Assembly (NCBI GenBank): GCA_963744285.1
Contig: CAVUTA010000018.1
Coordinates: 18,954 to 82,953, forward strand
Length of the DNA stretch: 64,000 bases
Direction: 5' to 3'
Source: an uncultured Gaiellaceae bacterium
Lineage (GTDB): Bacteria > Actinomycetota > Thermoleophilia > Gaiellales > Gaiellaceae
Shown here: positions 1 through 64,000 of the stretch, one piece after another
Layout of the letters: each line of letters starts with the position of its first letter
How positions within the stretch are numbered: the stretch's first letter is position 1
Position numbers and translations under genes: made by a program
Notes under the pieces: model-generated
Told to the model about the DNA's origin: nothing
Seen by the model: the letters and a program-made list of their open reading frames with translations, nothing else
Database searches by the model: none

Positions 1-80
1 TTCGAGCAGTTCAAGACGATCTGAGCTGCGCAGACCCGCAATCTGCAAGAGCAGATCGCGGCTCGCGCAGATCCCTGAAG

Positions 81-99
81 CGGGCCGCTTCGCGGCCCG
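81..99 (+). terminator. GC-rich hairpin (8-bp stem CGGGCCGC/GCGGCCCG, loop TTC). Possible terminator of a gene ending just inside the left edge.
   Basis: Perfect inverted repeat read directly from the sequence. It lies about 57 nt after an in-frame TGA at 22-24 that closes an ORF entering from the left. There is no U-tract. Confidence 0.3.
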
Positions 100-133
100 G
101 TCGCACCGAACCACCAGGGTAGGCTGTGATTCC

Positions 134-354
134 GTGAGCGTCGAGATCCTGTACTGCCCGACCTGAAGCGGGTACGACAAACGGGCCGCGAGTCTCGCGG
201 CCGAGATCTCCGCAGAAGCTCGACATCGACGCGATCGCCACGCCGGGTGCGAGGTCGCAGTTCGACGTGCTGGCTGACGGCAGCCTCGTCTTCTCGAAGC
301 AGGCGAAGGGCCGTTTCCCCGAGGACGGCGAGATACTCTACGCTGCTGCGCTAG
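134..354 (+). pseudogene. SelW-like (Rdx-fold) small redox protein with CxxU/CxxC-type motif. In-frame TGA at 164-166, and one frame break near 216.
   Basis: From GTG 134 the translation is VSVEILYCPT-TGA-SGYDKRAASLAAEISAE. After the break, in the frame of ORF 267..653, it continues LDIDAIATPGARSQFDVLADGSLVFSKQAKGRFPEDGEIL. The pattern (YCxxC/U ... PG...F.V..DG.LV.S....GRFPE) matches the SelT/SelW/SelH (Rdx) family. The C-terminal end is uncertain; a TAG at 352-354 in another frame is used here. Confidence 0.5.
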
Positions 355-1822
355 TCGTCTCGCTCTTCGTTCTTCCCGTTGCCCTTGCCGGGCCCGTCGC
401 CGCATTGCTTCTCCGCTTCGCGACGGAGCCGGTCGATCTCCGATCGGTCGCCCTGCACCTCCTCGGAGCGGTCGAGGAGCTCGAGCACGCCGTCGCAGCT
501 CCCGAGCGCGAGGCGGGTGAACGCGAGGTTGTAGCTCGCGTACGCCTCGGCCAGCGACCCCGAGCCCGGCGAGCTGTGAGACCGCCTGCTCGAGCAGCGG
601 GAGCGCGCCTTCGTAGTCCTCGGCCTGCATGCGCGCGAAGCCCGCGTCGTTGAGCTCGGAGCCGCTCGACGCCCGAGCTCGGGCGGACGTCTCGTCCTCG
701 GGAACGGTCGCCGTCTCGGTGACCGTGAGGGTCGACTCGGTGTCGGAGACCGTCGACACCGTCGTCGTGACGCGCGTGATCGTGCGGACCTCGGGCTCGT
801 CTCCGTTCGAGACGAAGGCTGCAGCGGTCAGCCCGCCGAGGAGGAGCACGACGAACGCGAGAGGCGCGAGCCAGCGCAGCCGTCGCCGCGCCGGTGGCGC
901 GGCTGTCGGGTGCGGTGGCGGCAGCACAGCGGTCACCGGCTCGGCGTCGCGGAAGACGTCGCCGAGCTCCTCGACGAGCTCGCCCGCGCTCGCAGGACGA
1001 GCGCCCGGCTCCTTTGCCAGCGCCCGCTCGAAGACGGCGTCGACGCCGCGCGGGAAGCGCCGGCGCAACCTGTGCCGCGCTCGGGATCGGCGCGTTGAGA
1101 TGCGCGAACGCCTCCGTCACCGGAGTCTCGGCGGCGTAGGGCCGCCGCCCGGTGAGCAGCTCGTACGCGACGACACCGAGCGCATAGCGGTCGCTCGCCG
1201 CCGTCGCAGTCTCGCCTCGAGCCTGCTCGGGCGAGAGATACCCGGCCGTCCCCAGAACCGTTCCCGGCAGGGTCAGCGTGTCGAAGCCGGCCGCGGACGC
1301 GATGCCGAAGTCGGTCACGTGCACGCGGTCCTCGTCGTCCAGCAGAAGGTTCGCGGGCTTCACGTCTCGGTGCACGATGCCTTGAGCGTGCGCGGCGTCC
1401 AGACCCGCGGCAGCCTGACGGAGCCATTCGATCGCTCGGCCCGGGGCGACAGGGGTGGATCGGACTCGATCGTGCACGGAGCCTCCGTCCAGGTACTCCA
1501 TGACGATGAACGGCTGGCCGTCGTGCTCGCCGACGTCGAAGACCGTCACGACGTTCGGGTGCGCCGAGAGACGCGCCGCGGCGCGCGCCTCACGCGTGAA
1601 GCGGGCGCGAACGTCGGGGTTGCGCGCGTGCCGCTCGGCGAGCACCTTGACCGCGACGGTTCGGCTCAGGAGGCCGTCGGTCGCGCGGTAGACGTCTCCC
1701 ATCCCGCCGCTCGCGAGAGGGCTGACGGCGGAGTAGCGCGACGGCAGGATCCGCTCGGACACGGGGGAGGTGTACCCGATCAGCGCGCTTCCGAGCCTTC
1801 GCGAGCGCCGAGAGGTAGACAT
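351..1822 (-). pseudogene. Ser/Thr protein kinase (Hanks-type) with one TM segment and a C-terminal TPR-like extracytoplasmic tail. At least 2 frame breaks (~1050, ~575).
   Basis: ORF 338..1858(-) carries GGMGDVYRA, AVKVL, HRDVKPANLLL, DFGIA and GTAGYLSPEQ. After ...APALP the frame is lost. Another frame reads GVDAVFERALAKEPGARPASAGELVEEL...WLAPLAFVVLLLGGLTAAAFV...LNDAGFARMQAEDYEGALPLLEQAV, then ...SLAEAYASYNLAFTRLALGSCDGVLELL...GKNEERDD* with the stop at 351-353. Start taken at ATG 1822 (MSTSRRS...). Confidence 0.8.
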
Positions 1823-1835
1823 CGACGAGGCCGAG

Positions 1836-1845
1836 TGATATATCA
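1836..1845. promoter_or_regulatory. Perfect AT-rich palindrome TGATATATCA in the 34-bp kinase/proV divergent gap. Candidate operator or -10 region.
   Basis: Read directly. It lies 11 nt before the proV ATG (1857). A near-identical element (TCATATATCAGC) lies 10 nt before the ATG at 6750. Confidence 0.4.
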
Positions 1846-1856
1846 GCGACGCGCGC

Positions 1857-2939
1857 ATGACGGAGACGGCCGAGACTGCTGCCGCGCCGACGCAGCACCG
1901 AATCGACTACACGAGCCCTCCGGTCATTCGTGCCGACGGGGTGTGGAAGGTCTTCGGGCAGAACCCCGATCGCCTCGTCGGATCGCCGGACGCACTCCTC
2001 CCTCGGGGCGAGCTTCGCGACAAGACCGGCTGCGTCGTCGCGGTGCGGGACGTCTCGATCGAGGTGTGGCCGGGCGAGGTGTTCGTCGTCATGGGTCTCT
2101 CGGGCTCCGGCAAGTCGACGCTCGTCCGCACGCTCATCCGGCTCATCGAACCGACGGCGGGACAGATCGAGATCGCGGGCCATGACGTGTGCGCGGCAGG
2201 AGCTGCAGAGCTCCGCCAGCTTCGCCGGAATGAGGTGTCCATGGTGTTCCAGCACTTCGGGCTGCTCGCCCACCGCCGCGTGATCGACAACGTCGCGTTC
2301 GGCTTGGAGGTCAAGGGCATGGCGAAGGCGGAGCGCCTTGCCCGAGCGGCCGAGGTCCTGAAGCTCGTCGGCCTCGAGGACGCGGCCAACCAGTTCCCGG
2401 ATCAGCTCTCGGGCGGGATGCAGCAGCGAGTGGGCGTCGCGCGCGCGTTCGCCGGCAACCCGCAGGTGATGCTCTACGACGAGCCGTTCAGCGCGCTCGA
2501 CCCGCTCATCCGCCGCGACATGCAGGACGAGGTCTGTCGTCTCCAGGAGGAGACGGGCACGACGATGGTCTTCATCACGCACGATCTCTCCGAGGCGCTC
2601 AGGCTCGGCGACCGCATCGCGATCATGCGCAACGGAGGGATCGTGCAGCTCGGAACGCCGGAGGAGATCGTGGGCGCTCCCGCCGACGACTACGTGGAGA
2701 ACTTCGTCCGAGACGTCCCGCGCAGCCATGTCCTGACGCTGCGCTGGGTGATGCGGGAGCCCGAGCCGGGCGAGTCGACCGACGGGCCGTATCTCGACGT
2801 CACGACCACAGTGCGAAACGCGATCCCCGTCGTCGCGCAGAGCGAGAAGCCGGTCTGCGCGGTCGAGAACGGCCGAGTCGTCGGAGTGGTCGACCGCGTC
2901 GCCGTGCTCACGGCGATCGCGGGCGAGGGGAGTGGTTGA
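1857..2939 (+). CDS. proV: Glycine betaine/proline betaine ABC transporter ATP-binding protein (ProV/OpuAA type)
   Basis: Intact 360-aa ORF. Walker [10 protein letters not shown], signature LSGGMQQRV, Walker [12 protein letters not shown], and a C-terminal CBS-like regulatory tail typical of ProV. Confidence 0.9.
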
Positions 2940-4969
2940 TGTCGGTCGTCGCCGAGGTCGTCGCGCCGAGCACCCCCGTCCTCTCGCACGTGCCGTGGTG
3001 GCGAGGGAAGATCGTCCAGACCGCGGGAATCATCGCCCTGATGTATCTCGCGTACCGGGCGTGGGGCGTGACCGTCGATGCGAGCGGTCAGGAGACGATC
3101 CGGTTCCCGTGGCCCGATTCGCTGATCTGGCACCCGCTCTCCGGCCACCTCGACACCTTCCAGGTGTGGCTCCTCACCGAGAAAGGCGAGGCCGACAGAA
3201 GCTTCGTCTTCGCGCTCTTCGATGGCTTCTCGACGTCGATCGACCACTTCGTCGACTGGTTCAACCGGTTGCTTCTCTGGATGACCTGGATCGGGACGAC
3301 GGTCGCCGGTGTGCTCGTGGTCGCACGGTTCGGCGGCCTCCGCGCCGCGCTGATCATGCTCGTCGCATTCGCGACGTTCGCGCTCACGGGCCTGTGGGAG
3401 GAGAGCATGCAGACGGTCGCGCTGATGCTCGTCGCCGTGGGGCTCTCGCTCCTCATCGGCATCCCGCTCGGCATCGCCGCCGGCCGCTCCGATCGCTTCG
3501 CGAAGGCCATCACGCCCGTCCTCGACGCCATGCAGATCGTTCCCGCGTTCGCGTACCTGATCCCGGTCGTCATCCTCTTCTCGATCGGGCCGGCCGCGGC
3601 GGTGGTCTCGACGTTGATCTACGCGATTCCGCCGGCCATCCGGATCACGGCTCTCGGTATTCGCGGAGTGGCCGTCAACACGGTCGAGGCGGCGACCTCG
3701 CTGGGCGCGACGCGGTCGCAGCTGCTTCGCAAGGTCCAGCTTCCGCTCGCTCGTCGGCTGATCCTCCTCGGGGTCAACCAGACGATCCTGTTCGCGCTCT
3801 CGATGGTCGTGATCGCGGGCCTCATCGGTGGAGGCGGGCTCGGCGCAGTCGTGACGAGCGGTCTCTACTCCAACCCCGCGCTCGCCATCCTCGCCGGCTT
3901 CGTGATCGTGATCCTGGCGACCGCGCTCGACCGCTCGACCGAGGCGATGGCGGCGCGGACGGACCCTGCACACCGCCACCTCGACGAGTCGAGGAGGAAG
4001 CGACTGCGCCTCCAGTCGCTTGCGACCTTGGCCGCGATTCTCGGTGCGATCGGGATCTCGAAGGCGTTCGGCGCCAACGCCATCTACCCCGACGAGGTCG
4101 GAGATCCACCACGCAGCGCGACCATCGAGGAGTGGCTGCTGTCGAAGATCCAGGTCGTCCTCGACTACGTGCAGGACCCCACGACGTGGGTGTTCGCCGT
4201 CACCGAGCGGATCGGGATCTTCATCCTCCAACAGCTCCTGCTGCCGATGCAGGCATTCCTCGTCGAGGCTCCGTGGTTCACGACGCTCGGAGGGCTGACG
4301 CTGATCGCTTTCGTCGTCAGCGGGCTCCGACCGGCACTGACTGCGCTCGCGATGCTCGGCCTGATCGGAGTCATGGGTGTCTGGGCACTGGCCATGGACA
4401 CCCTTTCGCAGGTGCTCGTCGCGACGGCCATGGCCGTCGTGCTCGGTGTCGTGCTCGGCGTGCTCGCCGCCGAGAACGACCGCTTCTCCAAGACGATGAG
4501 GCCGGTGAACGACGTCCTGCAGACGCTGCCGCAGCTCGTCTACATCATCCCGTTCATCTACCTCATGCCGGTCTCGATCGTCCCGGGAATCGTCGCGGGC
4601 GTCCTCTATGCGTTCCCCGTGACGCTCCGACTGGTGGAGCGCGGTGTGCGCGACGTCGCGCCGGCGTCGGTCGAGGCCGCGAGCGCGTTCGGCGCCTCGC
4701 GCCGCCAGGTGTTGACGAAGGTCAAGCTGCCGCTCGCCGGTGACGCCGTGATGCTCGGCGTGAACCAGGCGATCGTCATGGTGCTCGCCGTCGTGGTCAT
4801 CGGCGGGCTCGTCGGGTCGGGAGGGCTCGGATACGAGGTCGCGCAAGGCCTCGTTCGCGGGCAGTTCGGGCAGGGTGTGATCGCGTCGATTGCGATCCTC
4901 GCCCTCGGCATCGCACTCGATCGCGTCACGCAGGGATCGAGAGGCTCGAGAAGGCAGGGCATCGCGTGA
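2936..4969 (+). CDS. proW: Glycine betaine ABC transporter permease, a tandem-fused double permease (ProW-ProW)
   Basis: Intact 677-aa ORF with two homologous BPD-type permease halves (...[19 protein letters not shown]...[25 protein letters not shown] and ...[19 protein letters not shown]...[25 protein letters not shown]). Its start overlaps the proV stop. Confidence 0.88.
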
Positions 4970-5004
4970 GTGCACCTCGCGCGCAAAACCAGAAGGAGGA
5001 TCGA

Positions 5005-5974
5005 ATGTCGTTTCGTGGTAGCTGGCGGCGTCGCTCCGGTGCCGTCGGCATCGCGCTCGTCGCAGTAGCCGCGCTCACCGTATCGGGGAGTGCATTCGGC
5101 GGAGCCGCGCAGAGTTGCGGCACCGTCACCATCAACGAGCAGTCGTGGTCGGGGTCGACGGCGAACACGTACGTCGCGAAGTACGTGCTCGAGAAGAACC
5201 TCGGCTGCAAGGTCAAGATCACGAACGTCACCGAGGGGACGCCGTACTTCCAGGCGATGCGGGACGGCAAGATCGACGTCGCCCTCGAGGACTGGGACAA
5301 CACGCTGGCCACGTCTGCGCAGGCCGTACATCAAGGACAAGTCGGTCCGGGTCATCGGCTCGAACGGGATCACCGGCGTCATCGGCTGGTACATCCCGCG
5401 GTACCTGCTCAAGCAGTACCCGGCGATGAAGTCGTGGAGGGGCATCAAGGGCAAGGAGACCGTGTTCAAGTCTCCCGAGTCGGGCTCGCAAGGCATGTTC
5501 CTCGGCGGCGATCCCTCGTACGTCCAGAAGGATCGTGCGCTCATCAAGGAGCTCGGCCTCAACCTGAAGCACGTCGTCGCCGGCGCCGAGCCGGCTCAGG
5601 TTGCGCGCTGGAGTCAGCTGTACAAGCAGAAGAAGCCCGTTCTCTTCTACTGGTACGACCCGCAGTACCTGAACGCGCAGTACGACCTCGTGCGAGTGAA
5701 GCTCCCGCAGCGCTTCAAAGGCTGCCTGGACGACGAGAAGCAGCCTGGAAAGCACGCGTGCGAGTACCCGTCGTACGGGCTCGACAAGCTGATCAGCGGG
5801 AAGTTCGCGACGAGCGGCTCTCCCGCACTGAAGTTCGTCAAGCGCTGGAATTGGACCTCGGCCGACCAGAACTTCGTCGCCAACCTCATCGCCGGCAAGA
5901 AGCTGAAGCCGGAGAAGGCAGCGGAGCAGTGGGTGAAGGCCAACAAGGCCAAGGTCAACGCCTGGCTGAAGTGA
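5005..5974 (+). pseudogene. proX: Glycine betaine-binding periplasmic/lipoprotein component (ProX/OpuAC type). One frame break near 5325.
   Basis: AGGAGGA RBS at 4994-5000, then ATG 5005. Signal peptide MSFRGSWRRRSGAVGIALVAVAALTVSGSAFG, then ...WSGSTANTYVAKYVLEKNLGCKVKITNVTEGTPYFQAMRDGKIDVALEDWDN. After the break (ORF 5090..5974 frame) it reads PYIKDKSVRVIGSNGITGVIGWYIPRYL...FYWYDPQYL... Confidence 0.8.
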
Positions 5975-5986
5975 GCTGAGGCGCGC

Positions 5987-6010
5987 GGCGGGGACGATCC
6001 CGTCCCCGCC
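5987..6010 (+). terminator. Intrinsic-terminator-like hairpin after proX (10-bp stem GGCGGGGACG/CGTCCCCGCC, loop ATCC)
   Basis: Perfect inverted repeat 13 nt after the proX stop. Confidence 0.6.
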
Positions 6011-6030
6011 GCCGCCTCGACCGCACATGA

Positions 6031-6703
6031 CAACACCCAGCGCTTGCCATCCACCAGCCCGAGGCGGCCGACGCCCGCTCTCTCGCGGACCAGGCCTACT
6101 ACCGCATCCGTGAGCTCATCGTGACGCTCGAGCTTCCGCCCGGCTCACTCGTCAGCGAGCGGGAGCTGATGGAGCGGCTCGGCGTCGGACGAACGCCGGT
6201 GCGGGAGGCGCTCCGCACGCTCGCCCGCGAGTGCCTGGTCGACGTGTATCCGCGGCGGGGGATGTTCGTCTCGCCCGTCGACGTCGGCGACCTGGCGGGG
6301 CTCTCGGAAGTGCGCGATGACACTCGAGGGCCACGCGGCGCGACTGGCCGCGGAGCGGGCGACCGACGCCGAGCGGGCCGAGACGGACGCACTTCTCGCC
6401 GAGCTCGACGGGATCTCGGCACAGCGACGAGCGCTCCCTGATCGACCTCGACCAGCGTCTCCATCGCCACGTGTACCGCTGCGCGCACAACCCGTTTCTC
6501 GAGGCGACCCTCAACGAGTACTACATGCTGACGCTGCGGATCTGGTTCCTCGTCCTCGATCGCGTCGTCCGCCTCGGAGACGCGATCCAGGAGCATCGGG
6601 AGCTTGCTCGAGGCGATACGCGATCGTGACCCGAGAGCGCGCAGAAGACGTCATGCGCCGCCACGTCGAGGGGTTCGAGCAGGCCATTCGCCGCGTGCTC
6701 TGA
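6031..6703 (+). pseudogene. GntR-family (FadR/FCD subfamily) transcriptional regulator. About 4-5 frame breaks.
   Basis: The wHTH SERELMERLGVGRTPVREALRTLARECLVDVYPRRGMFV is in ORF 6121..6441. The FCD-type C-domain pieces LEGHAARLAAERATDAE, LIDLDQRLHRHVYRCAHNPFLEATLNEYYMLTLRIWF, QEHRELLEAIRDRDP and ERAEDVMRRHVEGFEQAIRRVL* lie in alternating frames (breaks ~6312, ~6428, ~6607, ~6636). The true start is unresolved. Confidence 0.7.
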
Positions 6704-6706
6704 CCG

Positions 6707-6741
6707 CTTATATATTTCTGACTCCGTACTCATATATCAGC
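6707..6741. promoter_or_regulatory. AT-rich imperfect inverted repeat CTTATATAT-N-ATATATCAG upstream of the dimethylglycine dehydrogenase. Contains a TATATT -10-like hexamer.
   Basis: Read directly: CTTATATATTTCTGACTCCGTACTCATATATCAGC. The right half matches the element at 1835-1847 in 11 of 13 positions. Confidence 0.4.
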
Positions 6742-6749
6742 AGGGCCGC

Positions 6750-9273
6750 ATGAGCACCCTCCCCAGCCATGCCCGCGCCGTCGTCATCGGGTGCGGGATC
6801 GTCGGCAACTAGCGTCGCGTACCACCTCACCGACCAGGGCTGGTCGGATGTCGTCCTGCTCGACAAGGGCCCGCTGCCGAACCCGGGCGGCTCGACCGGG
6901 CACGCCTCGAACTTCATCTACCCGGTCGACCACTCGAAGGAGATGACGCAGCTCACGCTCGAGAGCATGCGCCAGTACAAGGAGATGGGCGTGTTCACGG
7001 AGTGCGGTGGCGTCGAGGTCGCGCGCACGGAGGAGCGCATGCAGGAGCTGACCCGCCGCGTCGCGTCCGCGAAGGCCTGGGGGATCGAGCCGGTGTCGCT
7101 CGTCACGCCGGCGGAGGTGAAGGAGCTCGTCCCGTTCATCGACGAGACCGTGATCCTGGGCGGCTTCTACACGCCCGTCGGTCGGGCGTCGTCGACTCCC
7201 TGCGGGCCGGGACGATCATGCGCGAGCGCGGTCAGGAGTCGGGCAGGCTCTCGGTCTTCGCGAGCACCGAGGTGCTCGGGCTGGACGTCGAGTCCGGCCG
7301 CGTTCGGCGGGTGCGAACGACCGCCGGGGACATCGAGACGGAGGTGGTCGTGATCGCCTGCGGCGTCTGGAGCCCGAAGCTTGCGCGCATGGCCGGCGCG
7401 TCGATCCCGCTCACGCCTGCCGTGCACCAGATGATCGACATCGGCCCGACGCACTGGTTCGCCGACGCGAAGGGGGACATCGAGTTCCCGATCGTGCGCG
7501 ACATGGATACGAACATGTACGAGCGGCAGCACGGGTCGGGCCTCGAGATCGGCTCGTACGCGCACCGCGCGATCCTGTACGACCCCGAGGAGCTGCCTTC
7601 GGTCGAGGAGGCGTCGCTCTCGCCGACCGAGTTCCCGTTCACGCAGGAGGACTTCAACCTGCAGATGGAGCAGGCGCTCGAGCTGATGCCGTCGATCGTC
7701 GGCGACGAGACCGTCGGCATCAAGCACGCGATCAACGGGATCCTCTCGCTGACGCCCGACGGGATGCCCATCCTCGGCGAGCTGCCGGAGGTGAAGGGCC
7801 TCTGGTCGGCGGCGGCCGTCTGGATCAAGGAGGGACCCGGAGTCGGGAAGTCGCTCGCGGAGTGGATGGTGCACGGCGAGTCGCACATCGACCTCCACTC
7901 CTCCGACGCAGCGCGGTTCTGGGAGCACCAGAAGACGTCGACACACGTGAAGGCGCGGACGGCGGAAGGGTTCAACAAGACCTACGGAATCGTCCATCCG
8001 CTCGAGCAGTGGGCCTCGAACCGCGACGTGCGCCTCTCGCCGTACCACGAGCGGGAGCAGGAGCTCGGCGCGGTCTTCTTCGAGGCTGCCGGCTGGGAGC
8101 GGCCGCAGTGGTACGAGTCGAACGCGCCGCTGCTCGAGGAGTACGGCGACCGGGTGGGCCGCCGCGAGGCCGAGTGGGACAGCGCGCTGGTGGTCTCCGA
8201 TCATCAACGCCGAGCACCTCGCGATGCGCGACCGGGCGGGGATCTTCGACCTGTCGGCGTTCGCGATCTTCGACGTGTCGGGGCCAGGGGCGCTCGACGC
8301 TCTGCAGACGGTGTCGATGCGTCAGGTCGACGTGGCCGTCGGACGGGTCGTCTACACGCCGTGGCTCTCCGCGAGCGGTGGCTTCAAGTCCGACCTCACG
8401 ATCATGCGGCTCGGCGACGAGCACTTCCGTGTCGTCACGGGCGGCGCGCATGGCATGGCCGACCACAAGTGGCTCCGCGACCATCTCCCCGCGGACGGCT
8501 CCGCGCAGCTCGCGGACTTGACGTCCGCGTGGTCGACGATCGGCCTGTGGGGGCCGCGCGCGCGCGACATCCTCGCGTCCACGACGAGCGACGACGTCTC
8601 GAACGAGGGCTTCCCCTTCGCGACCTGCACGACGATCGAGATCGGGTCGGTACAGGTGCTCGCGTCGCGGATCTCGTACGTGGGCGACCTCGGCTGGGAG
8701 CTGTACGTCCCGATCGAGCAGGGCGCCCGCCTGTGGGACATCCTCTGGGAGGCCGGACGCGCGCACGCTGCGGTGCCCTGCGGAATCGGCGTCTACGGGA
8801 CGACCGGTCGGCTCGAGAAGTGCTACCGCGCCTACGGAGCCGAGCTCGAGAGCGAGTACACGGTCGTCGAGGCGGACATGGCCTGGGGCAAGGTCAAGGA
8901 GCAGGACTTCGTCGGCAAGGAGGCGCACGTCTCGCATCGCGGCGAGGCGCCGGCCGCGATCCTCTGCACGCTCACGGTCGACGACCATGCGTCGTCCTCG
9001 GGAGTCGCGCGCTTCCCGATGGGGCGCGAGCCGATCCTCACGCGTGCCGGCGCGCCGATCGTCGACGCGAAGGGTCGTCGCTCCTACGTGACGAGCGCCG
9101 GCGCGGCGCCCTCGGTGGGGAAGCACGTGCTCATGGCGTATCTCCCGCCGGAGCAGGCGCAGGTCGGCACTCGGCTCGCCGTCGAGTACATGGGCGAGCA
9201 GTACCCCGTGACCGTCGACGTCGCCGGCTCGGCCCCGATCTTCGACCCGGAGAACTCGAGAATCCGGTCGTGA
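6750..9273 (+). pseudogene. Dimethylglycine (or sarcosine) dehydrogenase/oxidase: FAD-dependent oxidoreductase fused to a GcvT-like folate-binding domain. 3 frame breaks.
   Basis: MSTLPSHARAVVIGCGIVGN (GxGxxG), then break at 6810 (an inserted T creates a TAG). SVAYHLTDQGWSDVVLLDKG...GGFYTP, then break ~7175. ...VVIACGVWSPKLARMAG...WDS, then break ~8185. WWSPIINAEHLAMRDRAGIFDLSAFAIFDVSGPGA...ISYVGDLGWELYVP...PIFDPENSRIRS*. Architecture and length (~840 aa) match DMGO/DMGDH. Confidence 0.85.
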
Positions 9274-10034
9274 GGATCCTCGTCTGCGTCAAGCGGGTGC
9301 CGATGACGGGCGGGAAGATCGTCCTCACCGAGGACGCGCAGGCGATCGAGACGAAGCACCTCGGCTTCACGATCAGCCCGCACGAGGAGTGCGGCGTCGA
9401 GGAGGCCGTCCGGCTGATCGAGGCGCACGGCGGCGAGTCGGTCGTCCTCACGCTCGGGCCGTCCGAGGCCGAGGAGCAGCTCCGCGACGCGATGGCGCTC
9501 GGCGCGGACCGCGCCATCCATCTGATCTCCGACGGCGAAGAGTGGGATCCGCAGGCGACCGCCGGCGCGATCGTCGAGGCGATCCGGGCCGACGAGGCGG
9601 CCAACGGTGCGTTCGACCTCGTGTTCTTCGGCAACGAGTCGGCGGACTCGGGTGGCTTCCAGGTCGGGATCCGGGTGGCGTATGCACTCGGCCGGCCCGT
9701 GGCGACCGGGCCTCAAGGGCGTCGCCGTGGAGGGCGAGACCGTCCGCTGCGAGCAGGAGGTCGCCGGCGGCCGCGACGTGTACGTGCTCCCGCTCCCGGC
9801 GGTGGTCACCGTGCTCGAGGGCCTGAACCTGCCGCGCTATCCGTCGGTGCCTGCGAAGCTCCGCGCGCAGCGCAAGCCGGTCGACTCGAGCTCCCCTGCG
9901 AGGCCCGACCCGAGGCTCGAGAAGCTCCGGCTCGTCGTGCCCGAGAGCCAGGGCAAGGAGGCCGAGATCCTCGGCCACGGGCCGGACGCAGCGCCCGCCG
10001 TCGTGGAGGTGCTCCGCCAGATCGGGGTCGCCTG

Positions 10035-10035
<1 letters not shown>
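9270..10035 (+). pseudogene. etfB: Electron transfer flavoprotein beta subunit. One frame break near 9705.
   Basis: VRILVCVKRVPMTGGKIVLTEDAQAIETKHLGFTISPHEECGVEEAVRL...LVFFGNESADSGGFQVGIRVAYALGRPVAT, then the break, then GLKGVAVEGETVRCEQEVAGGRDVYVLPLPAVVTVLEGLNLPRYPS... The GTG start overlaps the upstream stop (GTGA). Confidence 0.88.
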
Positions 10036-15338
<5,303 letters not shown>

Positions 15339-15357
15339 CTTCCAGGATCTCCTAGAA

Positions 15358-15391
15358 TTCCACGATACAGCATCGTTCCACGATACGGAAC
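15358..15391. promoter_or_regulatory. Candidate IclR operator/promoter elements: direct repeat TTCCACGATAC x2 (15358-15368, 15376-15386) and inverted repeat GTTCC-N7-GGAAC (15375-15391)
   Basis: Read directly in the 59-bp divergent gap between iclR (start 15338) and the corrinoid-protein gene (ATG 15398). Confidence 0.45.
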
Positions 15392-15397
15392 ACCATC

Positions 15398-16096
15398 ATG
15401 GCTGACGACGACCTCGATCTGAAGACCTTGGGAGACGACGAGCTCGTCGCGCAGATGCACGACGACCTCTACGACGGGCTCGCGGACGAGATCGTCGAGG
15501 GTACGAACATCCTGCTCGAGCGGGGTTGGGGTGCGGACAAGGTGCTGAACGACGCGCTCGTCGAGGGCATGCGGATCGTCGGCATCGACTTCCGCGACGG
15601 GATCCTGTTCGTGCCCGAGGTGCTGCTCGCGGCGAACTCGATGAAAGCCGGGATGGCGATACTCCGGCCGCTCCTGGCCGAGACGGGGGCCGAGCGCGTC
15701 GGCAAGGTCGTGATCGGCACCGTCAAGGGCGACATCCACGACATCGGCAAGAACCTCGTCGCGATGATGCTCGAGGGCGCCGGCTTCGAGGTCTACGACC
15801 TCGGCATCAACAACCCGGTCGAGAACTACCTCGCCGCGCTCGAGGAGCACGAGCCGGACATCCTCGGCATGTCGGCGCTCCTCACGACGACGATGCCGTA
15901 CATGAAGGTCGTCATCGAGACCCTGAAGGAGAAAGGCATCCGGGACGACTACATCGTCCTCGTCGGCGGCGCACCGCTGAACGAGGACTTCGGCAAGGCG
16001 ATCGGCGCGGACGCGTATTGTCGCGATGCGGCCGTGGCCGCCGAGACCGCCCAGGCCCTCGTCCTGGCTCGCCGTGCAGCAGCTACTGCATCCTGA
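15398..16096 (+). CDS. Cobalamin-binding corrinoid protein (methyltransferase cognate corrinoid protein, MtgC/MttC-like)
   Basis: Intact 232-aa ORF. N-terminal B12-binding cap helix bundle plus a Rossmann domain with the DxHxxG motif (GTVKGDIHDIGKNLV) and ...LGMSALLTTTM... Confidence 0.9.
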   Translation: MADDDLDLKTLGDDELVAQMHDDLYDGLADEIVEGTNILLERGWGADKVLNDALVEGMRIVGIDFRDGILFVPEVLLAANSMKAGMAILRPLLAETGAERVGKVVIGTVKGDIHDIGKNLVAMMLEGAGFEVYDLGINNPVENYLAALEEHEPDILGMSALLTTTMPYMKVVIETLKEKGIRDDYIVLVGGAPLNEDFGKAIGADAYCRDAAVAAETAQALVLARRAAATAS

Positions 16097-16725
16097 CGAG
16101 GAGCGCGTCTTCGAGGCCGAGCGGCCCGAGGTGCTCGTCCTCGCCTGCGGCGCGCTCGCGCGCGAGGTGCTCGCAGTCGTCCGGCTCAACGGCTGGCAGA
16201 ACGTGACCGTCCGCTGCCTCCCCGCGCAGCTCCACTCCCGGCCGCAGCTGATCGCGCCCGCCGTGGACGCGAAGTTGAAGGAGCTCGCGGGTAGCTACGA
16301 GCGAGTGTTCGTCGCGTACGCGGACTGCGGCACCGGCGGCGAGCTCGACAAGGTGCTCGACCTGCACGGAGTCGAGCGGCTGCCCGGCGCGCACTGCTAC
16401 GGCTTCCTCACCGGCAACGACGCCTGGCAGGAGCTGCACGACGCCGAGCCCGCGACCTTCTACCTGACGGACTTCCTCGCGCGGCACTTCGACGCGCTCG
16501 TGATCCGCGGTCTCGGGCTCGACCGCCATCCCGGAGCTTCTGCCCGATTACTTCGGGAACTACCGTCGGCTTCTGTATCTGGCACAGACCGACGACGACG
16601 ACCTGCGGGCCCGCGCACGCGCAGCCGCCGAGCGCCTCGGGCTCGCGTACGAGGAGCGTCGCACCGGCTACGGCGACCTCGTTCCGTCGCTGACCCGCTT
16701 CGTGGAGGCGACCCCGGTTGCCTGA
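16074..16725 (+). pseudogene. DUF1638-family protein (function unknown; recurrent partner of MttB/corrinoid systems). One frame break near 16530.
   Basis: EVLVLACGALAREVLAVV...VFVAYADCGTGGELDKVLDLHGVERLPGAHCYGFL...FYLTDFLARHFDALVIRGLGLDRHP, then the break, then ELLPDYFGNYRRLLYLAQTDD... The start (GTG 16074 or ATG 16026) overlaps the corrinoid gene end. Family assignment is from memory of the conserved pattern. Confidence 0.6.
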
Positions 16726-17014
16726 GCTGACCGTGATCTGGTGGCGGGACATTCCCGCGCAGGTGGTGGCGAAGGAAGGGCGCTCGTCGGCTCGCGCCGA
16801 GCTCTCCGGCCGCTTCCAGGAGGCGATCGACGCCGCGGCGATGCGTGCGGGTCTGATCGGGACGGATGCCTACCTCGAAGAGTGGCGCCGCGAGCCACGC
16901 GCGTGCGGCGACGACCTCGAGTCCGAGGTCGCCGAGGAGGTCGCGTGGCTCGAGGGCGCATACGGTGACGACGTCCTCGAGCGGCTCGTCGCCTCGAACG
17001 GACGCGACTCGTGA
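16718..17014 (+). CDS. Small conserved hypothetical protein (98 aa), translationally coupled between DUF1638 and the methyl-THF methyltransferase
   Basis: Intact ORF: LPELTVIWWRDIPAQVVAKEGRSSARAELSGRFQEAIDAAAMRAGLIGTDAYLEEWRRE... It overlaps both neighbours by a few nt. No motif I can assign. Confidence 0.55.
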   Translation: MPELTVIWWRDIPAQVVAKEGRSSARAELSGRFQEAIDAAAMRAGLIGTDAYLEEWRREPRACGDDLESEVAEEVAWLEGAYGDDVLERLVASNGRDS

Positions 17015-17919
17015 CCGAGACGCTCCTCTCGAGCGCCACGAAGGAAGTCGTGATCGGCTTCGAGCGACCGTTCGTGATCATCGGCGAGCGCATCAACCCG
17101 ACTGGGCGGAAGAAGCTGGCAGAGGAGATGGCGGCCGGGAACTTCGACACCGTCATCGCAGACGCCATCCGACAGGTGGAGGCGGGAGCGCAGATGCTCG
17201 ACGTCAACGCCGGGATTCCCCTCGCGGACGAGCCGGCGATCCTCGCCGAGGCGATCCAGCTCGTTCAGAGCGTGACGGACGTTCCGCTCTGCATCGACTC
17301 GTCGATCGTCGCGGCGCTCGAGTCCGGGCTCGCCGTCTACCAGGGCAAGGCGCTCGTCAACTCGGTGACGGGCGAGGAGGATCGGCTCGAGTCCGTGCTC
17401 CCACTCGTGGCGAAGCACGGGGCCGCAGTCGTCGCGATCACGAACGACGAGTCGGGGATCTCCGAGGACCCGGACGAGCGCTTCGAGGTCGCGCGCAGGA
17501 TCGTGTCCCGCGCCGCCGACCACGGGATCCCCAAGGAGGACATCGTCGTCGACCCGCTCGTCATGCCGATCGGCGCGATCGGCAGCGCCGGGCGCCAGGT
17601 GTTCCGGATCGTTCGGCGTCTGCGCGAGGAGCTCGGCGTGAACACGACCTGCGGCGCGTCGAACGTGAGCTTCGGCCTTCCCGCCCGGCCCGCGCTGAAT
17701 GCGGCGTTCCTCCCGATGGCGATCGCGTCCGGCCTCACCTCGGCCATCACGAGCCCGCTCCACGCGGAGATGCTGCAAGCCGTGAAGGCGGCCGACGTGC
17801 TGATGGGGAACGACGCGCACTGCGCGAACTGGATCGCCCGGAACGGGGACTCGCCGGGCGGCGAAGTCACGCGCGGCCGGCGCGGTGGCCGCGAGGGTCG
17901 CCGGAGAGCTGCGTCGTGA
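17011..17919 (+). CDS. Methyltetrahydrofolate:corrinoid methyltransferase (pterin-binding domain; MtgA/AcsE/MtrH-like)
   Basis: Intact 302-aa ORF. IIGERINPTGRKKLAEEM..., QMLDVNAG and NSVTGE are typical of the pterin-binding (DHPS-like) methyltransferase barrel. Confidence 0.88.
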   Translation: MTETLLSSATKEVVIGFERPFVIIGERINPTGRKKLAEEMAAGNFDTVIADAIRQVEAGAQMLDVNAGIPLADEPAILAEAIQLVQSVTDVPLCIDSSIVAALESGLAVYQGKALVNSVTGEEDRLESVLPLVAKHGAAVVAITNDESGISEDPDERFEVARRIVSRAADHGIPKEDIVVDPLVMPIGAIGSAGRQVFRIVRRLREELGVNTTCGASNVSFGLPARPALNAAFLPMAIASGLTSAITSPLHAEMLQAVKAADVLMGNDAHCANWIARNGDSPGGEVTRGRRGGREGRRRAAS

Positions 17920-19918
17920 CGGCGCCCGACGCACTCGTCGTCTTCACGCCGTCCGGCAGGCGAGGACGGTTCGAGCACGGCACGACCGTGCTCGAGGCAG
18001 CCAGGAGACTCGGTGTCGACCTCGACTCGGTCTGCGGCGGCCGCGGCATCTGCGGCCGTTGCCAGATCGAGGTCTCCGAGGGCGAGCACGCGAAGCACGG
18101 GATCGTGTCGGCCGCCTCGCACCTGACGCCGGCCGCCGAGGTCGAGGCGCGATACGCGGCCGACCGCGGGCTCGCCGACGGCCGCCGCCTCGGCTGCACC
18201 GCCTGCGTGGCCGGCGACCTCGTCATCGACGTGCCGCCCGAGAGCCAGCTCTACCGCCAGGTCGTGCGCAAGGAGGCGGATGCACACCCGATCGAGATCG
18301 ACCCGGTCGTGCGCCTCTACTACGTCGAGGTCGCAGGTGCCGAGCTCGGGGTCGCCGCAGGTGACCTGCGACGCGTGCGAGACGCGCTCGCGGCGGAGTG
18401 GGAGCTCGACGACCTCGACGCCGACCCGGCTGTCCTCCCCGAGCTGCAGCGCGCGCTGCTCGAAGGACTCCGGCGCGATCACCGTCGCGGTGCACGACGG
18501 CTCGACGATCACGGCTGCGTGGCCCGGGCTGCACGACCGTGCATTCGGCATCGCATTCGACATCGGCTCGACGACCGTCGCAGGTCATCTGTGCGACCTG
18601 CTCACCGGCGAGGTGCTCGCTTCCGCCGGCGAGATGAACCCCCAGATCCGCTTCGGCGAGGACCTGATGAGCCGCGTCTCCTACGTCATGCTCAACCCCG
18701 GCTCGGAGAAGGAGCTGACGAGGGTCGTTCGTGGCTGCCTCGCAAAGCTCACCGCCGAGCTCGCGACCGCAGCCGAGATCGACCGCACGGACATCCTCGA
18801 GGTGACGCTCGTCGGGAACCCGATCATGCACCACCTCCTGCTCGGGATCGATCCGACGCCGCTCGGCGGCGCACCCTTCGCGCTCACGATCGACGAGGCC
18901 GTCCGACTCCCGGCTCGCGACCTCGGCCTGCCCGTACACCGCGGCGCGCGGGCGTACGTGCTGCCCTGCATCGCGGGGCACGTCGGCGCCGACTCGGCCG
19001 GCGTCATCCTCTCCGAGGGCCCGTACCTCGGTGAGCGAGGTGAACCTCATCGTCGACGTCGGGACCAACGCGGAGATCGTCCTCGGCAACCGCGACCGGC
19101 TGCTCGCCGCCTCGAGCCCCACCGGGCCTGCGTTCGAGGGCGCGCAGATCTCGTGCGGCCAGCGTGCCGCTCCGGGTGCGATCGAGCGCGTCCGCATCGA
19201 TCCCGAGACGCTCGAGCCGCGCATCCGCGTGATCGGGTGCGACGCGTGGTCGGACGAGCCCGGGTTCGCCGGCACGCAGGTCACGGGCGTCTGTGGCTCG
19301 GGGATCATCGAGGCGATCGCGGAGCTCCATCTCGCCGGCGTGCTCACGACCGACGGGACGATCGACGGCGCGCTCGCGAACCGCTCGCAGCGCATCGTCG
19401 CCGACGGGCGCACCTTCTCCTATGTTCTCTGGGCGGGCGAGCCCGAGCTGGTCATCACGCAGAACGACGTGCGGCAGATCCAGCTGGCCAAGGCGGCCCT
19501 CTACGCGGGTTGCGCACTGTTGATGGAGCGGTACGGGATCGAGACGGTCGATCGCATCCGGCTCGCGGGAGCGTTCGGGACGCACATCGACCCCGTTCAC
19601 GCGCTCGTGCTCGGGCTCGTTCCCGACTGCGACCCCGACCAGGTCACCGCCGCGGGCAACGCCGCGGGCACAGGTGCTCGGATCGCGCTCCTCAACCGGG
19701 GAGCGCGAGCCGAGATCGAGGACGTCGTGCGTCGCGTCGAGAAGGTGGAGACCGCCGTCGAGCCGCGCTTCCAGGAGTTCTTCGTGAAGGCGATGGCGAT
19801 CCCGCACGACGTCGATCCGTACGCGCGGCTCGCGCGCAAGGTCCGCCTTCCCGGCCGCCGGATCGCATCGAACGAGAGGCCGACGCGAGGGCGTCGCCGA
19901 GAGAGGAAGCCCGTATGA
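17916..19918 (+). pseudogene. Corrinoid reductive activase: N-terminal 2Fe-2S ferredoxin plus ASKHA (DUF4445) ATPase, RamA/RACo-like. 2 frame breaks.
   Basis: CGGRGICGRCQ...LGCTACV (plant-type 2Fe-2S). Then FGIAFDIGSTTVAGHL, VTLVGNPIMHHLLLGI, LIVDVGTNAEIVLG, SPTGPAFEGAQISCG and GVCGSGIIEAIAEL. Breaks ~18470 and ~19030. GTGA overlap with the upstream gene. Confidence 0.85.
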
Positions 19919-21453
19919 GCGAGACGCGAGGAAGACGAGCCGGCGGGCGCGCCGCCCGCCAGGCCGCACGGCTCGGCGCCGTGATCGAGAGCGTGCCGTT
20001 CCTGACCCGAACGCTGGCGCCGCTCGAGGTCGTTTCCGAAGAGGGACTCGCGCTGCTGGAGGAGAACGCGGACACGATCCTCGAGCAGGTCGGGATCGAC
20101 TTCCGCGACGCGCCCGATGCGATCGAGCTCTTCCAGGACGCAGGCGCCCACGTCGACGGCGAGCGCGTGCGCTTCCCGCGGGGCATGTGCCGTCAGCTCG
20201 TCCAGGCGACGGCGCCACGCCAGTTCACGCAGGTCGCACGAAACCCGGAGCGCAGCGTCGTCTTCGGCGGGCAGAACACGATCTTCGCGCCCGCGTACGG
20301 GTCGCCGTTCGTGCGCGACCTCGACGACGGGCGGCGCTACGGGACGATCGAGGACTTCCGGAACTTCGTGAAGCTCGCGTACGTCTCGCCCTGGCTCCAC
20401 CACTCCGGCGGAACGGTCTGCGAGCCCGTCGACCTCCCGGTGAACAAGCGCCACTACGACATGGTCGAGGCGCATCTGCGGCTCTCGGACAAGCCGTTCA
20501 TGGGCTCGGTCACCCACCCTCAGCGGGCGCGCGACACGGTCGACATGGCGCGGATCGTCTTCGGCGAGGAGTTCGTCGAGCAGAACACGGTGGTCTTCAG
20601 CCTCATCAACGCGAACTCGCCGCTCGTCTGGGACGCGACGATGCTCGGGGCCGCGCGCGCGTACGCCGAGGCGAACCAGGCGGTGATGATGACCCCGTTC
20701 ATCCTCGCCGGTGCGATGAGCCCCGCGACCGTCGCGGCAACGTGCGCGCAGACGCTCGCCGAGTCGCTTGCGGGAATGACCTACGTCCAGCTCGTCCGGC
20801 CCGGCGCGCCGGTGGTGCTCGGATCGTTCGCGAGCTCGATGTCGATGCAGTCGGGCGCGCCGACCTTCGGCACGCCGGAGCCGGCGCTCGTCCTCTACGT
20901 GATGGCGTCGCTCGCGCGCCGGCTCGGCGTTCCCTTCCGGTCAGGCGGCGCGCTCACCGCGTCGAAGATCCCGGACGCGCAGGCGGCGTACGAGTCGGCG
21001 AACACCATGCAGCCGACCATCCTCGGCGGCACGAACTTCGTCCTGCACGCGGCCGGCTGGCTCGAGGGCGGGCTCGCGATGGGCTACGAGAAGTTCGTCC
21101 TCGACGCCGATCAGCTCGGCATGTGGCACGCGTTCTGCAAGGGCGTCGACCTCTCGGAGAACGGGCAGGCGCTCGACGCCTTCCTCACGAACGAGCCGGG
21201 AACGCACTTCCTCGGGCACGCACACACGCTCGCCAACTTCGAGACCGCGTTCTACCGCTCGCCGCTCGCGGACAGCTCGAGCTTCGAGCAGTGGGAGTCC
21301 GAGGGTGCACAGGATGCCGCGAAGCGCGCGAACGCGATGTGGAAGCGTGCTCTCGCGGAGTACGAGCAGCCGCCGCTCGACGACGCCGTCGGCGCCGAGC
21401 TCGGCGAGTGGATCGAGCGCAGGAAGGCGTCGTTCCCGGACTCGGACGTATGA
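19915..21453 (+). CDS. MttB-superfamily (trimethylamine methyltransferase family) non-pyrrolysine methyltransferase. Candidate glycine betaine (or other quaternary amine):corrinoid methyltransferase.
   Basis: Intact 512-aa ORF with no in-frame TAG. Arg-rich N-terminus (RGRRAGGRAARQAARL), then conserved MttB-family blocks (...VFGGQNTIFAPAYGSPFV.D...SGGTVCEPVD...NANSPLVWD...MTPFILAGAMSPAT...). ATGA overlap with the activase. Confidence 0.85.
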   Translation: MSETRGRRAGGRAARQAARLGAVIESVPFLTRTLAPLEVVSEEGLALLEENADTILEQVGIDFRDAPDAIELFQDAGAHVDGERVRFPRGMCRQLVQATAPRQFTQVARNPERSVVFGGQNTIFAPAYGSPFVRDLDDGRRYGTIEDFRNFVKLAYVSPWLHHSGGTVCEPVDLPVNKRHYDMVEAHLRLSDKPFMGSVTHPQRARDTVDMARIVFGEEFVEQNTVVFSLINANSPLVWDATMLGAARAYAEANQAVMMTPFILAGAMSPATVAATCAQTLAESLAGMTYVQLVRPGAPVVLGSFASSMSMQSGAPTFGTPEPALVLYVMASLARRLGVPFRSGGALTASKIPDAQAAYESANTMQPTILGGTNFVLHAAGWLEGGLAMGYEKFVLDADQLGMWHAFCKGVDLSENGQALDAFLTNEPGTHFLGHAHTLANFETAFYRSPLADSSSFEQWESEGAQDAAKRANAMWKRALAEYEQPPLDDAVGAELGEWIERRKASFPDSDV

Positions 21454-22305
21454 GCGATTCGGTCGCCGAGAATCGTGTGGCCGAGCTGCTCGCCTCGCCT
21501 CGCTACGAGGTGCTTCCGTTCGGGAGCGTGGAGGAGGCCGTCCTCGAGCACGTCCCGCTCGACGTCACCCTCACCGTCACCGTCTCACCGAGGAAGGGCA
21601 TCGAGCACACGCTCGACCTCGCGGAGCGATTGACGAAGCACGGCTACTCCGTCGTCCCCCATCTCTCGGCTCGGCTCGTGCGCGACCGCGTGCATCTCGC
21701 GGAGATCATCCACCGGGTCGACGAGATCGACGCGCACGACGTGTTCGTCGTGGCGGGGGACGCGGACGAGCCGGCAGGCGAGTACGCCGGCGCAGCTTCG
21801 CTCCTGGAGTCGATCGCCGAGCTCGGGCACCGCTTCGAGAACGTCGGGATCACGGGCTACCCCGAGAGCCACCCGCTCATCGACGACGAGACCACCATTC
21901 AGGCGATGTTCGACAAGGCCCGTTTCGCCACGTACATCGTCAGCCAGATCTGCTTCGACCCGCGCGTCACTCTCGGACTGGGTCGAGCGCGTCTGGGAGC
22001 GCGGGACGCGCCTGCCGATCTTCGTCGGCATTCCGGGCGCCGTCCCGAGAACCAAGCTCCTGCGCGTTTCGTCGTCGGTCGGGCTCGGGGCGTCGATGCG
22101 CTTCCTGCGGCGCCATCGGAGCTGGGTGAGCCATGCGGTCAGGCCGGGAGGCTTCAGTCCGGATCCGCTCATCGAGGGGCTCGCACCCGGGCTCATCGAC
22201 CCGGAGCGCAAGATCGCCGGCTTCCACGTCTTCACGTTCAACGACCTGGCCGACACCGAGCACTGGCGGCAGCATCGCCTCGCCGTTGCTGCCGGCGCCC
22301 GCTAG
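21450..22305 (+). pseudogene. metF: Methylenetetrahydrofolate reductase (MetF family). One frame break near 21970.
   Basis: ...YEVLPFGSVEEAV...VTVSPRKGIEHTLDLAERL...VVPHLSAR...NVGITGYPESHPLIDDETTIQAMFDKARFATYIVSQICFDP, then the break, then ...LPIFVGIPGAVPRTKLLRVS...FHVFTFN. ATGA overlap with the MttB gene. Confidence 0.8.
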
Positions 22306-23752
22306 ATGCAGGACTACTCGATGGTCGTCGGAGGTGCGTGGGCCGAGTCCGAGTCGGGCGAGCGCATGGAGGCAACGAGTCCGGCAACCGGACGAGTCGC
22401 TCGGAACGGTCCCCGAGGGGACGCGAGAGGATGCCCGACGCGCGATCGCCGCAGCGAACGCCGCGCGGCGCGACTGGGCGGCGCTGTCAGCCTTCGAGCG
22501 GGCCGCCGCGATGAACCGCGTCGCCGATCTCGTCGAGGAACGGCGTGACGACCTCGCGCTGACGCTCACGCTCGACCAGGGCAAGCCGCTGCACGCCGAG
22601 GCCTACGGCGAGGTGGAGGAGCTCGTCGTCTACTGGCGGATGGCCGCGGCGGATGCGACCCGTCTCGCCGGATCCATGCCGCCCTCCGTCGACGCGACGA
22701 AGCGGATCCTCGCGTACCGAGTCCCGCGAGGTGTCGTCGGCGTGATCACGCCCTGGAACTGGCCCTACACGATGCCCGCCGAGCTCATCGCTCCTGCACT
22801 CGCCGCCGGGAACGCCGTGGTCTGGGTGCCGGCGCCCTCGACGACGGTCTGCGCCGTGAAGCTCGCCGAATGCATCGTCGATGCCGAGCTTCCTGCCGGA
22901 GTGTTCTCGATGGTCACCGGCCCTGGCCCGTAGTCGGAGACGAGGTCGCCTCGAACTCCGGGGTTCACGGAGTCGGATTCATCGGCTCCGTCGCGACCGG
23001 GCTCCAGGTCGCAGCGCGAGCCGCCGGCAAGACGACCCTGCTCGAGCTCGGCGGAAACGGCCCCATGGTCGTGCTCGACGACGCCGACGTCGAGGCCGCC
23101 GCTCGAGGCGAGCATCGCGGCGTCGTTCCTGTGCGCCGGACAGAGCTGTACGGCCGGCGAGCTCTTCCTCGTGCACGACGCCGTCTACGACGAGTTCGTC
23201 GAGCGGCTTCGCACAGTGGTCGAGAGCTCGGTGCGGCTGGGCGACCCGCTCTCGGAGGAGACGACGATGGGACCGCTCAACAACGAGCCGACGGCGGCGA
23301 AGATGGATCGCCACGTTCGAGACGCGCTCGAGCGCGGCGCACAGCTCGTGGCCGGCGGCGCGCGTGCGGCGGGCTACCCGACCGACCTCTACTGGGAGCC
23401 CACGGTGCTCGCAGGCGTGACCGGCGAGATGGAGGTCGCACGCGAGGAGACCTTCGGCCCCGTGGTTCCGATCGTCCGCATCTCGAGCGACGAGGAGGCG
23501 CTCGAGATCGCCAACGCCTCGCCATACGGCCTGCTCACTGCTGTCTGGACGCGCGACCTCGCCCGCGGCCTGCGCTTCGCAGAGGCGGTCGACGCAGGCT
23601 GGGTGAACATCAACGAGTCGACCAACTACTGGGAGAGCCACCTGCCGTTCGGCGGGCGAGCAGGCTCGAGCTCGGGGGTCGGACGGGTCGGCGGGAGCTC
23701 CGTGCTCGAGGCGTTCACGGAGCCGAAGACCGTCGTCTTGAATCTCGACTGA
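22306..23752 (+). pseudogene. NAD(P)+-dependent aldehyde dehydrogenase (candidate betaine-aldehyde dehydrogenase by context). 3 frame breaks.
   Basis: The pieces carry VITPWNWPYTM, ELGGNGP, CAGQSCTAGE (catalytic Cys) and EETFGPVVPI. Breaks ~22395, ~22930, ~23110. It starts one base after the metF stop. Confidence 0.82.
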
Positions 23753-23779
23753 GCAGCGGCTGTAGCTGTTCGCGGTGGG

Positions 23780-25572
23780 ATGATCCTGCGGGCCATGCGC
23801 CGCACCGTCCTGCCGATCTACGCGCTCTTCCTGCTGGAGACCCTCGTCTGGATCGCGATGGTCCCGCTTGCCCCGAGCGTTCGCAGACGAGTTCTCGCTC
23901 TCGGGCGTGCAGACGGGGATGGTGCTCGCGTGCCTCGAGCCTCGCAGCACTCGTCGTCGCGTTGCCGCTGGGCGTCCTCGCCGACCGCTTCGGAGCCCGC
24001 GGGGTGACGATCGCCTCGGCATGCCTGTTCACGCTTGCAACGCTCGGCCAGGGGCTCGCGAGCGAGTTCTGGACGCTGCTCGCGGCGCGCGCGGCCTTCG
24101 GGATCGCCTTCGGCGCGCTCTGGGGCGCGGGGGCATCGTGGCTCTCGAACTCACTCTCGGACGAGCGACGGGCCGGAGCGCTCGGGCTCGCCACGACGGT
24201 CGCGGGTCTGGGCTTCACGGTCGGTCCCGTCCTGGCCGGTGTTCTCGCCGACCGCTACGACACCGGGACGCCGTTTCTCGTTCTCGCCGTCGCGGCGGCA
24301 TTCGTCACCGCGGCCCTCTTCGTTGCCGCCCCGTTTGCGAGGGCCGAGTCGACGCAGCAGCGGCTCTCCGACGTGCTCAGGCTCGCTCGGGCCGACGAGC
24401 TCGTGCTCGCGGGTATCGCGATCATCGTGCTCATAGGCCTCGTGGGAGGAGCGGTCAACCTTCTCGTCCCGCTGCAGCTGCGCGAGAACGGCATCAGCGC
24501 CGCGAAGATCGGACTGCTCTTCTCGGCCGCGTCGGCCGTGTACACAGTCGTGAGCGCGGTCGTGGCCAGGCTCGGCGCGAGGTCCGCGACGCTTCGCGTC
24601 GGCGGGTACGCGGCGCTGCTGACAGGATTGACGGTCGTGCTCGTCCTCATCAGCGACTCGACCATCGCCGCCGTCGCCTTCGTCCTTCTGCGCGCGCCTC
24701 CATGGTCGACGATGGACACGATCATCTACCCGCTCGCTGCGGCGGGAGCCCATCGCTCGGCGATCGGCCGTGGCTCGGTCATGGGGCTGGTGATGCTCGG
24801 GTGGGCGGCGGCGTCCACGGTCGGACCGCTCGTCGCGGGCGCGATCGCCGACGCGGCTGGCGACCGAGCAGCGTACGCCGTGATGATCGGCTTCTGCGCG
24901 CTCGTCGGCGGGTGGCTTCTCGTCACGGGCTCGCGGGCACGACCACGGGAAGCCAGAGTCGACCTGGATCGGCTCTACGGAGCGGGTGACCTCGAAGAGC
25001 TGCGTTCCGAGTACGACCGGATCGCGGAGGCATACGACACGGCCCTGCTCGACGAGATGGGATACATGTCGCCGAGCGCGCTTGCTCGCACAGTCGCGCG
25101 ACTTCTTCCCCGAGATGCACGCATTCTCGACGTTGGCGCCGGCACGGGGCTTGTCGGCGTCGCGCTCGCGGCCGCAGGGTTCTCGCGGCTCGACGGGCTC
25201 GACCTTTCGCCCCGCATGCTCGCCGAAGCCCGTCGCAAGGGCGTCTACGGAGATCTCCGCGAGGGCAGGCTGGGCGGCGAGCTCGACTACGAGAGCGGGC
25301 GGTACGACGGAGTCGTCGCAGCGGGCGTTCTCACAACGGGACATGCCTCGGCAGCCTCGCTCGACGAGCTCGTCAGGATCACGCGCCCAGGAGGGCACGT
25401 CGTCTTCACGCTGCGCTCGGACGAAGGGAGGCCGAGAGGGTTCGAGGAGAAGATGGCAGAGCTCGTGAGCGCCAGCCGGTGGCAGCTCGTCGAGGAAGGC
25501 GAGGAGTTCCAGGCGCTGCCGATCGGCGAGCCAGACGTTCTCGTTCGCGTGTGGGCCTACCGCGTGCTCTGA
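23780..25572 (+). pseudogene. MFS transporter fused in frame to a C-terminal class I SAM-dependent methyltransferase domain. 2 frame breaks in the first ~160 nt.
   Basis: MFS helices: LPLGVLADRFGARG, AARAAFGIAFGALWGAG, etc. A continuous frame then runs from ~23940 to 25572, through ...LLVTGSRARPREARVDLDRLY... into ...ILDVGAGTGLVGVALAAAGFSRLDGLDLSPRMLAEARRKG...DGVVAAGVL...LVRITRPGGHVVF (SAM motifs I, post-I, II, III). There is no stop between the domains. Breaks ~23878 and ~23935. Confidence 0.7.
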
Positions 25573-25577
25573 CCTGA

Positions 25578-27390
25578 CTACCCCGAGGCCGCGATCGCCG
25601 CCTCGAGGCTCGGAGTGTCGGAGAGCAGCCGCTTGGTGTACTCCGCGTCCGGCATGTCGAGCACCGTGTCGACGGCGCCATGCTCGACGATGCAGCCCTC
25701 GCTCATCACGGCGACTTCCTGCGCGATGGTGCGGATCAGCGCGAGATTGTGCGTGACGAACAGCAGGCCGATGTGGAGCTCCCGCTGAAGCTCGGCGAGC
25801 ACGTCCACGATCGCCGCCTGTACGGACACGTCGAGAGCGGACGTGACCTCGTCGCACACGAGGAGCTGCGGCTCCGCGACCAGCGCCCGGGCGATGGCCA
25901 CACGCTGGCGCTCGCCGCCGGAGAGCTGGTGCGGGTACCGCTCGAGGCAGCTCGACGAGAGCTGGACGCGATCGAGCGCCTGCGTCGCACGTCGCCGGCC
26001 CTCCGAGCCGCCGGCTCCGAAGAACAGGCGCAACGGCTGCTCCGATGATCTGCCCGATAGTCTTGCGCGGATTGAGAGAGTTGTAGGGGCTCTGGAAGAC
26101 GTACTGGATCTCCCGACGCGTGTCGGCGTCGCGGGCACGCGCGCCGGGCGGCAGCGGCTGCCCTCGGTAGGAGATCGCGCCCGTGTACTCCGCGTGGAGC
26201 CCGCCGACGCAGCGTGCGAGCGTCGTCTTGCCGGAGCCCGACTCGCCGACGAGCGCGAGGCACTCGCGCGGCCTGATCGCCAGGTCGACGTCGAACAGCA
26301 CCTGCCGAGTGCCCGTACGAGGCGCAAACCCCGCGGACGGCGACGAGCGCTTCGTCGACCTCGATCTCGGGCGCGGGCACCGCTCCCGGCCGAGCCGCCG
26401 CAGCGTCGGCCAGGACGACGGCATGCCGGATGCACCGCACGACGTGCTCCTCTGCGACGAGCTCGAGCGGAGGCTCGGCGGCACGGCACGCTTCTTGCGC
26501 GTAGGTGCAGCGCGGCGCGAAGAAGCAGCCGGTCGGGCGCTGGCCCGGGCGAGGCGCCGTCCCGGGGATGCCCACGAGCGCGTGGATGCCGGACAGCTCC
26601 GGGATCGCCTCGACGAGCCGCCGCGTGTACGGATGCCGCGCTCGGCGAAACAGCGTCCCGGTCGGCCCGACCTCGACCAGCCGGCCGCCGTACATGACTG
26701 CCACCCGGGTCGCGAGGGTCGCGACCACGGCCAGGTCGTGGCTCACGTACACGGCCGCGACGCCGTGCGCGGCGCACAGGTCGCGCACCGTCGCGAGCAC
26801 ATGAGCCTGCGTGGTGACGTCGAGTCCCGTCGTCGGCTCGTCGAGCACGATCACGCGCGGCCGGTTCGCGAATGCCATTGCCAGCGCGACGCGCTGCTGC
26901 TGCCCGCCCGAGAGCTGATGCGGGTAGCGCTTGAGGAACACGTCGTCGCTCGGCAGCAGCACCTCGCCGAGAACCTCGACGATCCGTGCGTGGCGTTCGT
27001 CGTCCGATGCGCCGAACCCGTGCTCGGAGAGCGCCTCGTCGAGCTGCCTGCCGATCCGCATCGCCGGGACTCAGTGCAGACGCCGGGTCCTGCGGGACGT
27101 ACGAGACGAGCGTGCCGCGCAGCCGCTGGCGCTCGAGCGGCGGGAGCGTGAGGATGTCGCGTCCCTCGATGCGCACCTCGCCGCGGGCGATCCGTGCGCC
27201 GCGGCGCGTGTGTCCGAGAATCGCGAGGCCGACGGTCGTCTTGCCCGGAGCCCGACTCGCCGACGAGCCCGAGCACCTCGCCCGCGCGCGACCTGCGAAC
27301 GTGATGCCGTCGACGATGTCCTCGTGCTCGCCGTAGTCGACCTCGACGCGGAGGTCGACGACCTCGAGCGCCGGAGCGTGCGGTGCTCAT
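25578..27390 (-). pseudogene. Dipeptide/oligopeptide-type ABC transporter, fused double ATP-binding protein (DppD-DppF). About 6 frame breaks.
   Basis: Two ABC cassettes: GLVGESGSGKTT...YPHQLSGGQQQRVALAMA...IVLDEPTTGLD and LALVGESGSGKTTLAR...[19 protein letters not shown]...LVCDEVTSALD. They are spliced from ORFs 26851..28239, 25578..27176, 25736..27061 and 24151..26484. Confidence 0.8.
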
Positions 27391-28309
27391 TCGCGCCCCG
27401 TCCGCCCGCGCTCGATGCCGATCATCGCGCGCGAGATGCCGTCGCCGATCAGGCTCGTCCCGATCGTGAGCAGCGCGATCGCGATCACGGGCAGGATGCA
27501 CCGGCCAGGGCTGGATGGTGAGGCCGTTCCGGTTCTCGTTGATCATCAGCCCCCAGTCGGCCGCCGGAGGTTGCAGGCCGAAGCCGAGGAAGCTCAGCCC
27601 CGCGACGACGGCGACGTTGAACGTCATCCGCAGCGTCGTCTCGACGATGAGCGGGCTCGCGATGTTCGGGAAGCACCTCGCCCATGAGGATGCGCCGGCG
27701 CGGGAGGCCAATCGCCTCGGCCGCGCGCACGAAGTCCTTCTCGACGACCTCGACAGCGGCGCCTCGCGTGACGCGGGCGGCGCGCGGCATCGTCGTGAGC
27801 CCGACCGCGAGCACGAGCAGCCACAGCTCCGGGCCGACCGTCGCGGCCAGCACCAGCGCGAAGACGATCTGCGGCAGCGAGAGCAGGACGTCCATGCTCC
27901 GCATGAGCAGGTCGTCGAGCTTGCCCCGCGAGTAGGCCGCGACCAGGCCGACCGCCACCCCGAGTGACCATGCCCGATGCGCGGTCGACGAGGCCGGCGA
28001 GGACGAGCACGGAGACGCCACCGGAGAGGAAGCGGCTGAGCACGTCGCGGCCGAGGTCGTCGGTGCCGAACCACGTCGTCGCTCGACGGCGGTGCGAACG
28101 GGAACTGGCCCTCGACGCCCTGGTCGGGCTCGTACGGTGCGACGAACGGCCCGATGAACGCGATCCCGACGATCAGGAGCGTGATGCCGAGCCCGATCTT
28201 CGTGCGGTGCTGCGACCATGCGGTGGAGAAGAGGAGCACGCCAGGGGCGCCCGGGCGCCTCGTCGAGATCGACCTCGACCGGCTCGTCGGCGACGGCGAT
28301 GCCGCTCAT
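27387..28309 (-). pseudogene. Peptide/nickel-type ABC transporter permease (DppC family). About 5 frame breaks.
   Basis: Pieces: TKIGLGITLLIVGIAFIGPFVAPYEPD, FGTDDLGRDVLSRFL, MRSMDVLLSLPQIVFALVLAA, and NIASPLIVETTLRMTFNVAVVAGLSFLGFGLQPP.ADWG. ATGA overlaps at both ends. Confidence 0.75.
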
Positions 28310-29269
28310 GACAGGGACGTCCGCAGGCGTGGGCTGACGAGGATCGTCGCGAGGTCGGCCAGCAGGTTCAGCACGACGTACATCGCCTGCGATCAGGAGC
28401 GCGACCGCCTGCACGACCGGCATGTCGCGGGCGCGCACCGAGTCGACGAGGAGCAGGCCGATGCCCTGGTAGTTGAAGACGGCCTCGACGACGACGATGC
28501 CGCCCGCGAGGTACGCGAGGTTCAGCGCGGCGACCTGAAAGGTCGGCGCCAGCGCGTTCGGCACCGCGTGCCGCCAGAGGACACGGCGCTCCGGCAGGCC
28601 CTTGAGCCGTGCCATCTCGACGAAGTCGCTCTCGAGGATCTCGACCGTCGACGCGCGCATGATCCTCGCGGTGTACGGCACGACGGCGATGACGAGCGTG
28701 ACGACGGGGAGGATGAGCTCCTTCGGGTAGTTCCACGGTCCGACGCCGGGCTCGGTCACGGCCACGGCCGGCAGCCACTCGAACACCGTCGTCGCGAACA
28801 GGACGACGAGCGTGATGCCGACCACGAACTCGGGCAGCGCCGCGAGGCCGAGCGTCGTCACGGACGTCGTCTGGTCGAACGCGCTGTCACGGCGTCGCGC
28901 ACTCGCGGCGCCGAGGGCGATCCCGAAGGGCACGCTGATCACCGCGGCGAGGACCATGAGGAAGAGCGAGTAGACGAGCCGCTCGCCGATGACCTCCGTC
29001 ACCGGGAGGCTGTTGGCGAGCGAGGTGCCGAGGTCGCCGGTGAGGACTCCGGAGATCCACTCCCAGTACTGGGTGAGCACCGGCTTGTCGAGCCCGAGCT
29101 GCCGCCTCAGCTCGGCGAGCGACTCGGGCGTCGCGCTTCGCCCGAGGATCGAGCGGGCGGCGTCACCTGGCAGCGCCTGGGTCGCCGCGAAGATGATCAC
29201 GGACGTGATCCACAGCGTGACGAGGCCGAGGAGCAGCCGCCGGACGACGAACCCGGTCAGTCCGTGCAC
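28306..29269 (-). pseudogene. Peptide/nickel-type ABC transporter permease (DppB family). One frame break near 28385.
   Basis: MHGLTGFVVRRLLLGLVTLWITSVIIFAATQALPGDAARSILG...DFVEMARLKGLPERRVLWRHAVPNALAPT... The last ~25 codons (MYVVLNLLADLATILVSPRLRTSLS*) are in another frame. Confidence 0.82.
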
Positions 29270-29320
29270 GGAGAGGGAGAGCGAGAGGGTGCCGGACAGG
29301 AGCCCGGCACCCTCGTCGGC

Positions 29321-30945
29321 TCAGACGAAGTAGATCGTGCGGAAGCCGTTGCCGTACTTGTTGAGGTTGAGGGTGCCGCGGTCGACCTTGTAGCCGCCGA
29401 CCTTGGCCGAGTAGCCGTCCGTGAGGTTCTTGAAGCCCCAGATGATGAGCCCGCCGTCGTTGTACTCCATGCGCTGCATCTCGTTTGATGATCTCGGCGC
29501 GCTTCTTGTCGTTGACGGTCGCGAGCGCCTGGCGGTACAGCCTCTCGAACCTCGCGTAGCCCGGGTACGCGTCCCAGTGCGTCTCGTTGAACGGCGCGCG
29601 TCTTCAGGACGCCCGTCGCCGCCTGGAGCAGGTAGTTGCGCGTCCCCCAGTAGTCGGCCGAGAACGGCCACTTCAGGTACTGGTCGCCGTAGATCGTGCC
29701 GCCGTCGACGTTCTTGACGGTGACGTTCACGCCGCCGGCCTTCGCGTTCTGGGCGAAGATCGTCGCGCCCTCGACCATTCCGGTGTCCGCCGGGCTCGTG
29801 ATGAGCTCGACCGACAGGTTCTCCTGGCCCGCCTGGCGGAGGAGCGACCGTGCCTGCTCGGGGTCGTAGCGGCGCTGCGGGAACTCGTCGCCCGCGTACG
29901 CCGGGTCGAACGGCGAGTAGACGTCGTTCGCGACGCGCCCGAACCCGGAGAGGCCCTGCTGCACGACCTGGGGCCGGTTGATGAGCAGGCGGAACGCCCG
30001 CCGCACGCGCACGTCGTTGAACGGTGGCGTCGTCAGATTCATGCAGAGCGGCGTCCACGCGCCCGTCTGGGCCGTGTAGATGCGGAGGTCGCTGCGGCCG
30101 CCTGACGACGGGCACCTGGGCGAACGGCACGTCGGCCATCGCCTCGATCTGGCCGGAGAGCAGCGCGTTCACCTTGGCCGCGTCGGAGGGGAAGTTGATG
30201 ATCCGCACCTGGTCGAAGTACGGCTGGCCGGAGATCCAGTAGTTCTCGTTCTTCACGTGCACGCTCTCGCGCCCGGGCGTGAAGCTCTTGACCTTGAACG
30301 GCCCCGTCCCGATGTACTGCAGCGGCCCCTTCCCGACAGCGTTCGGCTGGTAGCCCTTCGGGACGACGCCCTGGAAGTACTGCGCGAACGCCTCCAGGAG
30401 CGTCACGTCGGCGCGGGAGAGGGTGAGCCGGCACGTGCGCTTGTCGAGCTTCTTGATCCGCTTCAGGTCGATCGCACCGAAGGCCGCGTTGCCGAACAGC
30501 TTCAGCTTCGGGTTCTTCGTGCGCTGGATCGAGTAGATGACGTCGTCGATGTCGAGCGTCTTGCCGTTGTGGAACTCGATCGCCGCTGCGAACGCGGATG
30601 AGGTACTGGTTGGCCTTCTCGGCCTTGAGCTCCTCGGCGAGGTGGTTCCGGATCTTGCCCTGTCTCGTCGAAGCGCGCAAGGCCGTCGAAGCCGGCGACG
30701 AGGCGCGCGATGTCCGACTTCGCGACGATGTGCTGGCCGTCGATGAAGTCGGTCGTGCCGCCGGACGTCGCCTGGCGGAACGTGCCTCCTCGCTTGATCT
30801 GCGTCGATGCGAACGCCGCCTCCGTGAGCGGCCCGAACGAGCCTCCCGTGACGACGATCCCTAGTGCGCCCGCGCGCTTGAGAAGATCCTGGCGGGTCAT
30901 GCCGCGTTCGACTTCGCGGCTCAGTGCTTCGTCGGCCGTAATCAT
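29321..30945 (-). pseudogene. ABC transporter substrate-binding protein, family 5 (DppA/OppA-like). About 7 frame breaks.
   Basis: Strong RBS (GAGGAGGG) before ATG 30945. The signal region MTRQDLLKRAGALGIVVTGGSFGPLTEAAFA is Tat-like. Family-5 blocks: IEFHNGKTLDIDDVIYSIQR, GTGPFKVKSF.PG....V.N.NYW, LNLTTPPFNDVRVRRAF, and the C-terminal ...KVDRGTLNLNKYGNGFRTIYFV*. Confidence 0.75.
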
Positions 30946-30972
30946 CCGCTGCCCTCCTCGTGCGTGGGATCC

Positions 30973-30991
30973 ACGACCTCGCCGAGGTCGT
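30973..30991. promoter_or_regulatory. Perfect 19-bp palindrome ACGACCTCG-C-CGAGGTCGT in the divergent SBP/aminotransferase intergenic region. Candidate operator.
   Basis: Read directly. It lies 28 nt upstream of the SBP start (30945) and 85 nt upstream of the aminotransferase start (31076). Confidence 0.35.
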
Positions 30992-31075
30992 CCAGGGGCC
31001 ATTCAACTCCAGCGCGGGACGAAACACAAGCACCTCGCATCGCTTAACCGGGCTCGACGACCGTAGAGTTGCCGC

Positions 31076-32193
31076 GTGGCCGAGTGGAGCAGCCTCGTGG
31101 TTCCCGGCGTACGCGAGCTCGAGCCGTTCGACGTCGAGGGAACCGTCGCCCAGGTACGAGCGCTCCGCGACCACGACGCAGGGCGCCAAGCTCGACTGGA
31201 ACGAGAACCTCTTCGGCCCGCTGCCGGGGGTGCTCGACGCGGTGCGCGACGAGCTCGCGAACGCGGCGCTGTATCCGATCGAGGCATACGACGACTTCCG
31301 GATCGAGGTCGGCCGGTTCGTCGGCACGACCCCGGCCCGCATCGTCCCCGGCCATGGGACGCAGGGGCTCATCGGCACGCTCGCGAGCGCCTTCCTGCAG
31401 CCGGGCGATCGCGTGGTGCAGCCGGCCGCGACGTTCTACCTCTACGAGCTCGTCTCGGTCGCGCGGGGCGCTCGCGTGCACCGCGTGCCGATGCGGGGCC
31501 AGAGCCTCGATCTCGAAGCCCTCGCAACCGCTGCTGGCGAGGTCGAGGCGCGGATCGTCTGGATCTGCGATCCGAACAATCCGACCGGCGCCGCTCTGCA
31601 GCAGGCGGAATGGGACGAGTTCCTCGACCGCGCTGCCCGAGGGCTGCGTCGTCGTCGCCGACGAGGCGTACGCCGACTACCTGGAACCCGAGCGTCGTAT
31701 CCGCCGCGAGCGCGACGTCGATGCCGGGCCGCGCTGTCGTCGTGCTTCGCAGCTTCTCGAAGTTCTACGGCCTCGCGGGTCTGCGGCTCGGGTACGCGGT
31801 CGTCGACGAACCGCTGCCGCGTACCTGAGCGTGGTCGAGGAGCCCTGCAACGTGAACTGCGCGGCGCTCGCCGCGGGCATGGCCTCGCTCCGGGCGACCG
31901 AAGCCGCGGCGGAGACGGCGCCGCGAAGTCGCCGAGGCGCGCACCTTGCTGGAGCGAGGCCTTCGCGACGCCGGCGTCGAGCCGCTATCCGTCGGAGGCG
32001 AGCTTCGTTCTCGCTCGCGTGGACGGAGACGACGAGCTGATCGCGCGACGAGGCGGCGCGCGGCGGCGTCCTCGTCCGCGCCGGATCGGAGATCGGACTG
32101 CCCGGACACCTTCGAGTGACGGTCGGGCCCGCGCCGCTGATGGAGCTCGCCGGCAGAGAGCTCCGCCGGGCGCTCACTGCGATCAGGGCCTGA
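31076..32193 (+). pseudogene. Class I/II PLP-dependent aminotransferase (histidinol-phosphate aminotransferase-like). About 6 frame breaks.
   Basis: KLDWNENLFGPLPGVLDAVRDEL...YP......L...VG...ARIVPGHGTQGLI...IWICDPNNPTG, then VVADEAYADY, VVLRSFSKFYGLAGLRLGY (PLP-Lys motif) and ...LRVTVGP... in alternating frames. Confidence 0.75.
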
Positions 32194-32197
32194 CGGA

Positions 32198-33135
32198 TTG
32201 CCACGCGTCCTCTGCGACTCGTCGTTCCCGCCGGACCGCGTTCGTGAGGCCCTCGCGCTCCCGGACGTCGTCGTCGAGGTGGCCGCGCCTCCGTGGGCCG
32301 GCGACGACGTGGTCGCGCTCGTGTCGTTCGAGCCCGTCTCGGCCGAGGAGCTCGAGCAGCTGCCGGCACTGCGCGTCGTCGCGACACCGAGCGTGGGGTT
32401 CGACCACATCGACGTCGCTGCCGCGACGGCGCAGGGCGTGTGGGTCTGCAACGTCCCGGACTACTGCGTCGAAGAGATGGCCGACCACGCACTCGCACTC
32501 CTCCTCGCGCTCGTGCGCGGCATCGTCGCGCTCGACCGCAGCGTCGCGGCGGGTCGTCTGGGACTACGCGGCAGCAGGTGCGCTGCAGCGGGTGTCGGAC
32601 GTACGGGTCGGCGTGATCGGGTTCGGACGGATCGGCAGAGCGTTCGCGACGCGCGCACTGGCACTCGGGATGGAGGTGTCCGCGCACGATCCGCTCCTCG
32701 CGGACGACGAGATCGCCGCCACGGGCGTCCGGCCCCTGCGTCTCGATGAGCTGCTCGCGAGCTCGACCGCGGTCTCCCTCCACGCCCCGCTGACTGCCGA
32801 GACCCGAGGGCTGATCGGCGCAGCGCGAGCTCGCGCAGCTCCCCGAAGGAGCCTTCGTGGTCAACGTCGCGCGCGCGCCGCTCCTCGACGTGCGAGCGGC
32901 TCTCGAAGCGCTCGGGTCGGGGCACCTCGGCGGTCTCGCGCTCGACGTGCTCGACGTCGAGCCGCCGACGTCGGCCGCGAAGGCGCCTTCCTCGTCTCGG
33001 CTCATCGTCACGCCGCACGCCGGCTGGTACAGCGAGCACGCGGAGGAGATCGTGTTCGAGCGTACCGTGGAGTCGGTCCGAGACGTACTCGCCGGGCGGA
33101 CGCCGCGGGGCGCAGTCAATTCTCCTGTGCGATAG
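32198..33135 (+). pseudogene. D-isomer-specific 2-hydroxyacid dehydrogenase family protein. 2 frame breaks (~32560, ~32825).
   Basis: ...VVATPSVGFDHIDVAAATAQGVWVCNVPDYCVEEMADHALALLLAL..., VGVIGFGRIGRAFATRALALGMEV (NAD GxGxxG), FVVNVARAPLLD, and LALDVLDVEP...TPHAGW. Confidence 0.8.
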
Positions 33136-33146
33136 CGTCGCTCGCG

Positions 33147-34676
33147 ATGCGCGAACGGCCGCACATCCTCGTGCTGATGGTCGATCAGCTCGCCGCCCCG
33201 TTCCTCCGCACCTACGGACATCAGGTCACGAAGACACCGACGATCGACCGACTCGCCGAGACGGGCGTCGTCTTCGAGAACGCGTACACGCCCAGTCCGC
33301 TCTGCGCACCGGCACGCGCGTCGCTCATGACGGGAATGCTTCCGAGTCGCACGGGCGTCTACGACAACTCGGCCGAGTTCGCCTCGTCGATCCCGACGTT
33401 CGCGCACTATTTGCGACTCGAGGGATACCGGACCTGCCTCAGCGGCAAGATGCACTTCGTCGGGCCGGATCAGCTACACGGGTTCGAGGAGCGGCTCACC
33501 ACCGACGTCTATCCGGGCGACTTCGGCTGGACGCCCGATTGGAGCCGCCCGGGCGAGCGGATCGACTGGTGGTACCACAACATGAGCTCGGTCAAGGAGG
33601 CAGGCGTGGCCGAGATCACGAACCAGCTCGAGTACGACGACGAGGTCGCGTTCCACGCCGTCCGTCGCCTCTACGACTACGCACGCTTCGAAGGGGACGC
33701 TCCGCTCATGCTGTGCGTCTCCTTCACACACCCGCACGACCCGTACGTGGCGAGGCAGCGGTACTGGGACCTGTACGCAGACGACGACGTCGACCTGCCG
33801 GCGGCGCCCGGGTTGCCGTACGCGGAGCGCGACCCGCATGGCCGAAGACTCTTCGATGACCTCGCGATGGGCGACGTCGACATCACGGAGGCGGACGTGC
33901 GCGCCTCGCGCCACGGCTACTACGCGAGCCTGTCGTACGTCGACGAGCGGATCGGCGACGTGCTGGACGCCTTCCAGGCGTGCGGGCTGGCGGAGGACTC
34001 GATCGTGATCTTCGCGTCCGATCACGGAGACTTCCTCGGCGAGCACGGGCTCTTCTACAAGATGTCCTTCCTCGAGCACGCCTCACACGTCCCGCTGATC
34101 GTGCACGCGCCGGAGCGGTTCGAAGCCCGGAGGGTGCCAGAGCCCGTGTCTCTCCTGGACGTGACGCCGACTCTGGCGGATCTGGCTCGCCCGGGTTCCT
34201 CCGACGAGCTCTCGGCGCCGGTGGACGGACGCAGCCTGCTGCCGTTGCTGGCCGGGGGCGCCGAGCCTGACCGAACCGTGGCTGCTGAGTACCTGGCGGA
34301 GAGCGCGCTCGCGCCGATGGTCATGCTTCGTCGTGGGCGTTGGAAGTTCATCCACACCCCGAGCGATCCGGACCTGCTCTTCGATCTCGAGAACGATCCG
34401 CTCGAGCTCGTAAACCTCGCCGAAGCGCCGGACCAGGCCGGCCTCGTGCGGGAGCTCCGGGAGGAGGCAGGCGAGCGGTGGGATCTCGACGCGGTCGAGC
34501 GGGACGTCCGTGCGAGCCAGCAAGCGCGGCTCGCCGTCTTTCGAGCGCTGCAGCAGGGAGTGACATATCCGTGGGATTTCCAGCCCTCGCGAGCCGCAGC
34601 CAGGCAGTACACCCGGAACACCATGGACGTCGCCCTTCGCGACCGGCAGTCCCGTTTTCCCGCGCAACCCTCGTGA
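33147..34676 (+). CDS. betC: Choline-sulfatase
   Basis: Intact within the 30960..34676 frame (509 aa). Sulfatase signature SPLCAPARASLMTG (C-x-P-x-R), plus GKMHFVGPDQLHGFEERL, FTHPHDPY, YYASLSYVDERIG and ASDHGDFLGEHGLFYKM, which is the choline-sulfatase subfamily pattern. Confidence 0.88.
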   Translation: MRERPHILVLMVDQLAAPFLRTYGHQVTKTPTIDRLAETGVVFENAYTPSPLCAPARASLMTGMLPSRTGVYDNSAEFASSIPTFAHYLRLEGYRTCLSGKMHFVGPDQLHGFEERLTTDVYPGDFGWTPDWSRPGERIDWWYHNMSSVKEAGVAEITNQLEYDDEVAFHAVRRLYDYARFEGDAPLMLCVSFTHPHDPYVARQRYWDLYADDDVDLPAAPGLPYAERDPHGRRLFDDLAMGDVDITEADVRASRHGYYASLSYVDERIGDVLDAFQACGLAEDSIVIFASDHGDFLGEHGLFYKMSFLEHASHVPLIVHAPERFEARRVPEPVSLLDVTPTLADLARPGSSDELSAPVDGRSLLPLLAGGAEPDRTVAAEYLAESALAPMVMLRRGRWKFIHTPSDPDLLFDLENDPLELVNLAEAPDQAGLVRELREEAGERWDLDAVERDVRASQQARLAVFRALQQGVTYPWDFQPSRAAARQYTRNTMDVALRDRQSRFPAQPS

Positions 34677-34692
34677 GAGCGGCAGACTGCCG

Positions 34693-35586
34693 GTGAACAC
34701 CGAGGTCTTCATCACGTGCGCGGTCACCGGCGTCGGCGCCACGACCGAGCGCTCGGAGCTCGTTCCGGTGACGCCTCCGGAGATCGCGGACGCGGCGATC
34801 GAGGCTGCGCGGGCGGGCGCGGCGATCGTCCACATTCACGTTCGCGATCCCGTGTCGGGAGGGCCGTCACGCGACCCGGCGCTCTACCGCGAGGTGGTCG
34901 AGCGTATTCGCTCCGCCGATGTCGACGTCGTCCTGAATCTGACCGCGGGCATGGGTGGAGATCTCGTGCTCGGCGGCATCGAATCCCCGCTCCCACCGAA
35001 TCCTTTGGGTACGGACATGGCCGGCGCGACCGAGCGGCTGGCGCATGTCGCCGAGCTCCGCCCCGAGCTGTGCACCCTCGACTGCGGGACGATGAACTTC
35101 GCCGAGGGCGACTACGTGATGACGAACACGCCCTCGATGCTGCGCGAGCTGGCTCGCCAGATACGGGAGCTCGGCGTCCGACCCGAGATCGAGGTCTTCG
35201 ACACGGGACACCTCGTCTTCGCGAAGCAACTCATCGCCGAGGGGCTGGTGGACGAGCCGGCGATGCTCCAGCTGTGCATGGGCATTCCGTACGGGGCGCC
35301 CGACGACCCCGGAACGCTGCTGGCGCTCGTGAATCAGCTTCCGCCCGACTGCGTCTTCTCGGCGTTCGCGATCGGTCGCATGCAGCTGCCGTATGTCGCG
35401 CTCGCCCCTCTCGTCGGCGGCAACGTGCGCGTCGGGCTGGAGGACAACCTCTGGCTCGAGCGCGGTGTGAAGGCGACGAACGCGCAGCTCGTCGCGCGGG
35501 CGGTGACGATTCTCGACGCCATGAACGTCCGCGTCCTGGGCCCGCGGAGACGCGCGAGAAGCTGGGACTGCAAGAGCTTGAGATGA
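34693..35586 (+). CDS. BKACE-family (3-keto-5-aminohexanoate cleavage enzyme, DUF849) protein. Candidate 3-dehydrocarnitine cleavage enzyme.
   Basis: Intact 297-aa ORF: VFITCAVTGVGAT...VPVTPPEIADAAIEAARAGAAIVHIHVRD...GGNVRVGLEDNLWL. It sits directly upstream of the carnitine dehydrogenase. Confidence 0.85.
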   Translation: MNTEVFITCAVTGVGATTERSELVPVTPPEIADAAIEAARAGAAIVHIHVRDPVSGGPSRDPALYREVVERIRSADVDVVLNLTAGMGGDLVLGGIESPLPPNPLGTDMAGATERLAHVAELRPELCTLDCGTMNFAEGDYVMTNTPSMLRELARQIRELGVRPEIEVFDTGHLVFAKQLIAEGLVDEPAMLQLCMGIPYGAPDDPGTLLALVNQLPPDCVFSAFAIGRMQLPYVALAPLVGGNVRVGLEDNLWLERGVKATNAQLVARAVTILDAMNVRVLGPRRRARSWDCKSLR

Positions 35587-35616
35587 AGCAGTCAGCGGTC
35601 GCGAAGCGCCGCCTTG

Positions 35617-37102
35617 ATGCGCGGTTGGAATTCGCGCGAGGTTACTGCGATGGTCGCCCGACGGCGGCGTCATCGGCGGCGGCTGGGCGGGGCGGCTCGT
35701 CGAGAACGGCGTCGACGTCACGGTCTACGACCCCGCGCCGCAGGCCGAGGAGCGCATGCGTGAGACGCTGGAGAACGCCGAGCGCGCCTGGGCACGTCTG
35801 ACGCTGGCGCCACGCATTCGTGGATCGGTCTCGTTCGTCGCCTCACTTGCGGACGCCGTGGGCGACGCCGACGTCGTGCAGGAGAGCGTGTCCGAGGACG
35901 AGGCTCTCAAGCGCCGCCTCCTGGCCGAGATCGACGCCAGCGCTCGGGCGGACGCGCTCATCTGCTCCTCGACGTCGGGCCTGCTGCCGACCCGCCTCCA
36001 AGCCGACATGCAGCGGCCCGAGCGATTCGTGGTCGGGCACCCGTTCAACCCTGTCTACCTCTTACCGCTGGTCGAGGTCGTCGCAGGCGAGCAGACATCG
36101 GAGAGCTCCGTCGCCCGCGCCCTCGACTTCTACGGGTCGCTCGGAATGAAGCCTCTCCTCGTCCGCAAGGAGGTCGACGGATTCATTGCCGACCGACTCC
36201 TCGAAGCGCTCTGGCGTGAGGCGCTGTGGCTCGTGCACGACGACGTCGCGACCGTCGAGGAGATGGACGATGCGATCCGCTTCGGTGCCGGCCTCCGCTG
36301 GGCACAGATGGGGACGTTCCTGACGTACCGGATCGCAGGCGGGACCGACGGCATGCGCCACTTCCTCGAGCAGTTCGGCCCGGCGCTCGCGTGGCCGTGG
36401 ACGAAGCTGACCGACGTCCCGGAGCTGACGCGCGAGCTGATCGACAAGATCGCCGCCCAGTCCGACGAGCAGGCGGCCGGGCTGTCCGTCCGCGAGCTCG
36501 AGCGCATCCGCGACGAGAACCTGGTCGCGATCCTGCAGGCGCTTCGCGCGCGGGACTATGCCGCCGGCGAGGTCGTCCGCTCGCACGAAGCGAGGATGTT
36601 CGGCGAGGCCACGACCGTACCTGAGCCCGACCCGGCCATGCCGCTCCGGCTCTACGAGTCCGCCGTCGACCCGGCCTGGGTCGACTACAACGGTCACATG
36701 ACCGAGGCGCGGTACGGAGACCTCTTCGCGTACGCGACCGACGCATTCCTGCGCCACGTCGGGCTCGACGCCGGCGTACCTCGCCGGCGGTCACAGCCTG
36801 TACACGGTGGAGACGCACATTCGGTACCTGCACGAGGTCGCGCCGCTCGAGCCGGTCGTCGTGGCAACCCAGGTCCTCGGCTCCGACGAGAAGCGGCTGC
36901 ACCTCTTTCACACGCTCGAGCACGGCCGTGACGGCACGGCGCTCGCGACGGGTGAGCACCTTCTCGCTGCACGTGGACACGGTGGAGGGGCGCGCAGGGC
37001 CGATGCGCGACCCTCTCGGCGCCGGCGTTGCGGCGGCGACGCGAGCTCACGCTGCGCTCGCCCGGCCGGAGAGCGCGGGCCGCGCCGATCGGGCTGGGCT
37101 AG
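35617..37102 (+). pseudogene. lcdH: L-carnitine dehydrogenase (3-hydroxyacyl-CoA dehydrogenase fold) fused to a C-terminal hotdog thioesterase domain. ~3 frame breaks.
   Basis: GVIGGGWAGRLVENGVDVTVYDPAP..., QESVSEDEALKRRLL, FVVGHPFNPVYLLPLVEVV, and DGFIADRLLEALWREALWLV...IRFGAGLRWAQMG...GMRHFLEQFGPAL. The thioesterase part is VDYNGHMTEARYGDLF...YTVETHIRYLHEV... Breaks ~35660, ~36775, ~36965. The start codon is uncertain. Confidence 0.8.
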
Positions 37103-37921
37103 ATCGCGAGCAGGACGACGCCGAAGACGACAACCACCGCGCCGGCGATCCGCTGTGGGCCGACGCGCTCGTGGAGGAGCGGCACGGCGAGGAGCGTCGC
37201 GATGACCACGCTCGTCTCGCGCACGGCGGCGACCGGGGCCGCAGGCGCACGCGCGAGCGCGGCCAGGACCAGGATGTACGCGCCGTAGGTCGCGAGCCCT
37301 GCAGCGATGGACGCCGGGCCGACCGCCGCGCGGACTGCAGGTCGGCCGTGGCGCCGCAGCGTCGAGCAGCAGGAAGGCGAGCGTCGCGGGGATCATCGAC
37401 AGCTCCTGGTACACGACCGGCGACGCGTACTGGATTCCCCTCGAGTCGACCAGCGTGTAGGCGGCGATGCAGCAGCCGACCGCGAGTGCGAGGCCGAGAT
37501 CGGCAGCGGTCGCGCGTCCGCTCACGCCCCGCACGAGGAGCACGCCGGCAGCGACGACGAGAACGCCGGCAACCTGGGCGACCGACGCAGCCTCTCCGAG
37601 CACGGCGAGCGCGACGACGAGGACGATCACCGGCGCGGAGCCCCGCGCGATCGGATAGACGAACGACAGCTCCGCCCGGCCGTACGCGGCGGTCAGCAGC
37701 ACGAAGTAGGCGAGCTGCAACAGTGACGTGACGACGAGGAAGGGCACGACCTCGGACTCGGCCTCCCACGCCAGCGCTGCGACGGGAGCGAAGGCGACGA
37801 CGCCGACGACCAGCGCGACGGCCGTCGTCGCCTCGATGTTCGGCGCCCGCGCGAGGAGGAGGTTCCAGAACGCGTGCAGGAACGCCGCGCCGAGTGCGAG
37901 GGCAAGTGCCGTAGCGGGCAT
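37099..37921 (-). pseudogene. EamA/DMT-superfamily transporter. One frame break near 37340.
   Basis: MPATALALALGAAFLHAFWNLLLARAP...FVYPIARGSAPVIVLVVALAVLGE... The second EamA half (...AAVRETSVVIATLLAVPLLHERVGPQRIAGAVVVVFGVVLLAI*) is in another frame. Its stop is convergent with the lcdH stop. Confidence 0.75.
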
Positions 37922-37968
37922 CCGCAGCCGCTATCCAACCACTCCGCCGAGATTGGGGCACGATCCGC

Positions 37969-39510
37969 ATGTGCTCGACCGCGCGTCGAACCATCGAGGA
38001 GCTCGCCTCGCGCCGCTTCGACCTCCTCGTTGATCGGGGGCGGAATCATCGGCGCGGCGGTGGCGGCGCACGCTGCTCGCCTGGGGCTCGCCGTCGCGCT
38101 CGTGGACGCGCGAGACTTCGGCGGCGCGACCTCGAGCGCGTCCTCGAAGCTCGTGCACGGCGGCCTGCGCTACCTCCGGCTGGGCGACGTCGGCCTCGTT
38201 CGGGAGGCGCACCACGAGCGGCGCATCCTGACGAAGGTCGTCGCTCCGCACCTCGTGCGGCGCACGCCGTTCCTCTTCCCGCTCTACCGCGACGGGCCTT
38301 TCCGCCCCGCGTTCGTCCAGAGCGGCATCGTGCTGTACTCCGCCCTCGCCCGTTCGCGGCTCAACTGGCTCGTCGACCCGAGGAGGCCCGCAGCGCGAGT
38401 GCCGTCGCTTCGTCTCGAGGGGTTGCGATCCTGCGCCCTCTACGCGGACGCGACCACGAACGACGCCCGCCTCTGCATCCTCAACGTGCGAGCGGCGGCC
38501 GACGCGGGAGCCGTCGTCTTGAACGGCGCCGAGGTCGTCGCGCTTCCGCTCGGTTCGGGGTCGCCTGCAGGGCGCCGACGTGCGCATCGACGGCGAGATC
38601 GTCACCGTCGACGCCCGCGTGATCGTCAACGCGGCCGGGCCGTGGGTCGACCACGTCCGTCGCCTCGAGGATCCGCGGGCGGGAACATCCGTGCGTCTGA
38701 GCAAGGGCGCCCACGTCCTGCGTCCCTGCCGGCGAGGGATGGACGGCGGCGCTCACGATCGCTCAGGACGAGGTGCGGGTCACCTTCGCCGTGCCCTGGG
38801 CAGACATGCTCCTCCTGGGCACGACCGACACACCGCACGACGGCGATCCCCGCGACATCGCTGTCACCGCCGCCGACGTCGAGCAGATTCTGTCCGAGGC
38901 GTCGGTGGCACTCGACCCTGCGCTCGTCGCACCTGCCCGCGTGCGCGCCGCGTACGCGGGTCTGCGCGTTCTGCCGGCCGGGACGGGCGAGAGCGCGAGC
39001 GCGAGACGCGAGACGGTCTTCAGCCGCAGTCCCGGTGGGATGCTCAACGTCGCCGGAGGAAAGCTCACGACCTACCGGCGCATCGCACTCGAGGCGCTCG
39101 ACCGTCTTCGCCCGGAGCTCGGGATCCGCAAGGTCGACACCCGGCCCGTGGCCGCTTCCCGGCGCGATCGGGCTCGAAGCCGTCTCGCTTCCCCGAGCGT
39201 CGAGCCGGACATCCGACGTCATCTCCTCCACCTGTACGGAGGTCTGGCCCAGGAGGTGCTCGCGCCGGCCGCGGAGGATCCTTCGCTGCTCGAGCGCCTC
39301 CACCCCGACGGGCCGGACATCGTGGCGCAGGTGCTGTACGCAGCGACACACGAGTGGGCGCGCACGGCGGAGGACGTCCTGCGCAGAAGGACGACGTGTT
39401 TCTACCGCGGTCTCGAGACCGAGGACGTCGTCGGTCGCGTGGAACGCGTCCTCGCTGCGACTACCGAAGGAGGAAGCCGTCGGCGAGCGGATCGTGCGGG
39501 TCGAGGGTGA
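37969..39510 (+). pseudogene. glpD: FAD-dependent glycerol-3-phosphate dehydrogenase. ~4 frame breaks.
   Basis: FDLLV, then break at ~38031 (apparent inserted T), then IGGGIIGAAVAAHAARLGL...FGGATSSASSKLVHGGLRYL (GlpD signature). Then ...VIVNAAGPWVD...LSKGAHV..., LLGTTDTP, and GGKLTTYRRIA. Further breaks ~38565, ~38735, ~39150. The 3' end overlaps the convergent gene by ~50 nt, so the true stop is uncertain. Confidence 0.8.
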
Positions 39511-40426
39511 AGACGTGGGTGCCCGTGCGATACGCGCTTCCCTCGACCTCGGTGATCACCGCCGGGATGCCCGCGACATCCGTGTCGCCCACCACGCGGG
39601 CGCGGAACTCCGTGTCGACGATGCTCCGGTGTCGAAGCTCCGCGCCACGCGGGAGCCGTCCCGAGCGGTCGAGCAGGGCGAGCCGCGCCGACGTGCCGCT
39701 CCCGCACGGCGAGCGATCCACCTCGCCGTCCGCGAAGACCGTGACGTTGCGCTGGGTCAGCGGATCCTCACCCTCCTCCTGCCAGAAGATCACGCCGTAG
39801 ACGTCGCGGAGCTCGGGCTCGAGCGGGTGCACGACGTCCTGCCACTCCTCGATCGATCGCTTGAGGTCGCGCCCGAGCTCGATGAGTCGGGGAAGCTCGC
39901 TCGGCGTCACGTGCTCCTGCACGGAGGCGTAGAACGCTCCGCCGAAGGCGACGTCGAGCTCGTGCTCGCCGATCTCGAGCCCGGTGGCATGCACGAACGA
40001 CGGGACGTTCCGGAATCGCACCGAGCGAACGCGGCCGTCCTCCACCTGCGCCCAGGCATCGAGCCGGCCCGAGGGCACGTCGACGACGACGTGGTTCTCC
40101 CCGTCGTGCCGCTCGAGCACGCCCTCCTCGAGCGCCCACGTGACGAGAGCGATCGTCCCGTGCCCGCACGCGGTCGAGTACCCCGCGTTGTGGAAGAAGA
40201 CGACGCCGAGGTCCGCGCCCTCGTCGTCCGGCTCGACGACGAAGCAGCCGTACATGTCCGCATGCCCTCGCGGCTCGTGGACGAGCAGCCGGCGCACGTG
40301 GTCGAGCCGATCGAGCGCGTCGCGGCGCTTGTCGAGGATCGTCGCGCCGCGCAGCGGCTCGACCCCGTCGGTCACGATCCGGAAGGGCTCGCCGGCGGTG
40401 TGGTAGTCGGCTGTGCGGATCTCCAC
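39461..40426 (-). CDS. Proline racemase / 4-hydroxyproline epimerase family protein (Cys/Cys catalytic pair)
   Basis: Intact. VEIRTADYHTAGEPFRIV..., first catalytic Cys in GYSTACGHG, second in DRSPCGSGTSA. GTG 40426 is chosen as start, because upstream ORF sequence overlaps the neighbouring gene. Confidence 0.85.
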   Translation of the reverse strand: MEIRTADYHTAGEPFRIVTDGVEPLRGATILDKRRDALDRLDHVRRLLVHEPRGHADMYGCFVVEPDDEGADLGVVFFHNAGYSTACGHGTIALVTWALEEGVLERHDGENHVVVDVPSGRLDAWAQVEDGRVRSVRFRNVPSFVHATGLEIGEHELDVAFGGAFYASVQEHVTPSELPRLIELGRDLKRSIEEWQDVVHPLEPELRDVYGVIFWQEEGEDPLTQRNVTVFADGEVDRSPCGSGTSARLALLDRSGRLPRGAELRHRSIVDTEFRARVVGDTDVAGIPAVITEVEGSAYRTGTHVFTLDPHDPLADGFLLR

Positions 40427-40440
40427 AGCGCGATCGACTC

Positions 40441-41213
40441 CTACGTTCCCTTGAAGTCGGCCGGCCGCTTCTCGAGGAACGCCTGCACGCCCTCGGCGAA
40501 GTCCTCCGTCTGCGTCGCCGCCTGCTGGAGCTCCGCCTCCAGCTGGAGCTGCCGGTCGAGCGACGCCGTGTAGGCGTGCTCGAAGAGCTGCTTCGTCATC
40601 GCGACCGCGCGCGTCGGCAAGCGCCGCGTACCACTCACGCGAGCTCCGCGACCCGCGTCTCGAATCCATCCGCCGGAACCGCCTCCGAGATGAGGCCCCA
40701 GTCCAGCGCTTCGTCCGCGCTCAATCGCCGATTCGAGACCATCCACTCGAACGCCCGCGTGAACCCGAGCAGGCGATGGATGAACCACGTGCTTCCCGCG
40801 TCGGGCACGAGGCCGATCCCGATGAAGCCGGGCACGAAGGTCGCATTCGCCGAGCCGATGCGGACGTCACACGCGCACGCGAGCGAGAGCCCGGCGCCTG
40901 CGACGGGGCCGTTGATCGCTGCGATCACGGGCTTCTCGAGCGCACGGATCGCGCGGACGTTCGGGTGGTAGGTCTGCTCGAGCGCGTCACGCACGCCTCC
41001 GGGGAGCGACTCGAACTCGCGGAGGTCCTGTCCCGAGCAGAACCCGCGGCCCGCTCCCGTGAGGACGACTGCGCGGATCGCCGGGTCGGATGCCTCCGCC
41101 AGCGCAGCCGCAAGCCCCTCGTGCATCGCGCGGTTGATCGCGTTGTAGACGTCCGGGCGGTTGAGCGTGATCGTCAGAACGGCGCCGTCGCGCGAAGTCA
41201 GAACCTCGGTCAC
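40441..41213 (-). pseudogene. Enoyl-CoA hydratase/isomerase (crotonase) family protein. One frame break near 40630.
   Basis: VLTITLNRPDVYNAINRAMHEGL...AVVLTGAGRGFCSGQDL...KPVIAAINGPVAGAGLSLACACDVRI... The C-terminal ...EDFAEGVQAFLEKRPADFKGT* is in ORF 40441..40788. Confidence 0.85.
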
Positions 41214-42037
41214 GTCGTGTCTCCCTTCTTGTCTCGGTCGAGGAACGCACGGACGGCGCCCTGCGCCTCCTCGCCGAGCATCGACATCGCGAGCCAGTCG
41301 CGGGCGTGGCCGACGGTCTGATGCCACGCGAGATCGCGCCAGACGTTGAGCTGCTGCTTCGCGTAGCGCGTCGTCTGCGGGAGCTTCGCCGCGAGCTTCT
41401 CGACCCACTCGTCGACGGCCGCGTCGAGCTCGGCCTCGGGCACGGCGCGGTTCACGAGCCCCCACTCCTCGGCCTGCGCCGCCGGGATCTCGTCGCAGAG
41501 GAAGACGATCTCGCGCGCGCGGCGATCGCCGACCATGAGCTGGAGCCACTGCGTCGCGCCGCCCGCAGGCACGGAGCCGTGCTGGAGCCCGACGTGGCGG
41601 ATGAACGCCGTGTCGACCATCACCGAGAGGTCGCACGCCATCTGCAGCTCGTTGCCGCCGCCGACCGCGATCCCGTTCACGCGCGCGATCGTCGGCTTGC
41701 CGATCTCGCGCAGCCGGTCGTGCATGTCCTTGAACGCGCCGAACCACTTCCAGTACTCGCTCGAGTTGCCGAGCAGGTCCTCGCCCCAGGAGCGCAGGTC
41801 GGCGCCGACGCAGAACGCGCGGCCGGTTCCGGTGACGACGACCGCGCGGACGTCGTCGTCCCACGACGCGTCCTCGCACGCCCGCGCGATCTCGCGGAGC
41901 ATCTGGAAGTCGAACGCGTTCAGGACGTCCGGTCGGTTGAGCCGGATCGTCGCGCGCGGCGGCGCCTTCTCGTAGACGATCGTCTCGAACCCGAGCTGCG
42001 CCGGATCGAGCGGGCGCGGATGCGTCGGCTCGGTCAC
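41210..42037 (-). CDS. Crotonase-superfamily protein (MenB/BadI-like subgroup suspected)
   Basis: Intact. ATIRLNRPDVLNAFDFQMLREI...VVVTGTGRAFCVGADL...KPTIARVNGIAVGGGNELQMACDLSV... GTGA overlaps with both neighbours. Confidence 0.8.
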   Translation of the reverse strand: MTEPTHPRPLDPAQLGFETIVYEKAPPRATIRLNRPDVLNAFDFQMLREIARACEDASWDDDVRAVVVTGTGRAFCVGADLRSWGEDLLGNSSEYWKWFGAFKDMHDRLREIGKPTIARVNGIAVGGGNELQMACDLSVMVDTAFIRHVGLQHGSVPAGGATQWLQLMVGDRRAREIVFLCDEIPAAQAEEWGLVNRAVPEAELDAAVDEWVEKLAAKLPQTTRYAKQQLNVWRDLAWHQTVGHARDWLAMSMLGEEAQGAVRAFLDRDKKGDTT

Positions 42038-42315
42038 TCGATCGACGCGAAGTTCACCGTGAACGGGATGCCCATGGCCATCGCGTCCTTGCCCGCGGCG
42101 GCGAACGCCTCCGAGCCGACCGCGGCCTTGAACGCGTCCATGTCGTCCCACTCGAACTCGGCGTGGTACTTGTAGGTGGGATCGCCGAACGGCGAGCCGA
42201 ACACCTTCCCGTGCCGGAACGCCGAGCACTCGACAGGTCGGGTGAACTCGTCGAGGTGCTGCTGGTACCGATCGGGATCGGGCTCGGACTCGTACTGGAT
42301 GATCGCGCGGATCAC
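42034..42315 (-). CDS. EthD-like / dimeric alpha-beta-barrel small protein (function unknown)
   Basis: 93-aa reading from GTG 42315, preceded by GAAGGAG: VIRAIIQYESEPDPDRYQQHLDEFTRPVE...YKYHAEFEWDDMDAFKAAVGSEAFAAAGKDAM... Family call is from the general pattern only. Confidence 0.55.
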   Translation of the reverse strand: MIRAIIQYESEPDPDRYQQHLDEFTRPVECSAFRHGKVFGSPFGDPTYKYHAEFEWDDMDAFKAAVGSEAFAAAGKDAMAMGIPFTVNFASIE

Positions 42316-42362
42316 GTGTGCTCCTTCGTCGGGGACGCCGGGGAGCGTATAGCGTCCTCGCG

Positions 42363-42809
42363 GTGAACTCGACCGCCGTCGCAGCGTCGCTCGCATTCGC
42401 GGCGGGCCTCGGAGGAGCTGTCCAGATCGCGGTTCAGGGAAGGCTCGGCGACCGGGTCGGCGCACTCGAGGCGATGGCGACTGCCTCGCTGATCGGCGCC
42501 GTCATCGCGCTTGCGGTCCTTCTCGTTGCCCGCCGGTCGCTCTCGGGCATCGGCGACGCGTTCGGCGCTCCGAAGTGGATGCTGCTCGGCGGCGCGATGA
42601 GCGCGCTCATCATCCTCGCCATCACGATCGCCGGCCCACGCATCGGCATCGTCGCGACGACCTCCGTGCTCATCGCAGCCCAGTTCACGCTCGCGACGGT
42701 CATCGACCGGTACGGCTGGTTCGGCGTGGAGCGGATCGCAGTGAGCTGGCCCCGGGTGATCGGGCTCGCGCTCCTCGCCGCCGGGGCCGCGCTGACCCTC
42801 AGGCGTTGA
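42363..42809 (+). CDS. DMT-superfamily small membrane protein (DUF606/YdcZ-like)
   Basis: ORF 42318..42809 has four or five hydrophobic helices (...AVQIAVQGRLG..., GAMSALIILAITIAGPRIG..., LIAAQFTLATVIDRYGWFG...). An internal GTG 42363 is preferred as start. Confidence 0.65.
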   Translation: MNSTAVAASLAFAAGLGGAVQIAVQGRLGDRVGALEAMATASLIGAVIALAVLLVARRSLSGIGDAFGAPKWMLLGGAMSALIILAITIAGPRIGIVATTSVLIAAQFTLATVIDRYGWFGVERIAVSWPRVIGLALLAAGAALTLRR

Positions 42810-44247
42810 GCGCGCTCGACTCGCTCGAGCCGGGACTCCTCTGGGAGCGCTTCTCGGAGCTGACGCGAATCGCGCGGCCCTCGAAGGAGGAGGGGCCGGC
42901 GCGCGAGCACGTCCTCGCCTGGGCCGCGGCTCGCTCGTTCGACGCGCAGGTCGACGCCGAGGGGAACGTCGTCGTCGGCGTTCCCGCGTCGGCCGGCCGC
43001 GAGCGTGCGCCGGTCGTCGTCCTCCAGGCGCACCTGGACATCGTGTGCGAGCGCGATCCGACGAGCCCGTTCGATCCGCGCGAGGGGCGCATCGACGTCC
43101 GCGTGGAAGAGGACTGGGTGCGTGCCGACGGCACGACGCTCGGCGCCGACAACGGGATCGGCGTCGCTGCGGCGATGGCCGTGGCCGACGACGCGGAGAT
43201 CGAGCACGGGCCACTCGAGCTCCTCTTCACCGTCTCGGAGGAGCAGGGGCTCGACGGCGCGAAGGCGCTCGACGCGTCGCTCGTCTCCGGGCGGATGCTG
43301 ATCAACCTCGACGGGACGAGCGACGGTGCACTGACGATCGGGTGCGCCGGGAGCGATCACACGTTCCTTCGCGTCCCGCTCCGAGCCGAGCCCGTCCCGC
43401 CGGATCACGTCGTGCTCCGGATCGAGCTCTCCGGAGCGAAGGGCGGTCACTCCGGCGGCGACATCACCGCGGGTCGCGCGAACGCGATCAAGGCGCTCGG
43501 ACGCGTGCTCGCGGCGACTCCGGTGCGGCTCGCTGCATTCGGTGGAGGTGTCAGCCGGAACGCGATCCCTCGCGACGCCTCCGCCACCGTCGCGGTCTCG
43601 AAGAGCGACGAGACCGGGTTCCGCGCGGCCGCTGAGGCCGAGCTCGAAGCGATCGTCCGCGAGTTCGCGGGCACGGACGACCAGCTCGCGCTCTCGTTCA
43701 CTCACGGGGAAGGGAGCGATGCGGCCGGCATCGACGCGTCACGCCGAGCGATCGATCTCGTGCAGGCGATCCCGACCGGCGTCGTGGCGATGACGGCGGG
43801 CCTACCCGGTGTCGTCGAGACGAGCACGAGCCTCACCACCGCCGCGACGGAGAACGGAACCCTCGTGCTCGGGTCGATGACGCGAAGCTCGAACGCTGCC
43901 GCACTCGACGGCGTCCTCGCCACGATGCACGCCCTCGCCCGGCTCGGCGGAGCCGAGATCGAGGTCCGGCGTTCGTACCCGCCGTGGGAGCCCGACCTCG
44001 ACTCGTCGCTCCTGTCGACGGCGCAGGCGACCTACGCCCGGCTGTTCGGAACCGAGCCCGCGCTCACGGTCGTCCACGGTGGCCTCGAGTGCGCCGTTCT
44101 CGGCCAGAGGCTCCCGGGCGTCGAGATGGTCTCCATCGGGCCGGAGATCGTCGGCCCGCACGCGCCCGGCGAGCGGGTGCGCATCTCGAGCACACAGCGC
44201 TTCTACCGGCTGCTCGGCGCGCTGCTCGAGGACCTGCTCGGCGCTAG
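42806..44247 (+). CDS. pepD: Aminoacyl-histidine (Xaa-His) dipeptidase, M20C family (PepD-like). 3' end uncertain.
   Basis: LWERFSELTRIARPSKEE...VVLQAHLDIVCE...DGTTLGADNGIGVAAAMAV...LFTVSEEQGLDGA...GGHSG.DI..GRANAIK...HGGLECA. The frame has no stop after ...LLEDLLGA; a TAG at 44245-44247 is one frame away. Confidence 0.82.
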
Positions 44248-44896
44248 ACCTGGCCGGCGGCAGCGCCGCTCGAGGTCAGCCGCGTCGAGAACGCTCGTGC
44301 GTCCCCGCGCGAGCGCGACGGCACCGAGCCTTCTCCTCCTCGCGAAGCACGCGGTTCACGGTTGCCCGCGAGGTGCCGGCCATCGCGGCGATGTCCTCCT
44401 GCGTGAGAGGAACGACACCGTCCTCGTACGTCGCGGCGAGCTCGAGCAGCCTCCGACGGACCCGGGTCTCCGCATCGACGTGGTGCGCCTCGACGACGCG
44501 ATCCGTCGAGCGGCGGAGCTGCTCCGCAAGGAGTCGCAGGAGCACGTCCTTCACGCCCGGGTGCTCGCGCTGGAGCGCGGCGAAGTCGTCGCGGAACACC
44601 GAGCGCGTCTCGCCGGCCTCGAGCGCTTCGACGGTGGCCGAGCGGCGAGCGTCCGGGAGGAGGAGGGCGAGCTCGCCGAAGCTCTGTCCCGGCCCGAGGA
44701 CGTCGACGAGCACGCTGTCGCCCAGCGGCGTCAGCACCCGTGCGCCGAAGCGACCGCGCACGACGAGGTGCAGGGAGTCGGCGGGATCGTCGCGGTGGAA
44801 CACGACCTCGCCCCTCGCGAACGTCCGCCGACGCGCGATCGCGAGCAGCCGACGCACGTCCTCGGCAGGCAGATCGACGAGCAGCGGCCACTCCAC
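44244..44896 (-). pseudogene. Crp/Fnr-family transcriptional regulator. ~2 frame breaks near the 3' end.
   Basis: cNMP-binding domain (RGEVVFHRDDPADSLHLVVRGRF...GPGQSFGELALL...RSATVEALE) and HTH (LTQEDIAAMAGTSRATVNRVLREEEK). The expected tail GAVALARGRTSVLDAADLERR... appears only after shifting frame (~44345, ~44270). Confidence 0.8.
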
Positions 44897-45007
44897 GACG
44901 CCAGTCTGTGTAACGGCGGTGACATTCGCAACGTCACGAGCGCGAACGACACCGAGCGGCGGCGCTCGTACTCTCGGGACATGAGGATCACGAGACGGGA
45001 GAACACC

Positions 45008-45240
45008 ATGAAGCGCATCGCCACCATCGGAGCCATCGTCACCGCCTTCGCAGTAGCGCCCTCGGTCGCCGCTGCCGGGAACGTCGCAGCACAGTCGAAG
45101 CCACAGGTGAAGGCACAGGTCGTCGGCGTTCAGGTCGCGAAGGTCCAGCGTGTCGCAGGCCGCGGTCTCCGTCCAGAGGCACCTGGTGCAGGTCGCCCAG
45201 GCGAAGCGCATCTCGCTGCTCCGCCCGCAGCTTCGCTAGT
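45008..45240 (+). CDS. Possible small secreted protein (signal peptide MKRIATIGAIVTAFAVAPSVAAA). Frame after ~45150 ambiguous.
   Basis: GGGAG RBS 6-7 nt before ATG 45008. The clear signal-peptide-like N-terminus is followed by AQSKPQVKAQVVGVQVAKVQ. A stop (TAG, 45238-45240) is reached only after a +1 shift. No homology recognised. Confidence 0.3.
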
Positions 45241-45265
45241 TCGCCCTCCATCCGAGTGGGGGAGT

Positions 45266-45299
45266 CGCGAGAAGGGAGCCGGAAGGCTCCTCTCTCGCG
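45266..45299. terminator. Strong bidirectional terminator hairpin (15-position stem with one mismatch and one G.U, loop GGAA) between convergent genes
   Basis: CGCGAGAAGGGAGCC-GGAA-GGCTCCTCTCTCGCG, read directly. It lies between the small ORF end (45240) and the xdh large-subunit stop (45312). Confidence 0.65.
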
Positions 45300-45311
45300 T
45301 CTCTCGCGCAG

Positions 45312-47528
45312 TCAGAGCCCGACGATGTCGTCGGGCCGCACCGGGACGCGCGCGAGCTCGCGGCCGGTCGCGTCACGCAGGGCGGCGACGATCGCCGCGG
45401 TCGAGACCACGGTCGGCGGCTCGCCGACGCCCTTCAGGCCGTACGGCGCGTCCGGCTCGGGATCCTCGATCAGCTCGGAGACGACCGGCGGCATGTCGAG
45501 GAAGGTGGGGATGAGGTAGTCGGTGAAGCTCGCGTTCGTGATCACGCCGTCGCGCGTCTGGATCTCCTCCATCAGCGCGAGGCCGAGGCCCTGCGCGGTT
45601 CCGCCCTCGATCTGCCCTTCGACCGCGGTGCGGCTCAACGCCTTCCCGACGTCCTGCGCTGTGCCGATCCAGACGACGCGCGTGAGGCCGAGCTCGACGT
45701 CGACCTCCGCGACGACACGCATCGCCGCGACGGCGAGCGCGACGTGTGCCTGGCCTTCCGTGATCTGGCCCGTCTCCGGGTCGAGCGGGAACGTGCGCGG
45801 GTGCCGGTAGACGCGCTCGACGTCGACGGCGCCTCCTCCCGCCCGGTCGCGTTCCTCGAGTGCCGCGCGGCACGCGGTCTGCACGGCACCGGCCGCCATC
45901 CAGGTCATCCGCGAGGCCGACGACGAGCCTGCCGATCCGACGTCTGCCGTGGATCCGGACGTGACGGTGACGTCTTCCGTCCCGAGCTCGAGCCGCGCCA
46001 CCTGCAGGATCACCTCGCTCACGCCCTGACCCACCTCGGCGGCCGCGCAGTGCACCTCCGCCGAGCCGTCCTCCGCGAGCACGACGCGTGCGGCACAGAA
46101 GTCGTCGAAGCCTTCCGAGTAGCAGATGTTCTTGAAGCCGACCGCGAAGCCGACGCCGCGGCGCACGCCCTCGCCGCGCGTCGTGTTCCCCGCGCCGCCC
46201 GGGAGCCGGATCGCCTCGCGAGGAAGCTCCTCCGGCTCGGGTGGCGGAAGAGCCGCCGCGCGCCGGATGACCTCGCGCGTCGGCAGCGAGCCCGTCACGA
46301 CCTGCCCGGTCGCAAGCGTGCCTCCCGGCTCGAGCGCGTTCAGGAGCCGCAGCTCGATCGGGTCGATGTCGAGCGCGGCGGCGAGCCTGTCCATCTGCGC
46401 CTCGGCCGCGAAGCAGGTCTGCACCGCGCCGAATCCGCGCATCGCACCGCACGGCGGGTTGTTCGTGTAGACCGCGAGGCCGTCGATCAGGACGTTGTCG
46501 ACCGCGTACGGGCCGACGGCGAACGAGCACGCGTTCGAGATGACCGCGGTCGAGCTCGACGCGTACGCGCCGCCGTCGACGAGGATCCGCATCCGCACCG
46601 CCACGAGGCGGCCCTCGCGCGTCGCCCGGTGCTCCGCCCAGATCCGCGCCGGGTGGCGGTGGATGTGGCCGACGAACGACTCCTCGCGGTTGTAGACGAT
46701 CTTCACGGGACGCCCCGTGCGCAGCGCGAGCATCGCCGCGTGAATCTGCATGGAGAGGTCCTCGCGCCCACCGAAGGCGCCACCGACGCCTGCGAGGTGA
46801 ACCCGCACCTGCTCGGGCTCGAGGTCGAGGCAGGGCGCGACCTGGTCGCGGTCGACGTGGAGCCACTGCGTCGCGACGTGGATGTCGACGCCACCCTCGC
46901 CGTCCGGGATGGCGATGCCGGACTCGGGCCCGAGGAACGCCTGATCCTGCTGGCCGACGTCGTAGACGCCCTCGACGCTGACGTCCCCGTCGGCGTCGGG
47001 ATCGCCGCGCGTGACGACCATCGCGCGCACGACGTTCGGACGCGGGTCGTCGCGGTAGCCGTGCCCCATCGTCGGGCGGTCGGGATGGAGCGGCTCCATC
47101 TCCGTGGCGCGCTCGGGATCGGTGACGGGCTCGAGCGGCTCGTACTCGACTCGCACGGCAGCGGCCGCGCGCCGTGCCTGCTCGGGCTCCTCCGCCGCGA
47201 CGATCGCCACCGCCTCGCCGAAGTAGCGGACGCGATCGATCGCGAGCACGGGCTGATCCGCGAACTCGAGGCCGTACGTCTTCGCGCCGGGAACGTCCTC
47301 GTGCGTGAGAACCGCGTGGACGCCGGGCATCGTGCGCGCCTCGGTCGTGTCGATCGCGATGACGCGAGCGTGCGCGTGCGGGCTGCGCACGGTGTGACCC
47401 CAGAGCATCCCGGCTGCGTGGAGATCGCTCGAGTAGGCGAACTCGCCCGTGACTTTCGGGACGGCGTCGGCGCGGCGCGTGCTCGTCGCCGCGTGCCCGC
47501 GACGAAGCGTGCGAGTCGCGGTGCTCAC
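45312..47528 (-). CDS. Xanthine dehydrogenase family, molybdopterin-binding large subunit
   Basis: Intact (738 aa from GTG 47528). RADAVPKVTGEFAYSSD, GGAFGGREDLS, and the large Mo-co binding domains. Purine-catabolic neighbours favour xanthine dehydrogenase over CO dehydrogenase. Confidence 0.85.
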   Translation of the reverse strand: MSTATRTLRRGHAATSTRRADAVPKVTGEFAYSSDLHAAGMLWGHTVRSPHAHARVIAIDTTEARTMPGVHAVLTHEDVPGAKTYGLEFADQPVLAIDRVRYFGEAVAIVAAEEPEQARRAAAAVRVEYEPLEPVTDPERATEMEPLHPDRPTMGHGYRDDPRPNVVRAMVVTRGDPDADGDVSVEGVYDVGQQDQAFLGPESGIAIPDGEGGVDIHVATQWLHVDRDQVAPCLDLEPEQVRVHLAGVGGAFGGREDLSMQIHAAMLALRTGRPVKIVYNREESFVGHIHRHPARIWAEHRATREGRLVAVRMRILVDGGAYASSSTAVISNACSFAVGPYAVDNVLIDGLAVYTNNPPCGAMRGFGAVQTCFAAEAQMDRLAAALDIDPIELRLLNALEPGGTLATGQVVTGSLPTREVIRRAAALPPPEPEELPREAIRLPGGAGNTTRGEGVRRGVGFAVGFKNICYSEGFDDFCAARVVLAEDGSAEVHCAAAEVGQGVSEVILQVARLELGTEDVTVTSGSTADVGSAGSSSASRMTWMAAGAVQTACRAALEERDRAGGGAVDVERVYRHPRTFPLDPETGQITEGQAHVALAVAAMRVVAEVDVELGLTRVVWIGTAQDVGKALSRTAVEGQIEGGTAQGLGLALMEEIQTRDGVITNASFTDYLIPTFLDMPPVVSELIEDPEPDAPYGLKGVGEPPTVVSTAAIVAALRDATGRELARVPVRPDDIVGL

Positions 47529-47980
47529 CGCTCCGCCGCCAGCTGAACGGCGTCGAGGATCTTCTGGTACCCGGTGCAGCGGCAGAGGTTCCCGGACAGC
47601 GCCTCGCGGATCTCGTCGTCCGTCGGGCTCGGGACTCGCCGCAGGAGATCGGCCGCGGCGACGACGAAGCCGGGCGTGCAGAAGCCGCACTGCACCGCGC
47701 CGGTGTCGGCGAACGCCTCCTGCACCGGGTGGAGGGCAGCCTCGCCGCCGAGACCCTCGACCGTGACGACCTCGTGCCCGTCGGCCTGAACGGCGAGGAC
47801 GAGGCACGAGCACACGAGCTCGCCGTCGAGCAGGACCGAGCACGAGCCGCACTCGCCCTGCTCGCAGGCGTTCTTCGACCCGGGCAGCTCGAGCCGGTCG
47901 CGAAGCGTCGTCAGGAGGCTCTCGCCCGCCCAGACCTCGGCCTCGCGCCGCTCGCCGTTGACGGTCACCTCGATCCTCAT
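47525..47980 (-). CDS. Xanthine dehydrogenase family, [2Fe-2S] small subunit
   Basis: Intact 151 aa. CEQGECGSCSV and CGFCTPG...CRCTGY cluster motifs. GTGA/ATGA overlaps with neighbours. Confidence 0.9.
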   Translation of the reverse strand: MRIEVTVNGERREAEVWAGESLLTTLRDRLELPGSKNACEQGECGSCSVLLDGELVCSCLVLAVQADGHEVVTVEGLGGEAALHPVQEAFADTGAVQCGFCTPGFVVAAADLLRRVPSPTDDEIREALSGNLCRCTGYQKILDAVQLAAER

Positions 47981-48768
47981 GCGAGACACCTGTCGAGCGC
48001 GCGCTGCGTGAGCACGCGCAGCGCGTGACGGCGGTACGCGGCCGTCCCGCGCACGTCGTCGATCGGGCTCGCGGCATCGGCGACGCGCTCGGGGAAAGCC
48101 GCCGCGTCCTCGAGCGGCGCCGTGACGAGCCGCACGACGGGCGAGGACGACCCGAACGAGGCCCGCAGCTCGCCACGCTCGCGATCCGCCACGACGGCGA
48201 GCGAGCAGACCGCGATCACCATGGCGTTGCGCGGCCCGACCTTCATGAACGTCTGCGGCTGGCCGCTCGGCTCGACGAGCACGGAGACGATCAGCTCGTC
48301 CGGCTCGAGGGCGTTCCGCTTCACGCCGACGAGGAACTCCTCGAGAGCGACGCGGCGCACGCCGCGCACGCTCGCGAGCTCGACGTCGGCTCGCTCCACG
48401 ATGAGCGGCGGAAGCGCGTCGCCGGCGGGCGAGGCCGTCCCGAGGTTCCCGCCGATCGTCCCGCGGTTGCGAATCTGCGGCGAGCCGACCGTCCGCGACG
48501 CCTCGGCCAGCGCCGGGAGCGCCTCCGCGAGCTCGCCGCGCATCGCCTCGGCGTAGGTGAGACCGGCGCCGAGCCTGAGCGTCCCGTTCTCGCGCGACCA
48601 CCCGCGGAGCTCGGCCACCTCGTTCAGATTGAGGATGGCCTCGGGTCGCGCGCGATCGAAGTTGAGCGCGACCATGACGTCCGTCCCGCCCTGGATCGGA
48701 AGCGCGTCCGGGTGCTCGGCCTTCAGCGCGAGGGCTTCGTCGAGCGAGCGGGGCGTGAGGACGTCCAC
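47977..48768 (-). CDS. Xanthine dehydrogenase family, FAD-binding medium subunit
   Basis: Intact 263-aa ORF. GGTDVMVALN, IRNRGTIGGNLGTASPAGD, and the CO-dehydrogenase flavoprotein C-terminal domain. Confidence 0.9.
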   Translation of the reverse strand: MDVLTPRSLDEALALKAEHPDALPIQGGTDVMVALNFDRARPEAILNLNEVAELRGWSRENGTLRLGAGLTYAEAMRGELAEALPALAEASRTVGSPQIRNRGTIGGNLGTASPAGDALPPLIVERADVELASVRGVRRVALEEFLVGVKRNALEPDELIVSVLVEPSGQPQTFMKVGPRNAMVIAVCSLAVVADRERGELRASFGSSSPVVRLVTAPLEDAAAFPERVADAASPIDDVRGTAAYRRHALRVLTQRALDRCLA

Positions 48769-48777
48769 GCGATCGTT

Positions 48778-49749
48778 CTACCTTTCCTCGCGCACGTACG
48801 GAACCCCGAGCGCAGCCGGCGCGCCGAGCCTGCGCCTCGACAGGCCGGTCGAGACGAGCACCAGCACGATGATCGTCATCACGTACGGGAGCGCGTAGAG
48901 GAACTCGGGAGTCACGTCCACCTCGCGAGCCTGGAGCGCGAACGGGAGCGCCGACAGCGCCCCGAAGAGGTACGCGCCGACGAGACAGAGGTCGGCCCGC
49001 CAGAACGCGAAGATCACGAGCGCGATCGCGATCCAGCCCGCACCGCCGACGAGCGTGTCGCCGGCTGTCCAGCCGGGCGTGATGGAGAGGCTGTAGCAGG
49101 CCCCGGCGACACCGGAGAACGCGCCTCCGACGACGACGTGGACGTATCGATAGAGGGTGACGTTCACACCCATCGCGTCGGCCGACGCAGGCGCCTCGCC
49201 CACGGCGCGGACGTTGAGACCCCACCGCGTGCGACCGAGGTAGAGGGCGACGAGGAGCGTGAGGACCCACGACGCATACACGAGCGCGGACTGATCGAAG
49301 AGGATCGGGCCCACCACGGGCAGATCCCCGAGCCCGAGCACGTCGAGCTCGCTGAACTGATGGATCGCAGGAAGATCGGCGAGACCCAGCTCCGTTCCGA
49401 CGTACGCGGACAGGCCGAGCCCTCCGGCGAAGATCGTGAGCGCGAGCCCGGAGACGATCTGGTTCGCGCGGAGCGTGATCACCAGGAACGCGTGGATCGC
49501 AGCCAGCGCCCCTCCCGCGAGCGCCGAGACGACGACGGCCAGGAACAGCACCGCGGCCCCGGAGCCGTCGACCCGCTGCGTGACCCAGAAGCCGACCGCG
49601 GCTCCGAAGAGCATCATCCCCTGGACGCCGAGATTGAGGACTCCCGAGCGCTCGGCCAGAAGCTCCCCGAGCGCCGCGTACAGGAGCGGCGTCCCGTAGA
49701 GCACCGCCTGCGCGAGCACGATCACGATCAGGCTGTCGTTGACACTCAT
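48778..49749 (-). CDS. ABC transporter permease (BMP/nucleoside-sugar type, second permease)
   Basis: Intact. MSVNDSLIVIVLAQAVLYGTPLLYAALGELLAERSGVLNLGVQGMMLFGA... is typical of the branched-chain/ribose-type permease fold partnered with BMP-family binding proteins. Confidence 0.85.
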   Translation of the reverse strand: MSVNDSLIVIVLAQAVLYGTPLLYAALGELLAERSGVLNLGVQGMMLFGAAVGFWVTQRVDGSGAAVLFLAVVVSALAGGALAAIHAFLVITLRANQIVSGLALTIFAGGLGLSAYVGTELGLADLPAIHQFSELDVLGLGDLPVVGPILFDQSALVYASWVLTLLVALYLGRTRWGLNVRAVGEAPASADAMGVNVTLYRYVHVVVGGAFSGVAGACYSLSITPGWTAGDTLVGGAGWIAIALVIFAFWRADLCLVGAYLFGALSALPFALQAREVDVTPEFLYALPYVMTIIVLVLVSTGLSRRRLGAPAALGVPYVREER

Positions 49750-50870
49750 GCGGCGCCCTCCGCGATCGGCTTCCCGGCCCGCACTCGCGTGATCCGCACC
49801 CGGTAGCGAAGGAGCAGCTCGCCGCCGAGTGCGCAGAACAGGATGATTCCCTGCATCACGCCCACGAGCCCCGAGGGGAAGTCGGGACCCTGCAGCGTGT
49901 AGCCGGCGTTCTGCAGACCGCCGATGAGCACCGCGACGAGGCAGACCGCGAACGGGTTGTACCGCGCCAGCGCGGCGACGACGATGCCCGTGTAGCCGAA
50001 CGCCGCCGCCTGCAGACCCGTCGGGCTGCCGTCGAGCGTGTGCGTGAAGTCGCCGATCTGGCTCGCGCCGCCGATACCCGCGATCGCTCCGGAGAGCGCC
50101 ATCACGGCGAGGATCTTCCGGCGCGTCCGCATTCCCGCATACCGCGCGGCGCGTGGCGAGTCGGCGATGACGCCGACCTCGAAGCCGAACCGCATCCGCG
50201 TGTAGAGGACCCACAGCACGAGCGCGGTGAGGATCCCGATCAGGAACCCGAGCGGGACGACGACCGACGTGCCGAACGTGGACCAGTTGGACGCCTCCGG
50301 CATCGGCTTCCCCTGCGGGAAGGCACGTGCCTGGAGCGTCGACGTGTCGCGCCAGTACGAGGAGCTGTCGAAGATCAGGTACGTGAGCAGCAGCCCCGCC
50401 ACGTAGTTGAGCATCAGCGAGGTGATGATCTCGTTCGTCCGCGCAAAGGCCCGAAGGACGCCGGGGATGAGCGCCCACAGCGCGCCGAGCACGGCTGCCG
50501 CCGCGCACATGGCGACGACGAAGAGCGGCGTCGACGTGGCATCTCGATCGCCGAGCTGCAGCGCGATCCAGGACGCACCGACCGCGCCGAGGTAGAGCTG
50601 CCCCTCCGCGCCGATGTTGAACAGCTGCATGCGAAAGGCGGCTGCGGCAGCGAGACCGGTGAACAGGATCGGCGTCGCGGAGATCAGCGTCGCCGAGAGC
50701 GCGCCGTTCCCCGTGAAGCCCGCCTCGAGGATCTTCCGATACGTGTCCCCCGGCGAGTGCCCGGTGAGCGCCAGGACGACGCCCATGATCGCGAACGCGA
50801 CGACCAGCGAGCCCACCGGAACGGCGACCGACAGCCACCGCGGCTGGCTGAGGCGACGCTCGAGCTTCAC
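49746..50870 (-). CDS. ABC transporter permease (BMP/nucleoside-sugar type, first permease)
   Basis: Intact from GTG 50870. ...LFTGLAAAAAFRMQLFNIGAEGQLYLGA..., and 8-10 predicted TM helices. ATGA/GTGA coupling to neighbours. Confidence 0.85.
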   Translation of the reverse strand: MKLERRLSQPRWLSVAVPVGSLVVAFAIMGVVLALTGHSPGDTYRKILEAGFTGNGALSATLISATPILFTGLAAAAAFRMQLFNIGAEGQLYLGAVGASWIALQLGDRDATSTPLFVVAMCAAAAVLGALWALIPGVLRAFARTNEIITSLMLNYVAGLLLTYLIFDSSSYWRDTSTLQARAFPQGKPMPEASNWSTFGTSVVVPLGFLIGILTALVLWVLYTRMRFGFEVGVIADSPRAARYAGMRTRRKILAVMALSGAIAGIGGASQIGDFTHTLDGSPTGLQAAAFGYTGIVVAALARYNPFAVCLVAVLIGGLQNAGYTLQGPDFPSGLVGVMQGIILFCALGGELLLRYRVRITRVRAGKPIAEGAA

Positions 50871-52371
50871 GCGCCGGCTCCTCCCGCCATGAGCAGCCCG
50901 ATCTCCTCGATCGACGCGGCGCCGGCATGGAGCTCGCCGACGATCTCGCCCTCGTAGACGACGAGGATCCGGTCGGCGAGCGCGCGGATCTCGTCGAGGT
51001 CCTCGCTCATCAGCAGGATCGCGACGCCCCGCGCAGCGGCGTCGCGAAGGTACGAGTGCACCGTCTCGATCGCGCCGACGTCGAGCCCGCGGGTGGGCTG
51101 AGCGACGACGAGGACCAGCGGGTCGTCGTCGAACTCCCGGCCGAGGATGAGCTTCTGGAGGTTCCCGCCGGAGAGATTGCGCACCGGCGTCTCGGGCCCA
51201 GGGGTCTTCACGTCGTAGCGCCGGACGATCCTGACCGCGACCTCGCGCATGCGTCGGAGCGCGAGGAGCGGCCCATGCGAGAGCGAGCGCCGCCGGTAGG
51301 TCTTCATGACGACGTTGCTCGTGACGCTCAGGCTCGGGGCGAGCCCCGTGCCGAGACGATCCTCGGGAACGTGCGCGACCCGGCGAGGATCGCCTCGCGC
51401 GGATCGCCGCCACGCAAGAGCCGACCGGAGATGCGAACGCTCCCCGCATCGATGTCGCGCATCCCCGAGAGCGCCTCGGCCAGCTCGCGCTGGCCGTTGC
51501 CCGCGACGCCGGCGACTCCGACGATCTCGCCTTCGCGGATCGCGAACGAGACGTCGTTCACGGCAATCTCGCCGCGGTCGCCCGACACCGTCAGCCCGTC
51601 CACCTCGAGCGCCTGCACGTCCGCCAGCCGCCGCGCCTGCTCGAGCGGTGGTGCGAAGTCGACCTCGCGCCCGACCATCAGCGTTGCGAGCGAGCGCAGT
51701 GTGGAAGGAGCGGCGTCGACGGTCGTGACCGTCTTGCCCCCGCGCAGCACGGTCACGCGGTCGGCGACGGCCTTCACCTCGTGGAGCTTGTGCGAGATGA
51801 AGATGACGGTCTTCCCCTCGTCGGCCATGGCACGGAGCGTCTCGAAGAGCCCCTCGGCCTCCTGTGGCGTGAGCACGGCGGTCGGCTCGTCCAGGATCAG
51901 AACCCGGGCGTCGCGATAGAGCGCCTTCAGGATCTCGACACGCTGCTGCTCGCCGATCGAGAGCTGCCAGATCTTGGCCTTCGGGCTCACGGCGAGCCCG
52001 TAGCGCTGACCGAGCTCCTCCACGCGCCGCTCGGTCGCCGACGGGCGCAGAATGGCGCGACCTCCCTCGCTGCGGTGATCGCCGAGCACGACGTTCTCCG
52101 CCACGGAGAACGGCTCGACCAGCCGGAAGTGCTGATGCACCATGCCGATCCCTGCGTCGATGGCGTCGCGCGGGGAGTGGAACCGGACCGGCTCTCCGTA
52201 GAGCTCGATCTCGCCCTCGTCCGGGCGATAGAGGCCGGTCAGGATGTTCGAGAGCGTCGTCTTGCCCGCGCCGTTCTCGCCGAGGAGCGCGTGCACCTCG
52301 CCGGACGCGGCCTCGAAGGTCACGCCGTCGTTCGCGACGACACCGGGGAACCGCTTCGTGATGCCCGCCAT
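50867..52371 (-). pseudogene. ABC transporter ATP-binding protein with two cassettes (sugar/nucleoside type). One frame break near 51340.
   Basis: GENGAGKTTLSNIL...LSIGEQQRVEILKAL...LILDEPTAVLT and ...GVAGVAGNGQRELAEAL..., then the break, then VAHVPEDRL...NLSGGNLQKLILGREF...VVAQPTRGLDVGA. Confidence 0.85.
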
Positions 52372-52453
52372 GCGCACGGCGGGAGCAGGAGAGGCGCCGG
52401 GCGAACCGGCGCCTCTCTCGTCTACCGAGGATGCGGGGACCTGCCCCACGGAG

Positions 52454-53575
52454 CTAGCCCGGAGGCGCGACCGTCGAGACCTTCCCGATCGACACCCTTG
52501 GCGAGCCACTGCATCGAGTAGAGATCCGGGAGGACCTTGAGCGTCTTCCCCGCCGGCACCATCGAGCTTGCCCTTCTGGTCGTACAGCGGCCCTGTGAAG
52601 ACGTTGAACTTGCCCGAGACGATGGCCTTCCGCTTCGCGGCGATGGCCGCCTTCGTCTTCGCCGTGACCTTCGGGCCGTACGGAGCGAGACCGGTGAAGC
52701 CGTCCTTGATCGTGCCGTAGTAGAAGCCCGGACTTCCAGCTTCCGTTGATCGCGGCCTTGACGCGCTTCACGTAGTACGGGCCCCAGTTGTACGTCGCCG
52801 CCGTCAGCCACTGCTTCGGGGCCGACTTGCGGGCGTCCGAGTCGTAGCCGACCCACGGGACGCCCTTCGCCTCGGCGACCACGCCGGCCGCGGGGCTGTC
52901 CACGTTCTGACCGAGCACGTCGACACCCGCTGCGATCAGGTTCTTCGCGGCGGCCGTCTCCTTCGGGGGCGAGAACCACGAGTTCGTCCAGAGCAGCCTC
53001 ACCTTGGCCTTCGGGTTCATCACCTGCGCGCCGAGTGCGAACGCGTTGATGTGCCGCACGACCTCGGGAATCCCGAACGGGACGATGTAGCCGATCTGTC
53101 CGTTCTTGGTCGCGGCGCCTGCGGCCATGCCCGAGAGATAGATCGTGTCCTCGCCCGCGCCGAAGTACTCCGACTGGTTCTTCTTGACCTGCAGGCCGGT
53201 CGCCTGCTCGAACTTGACGTCGGGGTACTTGCTGTAGAGCTGGCCGTTGACGCCGTTCTCGAACATGCCGAACGAGCAGCCGAAGATCATGTCGTAGCCC
53301 TCGCGAACGAGGCCCGCGACGACCTGCGGAACCTGCGCGTTCGAGAAGATGTTCTCCTTGTAGGTCGTCTCGACCTTGTTCCCGAGCGCCTTCTCGATGG
53401 CGAGGCGCCCCCGGTCGTGGGACTGCGACCAGCCGCCGTCGTTGTGCGGCCCCGGATAGATGAACGCCACCTTGAACGGATCCTGCTCGGATCTGGCCGC
53501 GCTGCCGCCCGCGAGCGCGAGCGCGGTTACGGCGAGCGCCAGCACGAGCCCGCCAACAACGAACTTCTTCCTCAT
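52454..53575 (-). pseudogene. BMP-family ABC substrate-binding lipoprotein (purine nucleoside/base-type). 2-3 frame breaks in the last third.
   Basis: MRKKFVVGGLVLALAVTALALAGGSAA (signal peptide), then FKVAFIYPGPHNDGGWSQSHDRG...GYDMIFGCSFG...GYIVPFGIPEVVRHINAFALGAQ...LWTNSWFSP. The C-terminal pieces are in other frames (breaks ~52740, ~52500). Confidence 0.8.
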
Positions 53576-53650
53576 CTGCTCCTCCTGTCCGACCTGCCCG
53601 ACCTGACCCGGCGACTATACGACAGGCCGCAGCGCATTACGCTCCCCTCG

Positions 53651-55368
53651 ATGGATGGGCTGCAACGCCGTCTCGCAGTCGCTCGTGGGGACGAGCCGGC
53701 CGACCTCGTCGTGCGAGGCGGACGCGTCCTGTCGGTCTTCACGCGCGAGTGGCTGGAGGCGGACATCGCAGTCGTCGACGGGGTCGTCGCAGGGATCGGG
53801 AGCGTACGAGGGGCGCGAGTCGCTCGACGCGTCCGGGAGCTACGTCGTCCCCGGGTTCATCGACGCGCACATGCACCTCGAGTCGGTGAAGCTCATGGTG
53901 GACGAGTTCGCGCGACTCGTGCTCCCGCTCGGAACGACCGCCGTCGTCGCCGATCCGCACGAGATCGCGAACGTGCTCGGCGTCGACGGCGTGCACTGGC
54001 TGCTCGACGCGAGCTCGGAGCTCCAGCTGGACGTCTACTTCATGGCGCCGTCGTGCGTGCCCGCGTCGCCGTTCGAGTCTCCGCGGCGAGCGCTGACGCC
54101 GGGCGACCTCGAGTCGCTGATGCGCCGGCGCCGGGTGCTCGGGCTCGCGGAGATGATGAACTTCCCCGGCGTCGTCGCCGGTGCTCCCAGCGAGCTCGAG
54201 AAGCTCGCGCTCGACGGCGCTCGGCACGTCGACGGGCATGCGCCCGGACTCCTCGGGCGCGAGCTCCAGGCATACGCGGCCGCCGGCATCTACTCGGACC
54301 ACGAGGCGCTCACGGTGGAGGAGGGGCGCGAGCGCCTGCGGGCCGGGATGTGGCTGCTCATCCGCGAGGCGTCGATGGCGCGCAACCTGCACGCGCTGCT
54401 GCCTCTGGTGGAGGAGTACGGCCCGTGGCGCATCGCCTTCTGCACGGACGATCGCGATCCCGAGGACATCGCCGACTCGGGCCACGTCAACGGGATGGTC
54501 CGCGAGGCGGTCGCGGCGGGTATCTCGCCCGAGGACGCCGTGCTCATGGCCTCGCATCACCCGGCCCTGTGGCACGGCCTCTCGCGGCACGGCGCGATCG
54601 CGCCCGGGTATGTCGCGGACCTGCTCGTGCTGCCCGACCTCGTCGGCTTCCAGCCGACGACGGTGTTGAAGCGGGGCCAGGCGATCGAGGACGTGCCGCG
54701 CGTCGAGATCCCCGACTGGGTGCGGCAGTCCGTTCGCGTCGCGCCTCTCTCGCCTGGGGACTTCGCAGATCCCGTGGAGCGGGGGACCGGCGCGAGCGAT
54801 CGGCCTGGTCGAGGATCAGGTCGTCACCGAGTCGCTGGAGCGCGAGCCCGTCGTGGAAGGCGGCCAGGCGGTCGCGAGCCCGGAGCACGACCTCGCGAAG
54901 ATCGCCGTCGTCGAGCGTCACCTCGCGACGGGCCGGGTCGGGCTCGGCTTCGTCTCCGGCTCGGGCCTGCAGCGCGGAGCGCTCGCGTCGAGCGTCGCAC
55001 ACGACGCGCACAACCTGGTCGTCGTGGGCATGTCCGATCGGGACATGGCCTTCGCCGTCGAGCGGCTCGTGGAGATCGGAGGCGGGATCGTCGCCGTGGA
55101 CGGACTGCGCGTTCTCGCCGAGTGCCCGCTGCCGGTCGCCGGGCTCCTCTCCGATGCGCCGCTCGCCGACGTCATCGCGCAGAGCCGCGCCTGCAACGAA
55201 GCGGCACACGGCCTCGGCTGGACGGGCGCGACGCCGTTCCTCACGCTCGCCTTCCTCGCGCTCTCCGTGATCCCGCACCTGAAGATCACGGACCGCGGCC
55301 TCGTCGACGTCGACCGCTTCGAGCTCGTCCCGCTCGCGGTGTCTGACACGGTGTCTGACACCGGATGA
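53651..55368 (+). pseudogene. ade: Adenine deaminase. 2 frame breaks (~53805, ~54790).
   Basis: ADLVVRGGRVLSVFTREWLEADIAVVDGVVAGIG, then VVPGFIDAHMHLESVKL...GTTAVVADPHEIANVLG...GLAEMMNFPGV...DGHAPGL...YSDHE...TDDRDPEDI...GHVNGMV, then ...SSVAHDAHNLVVVGMSDRDMAFAVERL...GGGIVAV... Confidence 0.85.
55338..55361. repeat. Tandem duplication of a 12-mer (GGTGTCTGACAC x2). Each copy contains the palindrome GTGTC-T-GACAC.
   Basis: Read directly. It encodes VSDT-VSDT at the adenine deaminase C-terminus and ends 3 nt before the ATG (55365) of the next gene. Confidence 0.8.
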
Positions 55369-56699
55369 CCGTTCTGTACGCGTCCGGTTGGGTCGTGACC
55401 TGCGACGACGCTGGAACGGAGCACGAGTCCGGCTGGCTCCTCGTCGAGGACGGCGTGATCGCAGCGATCGGCGGGGGAGCGGAGCCCGAGGCCGACGAGC
55501 GCGTCGACCTGAACGGCGCGGTGGTCACTCCCGGCCTCGTCAACACGCATCACCACCTCTACCAGACCCTGACGCGCGCCCGCGCGCAGGAGGCCGACCT
55601 CTTCGGATGGCTTCGCGAGCTCTATCCGGTCTGGTCGCGGATCGACGCCGAGTCCGAGTACGCCGCAGCCCGCACGGGCCTCGCCGAGCTCGCGCTCTCC
55701 GGATGCACGACCGTCTTCGACCACCACTACGTCTTCCCGCGCGGCCGCACGGGCCTGATCGAGGCCGAGGTACAGGCGGCGCGCGAGCTCGGCGTCCGGA
55801 TCGTCGCCTCGCGGGGCTCGATGGATCTCGGGGAGTCCGACGGCGGGCTCCCGCCCGACGAGCTGGTCGAGGACATCGACGCGGTGCTGGCGGACACCGA
55901 GCGCCTCGTCGCCGAGCTGCACGAGAAGGAGCCCGGCGCGCGCGTCCAGATCGCGGTGGCGCCGTGCTCGCCGTTCTCGGTCACGAAGAAGCTCATGACC
56001 GAGTCGGCGACGCTTGCCCGCCAGCTCGGCCTGACGCTCCACACGCACCTGGCCGAGACCGTGGAGGAAGAGGCGTACTGCATGGAGCTCTACGGCTGCA
56101 CGCCCGTCGAGTACCTGACCGACCTGGACTGGCTCGGCCCGGACGTGTGGTGCGCCCATTGCGTCCACCTCTCGCCTGACGACACCGCGGACTTCGCCGC
56201 CTCGAAGACGGGCGTCGCCCATTGCCCGACCTCGAACCTCCGCCTCGGCGCCGGCGTCGCTCCCGTCCGCGACTACCTCGACGCCGGAGTTCGCGTCGGC
56301 CTCGGCGTCGACGGCTCGGCGTCGAACGAGCGGAGCGACCTCCTCAACGAGGTGAAGCAGGCGCTCCTCGTGGCGCGCGGTCGCGGCGGGCCGCGGGCGC
56401 TGACCGCACGCGAGGCGTTGCGACTCGGCACACGCGGCGGAGCAGCCGTCCTCGGCCGCGACGACATCGGCTCGCTCGAGCCGGGGAAGCGCGCCGACTT
56501 CGCGGTCTGGCGCACCGACGGCCTCGAGCTCGGCGGAGCCGACGACCCGGTCGCCGGGCTCGTCTTCTCGGCTCCGCACCGGGTGGATCGGCTCGTCGTC
56601 GAGGGAGAGGACGTCGTGCGCGGCGGCGCTCTCGTCCATGCGGACGAAGACGAGATCGCGCGTGCCCATCGGGTGCAGGCGCGAAGATTCGCCGCATGA
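55365..56699 (+). CDS. Amidohydrolase-superfamily deaminase (8-oxoguanine deaminase / guanine-deaminase-like)
   Basis: Intact 444-aa ORF. PGLVNTHHHLYQTL (HxH metal site), FDHHY, LHTHLAET, WCAHCVHL, and GVDGSASN. The pattern matches the 8-oxoguanine/isoxanthopterin deaminase group. Substrate not determinable from sequence. Confidence 0.8.
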   Translation: MTVLYASGWVVTCDDAGTEHESGWLLVEDGVIAAIGGGAEPEADERVDLNGAVVTPGLVNTHHHLYQTLTRARAQEADLFGWLRELYPVWSRIDAESEYAAARTGLAELALSGCTTVFDHHYVFPRGRTGLIEAEVQAARELGVRIVASRGSMDLGESDGGLPPDELVEDIDAVLADTERLVAELHEKEPGARVQIAVAPCSPFSVTKKLMTESATLARQLGLTLHTHLAETVEEEAYCMELYGCTPVEYLTDLDWLGPDVWCAHCVHLSPDDTADFAASKTGVAHCPTSNLRLGAGVAPVRDYLDAGVRVGLGVDGSASNERSDLLNEVKQALLVARGRGGPRALTAREALRLGTRGGAAVLGRDDIGSLEPGKRADFAVWRTDGLELGGADDPVAGLVFSAPHRVDRLVVEGEDVVRGGALVHADEDEIARAHRVQARRFAA

Positions 56700-56989
56700 G
56701 CGCCTCCGTCTCGACGCACGTGCTCGACACCGCGGCCGGAAAGCCGGCCGCAGGGGTGCGCGTGGAGCTGGCTCAGCAGCGAGAAGTCGTCGCGTCGGGT
56801 GAGACCGACGGCGACGGCCGTATCGCCGACCTCGCCCGAGACCTCGAGCCCGGCCGCTACGAGCTCATGTTCTGGCCACCGTCGCCGTTCTTCACTCGCG
56901 TCGAGCTGGAGATCGAGCTCGGCGAAGGCCACCATCACATCCCGCTCCTCGTCTCGCCGTACGGATGCGCGAGCTACCGCGGCAGCTGA
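56696..56989 (+). CDS. uraH: 5-hydroxyisourate hydrolase (transthyretin-like)
   Basis: Intact 97 aa. STHVLDTAAGKPAAGVRVEL, HHIPLLVSPYG, and the C-terminal YRGS signature. ATGA overlap with the upstream gene. Confidence 0.9.
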   Translation: MSASVSTHVLDTAAGKPAAGVRVELAQQREVVASGETDGDGRIADLARDLEPGRYELMFWPPSPFFTRVELEIELGEGHHHIPLLVSPYGCASYRGS

Positions 56990-57406
56990 CCGTCGACGAG
57001 CTGAGCGAGCTCTTCGAGGGCCGCACGCGCCTGGTCGAGCGCCTGGCGGAGCTCGAGAATCCCCTCGAGCAGGCCGACAACGTGGTCGCAGCGCTCGACG
57101 ACGCCGAGAAGGTCGAGGCCCTGGCCGCGCATCCCGCGATCGGGCAGCGATCGGGTCTGTCCGCGCGCTCAGCCGGGGAGCAGGGCGCCGACAGCGATCC
57201 GGTCGTGCTCTCCGACCTCGCCTACCTGAACCAGGTCTACGAGGAGAAGTTCGGCTTCCGCTTCGTCGTCTTCGTGAACGGACGGCCGAAGGCGGAGATC
57301 CTCGAGGTGCTCCGCGACGCGCATCGCGAACACGCGCGAGGACGAGCTCGACACCGGCTGCCGCGAGCTCGTCGCGATCGCGAGGGATCGATGGACCCGT
57401 ACCTGA
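56965..57406 (+). pseudogene. uraD: OHCU (2-oxo-4-hydroxy-4-carboxy-5-ureidoimidazoline) decarboxylase. One frame break near 57320.
   Basis: ...ALAAHPAIGQRSGLSARSAGEQ...LNQVYEEKFGFRFVVFVNGRPKAEILEVLRD, then the break, then RIANTREDELDTGCRELVAIARDRW... Confidence 0.8.
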
Positions 57407-58555
57407 GAGACGTCCTCGACGTCCTCCTGCGGATGCTCCACGTGGTCGCCGGGATCGCGTGGATCGGCGCGTCGTTCTACTTCGTCCGCCTCGACCTCGC
57501 GCTGCGCGCGCCGAAGCGGAAGGAGGACGCGGAGGCGGGCGTCGCCGGCGAGTTCTGGGGCGTCCACGGCGGCGGCCTCTACCACTCGCAGAAGTACCGC
57601 CTCGCGCCGGCCGAGATGCCCGAGCCGCTCCACTGGTTCAAGTGGGAGGCGTACACGACGTGGCTCTCGGGCTTCGCGCTGATGGTCGTCCTCTACTACT
57701 TCGACGCGGGCCTGCGACTGGTGGATCGGGACGCGGCCGATCTCGACGAGTGGCAGGCGATCGCTCTGAGCGTCGCCGGAATCGCGCTCGCATGGGTCGT
57801 CTACGACGTTCTCTGCCGCACGGTCGGACAGCGCAGCCAGGTGGCGCTTGCCGTGATCGGGACCGGTCTCGTCGCCCTCGCCGCGTGGGGCGCCGGCGAG
57901 CTCTTCGCGCCGCGCGCCGCGTACCTCCAGGTCGGCGTGATGCTCGGGACGATCATGGCCGCGAACGTCTTCTTCGTGATCATCCCCGCGCACCGGAAGC
58001 TCGTCGCCGCGATGGAGGAGGGTCGCGAGCCCGACGCCGCGCCGCTGCTCGAGGCCAAGAACCGCTCGGTGCACAACAACTACCTCACGCTGCCGGTGCG
58101 TCTTCACGATGCTCGCCGGCCACTTCGCGTTCGTGTTCGGCGCGGACGAGGCGTGGCTCGTCTTCGTCGCCATCGCGCTCCTGACGGCGCTCATCCGCGT
58201 CTTCTTCAACCACTGGCACGCAGGGCGGCGCGAGTGGTGGATCCCCGCGGTCGCGGCCGTCGGCGTGGTCGCTCTCGCGTTCTGGCTGCAGCCCGAGGAG
58301 GCCGGTTCGGACGTGACCGGCCCGGTCGCGTTCGAGCAGATCCAGCCGGTGATCGCCGCGCGCTGCGCGACGTGTCACTCGGGTATCTCGGCTCCGCTCG
58401 GCGTCCGGCTGGAGACGCAGGAGGAGATCGAAGCGCGGGTCGACGACATCGAGCGTCAGGCAGTGCTGACCCAGGCGATGCCGCCCGGCAACGCAACCGG
58501 GATGACCGACGACGAGCGCGAGCTCCTCGCCGCCTGGATCGCGCAGTCACGGTAG
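57391..58555 (+). pseudogene. puuD: Membrane urate hydroxylase PuuD-type (integral membrane, C-terminal cytochrome c domain). One frame break near 58100.
   Basis: MDPYLRDVLDVLLRMLHVVAGIAWIGASFYFVRLD...FWGVHGGGLYHSQKY...HWFKWEAYTTWLSGF...VFFVIIPAHRKLV..., then ...LAGHFAFVFG... The C-terminus carries the heme c motif CATCH. Located in the urate-degradation gene string. Confidence 0.8.
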
Positions 58556-58586
58556 GCGTTCGCCCTCCGTTCCGGCGCAGGTCCGG

Positions 58587-59111
58587 TCACGGCTGGTACT
58601 GCTGGTCGAGCGCGCAGACCGTGTCGACGTTCACCCGGATCCACACGCCCGTGTCGAGCGGCTCGAACAGCTCCACCGGGCTCTGCCCGTCCACGAGCTC
58701 CGCCAGCTCGGCGACGGTGATGGGGGTCGCACCGACATTGGCGGGATCGCCCTGCCTGGTGAGAACGGTGACGTGCGCGTCCGCAGGCACGAGGTACGTG
58801 AGGAGGCGGTGTCCTTCCTCGATCCGGTAGTTGTCGTTCGGAACCGGCTCACCTGGCTCGACGACGCCGTCCTCGGCAGCCGCGACATTCGCCGTCACGC
58901 CACTCGTGAACCAGGCCGGGTCGAACCGCATCTCGTAGAGATCGTCCTTCCGGGTGAGAGACGAGACGTGGCCGAACGTCCTGTCGCCGCATTGCTCGGC
59001 CGCCGTCGCCTCATTCCCAGACTCCTTCGAGAAGTAGAGGCCGGCGAACACCGCGGCCGCGATCGTCGCTACGACCGCGATGACGGCAAGGGCTACGTGC
59101 GTCGCTTTCAT
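58587..59111 (-). CDS. Membrane-anchored hypothetical protein (single N-terminal TM helix)
   Basis: Intact 174-aa ORF with a strong RBS (AGGAGGA). MKATHVALAVIAVVATIAAAVFAGLYF, then a soluble domain with no motif I recognise. Confidence 0.65.
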   Translation of the reverse strand: MKATHVALAVIAVVATIAAAVFAGLYFSKESGNEATAAEQCGDRTFGHVSSLTRKDDLYEMRFDPAWFTSGVTANVAAAEDGVVEPGEPVPNDNYRIEEGHRLLTYLVPADAHVTVLTRQGDPANVGATPITVAELAELVDGQSPVELFEPLDTGVWIRVNVDTVCALDQQYQP

Positions 59112-59216
59112 GCTGCGCTCCTCCTACGGACGAGCCTGCCGTGAGCGGACGCCATCTTGGCAGAAGCACCGTCCGGCGGAAGCCTCGACCCGATACGGCT
59201 GCGGTAGATTCGCCCG

Positions 59217-59624
59217 ATGCTCGAGATCACCGCAGGCGGGTTCGCGTTCACCGCGCGCTTCGAGGAGGACGCGGCGCCGGAGACCGTCGCTGCGTTCCGC
59301 CGAATGCTCCCGCTCGACTCGAAGATCATCCACGTCCGCTGGTCGGGCGAGGGCGGGTGGATCCCGATGGGCGACCTCGACGTCGGCATCGGGCCGGAGA
59401 ACGCGACCAGCTACCCGAGCCCGGGCGAGCTGATCTTCTACCCCGGCGGCGTGAGCGAGACCGAGCTCCTGCTCGCGTACGGCTACGTCGCGTTCGCGAG
59501 CAAGGCGGGCGCGCTCGCGGGGAACCACTTCGCGACGATCGTCTCCGGCAACGAGAACCTGCGCGAGCTCGGCCGGCGGATGCTCTGGGACGGCGCCCAG
59601 GACATCTCGTTCAGCGAGTCATAG
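59217..59624 (+). CDS. DUF3830-family (cyclophilin-like fold) protein, often found in ureide/allantoin clusters
   Basis: Intact 135-aa ORF: MLEITAGGFAFTARFEEDAAPETVAAFRRMLPL...IHVRWSGEGGWIPMG... Family assignment is from memory of the pattern. Confidence 0.65.
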   Translation: MLEITAGGFAFTARFEEDAAPETVAAFRRMLPLDSKIIHVRWSGEGGWIPMGDLDVGIGPENATSYPSPGELIFYPGGVSETELLLAYGYVAFASKAGALAGNHFATIVSGNENLRELGRRMLWDGAQDISFSES

Positions 59625-59663
59625 CGGCGAGGCTGCCTCGCCTCGGAGAGACGCGCGAGCGCA

Positions 59664-60657
59664 TCAGAGGACGTCGACCGCGAGCAGGACGTCCTCGTCC
59701 GAGGAGAGCTCGTCCGGCGAGTGGCTCACGCCGCCGTTGAGGCTGCGAACGAAGAGCATCCCGGCATCGACTCCCGCCGCGGCGAGCACCCCGGCGTCGT
59801 GGCCGGCGCCCGACGCGAGCTCGACGACCGGCAGCCCACGCGCCTCGATCGCGTCTCGAAGCACCGAGCGGCAGCGCTCGCCGAGCTCGACCGGCTCCGT
59901 TCGGTGGCCCGGCTCGAAGTCGATCGCAGCGATCAGCGCGTCCAGCCGCGCCCGGTCCGGGGCGCGAACGTCGAGCGAGATTCGAGCCCGTGACGGGATC
60001 ACGTTGCCGGCGCCGGGCTCGACGTCGAGCTCGCCCACCGTCGCAACGGCGTCCTCGATGCCTCAGCGCCGCGTCGCGGATCGCGAGGATCCGCTCGGCC
60101 GCCGCGACGAGGGCATCGTCGCGGCGCTCCATGGGCGTCGTTCCCGCGTGCCCGGCGGTTCCCTCGAAGAAGAGCTCCGCACGCGCGTAGCCCACGATCG
60201 ACGTGACGACCCCGAGCGGTGCATCTCCGTCGGCGAGCCTCGGGCCTTGCTCGACGTGGAGCTCGAGAAACGCCTTCGGCAAGCAACCCACCCGCGGCGA
60301 CGAGCGCGCGGCTTCCGATGCAGCCGACCTCCTCGCCGCGGAAGACGACGACGGAGCCTGCGCCGGTGCGCTCGACCGCCTCGATCGCGGCAACGACGCC
60401 GAGCGCGCCGTCGAACCGACCGCCCCGAGGAACCGTGTCGAGATGTGAGCCCGACCACGACGTGTCCAGGCGACCGACCCCGGGCGTGCCCGAAGAGGTT
60501 GCCGTGCCGGTCGACCTCGACCTCGAGCCCGGCGGCCTCGCAGCCACGACGCGCCGAGCCGGTGCGCCTCGTCCTCTGCCGCGGAGAGGTGCGGACGGTT
60601 CGCGCCGGGGCCACCGCCGATCGCGTACAGCTCGTCGAGCCGCTCGAGAATCCGCAT
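59664..60657 (-). pseudogene. M20-family amidohydrolase (allantoate amidohydrolase / N-carbamoyl-L-amino-acid hydrolase-like). ~4 frame breaks.
   Basis: MRILERLDELYAIGGGPGANR...AEDEAHRL, LEVEVDRHGNLFG, SHLDTVPRGGRFDGALGVVAAIEA, FLELHVEQGPRL...GVVTSIVG...FEGTAGHAGTTPM, and VGELDVEPGAGNVIPS...SGAGHDAG...MLFVRS.NGVSHSP.E. The pieces are spread over three frames. Confidence 0.72.
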
Positions 60658-60666
60658 CGACGGAGC

Positions 60667-61804
60667 CTAGAGGCCGCGCAGCGGCCGCAGCGCCAGCCGC
60701 CCGACGAGCGGCACGAGCGCGGCCAACAGGAACGCGAGCGCCCACGACGTCCCGGACACAGTCGCGGCGAACACGATCGGCGCGACGATCGCGATCGCCG
60801 GACAGCACCGACTGCTGGAAGCCGATCGCGGCGCCGCTTCGCGCCGGTCCGGCGAGCTCCGCCGCGGCGGTGAATGCAAGGGCGTTCCAGCCCATGGAGA
60901 GGCCGCCCGCGACGGCGAGCGCAGGAACCAGCAGCCACAGCGGGCCGCCGGCAAGCAAGGCGACCACACCGAGACTCATGGCCACGACGACCCCGACCTG
61001 CCGCAGCGGGCCGATGCGCGAGCCGACGACGTCCGACCAGCGACCGGTCCCGATCCGGATTCCGACCGCGAGCACCTGCGCCGCGGCGATCACGAGCGCA
61101 GCGTCGCGTTCGGAGAGCCCGTGCTCGTCGTGGAGGAACACGACGCCGAACCCGATGATCGCGATCTGCGCGTAGACGTAGACGCCGCTGCCGAGCGCGA
61201 GGCGCCAGAGGCGGCCGTCTCGAAGCGTCCGCGCGAGCGTCGCCGGCTCGAGCTCGTGCTCCGCGCTGGCGCGGCTGCGGATGACGACCGCACCGACGAC
61301 CGCGCCCAGGGCACACAGCGCCGCGAAGAACAGGAACCCGGCCGTGGCATCGCTCGACGAGACGAGCTGGGGCACGACGAGAGCAGCGACGAGCCCGCCG
61401 AGAGGCACCGCCGTCTGCCGCACGCCGAGCGCGAGACCGCGCTCCTCGGCGCCGAACCAGTGCATCACCGCGCGGCCGCTCGCGGAGTTCACGCTCGCAC
61501 CGGCGCCACCGGCGAGCGCGAGCAGGACGACGAGCGACTCGAAGTCAGGCGCGTACGCCGCACCGACGAGGAAGCCCGCGCACCCGCCGAGACCGAGGCC
61601 GAGCACGATCCGCTCCCCGAACCGGTCCGCCGCGATCCCCCACGGGAGCATCGTCACGAGCGCGCCGACCCACTCCGCCGCGAGCAGCACGCCGATCTGC
61701 GCGAGCGAGAGGTCGTACTCCTCGCGAAGCGTCGGAACGAGCACGGGGAGCCCGATCGCGAGCGCGGAGAAGCTCGCCTGCGCCAGCGTCCCGGCGGCGA
61801 GCAC
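60667..61804 (-). pseudogene. MFS transporter. One frame break near 60800.
   Basis: ORF 59999..61804(-) N-terminal 330 aa are MFS-like (LPWGIAADRFGERIV, ...GAGASVNSASGRAVMHWF...). The last TM helices (AIAIVAPIVFAATVSGTSWALAFLLAALVPLVGRLAL) are in ORF 60667..60969. Confidence 0.78.
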
Positions 61805-61827
61805 CGCCCACCGGTAGCGCCCGCCCG

Positions 61828-63295
61828 CTACAGCCCGAAGGGGTTGATCGGCCGCGCGCCGGTCGAGACGATCACGCTCTTCGTCTCGAGGTACAGATCG
61901 AGCGTCTCGAGCCCGAGCTCACGGCCGAAGCCGGACTGCTTGTAGCCGCCGAACGGAATCCCCGGGAAGGCCGTGTACGGCATGTTGATCCCGACCGTGC
62001 CCGACTTGATCCGCGCCGCGATGCGGTGGCCGCGCGCGGGATCGCCCGTCCAGACCGTCGCCATGAGCCCGTAGCGCACGTCGTTCGCGATGCGGATCGC
62101 GTCCTTCTCGTCCTCGAACGGGATCAGCGTGACGACCGGGCCGAAGACCTCCTCCTGCGCGATCTCCGCGTCGTTCGTCGCCGCGACGACCGTCGGCGGA
62201 TAGAACGCGCCCGGGCCGTCGGGGAGCGCACCGCCCGCGAGCACCTCCGCGCCGTCGCCGGCTCGCTCGACGAAGCCATGAACGCGGTCACGGTGCGCCG
62301 TGGAGACGAGCGAGCCCATCTGCGTCTCGGGATCGAGCGGGTCGCCGACCTTGATGCCGCCGGCGAACTCGGCCATGCGGGACACCGCTTCGTCGTACAG
62401 CGGCTTCTCGACGAGCATCCGCGAACGCGCCTCGCAGCTCTGGCCCGCCGCGTAGAAGATCGACCAGGCCGAGCTCGGCAGGGCACTCGCGAGATCGGCA
62501 TCGGCGAACACGAGGTTCGGGCTCTTTCCGCCGAGCTCGAGCGTGACGCGCTTCACCGGATCGGATGCGAGGCGCATGATCTCGCCGCCGGTCTTCGTCG
62601 AGCCCGTGAACGCGACCTTGTCCACGCCCGGGTGCTTCACCAGGTACGCGCCCGTCGTCGGGCCGTCGCCGGGCACGACGTTGACCGCACCCGCCGGGAA
62701 CCCGACCTCGGCCGCGAGCTCGGCGAGCCGGATCGCCGTGAGCGGCGTCTGCGGATCGGGCTTCAGCACGACCGAGCAGCCGGCCGCGAGCGCCGGTGCG
62801 AGCTTCCAGGTGGCCATCATCAGCGGGTAGTTCCAGGGGACGATCTGCGCCGCGACGCCGACGGGCTCCTTCAGCGAGTAGAAGAGGAGCGAGCCGCCGA
62901 TCGGGTTCGAGCGGCCGGAGATGGACGCGATCGCCGATCCGTAGAAGCGGAAGTTCTCGACGGCCTGGTGGAGCTCAGCCTTCACCGAGGAGATCGCCTT
63001 GCCGACATTTCGCGCCTCGAGCTCCGCGAGCTCGGCGCGATTCGCGTGGATCGCGTCTGCGAGCGCGTGCAGAAGGCGAGAGCGTTCGGTACCCGGCGTG
63101 CGTCCCCAGTCACCCTCGACCGCGGCGCGCGCAGCCTCGACGGCGCGGTCGACGTCGGCCTCGCCGGCCATCGCTGCGCTGTGCGAGCGGCTCTCCTGTC
63201 GCCGGCTCGACGAGATCGCGCACCTCGCCCGACGCAGACTCGGTCGACTCACCGCCGATGAAGAGCCCGTACTCGCGGTCGGTCGCGACGGCCAC
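61828..63295 (-). pseudogene. NAD+-dependent aldehyde dehydrogenase (aminobutyraldehyde/betaine-aldehyde dehydrogenase-like). One frame break near 63185.
   Basis: VAVATDREYGLFIGGESTESASGEVRDLVEPATGEPLA, then the break, then ...VPWNYPLMMATWKLAPALAAGCSVVLKP...FTGSTKTGGEI...ELGGKSPNLVF...AGQSCEARSR...EEVFGPVV... Confidence 0.85.
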
Positions 63296-63304
63296 GATCG
63301 GAAT

Positions 63305-64000
63305 CTACCGACCGGTCGGCGAAGCCCGTTCCACGAGCCGTGTCGCCGCCGCCTTGAAAGACGCCATGACGACGTCGCCTTCCTCGAGACCGAGCCGCTC
63401 CACCGAAGCAGCCGTTACCTCGCCGACGAGCCCTCGCACCTGCACGCGGGCACGGTTGCCGACCACGACGAGCGATGTGATCGGCCCGTGGACGTGGTTG
63501 AGCGCCGAGTCGTGCGGCTGCTCGCGCGAGATCGAAACGTCCCACGGATAGACGGCGACCTCGACAGCTCCTCGCGCATCGTCGACGGAGTAGACGACCC
63601 CGCCGTCGGCGAGGGCCACCTCCGTCAGGCCGTCCGCGCCGGCTCGCGCGGCTCCGGCGAGCACGTTCGCGCCGGTGAAGCTCGCGACGAACGCGTCGGC
63701 AGGCGCGGCGACGAGCTCGGACGGCGTGCCGATCTGCCGCACATGGCCGTCCGTCAGGGCCGCGACGCGATCGGCGAGAACGGCTGCGTCGTGGAAGTCG
63801 TGCGTCACGAGCAGGACGGGGAGGTCGAGCTCGTCGAGAAGCTCCTTGAGCTCGAGCCGGAGAGCGGCACGCGTATGCGGGTCGAGCGCCGACAGTGGCT
63901 CGTCGAGGAGGAGTACACCGGGATCGCGCGCGAGCGCTCGTGCGAGTCCGACCCGCTGGCGCTCACCGCCCGAGAGCTCGCCGGGCCGCGCCCGCGCGAG
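63305..64000 (-). CDS. ABC transporter ATP-binding protein with a C-terminal TOBE/Mop-type domain (ModC/PotA/CysA-like). 5' part lies beyond the window.
   Basis: Reading the minus strand to the window edge gives ...[32 protein letters not shown]...[17 protein letters not shown]..., followed by the TOBE-like tail in ORF 63305..63808. Confidence 0.75.

Follow-up and report, generated by a model that had tools for sequence, protein, structure and literature searches.

The question raised by this locus is what is encoded by a TGA codon that lies, in frame, at the second position of the CxxC/CxxU redox motif of a small Rdx protein. The gene occupies positions 134-354 on the forward strand of a 64,000-nucleotide stretch of DNA (hereafter the window, meaning the whole stretch that was analysed), whose source lineage is Actinomycetota; Thermoleophilia; Gaiellales; Gaiellaceae. 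It codes for a protein of the Rdx (SelT/SelW/SelH, or 'SelW-like') family, and its in-frame TGA is at 164-166. On the evidence set out below, we consider it highly probable that this gene belongs to a Gaiellales-wide family of Rdx (SelW-like) selenoproteins of ~72 amino acids, in which the UGA is decoded by means of a SECIS element.

Gene, reading frame and protein family

The predicted start codon is a GTG at 134-136 (+), ten codons 5' of the UGA, in an alignment column that holds GTG in 52 and ATG in 26 of the 81 distinct orthologue sequences. From this position the forward strand reads GTG AGC GTC GAG ATC CTG TAC TGC CCG ACC TGA AGC GGG TAC GAC AAA CGG GCC GCG AGT CTC GCG GCC GAG. Frame 1 of the window translates as VSVEILYCPT*SGYDKRAASLAAEIS, the continuation, KLDIDAIATPGARSQFDVLADGSLVFSKQAKGRFPEDGEIL, is carried by frame 2, and frame 3 closes with TLLR* at 352-354. 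The sequence-only reading that first drew attention to this gene had reported one frame break at about 216; a break is indeed present, at 212, and a second, which that reading had missed, follows at 338. Both are 1-nt insertions private to the window: a G at 212 (+), absent from seven orthologues (L001, L005, L006, L007, L008, L009 and L010), and a C at 338 (+), absent from every orthologue aligned. After removal of these two insertions the gene has ~72-73 codons, and without the one at 338 it ends in ...EILTLLR* with a TAG stop at 352-354 (+), which is reached only past the second frame change and which aligns with the stop codons of L001, L006, L007 and L009. The repaired translation is VSVEILYCPTUSGYDKRAASLAAEIS(A/Q)E.LDIDAIATPGARSQFDVLADGSLVFSKQAKGRFPEDGEILTLLR*.

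Profile searches with this repaired translation, in which C was substituted for U, gave 50.4 bits against Pfam Rdx (PF10262; cut-off 22.6) and 44.1 bits against TIGR02174 (CXXU_selWTH; cut-off 34.2). The SelTWH_Campy equivalog model NF041051 was matched with 60.3 bits at native spacing and 66.7 bits with one residue removed, short of its cut-off of 88; the Gaiellales subfamily is thus related to this Campylobacter-type equivalog but is not a member of it. The redox motif, Cys-Pro-Thr-Sec (TGC CCG ACC TGA), spans 155-166 (+), with the predicted Sec codon at 164-166, and C8-P-T-U11 comes straight after VEILY, that is, after the first beta strand. In PDB homologues the residue opposite the UGA is the second Cys of the CxxC motif (YCEPC in 2LJK and YCTQC in 3DEX), and 2LJK, MIEN1/C17orf37, gives the strongest sequence match in the PDB (E 5.7e-6). 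A Cys codon, TGT, replaces the TGA on one contig, L090.

Structure prediction was carried out on P0004, a natural Cys-form orthologue and not the window protein itself. The AlphaFold2 model of P0004, built with 24 relatives (pLDDT 90.5), has strands and helices at E2-7, H14-27, E31-36, E42-46, E49-53 and H63-72, and places the CxxC/CxxU motif between E2-7 and H14-27. This arrangement corresponds to a predicted thioredoxin-like beta1-alpha1-beta2-beta3-beta4-alpha2 fold, which is common to SelW. When the model was compared with the PDB by Foldseek, the top matches were the SelW-related structures 2FA8, 2P0G, 2OJL and 3DEX (TM 0.84-0.88), and TM was 0.77-0.88 over a set that also includes the bacterial SelW-related 2OBK and 2OKA. 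MIEN1 and mouse SelW (2NPB, TM 0.70) came next, and thioredoxins appeared later, at E > 0.01 only. The assignment of 134-354 (+) as a predicted SelW-like selenoprotein gene draws on its translations, the Pfam and NCBIfam matches, the clean orthologue L001, the orthologue alignment, and the AlphaFold2 and Foldseek results for P0004. The sequence-only reading had proposed a SelW-like protein with TGA at the U of CxxU, and both proposals agree with what we find: the profile scores are above the PF10262 and TIGR02174 cut-offs, the 85 related loci and the structure prediction point to the same family, and 164-166 are the right coordinates for the codon.

The two frame changes bear on the state of this particular copy. 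Were they true mutations, the window copy would be a dead pseudogene of a family of real selenoproteins, stopped at 275-277 after ~47 codons, and in support of such decay it can be said that the window alone carries the insertions at 212 and 338, that neither simply extends a homopolymer, and that three private insertions fall within 134-565, as against ~4 in the 5.4 kb further on. We regard this as unlikely. Unrelated genes of the window contain private insertions of the same sort, at 565 in a convergent kinase gene and at 40622, 40639, 44240 and 44328, and the long-read MAG contig CAWGAN010000002.1 (L006) has private indels of its own, a pattern that fits assembly error better than the decay of one gene. 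All seven of the indels private to the window add a base, which is suggestive of a technical bias. They are denser within the first 565 nt (three) than elsewhere in the window. The remainder of the gene also argues against decay: the window and L006 are 94-95% identical at the nucleotide level, and the gene retains an intact start, CxxU motif, UGA, hairpin and set of C-terminal motifs. The insertions at 212 and 338 are likely to be consensus errors of a draft long-read assembly, and the real gene is probably intact.

Conservation of the TGA codon in Gaiellales

A scan of GTDB with one genome per species found a relative encoded in 478 species genomes. Among the best 80 of these 478, nearly every genome is a MAG of Gaiellaceae, Gaiellales or Thermoleophilia, and long-read soil assemblies supplied many of them; the TGA-containing gene is present in all 80. 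The sequence-only reading had considered a SelW-like selenoprotein to be unusual in this lineage; in these 80 genomes, the TGA form is the norm. Over the window, the 80 species-level genomes and 5 metagenome contigs, the TGA occurs at the same codon, after C-P-T/V/I, in 86 of 86 loci. The alignment of orthologues, which that reading had put forward as a way to tell Cys from Sec, returned TGA and not Cys at each of these loci, with the downstream hairpin conserved. The window is collinear with the orthologous locus L001 over 10 kb. Some genomes hold two paralogues of the Rdx gene. Further Rdx copies within the window itself had been hinted at by the synteny of 13.8-23.7 kb and 39.4-48 kb with Rdx flanks elsewhere, and were rejected when tblastn showed one copy only.

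The codons on either side of the TGA vary in the manner of translated sequence. In the orthologue alignment Pro9 is encoded by CCC in 43, CCG in 27, CCA in 6 and CCT in 4 cases, and Cys8 by TGC or TGT; because the Pro codon varies freely and the Cys codon takes either form, the stretch 5' of the UGA must be translated. Beyond the TGA, Gly13 is encoded by GGC (43), GGG (27), GGA (7) and GGT (3), and purifying selection with free third positions acts in one and the same frame 5' and 3' of the UGA. The conserved UGA is flanked by coding sequence. Among 83 orthologues the gene ends on TAG in 54, TGA in 21 and TAA in 8; since TGA serves 21 of them as an ordinary stop, decoding at codon 11 must depend on local context. 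Sense variants at the UGA codon (TGT, on contig L090, TCA and TTA) were found as singletons on short contigs, one of which has a coverage of 1.1; each is one base from TGA and retains the hairpin intact. These variants are rare mutants or errors.

A separate candidate explanation for the codon, a 3-nt insertion TG[AAG]C by which TGC GGG would have become TGA AGC GGG, had been suspected from a rise in Pfam score upon removal of one residue. It was rejected, as every orthologue has both the TGA and the extra codon, for Ser, Asn or Gly.

How this gene has been annotated is relevant to whether the TGA could be a sequencing error or an ordinary stop, with the gene consisting of the downstream ORF only and the hairpin being a chance GC-rich stem. 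Automatic gene callers do give products of 42-48 amino acids that start past the TGA, and the hairpin's energy is not exceptional for its composition, as would be expected under this reading. Many of the closest database proteins are of this size; they cover the C-terminal 60% of the query and have their starts at different residues, and some full-length JGI entries have W at the critical position. Some relatives carry the JGI label 'selT/selW/selH-like putative selenoprotein'. The 42-48-residue calls and the W residue are annotation artefacts of the in-frame TGA. An error would have had to recur in 86 independent assemblies, and an ordinary stop does not account for ten upstream codons and a start that are kept at the protein level amid synonymous variation. 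Starts 3' of the UGA are unconserved among the orthologues, and the first one in frame past the TGA in the window, GTG at 267, would cost half of the domain. Together with the frozen codon choice of the hairpin described below, these comparative observations refute this reading, and we retain that of a recoded UGA.

The hairpin 3' of the TGA

The candidate SECIS-type hairpin lies at 184-202 (+), within the coding sequence, and was identified as such by its frozen synonymous sites, its pairing and the likeness of its loop to known elements. GGCCGCG at 184-190 pairs with CGCGGCC at 196-202, and RNAfold adds a closing pair, A191-U195, which leaves a GUC triloop at 192-194 in place of the otherwise 5-nt loop AGTCT (191-195). 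The stem, of 7-8 bp, begins 17 nt past the UGA, and the loop follows after 24-25 nt; the usual UGA-to-loop distance in the bSECISearch model is 16-37 nt. The arms, the loop and the 24 nt between the UGA and the 5-nt loop are as the sequence-only reading had given them. Folding energy is unexceptional for so GC-rich a context (z = -1.19, with 29 of 200 shuffles folding as well), and the significance of the hairpin derives from its conservation and not from its stability. No Rfam family is matched by the hairpin, nor is there a gathering-level match anywhere in the window.

Codon choice across the hairpin is nearly fixed among orthologues. The fraction of the leading codon is 0.93 for Ala18 (GCC), 1.00 for Ala19 (GCG), 1.00 for Ser20 (AGT, in 80 of 80 sequences), 1.00 for Leu21 (CTC), 0.95 for Ala22 (GCG) and 0.89 for Ala23 (GCC), as compared with top-codon fractions of 0.37-0.72 at conserved 4-fold sites elsewhere in the gene. 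AGT is the rarest serine codon in these genomes, at 2.4% of Ser codons, and the joint probability of GCC GCG AGT CTC GCG GCC under codon usage is ~5e-4.

Pairing is conserved to a similar degree. Over 81 distinct sequences, 97.4% of the stem cells form standard pairs, versus 26-53% in controls with a slid 3' arm. Compensatory changes occupy eight cells, a number reached by none of 500 shuffles: pair 184/202 changes from GC to CG in 6 sequences and from GC to AU in 1, and pair 187/199 from CG to UA in 1. Little or no change is seen in the five apical pairs and the loop, the GU of the loop is invariant (81 of 81 sequences), and RNAalifold retains the top 4 stem pairs only. Covariation is limited because the hairpin is nearly invariant. 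The hairpin is constrained at the RNA level, and the selection upon it goes beyond the needs of the protein; the argument rests mainly on invariance, with covariation confined to two basal pairs. The SECIS-like interpretation offered in the sequence-only reading is strengthened by these results, which reveal a small-loop stem shortly 3' of the UGA with an invariant loop GU and frozen synonymous sites.

An alternative source of constraint would be a role on the other strand, as the intrinsic terminator of the convergent Ser/Thr kinase gene that ends at 351. A consensus scan does call a minus-strand terminator-like site at 202-184, with the tail CGTTTGTCGT. This T tail is, however, the complement of the codons for Y-D-x-R, of which x varies (ACA, GAA, AAA, GCG and others), so that the T run is unconserved. 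The hairpin is also 150 nt beyond the kinase stop and inside coding sequence, and it is just as invariant at L002 and L005, whose downstream neighbours are another gene or are encoded on the plus strand. These observations leave the terminator reading with very little to recommend it.

Decoding of the UGA

We infer from the position and conservation of the codon and its hairpin that the recoded UGA at codon 11 almost certainly encodes selenocysteine. In the mechanism that we propose, translation would begin at GTG 134 and the ribosome would pass the UGA at 164-166 without terminating, with the hairpin at 184-202, 17 nt downstream, acting as a bacterial SECIS. Its invariant A-[GUC]-U apex is predicted to recruit SelB.GTP.Sec-tRNA(Sec), leading to the insertion of selenocysteine. 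In the product, Cys8-x-x-Sec11 would lie between beta1 and alpha1 and, as expected from its family, would presumably cycle between selenol/thiol and selenenylsulfide states in a thiol-dependent oxidoreductase.

The machinery for such decoding was sought in the sampled DNA and in protein databases. When the SelA, SelB, SelD and Fdh proteins of E. coli and Arthrobacter were used as tblastn queries, no selA, selB, selD or fdh gene was detected across the window and ~1.5 Mb of Gaiellales flanking DNA, a sample too small for this result to be informative. No tRNA-Sec was present among the 20 tRNAs found by ARAGORN in the same ~1.5 Mb of flanks, and the window has no tRNA genes whatever. Protein searches for SelA returned Micrococcaceae only when seeded with the Arthrobacter protein, and Nitriliruptoria when seeded with P0239 (the SelA of a 3.17-Mb contig); an exhaustive search of cluster representatives, together with look-ups of three clusters, returned Gemmatimonadota, Vicinamibacteria, Myxococcota and Actinomycetota, with no SelA assignable to Gaiellales. 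Lineages were not separated when the representatives were ranked by their amino-acid composition. A search of the sampled DNA for further selenoprotein genes, by the same loop or by an in-frame TGA with a hairpin in coding-like context, yielded none beyond one unconvincing site at 27389 (-) of the window. Our literature search found no paper tying Gaiellales or Gaiella to selenocysteine. SelD, SelA and SelB have been listed for cultured Thermoleophilia, namely Solirubrobacter soli, Solirubrobacter sp. URHD0082, Patulibacter americanus and Conexibacter woesei Iso977N, and likewise for Rubrobacter xylanophilus (PMC5029168 Table S1). Their listing in the same class indicates that the Sec trait exists in close lineages.

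These searches are pertinent to the possibility that the UGA is recoded otherwise than by SelA, SelB, SelC and SelD, either through cysteine insertion by a tRNA-Sec-like tRNA or through near-cognate read-through stimulated by the hairpin. That no Sec machinery has been tied to any Gaiellales genome speaks for it, as does a loop that is 6 nt farther from the UGA than in two fdh SECIS elements (see below). Against this, the negative outcome comes from ~1.5 Mb of flanks and from protein searches of limited reach, and nothing positive supports recoding of this kind. The codon sits at the exact Sec position of a family with established bacterial selenoproteins (PMC1088965, PMC1794560), the loop retains the GU typical of SelB-binding SECIS elements, and, as noted above, SelA, SelB and SelD are reported in cultured relatives of the same class (PMC5029168). 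We consider recoding by such a route very improbable, and selenocysteine insertion via SelB remains our preferred reading.

A broader proposal would be that the order Gaiellales, abundant in soil and for the most part uncultured, decodes a universally conserved and sometimes duplicated CxxU gene in a non-canonical way, through either a SelB/SECIS pair whose loop lies 6 nt farther out than in the fdh type or a route that does not involve Sec; in a weaker version, the whole order would be selenium-dependent via one Sec-only protein without a Cys back-up. We regard this as improbable and offer it as speculation.

With relatives in 478 GTDB species genomes, the recoded UGA is fixed in a lineage that is widespread in soil. 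Standard gene callers misannotate the gene, as a 42-48-residue fragment or with the TGA taken as Trp, and its right annotation would give Gaiellales physiology a selenoprotein and, by implication, selenium dependence. Our understanding of how bacterial selenoproteins work is unchanged.

Comparison with known systems

With mammalian SelW (2NPB) and MIEN1/C17orf37 (2LJK) the Gaiellales protein shares the Rdx fold (TM 0.70-0.75), with CxxU or CxxC at the same place, although sequence identity is only ~24%. Eukaryotic SelW relies on a SECIS in the 3'-UTR, which works with SBP2/eEFSec. The Gaiellales element differs in being inside the ORF, 17 nt past the UGA, in the bacterial manner.

For the RNA element, the SECIS elements of two fdh genes served as points of reference. 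The E. coli fdhF element reads UGA CAC GGC CCA UCG GUU GCA GGU CUG CAC C, with an A-U-closed loop, GGUC, in which G and U are nucleotides 23 and 24 counted from the U of UGA. The fdh element on Arthrobacter plasmid pYA7-1a, which also carries selD, selC, selA and selB, has a 7-bp stem (GGUUCCC/GGGAGCC), the loop AGUUU, and again G23 and U24. All three have a GC-rich stem of 7-8 bp after the UGA and share the GU and the A-U closure (A-GGUC-U in E. coli, AGUUU in Arthrobacter and A-GUC-U here). The Gaiellales GU is placed at nucleotides 29-30 instead of 23-24, two codons (6 nt) farther on, a real difference from the fdh type that falls within the 16-37 nt of the bSECISearch model, and the hairpin is without a bulged U like U17 of E. 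coli fdhF. Its stem is fully paired and hardly varies among the 80 species; SelB is predicted to bind it.

The protein itself is closest to the bacterial SelW-like selenoproteins, whose CxxU motif and SECIS within the gene have been on record since 2005 (Zhang, Fomenko and Gladyshev 2005, PMC1088965; Zhang et al. 2006, PMC1794560). In the Sargasso Sea study, bacterial SECIS elements, those of SelW-like genes included, are described as stem-loops that follow the UGA and have a conserved G in their small apical loop (PMC1088965). Cys counterparts of the SelW-like family have been noted to be very few in Sec-using organisms, a trait that the Gaiellales gene shares, and the substrate of SelW-like proteins in general is not known (PMC1088965). 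The Gaiellales gene resembles these selenoproteins in coding for a thioredoxin-like protein of ~70-80 amino acids with an N-terminal CxxU, a predicted UGA-encoded Sec and a hairpin in the ORF directly downstream. It differs in its subfamily motif, C-P-T/V-U-S-G-Y-D-x-R-A-A-S-L, and, relative to the Pfam model and the PDB homologues, in having one extra residue between U and R-A (58.3 bits without it, 50.4 with it). Neither the protein family nor the mechanism is new in itself, and the window gene is a genuine addition to a selenoprotein family already described. Novelty may lie in how far this extends: throughout Gaiellales a distinct subfamily occurs fixed in its Sec form, at times in two copies and with an almost invariant SECIS, and annotation has largely missed it.

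Annotation of the Rdx family and its sense-codon variants

Public gene calls for the Rdx family, the SelW-like proteins to which the gene at window 134-354 (+) belongs, are systematically wrong (database entries P0017-P0079, P0001, P0024 and others). The errors fall into two classes. One consists of C-terminal fragments of 39-61 aa, mostly 42-48 aa, which start at non-homologous positions past the in-frame TGA (window 164-166), the presumed Sec codon. The other consists of full-length products in which the JGI pipeline has rendered this TGA as W. A sense codon replaces the TGA in three related loci, each a single short metagenome contig: TGT (Cys) in L090 (138-359), TCA (Ser) in L091 (454-669) and TTA (Leu) in L092 (203-430). 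The SECIS-type hairpin downstream of this codon (window 184-202) is unaltered in all three, and one of these contigs has a coverage of 1.1. These sense codons are either recent Sec-loss mutations or read errors.

While the window holds a single Rdx copy, two distinct Rdx loci occur in each of three MAGs (L007 and L036, L052 and L053, L021 and L054), with the TGA and the hairpin present in every one of them, indicating that at least some Gaiellaceae carry two paralogues.

Genomic setting of the Rdx gene

Immediately upstream lies the 3' end of paaD (window 1-24), which encodes a phenylacetyl-CoA oxygenase subunit with a DUF59 domain and a Cys-rich tail ending in CRSIRYCESCRQPFEQFKTI before the stop codon. 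The final 22-24 nt of paaD recur without a mismatch in 36 related loci (37 matches when the window itself is counted). The distance from the end of paaD to the start of the Rdx gene is 20-140 nt in at least 10 loci, so that the selenoprotein gene is often found directly 3' of a paaABCD-like cluster. The spacer between the two genes (window 21-115) folds at -48.3 kcal/mol into two strong hairpins, one of which is GGGCCGC-UUCG-GCGGCCC (window ~81-98). Partial copies (~35-85 nt) of window 27-109 were found elsewhere, as a tandem pair at L074 16439-16628 and as single matches in L011 and L064; the spacer may represent a small repeated terminator-like element.

Comparison of gene order with related loci shows that the genome has been rearranged around the Rdx locus. 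In the closest relatives, a segment of ~37.7 kb (window 1793-39452) is missing from this position, and in L006 (CAWGAN010000002.1), L007 and L008 the counterpart of window 1-1792 joins directly to that of the sequence from window 39453 on. The arrangement of the window is found in L001 as well, over at least 10 kb. L018 and L074 carry the counterpart of window 13.8-23.7 kb immediately upstream of their own Rdx genes.

Window-private insertions and the neighbouring kinase gene

Judged in each case against three relatives, seven single-base indels are private to the window (212, 338, 565, 40622, 40639, 44240 and 44328). All seven are insertions, several of them do not extend a homopolymer, and three are grouped within the first 565 nt. 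A convergent Ser/Thr protein kinase gene (window 351-1858, -) abuts the Rdx stop codon with its 3' end, and the insertion at 565 shifts the frame of its C-terminal part.

Another in-frame TGA and a plasmid-borne Sec module

Elsewhere in the window, only the TGA at 27389 (-) likewise lies in frame in a coding-like context and precedes a hairpin with a GU loop, the stem of which is GAGGTC/GACCTC. Because the translation flanking this TGA contains no redox motif, it is probably an ordinary stop codon with an open frame behind it. The conjugative plasmid pYA7-1a of Arthrobacter sp. YA7-1 (L089; NZ_CP110115.1 19387-44589) harbours a portable Sec module that is complete (fdh(Sec)-selD-selC-selA-selB) and adjoins a Tn3-family transposase; the role of this plasmid here was limited to supplying actinobacterial query sequences.

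Follow-up and report, generated by a model that had tools for sequence, protein, structure and literature searches.

Gene content of the locus

The window, the whole 64-kb stretch of DNA analysed here, comes from an uncultured Gaiellaceae bacterium and carries seven consecutive genes on the forward strand at positions 15398-22305 (Table 1). A Pfam profile search upheld the content, order, strand and coordinates that the original prediction had given for this set. The genes mostly overlap, as it had also claimed, with GTGA junctions at 17011 and 17916 and ATGA junctions at 19915 and 21450. As read from the sequence, the MttB-family and MTHFR genes are translationally coupled within the operon. 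An aldehyde dehydrogenase gene begins directly after the metF stop codon (TAG-ATG junction at 22303-22308), shows frame changes near 22390, 22933 and 23102, and lies likewise downstream of metF in four related loci (L001, L002, L003 and L007); it is the probable eighth gene of the operon. The cassette is conserved over 81 loci from several phyla, and the orthologous seven-gene operon is intact in the isolate Gaiella occulta, with the same Etf, Fe-S, IclR and GMC neighbours.

Table 1. Features of the operon and its surroundings (positions in the window; names denote predicted functions)
Feature	Coordinates	Strand	Evidence and remarks
OpuA-type glycine betaine ABC transporter	1841..5974	+	ABC_tran, BPD_transp_1 x2, OpuAC 147 bits
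Dimethylglycine/sarcosine dehydrogenase-type enzyme	6750..9255	+	DAO-FAO_M-GCV_T-GCV_T_C; frame breaks
EtfB, EtfA, membrane Fe-S/CCG oxidoreductase	9256..12930	+	ETF, ETF_alpha, Fer4, CCG domains
GMC oxidoreductase (choline dehydrogenase-like)	12935..14582	+	GMC_oxred_N/C; split, ~8 frame pieces
IclR-family regulator, divergent from operon	14535..15338	-	HTH_IclR + IclR_C; ORF
Intergenic control region (putative)	15339..15397		Perfect 11-bp direct repeat TTCCACGATAC x2 overlapping GTTCC-N7-GGAAC palindrome
MtgC-type corrinoid protein	15398..16096	+	232 aa, intact; B12-binding 99 bits + B12-binding_2
DUF1638 protein	16026..16725	+	PF07796 97 bits on joined protein; +1 insertion near 16530
PF13769 ('Virulence_fact') small protein	16718..17014	+	98 aa, intact; Pfam E = 1.4e-20
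MtgD/MtgA-type methyl-H4F:corrinoid methyltransferase	17011..17919	+	302 aa, intact; Pterin_bind 108 bits
RACo/RamA-like reductive activase ([2Fe-2S] + ASKHA ATPase)	17916..19918	+	+1 insertions near 18470, 19035
MtgB-type non-pyrrolysine MttB-family methyltransferase	19915..21453	+	512 aa, intact; PF06253 (MTTB) 758 bits, full length
Divergent MTHFR (putative MetF2-like role)	21450..22305	+	PF02219 34 bits; +1 insertion near 21974
Aldehyde dehydrogenase (BetB-like)	22306..23752	+	Aldedh 474 bits; several frame breaks
Choline sulfatase, BKACE, 3-hydroxyacyl-CoA-DH/thioesterase (carnitine dehydrogenase-like)	33121..37101	+	Pfam domains

The corrinoid protein carries the DxHxxG motif as GDIHDIG and is 90% identical to its G. 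occulta counterpart; its top NCBIfam model is the glycine betaine-specific corrinoid protein MtgC, at 206 bits and thus under the cutoff of 370. The DUF1638 gene starts at ATG 16026 or GTG 16074. The pterin-binding methyltransferase exceeds the cutoff of NCBIfam NF005719 (363 versus 259 bits) and is ~61-62% identical to its counterpart in Sinorhizobium meliloti and ~61% to that of Paracoccus. Once joined, the activase shows the Pfam domains Fer2, RACo_linker, Raco_middle and RACo_C_ter (ASKHA), and falls below the curated NCBIfam cutoffs for AcsV and RamA (115 versus 500 bits for the RamA model). The 98-aa protein that had been called unknown is not wholly so, given its match to PF13769. Its gene accompanies that of the corrinoid protein in 52 of the 56 related loci and is also found in the S. 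meliloti Mtg locus; a confident AF2 model (pLDDT 93) found no structural neighbour in the PDB.

Domain searches likewise bore out the predicted aerobic-type, ETF-linked context, with the GMC and DAO/GCV_T enzymes, EtfB/EtfA, the Fe-S/CCG protein and the aldehyde dehydrogenase, as well as the predicted uptake of glycine betaine (GB) and nearby routes to it (OpuA-type transporter; choline sulfatase; GMC enzyme with aldehyde dehydrogenase; BKACE with 3HCDH/thioesterase). The transporter consists of an ATPase and a fused permease-permease-OpuAC binding protein. The EtfB/EtfA/Fe-S trio, which would link ETF to quinone, also precedes the operon in G. occulta, where iclR is again its direct upstream neighbour. 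The choline sulfatase (Sulfatase + Choline_sulf_C), BKACE (318 bits) and the carnitine dehydrogenase-like protein (3HCDH_N + 3HCDH + 4HBT_2) probably feed GB. The repeat and palindrome of the intergenic region are kept in L001, L002, L003, L005 and L007, where iclR is divergent, and form a putative operator.

Frame breaks in three genes

In the DNA as given, GC3 phase and stop-to-stop translations spread the activase over three frames and DUF1638 and MetF over two each, and nucleotide alignment against three relatives locates four uncompensated +1 insertions, at ~16530, 18470, 19035 and 21974. If these frameshifts were real, the operon would be decaying and the three genes would be pseudogenes, as could be argued from their lack of a single frame and from the position of the insertions, partly outside long homopolymers. 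We regard such decay as scarcely credible. Breaks of a similar kind are spread over the whole window, unrelated genes included, and none of the four is followed by stop codons or by a drop in amino-acid identity: before and after the break, identity to G. occulta is 75.5% and 75.8% for DUF1638 and 69% and 67% for the MTHFR, and it is 75, 81 and 84% over the three pieces of the activase. GC3 remains ~0.9 in the shifted frame. Moreover, the breaks seen in other long-read 'MFD' MAGs differ from these, and no breaks occur in short-read MAGs or in the isolate G. occulta. Given the equal conservation on either side, the window-wide occurrence of breaks and the intact orthologues, the four breaks are most likely assembly indels rather than gene decay. 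The module had been described as complete, with the breaks missed; since the Pfam matches for DUF1638, the activase and MetF were obtained only on hand-joined pieces, this description holds for the inferred genes and not for the DNA as given.

The methyltransferase, its substrate pocket and the MTHFR-like protein

The MttB homologue is most similar to PDB 4YYC (703 bits, 63% identity), whose sequence is that of the MttB-family gene product of the S. meliloti Mtg locus (100% identity); 4YYC is followed by the GB methyltransferase MtgB of Desulfitobacterium hafniense (396 bits, 43% identity) and, far behind, by the true pyrrolysine-containing MttB (101 bits). The prediction of a gene without in-frame TAG was correct, as there is no in-frame stop over the full-length PF06253 match, and Pyl334 of MttB aligns with Leu347, which identifies a non-pyrrolysine enzyme. 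Its pocket is lined by Y128, R342, H378, W382 and G386. Three of the four GB-binding residues of D. hafniense MtgB (set taken from PMC13080624) are kept, namely the equivalents of Y97, R312 and H348. The fourth, F356, belongs in the D. hafniense enzyme to the two aromatics that grip the trimethylammonium group (PMC13080624) and is replaced here by Gly386; W382, four residues earlier, is invariant in the clade and could supply the missing aromatic face.

Because of this replacement, GB specificity falls short of proof. The enzyme might act instead on proline betaine, carnitine, gamma-butyrobetaine, choline or a similar quaternary amine, with GB handled elsewhere in the genome: the MttB superfamily comprises enzymes specific for several quaternary amines, which differ in the two aromatics of the MtgB pocket (PMC13080624), and genes related to carnitine and choline are also present in the window. 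We nevertheless consider another substrate unlikely. Besides the retained residues and the candidate substitute W382, the nearest characterised enzyme is a GB methyltransferase, the orthologous S. meliloti locus has been assigned to GB by Mausz et al. (PMC12478193), the feeder routes in the window all converge on GB, and the cluster includes a dehydrogenase dedicated to the product, dimethylglycine. The substrate, posed as an open question by the original prediction, is only partly open, as three of the four betaine-binding residues are kept.

The best PDB match of the MetF-like protein is 7XG9, the CH3-H4F-oxidising S6MTHFR (117 bits). It keeps the catalytic Asp and Gln, but only 3 of ~10 type-4 signature residues (replaced: L48S, R78L, F215V, C219V, P268T, G270N and G271D), and therefore falls outside type 4 by the criteria of Yu et al. 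(PMC11868366). This stand-alone protein of 285 aa shows no sequence relationship with the MTHFR and MetV-like pair of the proteobacterial loci.

Proposed pathway and comparison with known systems

The region very probably encodes, interrupted by assembly errors, a Gaiellaceae form of MtgBCD, the cobalamin-dependent GB demethylase of aerobes, together with its helper proteins. The predicted corrinoid/H4F route for the first demethylation of GB is supported by the S. meliloti Mtg orthology, by Leu347 and by the intact operon in aerobic G. occulta. Gene content, orthology, synteny, the pocket residues and the character of the indels come from the sequence analysis itself; each catalytic step, the substrate and which way the MTHFR reaction runs are inferred from homologues. 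GB would enter the cell through the OpuA transporter or arise inside it: from choline by the GMC dehydrogenase and the aldehyde dehydrogenase, from choline-O-sulfate by the sulfatase, or from carnitine by the carnitine dehydrogenase-like enzyme together with BKACE. MtgB would transfer a GB methyl group to the Co(I) form of MtgC, releasing dimethylglycine; the pterin-binding methyltransferase would hand this methyl on from methyl-Co(III) to tetrahydrofolate (H4F), and the MTHFR-like protein would oxidise methyl-H4F to methylene-H4F. In an aerobe, Co(I) should often be oxidised to inactive Co(II), which the activase would re-reduce with ATP, with DUF1638 and possibly the PF13769 protein as helpers. 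Dimethylglycine would be demethylated onward by the DAO/GCV_T dehydrogenase, from which electrons presumably reach the respiratory chain by way of EtfAB and then the membrane Fe-S/CCG protein. The aerobic lifestyle is suggested by the cultured relative G. occulta rather than by the organism's own genome; a passage in PMC5557794, citing Albuquerque 2011, describes the genus Gaiella as strictly aerobic.

In R. pomeroyi, MtgC and MtgD serve two functions (PMC12478193). An alternative reading is that the module, like that of Phaeobacter inhibens, is primarily a cobalamin-dependent methionine synthase in separate parts (MtgC, MtgD, activase and DUF1638, with a homocysteine-binding MtgE elsewhere), MttB being accessory. 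This seems highly improbable: neither the window nor the flanks of related loci gave a homocysteine-binding MtgE/Bhmt homologue, the coupled MttB and MTHFR genes lie inside the operon, and genes of GB uptake and catabolism surround it. A secondary methionine-synthase role is possible. The 64-kb window yielded no Rieske pattern either, in line with the predicted alternative to BHMT and Rieske enzymes.

With the Pyl-dependent trimethylamine methyltransferase MttB/MttC/RamA of Methanosarcina (7XCL), the Gaiellaceae system shares the superfamily fold and corrinoid-protein logic; it differs in the absence of UAG/pyrrolysine, in a methyl acceptor pathway based on H4F rather than coenzyme M, and in the N-terminal [2Fe-2S] domain of its activase (RACo type). 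The three-component chemistry is that of D. hafniense MtgB/MtgC/MtgA (2QNE/9YCE; Picking et al. 2026, PMC13080624), an anaerobic GB:H4F methyl transfer whose MtgB also has Leu at the pyrrolysine position. Apart from the Gly and Trp in the pocket, the Gaiellaceae system departs from it in a corrinoid protein under the curated MtgC cutoffs, and in its probably aerobic host and respiratory gene context. In the P. inhibens split methionine synthase (PMC5764234), too, a corrinoid protein has DUF1638 as its neighbour, the pterin-binding protein is separate and the activase has the domains Fer2 + DUF4445 (RACo_C_ter). That system requires a homocysteine-binding subunit, whereas the Gaiellaceae operon holds an MTHFR and an MttB-family enzyme that would donate the methyl group. 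The type 4 S6MTHFR of Sphingobium SYK-6 (7XG9; Yu et al. 2025, PMC11868366), coupled to H4F-dependent demethylases, has the corresponding place in its pathway, after a demethylase that yields methyl-H4F.

The closest system is that of R. pomeroyi and S. meliloti. In aerobic Ruegeria pomeroyi DSS-3, MtgC and MtgD were shown genetically to be required for GB catabolism (Mausz et al., PNAS 2025, PMC12478193), and MtgB paralogues, RamA, DUF1638 and MetF2 are induced; MtgB was assigned by proteomics and homology, the paper mentioning no mtgB mutant. The same authors described co-located Mtg loci in S. meliloti and other aerobes. The departure from an anaerobic paradigm claimed by the original prediction is therefore superseded, and its question about a Co(I) cycle in an aerobe is out of date; a RamA-like protein and DUF1638 had already been tied to B12 reactivation in P. 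inhibens grown aerobically (Price et al. 2018, PMC5764234). As the cobalamin-dependent first demethylation of GB in aerobes was described in 2025, the Gaiellaceae find is real but largely explained already. Both versions share PF06253 MtgB, MtgC, MtgD, a Fer2/ASKHA activase, DUF1638 and an MTHFR, and both are tied to the import of GB, to choline/carnitine conversion and to the oxidation of dimethylglycine. Identity to the S. meliloti locus is 80% for MtgC, 63% for MtgB, 62% for MtgD, 57% for the activase, 52% for PF13769 and 51% for DUF1638. The published system is proteobacterial, whereas the present one, predicted from its genes, belongs to Actinomycetota (soil Gaiellaceae) and lacks a nearby MtgE. 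It further departs in the single coupled operon that holds all parts (scattered in R. pomeroyi), in the divergent, stand-alone MTHFR, in the PF13769 protein, which is common to the S. meliloti locus and not named as a component in the text of PMC12478193, and in the F356 to Gly replacement.

Gene content of the operon and its frame breaks

The G+C content of the window is ~70%, and ORFs by themselves are therefore unreliable. Coding calls were based on third-position GC phase, stop-to-stop translations and two frame-aware Viterbi segmentations, which gave a coding run on the + strand from 15398 to about 23750. Once frames were joined, Pfam matches recovered all seven genes of the original prediction in the order listed there, but in the DNA as it stands the reading frame of three of them is interrupted (see table). 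The genes are joined by overlapping junctions of the GTGA type at 17011 and 17916 and of the ATGA type at 19915 and 21450. Since the ATG of an aldehyde dehydrogenase (ALDH) gene directly follows the metF stop codon (TAG-ATG), the transcription unit probably comprises eight genes, ALDH included; an ALDH gene is also found downstream of metF in four of the related loci compared with the operon (L001, L002, L003 and L007).

Features of the operon and its neighbourhood in the window
Feature	Position	Strand	Domain evidence or location
OpuA-type glycine betaine ABC transporter	1841-5974
GntR regulator			operon neighbourhood
DAO/FAO_M/GCV_T dehydrogenase, dimethylglycine/sarcosine type	6750-9255
EtfB, EtfA			operon neighbourhood
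Membrane Fe-S/CCG oxidoreductase			operon neighbourhood
GMC oxidoreductase			operon neighbourhood
IclR regulator			divergent from operon
Corrinoid protein (MtgC)	15398-16096	+	B12-binding_2 (PF02607) + B12-binding (PF02310), motif GDIHDIG
DUF1638 protein	16026-16725	+	PF07796 on joined protein
PF13769 'Virulence_fact' protein, 98 aa	16718-17014	+	Pfam; between DUF1638 and pterin-binding genes
Pterin_bind (PF00809) methyltransferase (MtgD)	17011-17919	+
Activase	17916-19918	+	Fer2 + RACo_linker + Raco_middle + RACo_C_ter on joined protein
MTTB (PF06253) protein (MtgB)	19915-21453	+	full length, 758 bits, no internal stop
MTHFR-fold protein (MetF), 285 aa	21450-22305	+
Aldehyde dehydrogenase	22306-23752	+	ATG directly after metF stop codon
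Choline sulfatase with Choline_sulf_C			downstream of operon
BKACE enzyme			downstream of operon
3-Hydroxyacyl-CoA-dehydrogenase/thioesterase fusion, carnitine dehydrogenase kind			downstream of operon

The intergenic region between iclR and mtgC (15339-15397) contains a perfect 11-bp direct repeat, TTCCACGATAC, at 15359-15369 and 15377-15387, which overlaps a GTTCC-N7-GGAAC palindrome. Repeat and palindrome are kept in five related loci that have a divergent iclR, and we therefore regard them as a plausible, putative IclR operator. A scan of 14400-24000 for sigma-70 promoters and intrinsic terminators returned none, and is uninformative at 70% GC. No cobalamin riboswitch or other RNA was found by an Rfam scan of the whole window, and a tRNA scan found none.

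Alignment to three related loci revealed four uncompensated one-base insertions in the operon, at ~16530 (DUF1638), ~18470 and ~19035 (activase), and ~21974 (MetF). Such breaks might be read as the mark of pseudogenes or of gene decay. We rejected this reading on four grounds. Breaks of the same sort occur across the window in genes with other roles (ALDH, EtfB, the Fe-S protein, ABC transporters and others, as well as the GMC oxidoreductase, which is in about eight frame pieces). Related long-read 'MFD' MAGs show breaks of their own, at other positions, and each gene lies in one frame in the short-read MAGs L003, L004 and L011. In the isolate Gaiella occulta, the seven genes are intact overlapping ORFs (231, 231, 99, 302, 678, 513 and 285 aa). 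Finally, when the G. occulta orthologues are compared, identity is unchanged across the breaks (75.5/75.8% for DUF1638, 75/81/84% for the activase, 69/67% for MetF). We conclude that the four insertions are most likely assembly indels; the predicted completeness of the module is thus true of the organism's genes and not of this sequence.

In a crude census of the window, up to 53 junctions were flagged at which the frame changes on one strand with no stop codon, a figure that is only an upper bound because some flagged junctions are normal overlapping gene boundaries (four of the eight flagged in the operon). Flagged junctions, again as an upper bound, are about as frequent in the operon as in the rest of the window. 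Scattered single-base frame breaks can be seen, for example, at ~9700, 12558-13976, 22390, 22933, 23102, 26044, 26306 and 40630. The window resembles an unpolished long-read MAG assembly, so that ORF-based readings of it need frameshift-tolerant methods. At 23951-25530, an MFS transporter and a C-terminal SAM-dependent methyltransferase domain (Methyltransf_25/11) appear fused or juxtaposed; given the indel errors, this 'fusion' may be two genes.

The neighbourhood is as it had been described before: domain matches give the betaine uptake, catabolic and feeder genes listed in the table. Neither a homologue of S. meliloti bmt/MtgE nor a Rieske pattern was found anywhere in the 64-kb window. On the - strand, at 39467-42353, a gene for a proline-racemase-family protein adjoins two enoyl-CoA hydratase/isomerase genes and one for a small protein; a link with the breakdown of hydroxyproline or of proline-betaine-type compounds is possible. 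A purine catabolism island takes up the right-hand third of the window (45315-60552), with xanthine-dehydrogenase-type molybdoenzyme subunits, a BMP-family nucleoside ABC transporter, adenine deaminase, an amidohydrolase, HIU hydrolase, OHCU decarboxylase, DUF3830, an M20 amidohydrolase and a PuuD-type membrane urate oxidase (Urate_ox_N), after which comes a CxxCH motif.

The MttB homologue, its partners and their spread

The window MttB matches the MTTB model with residues 8-508 on profile positions 1-500 (758 bits), which places it in the MttB superfamily (PF06253/COG5598). As predicted, it has no in-frame TAG, its ORF being free of internal stops. The residue to be inspected, that aligned with pyrrolysine (Pyl334, X334, of 7XCL, the pyrrolysine-containing MttB), proved to be Leu347, as in 2QNE (D. 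hafniense MtgB) and 4YYC. Of the solved structures, used for comparison together with the S. meliloti locus, 4YYC was the best match (703 bits); it is 100% identical to the MttB-family gene of the S. meliloti Mtg locus; identity between this gene and ours is 63% over 485 aa, in keeping with orthology. The glycine betaine (GB) methyltransferase of D. hafniense came second (396 bits, 43% identity), and the true pyrrolysine enzyme was far behind (101 bits).

GB is bound in D. hafniense MtgB by Y97 and F356 (cation-pi) and by R312 and H348 (carboxylate) (Picking et al. 2026, PMC13080624). In the window MttB, three of these have conserved equivalents (Y128, R342 and H378), but Gly386 stands in place of F356; a tryptophan four residues earlier, W382, might take over its role. 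The resulting pattern, YRLHWG, occurs in 79 of the 81 related loci and also in 4YYC; it is therefore a signature of the whole 'aerobic' clade and not of this gene. GB is the most likely substrate of the window MttB because of genomic context and orthology; residue conservation gives no proof of it.

MtgC has a stand-alone B12-binding cap and B12-binding domain with the His-on motif GDIHDIG, MtgD is a stand-alone PF00809 protein (NF005719, 363 bits against a cutoff of 259), and the joined activase and DUF1638 proteins carry Fer2 plus RACo domains and PF07796, respectively. Identity to the S. meliloti locus proteins is 80% for MtgC, 63% for MtgB, 62% for MtgD, 57% for the activase, 52% for the PF13769 protein and 51% for DUF1638. 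Scores fell below the curated NCBIfam cutoffs for MtgC (206 versus 370 bits for NF047996, 172 versus 310 for NF047995) and for the activase (363 versus 800 for AcsV, NF040756; 115 versus 500 for RamA, TIGR04270), these models having been built around proteins of anaerobes. Judged by profile scores, the window corrinoid protein and activase are relatives, not members, of the anaerobe-centred equivalogs. NCBIfam made no equivalog-level assignment for the seven proteins, with the exception of a generic methyl-H4F:corrinoid methyltransferase domain model.

Gaiellaceae MAGs are the nearest genomic relatives, at 92% identity in the MttB protein. The seven-gene operon is also carried by G. occulta, whose genus is described as strictly aerobic (PMC5557794). 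Genes in the window for ETF/Fe-S, GMC and PuuD-type urate oxidase proteins would likewise point, indirectly, to an oxygen-respiring host. Next to MttB, a cassette of genes for the corrinoid protein, DUF1638, PF13769, the pterin-binding protein and the activase is conserved across the 81 loci, which include Actinomycetota, Chloroflexota, Acidobacteriota and Gammaproteobacteria. Some Actinomycetes MAGs (L012, L016, L021, L023, L026, L033 and L034) show a second layout, in which PF13769 directly follows the corrinoid protein, DUF1638 was not detected, and an OpuAC and/or DMGDH gene lies immediately upstream.

The MTHFR-fold and PF13769 proteins

The MTHFR-fold gene is translationally coupled to mtgB. 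No similarity could be detected between its product and the MTHFR of either the S. meliloti or the Paracoccus locus: whereas proteobacterial Mtg loci have a pair formed by a MetV-like protein and a 363-aa MTHFR, the Actinomycetota-type operon has an unrelated MTHFR of 285 aa, which looks like a non-orthologous replacement. The best structural relative is 7XG9 (117 bits), the CH3-H4F-oxidising type 4 MTHFR of Sphingobium SYK-6, whose class is marked by signatures in loop b2-a3 (Leu48-Pro49, Arg78), helix a8 (Phe215, Cys219) and loop b8-a11 (Pro268-Phe-Gly-Gly-Leu) (Yu et al. 2025, PMC11868366). The window MTHFR does not qualify as type 4, keeping three of about ten signatures (the equivalents of Pro49, Phe269 and Leu272), with S, L, V, V, T, N and D at the others. 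The catalytic Asp and Gln are kept, and we infer the direction of the reaction, oxidation of methyl-H4F, only from the position of the gene in the operon.

In 52 of 56 related loci the PF13769 protein occurs together with the corrinoid protein, and the S. meliloti Mtg locus has it as well. Its 120 best matches are all stand-alone proteins of 92-117 aa, with no domain fusions among them. A Foldseek search of its confident AF2 model (pLDDT 93) against the PDB gave no meaningful neighbour (best E = 0.18, TM < 0.33), and the protein is not named in the text of two publications on the system. We tentatively suggest, while considering the proposal as a whole rather unlikely, that PF13769 might be a near-obligate part that, with DUF1638 and the RACo-type activase, keeps or restores Co(I) under oxygen, and that the Actinomycetota/Chloroflexota form might in addition have acquired an MTHFR of separate lineage and a variant pocket in MtgB (Trp382/Gly386 for Phe356). 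If this were true, the published six-part model would be incomplete, and Gaiellales, very abundant in soil, would be a major, uncounted B12-dependent sink of GB.

Relation to the published aerobic system

That a corrinoid route serves the first demethylation of GB in this organism was essentially right, by orthology to the S. meliloti Mtg locus and by context. The novelty claimed for it, an aerobic corrinoid GB route breaking an anaerobic paradigm, did not hold, the route having been published in 2025. The aerobe Ruegeria pomeroyi requires MtgC and MtgD for growth on GB and its consumption, and on betaine, choline and carnitine it induces two MtgB proteins of family PF06253, a RamA-like activase, DUF1638 and the MetF paralogue MetF2; MtgC and MtgD serve there in methionine synthesis too, together with MtgE; Mtg genes are co-located in S. 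meliloti and other aerobes, and about 5% of marine mtgC reads are from Actinomycetota (Mausz et al., PNAS 2025, PMC12478193). B12 reactivation in Phaeobacter grown aerobically had been linked to a RamA-like protein and DUF1638 before that (Price et al. 2018, PMC5764234). With its central idea in print already, the finding alone raises no new question. We found no paper linking Gaiella with this pathway in the literature searched.

GB is a major osmolyte and a source of nitrogen and carbon, in soils as well as oceans, and demonstrations of the cobalamin-dependent aerobic route have hitherto come only from Proteobacteria, marine and rhizobial. The full operon in Gaiellaceae, G. occulta included, and in Chloroflexota and Acidobacteriota MAGs indicates that the route reaches abundant soil lineages, and implies a B12 requirement for betaine turnover in them. 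The operon also offers a clean list of parts, of which PF13769 and the different MTHFR could refine the published model.

In the S. meliloti locus, the trimethylamine-methyltransferase-family gene adjoins genes for cobalamin-binding, DUF1638, 'virulence factor', MTHFR, methyl-H4F:cobalamin methyltransferase and ASKHA proteins, and both bmt and a gene for a betaine ABC ATPase lie close by. The operon in the window differs from the published system in that all its genes form one coupled unit. With it, the known system extends to Actinomycetota that are abundant in soil; its form is compact, its MTHFR is swapped and it has a further small protein, which is conserved.
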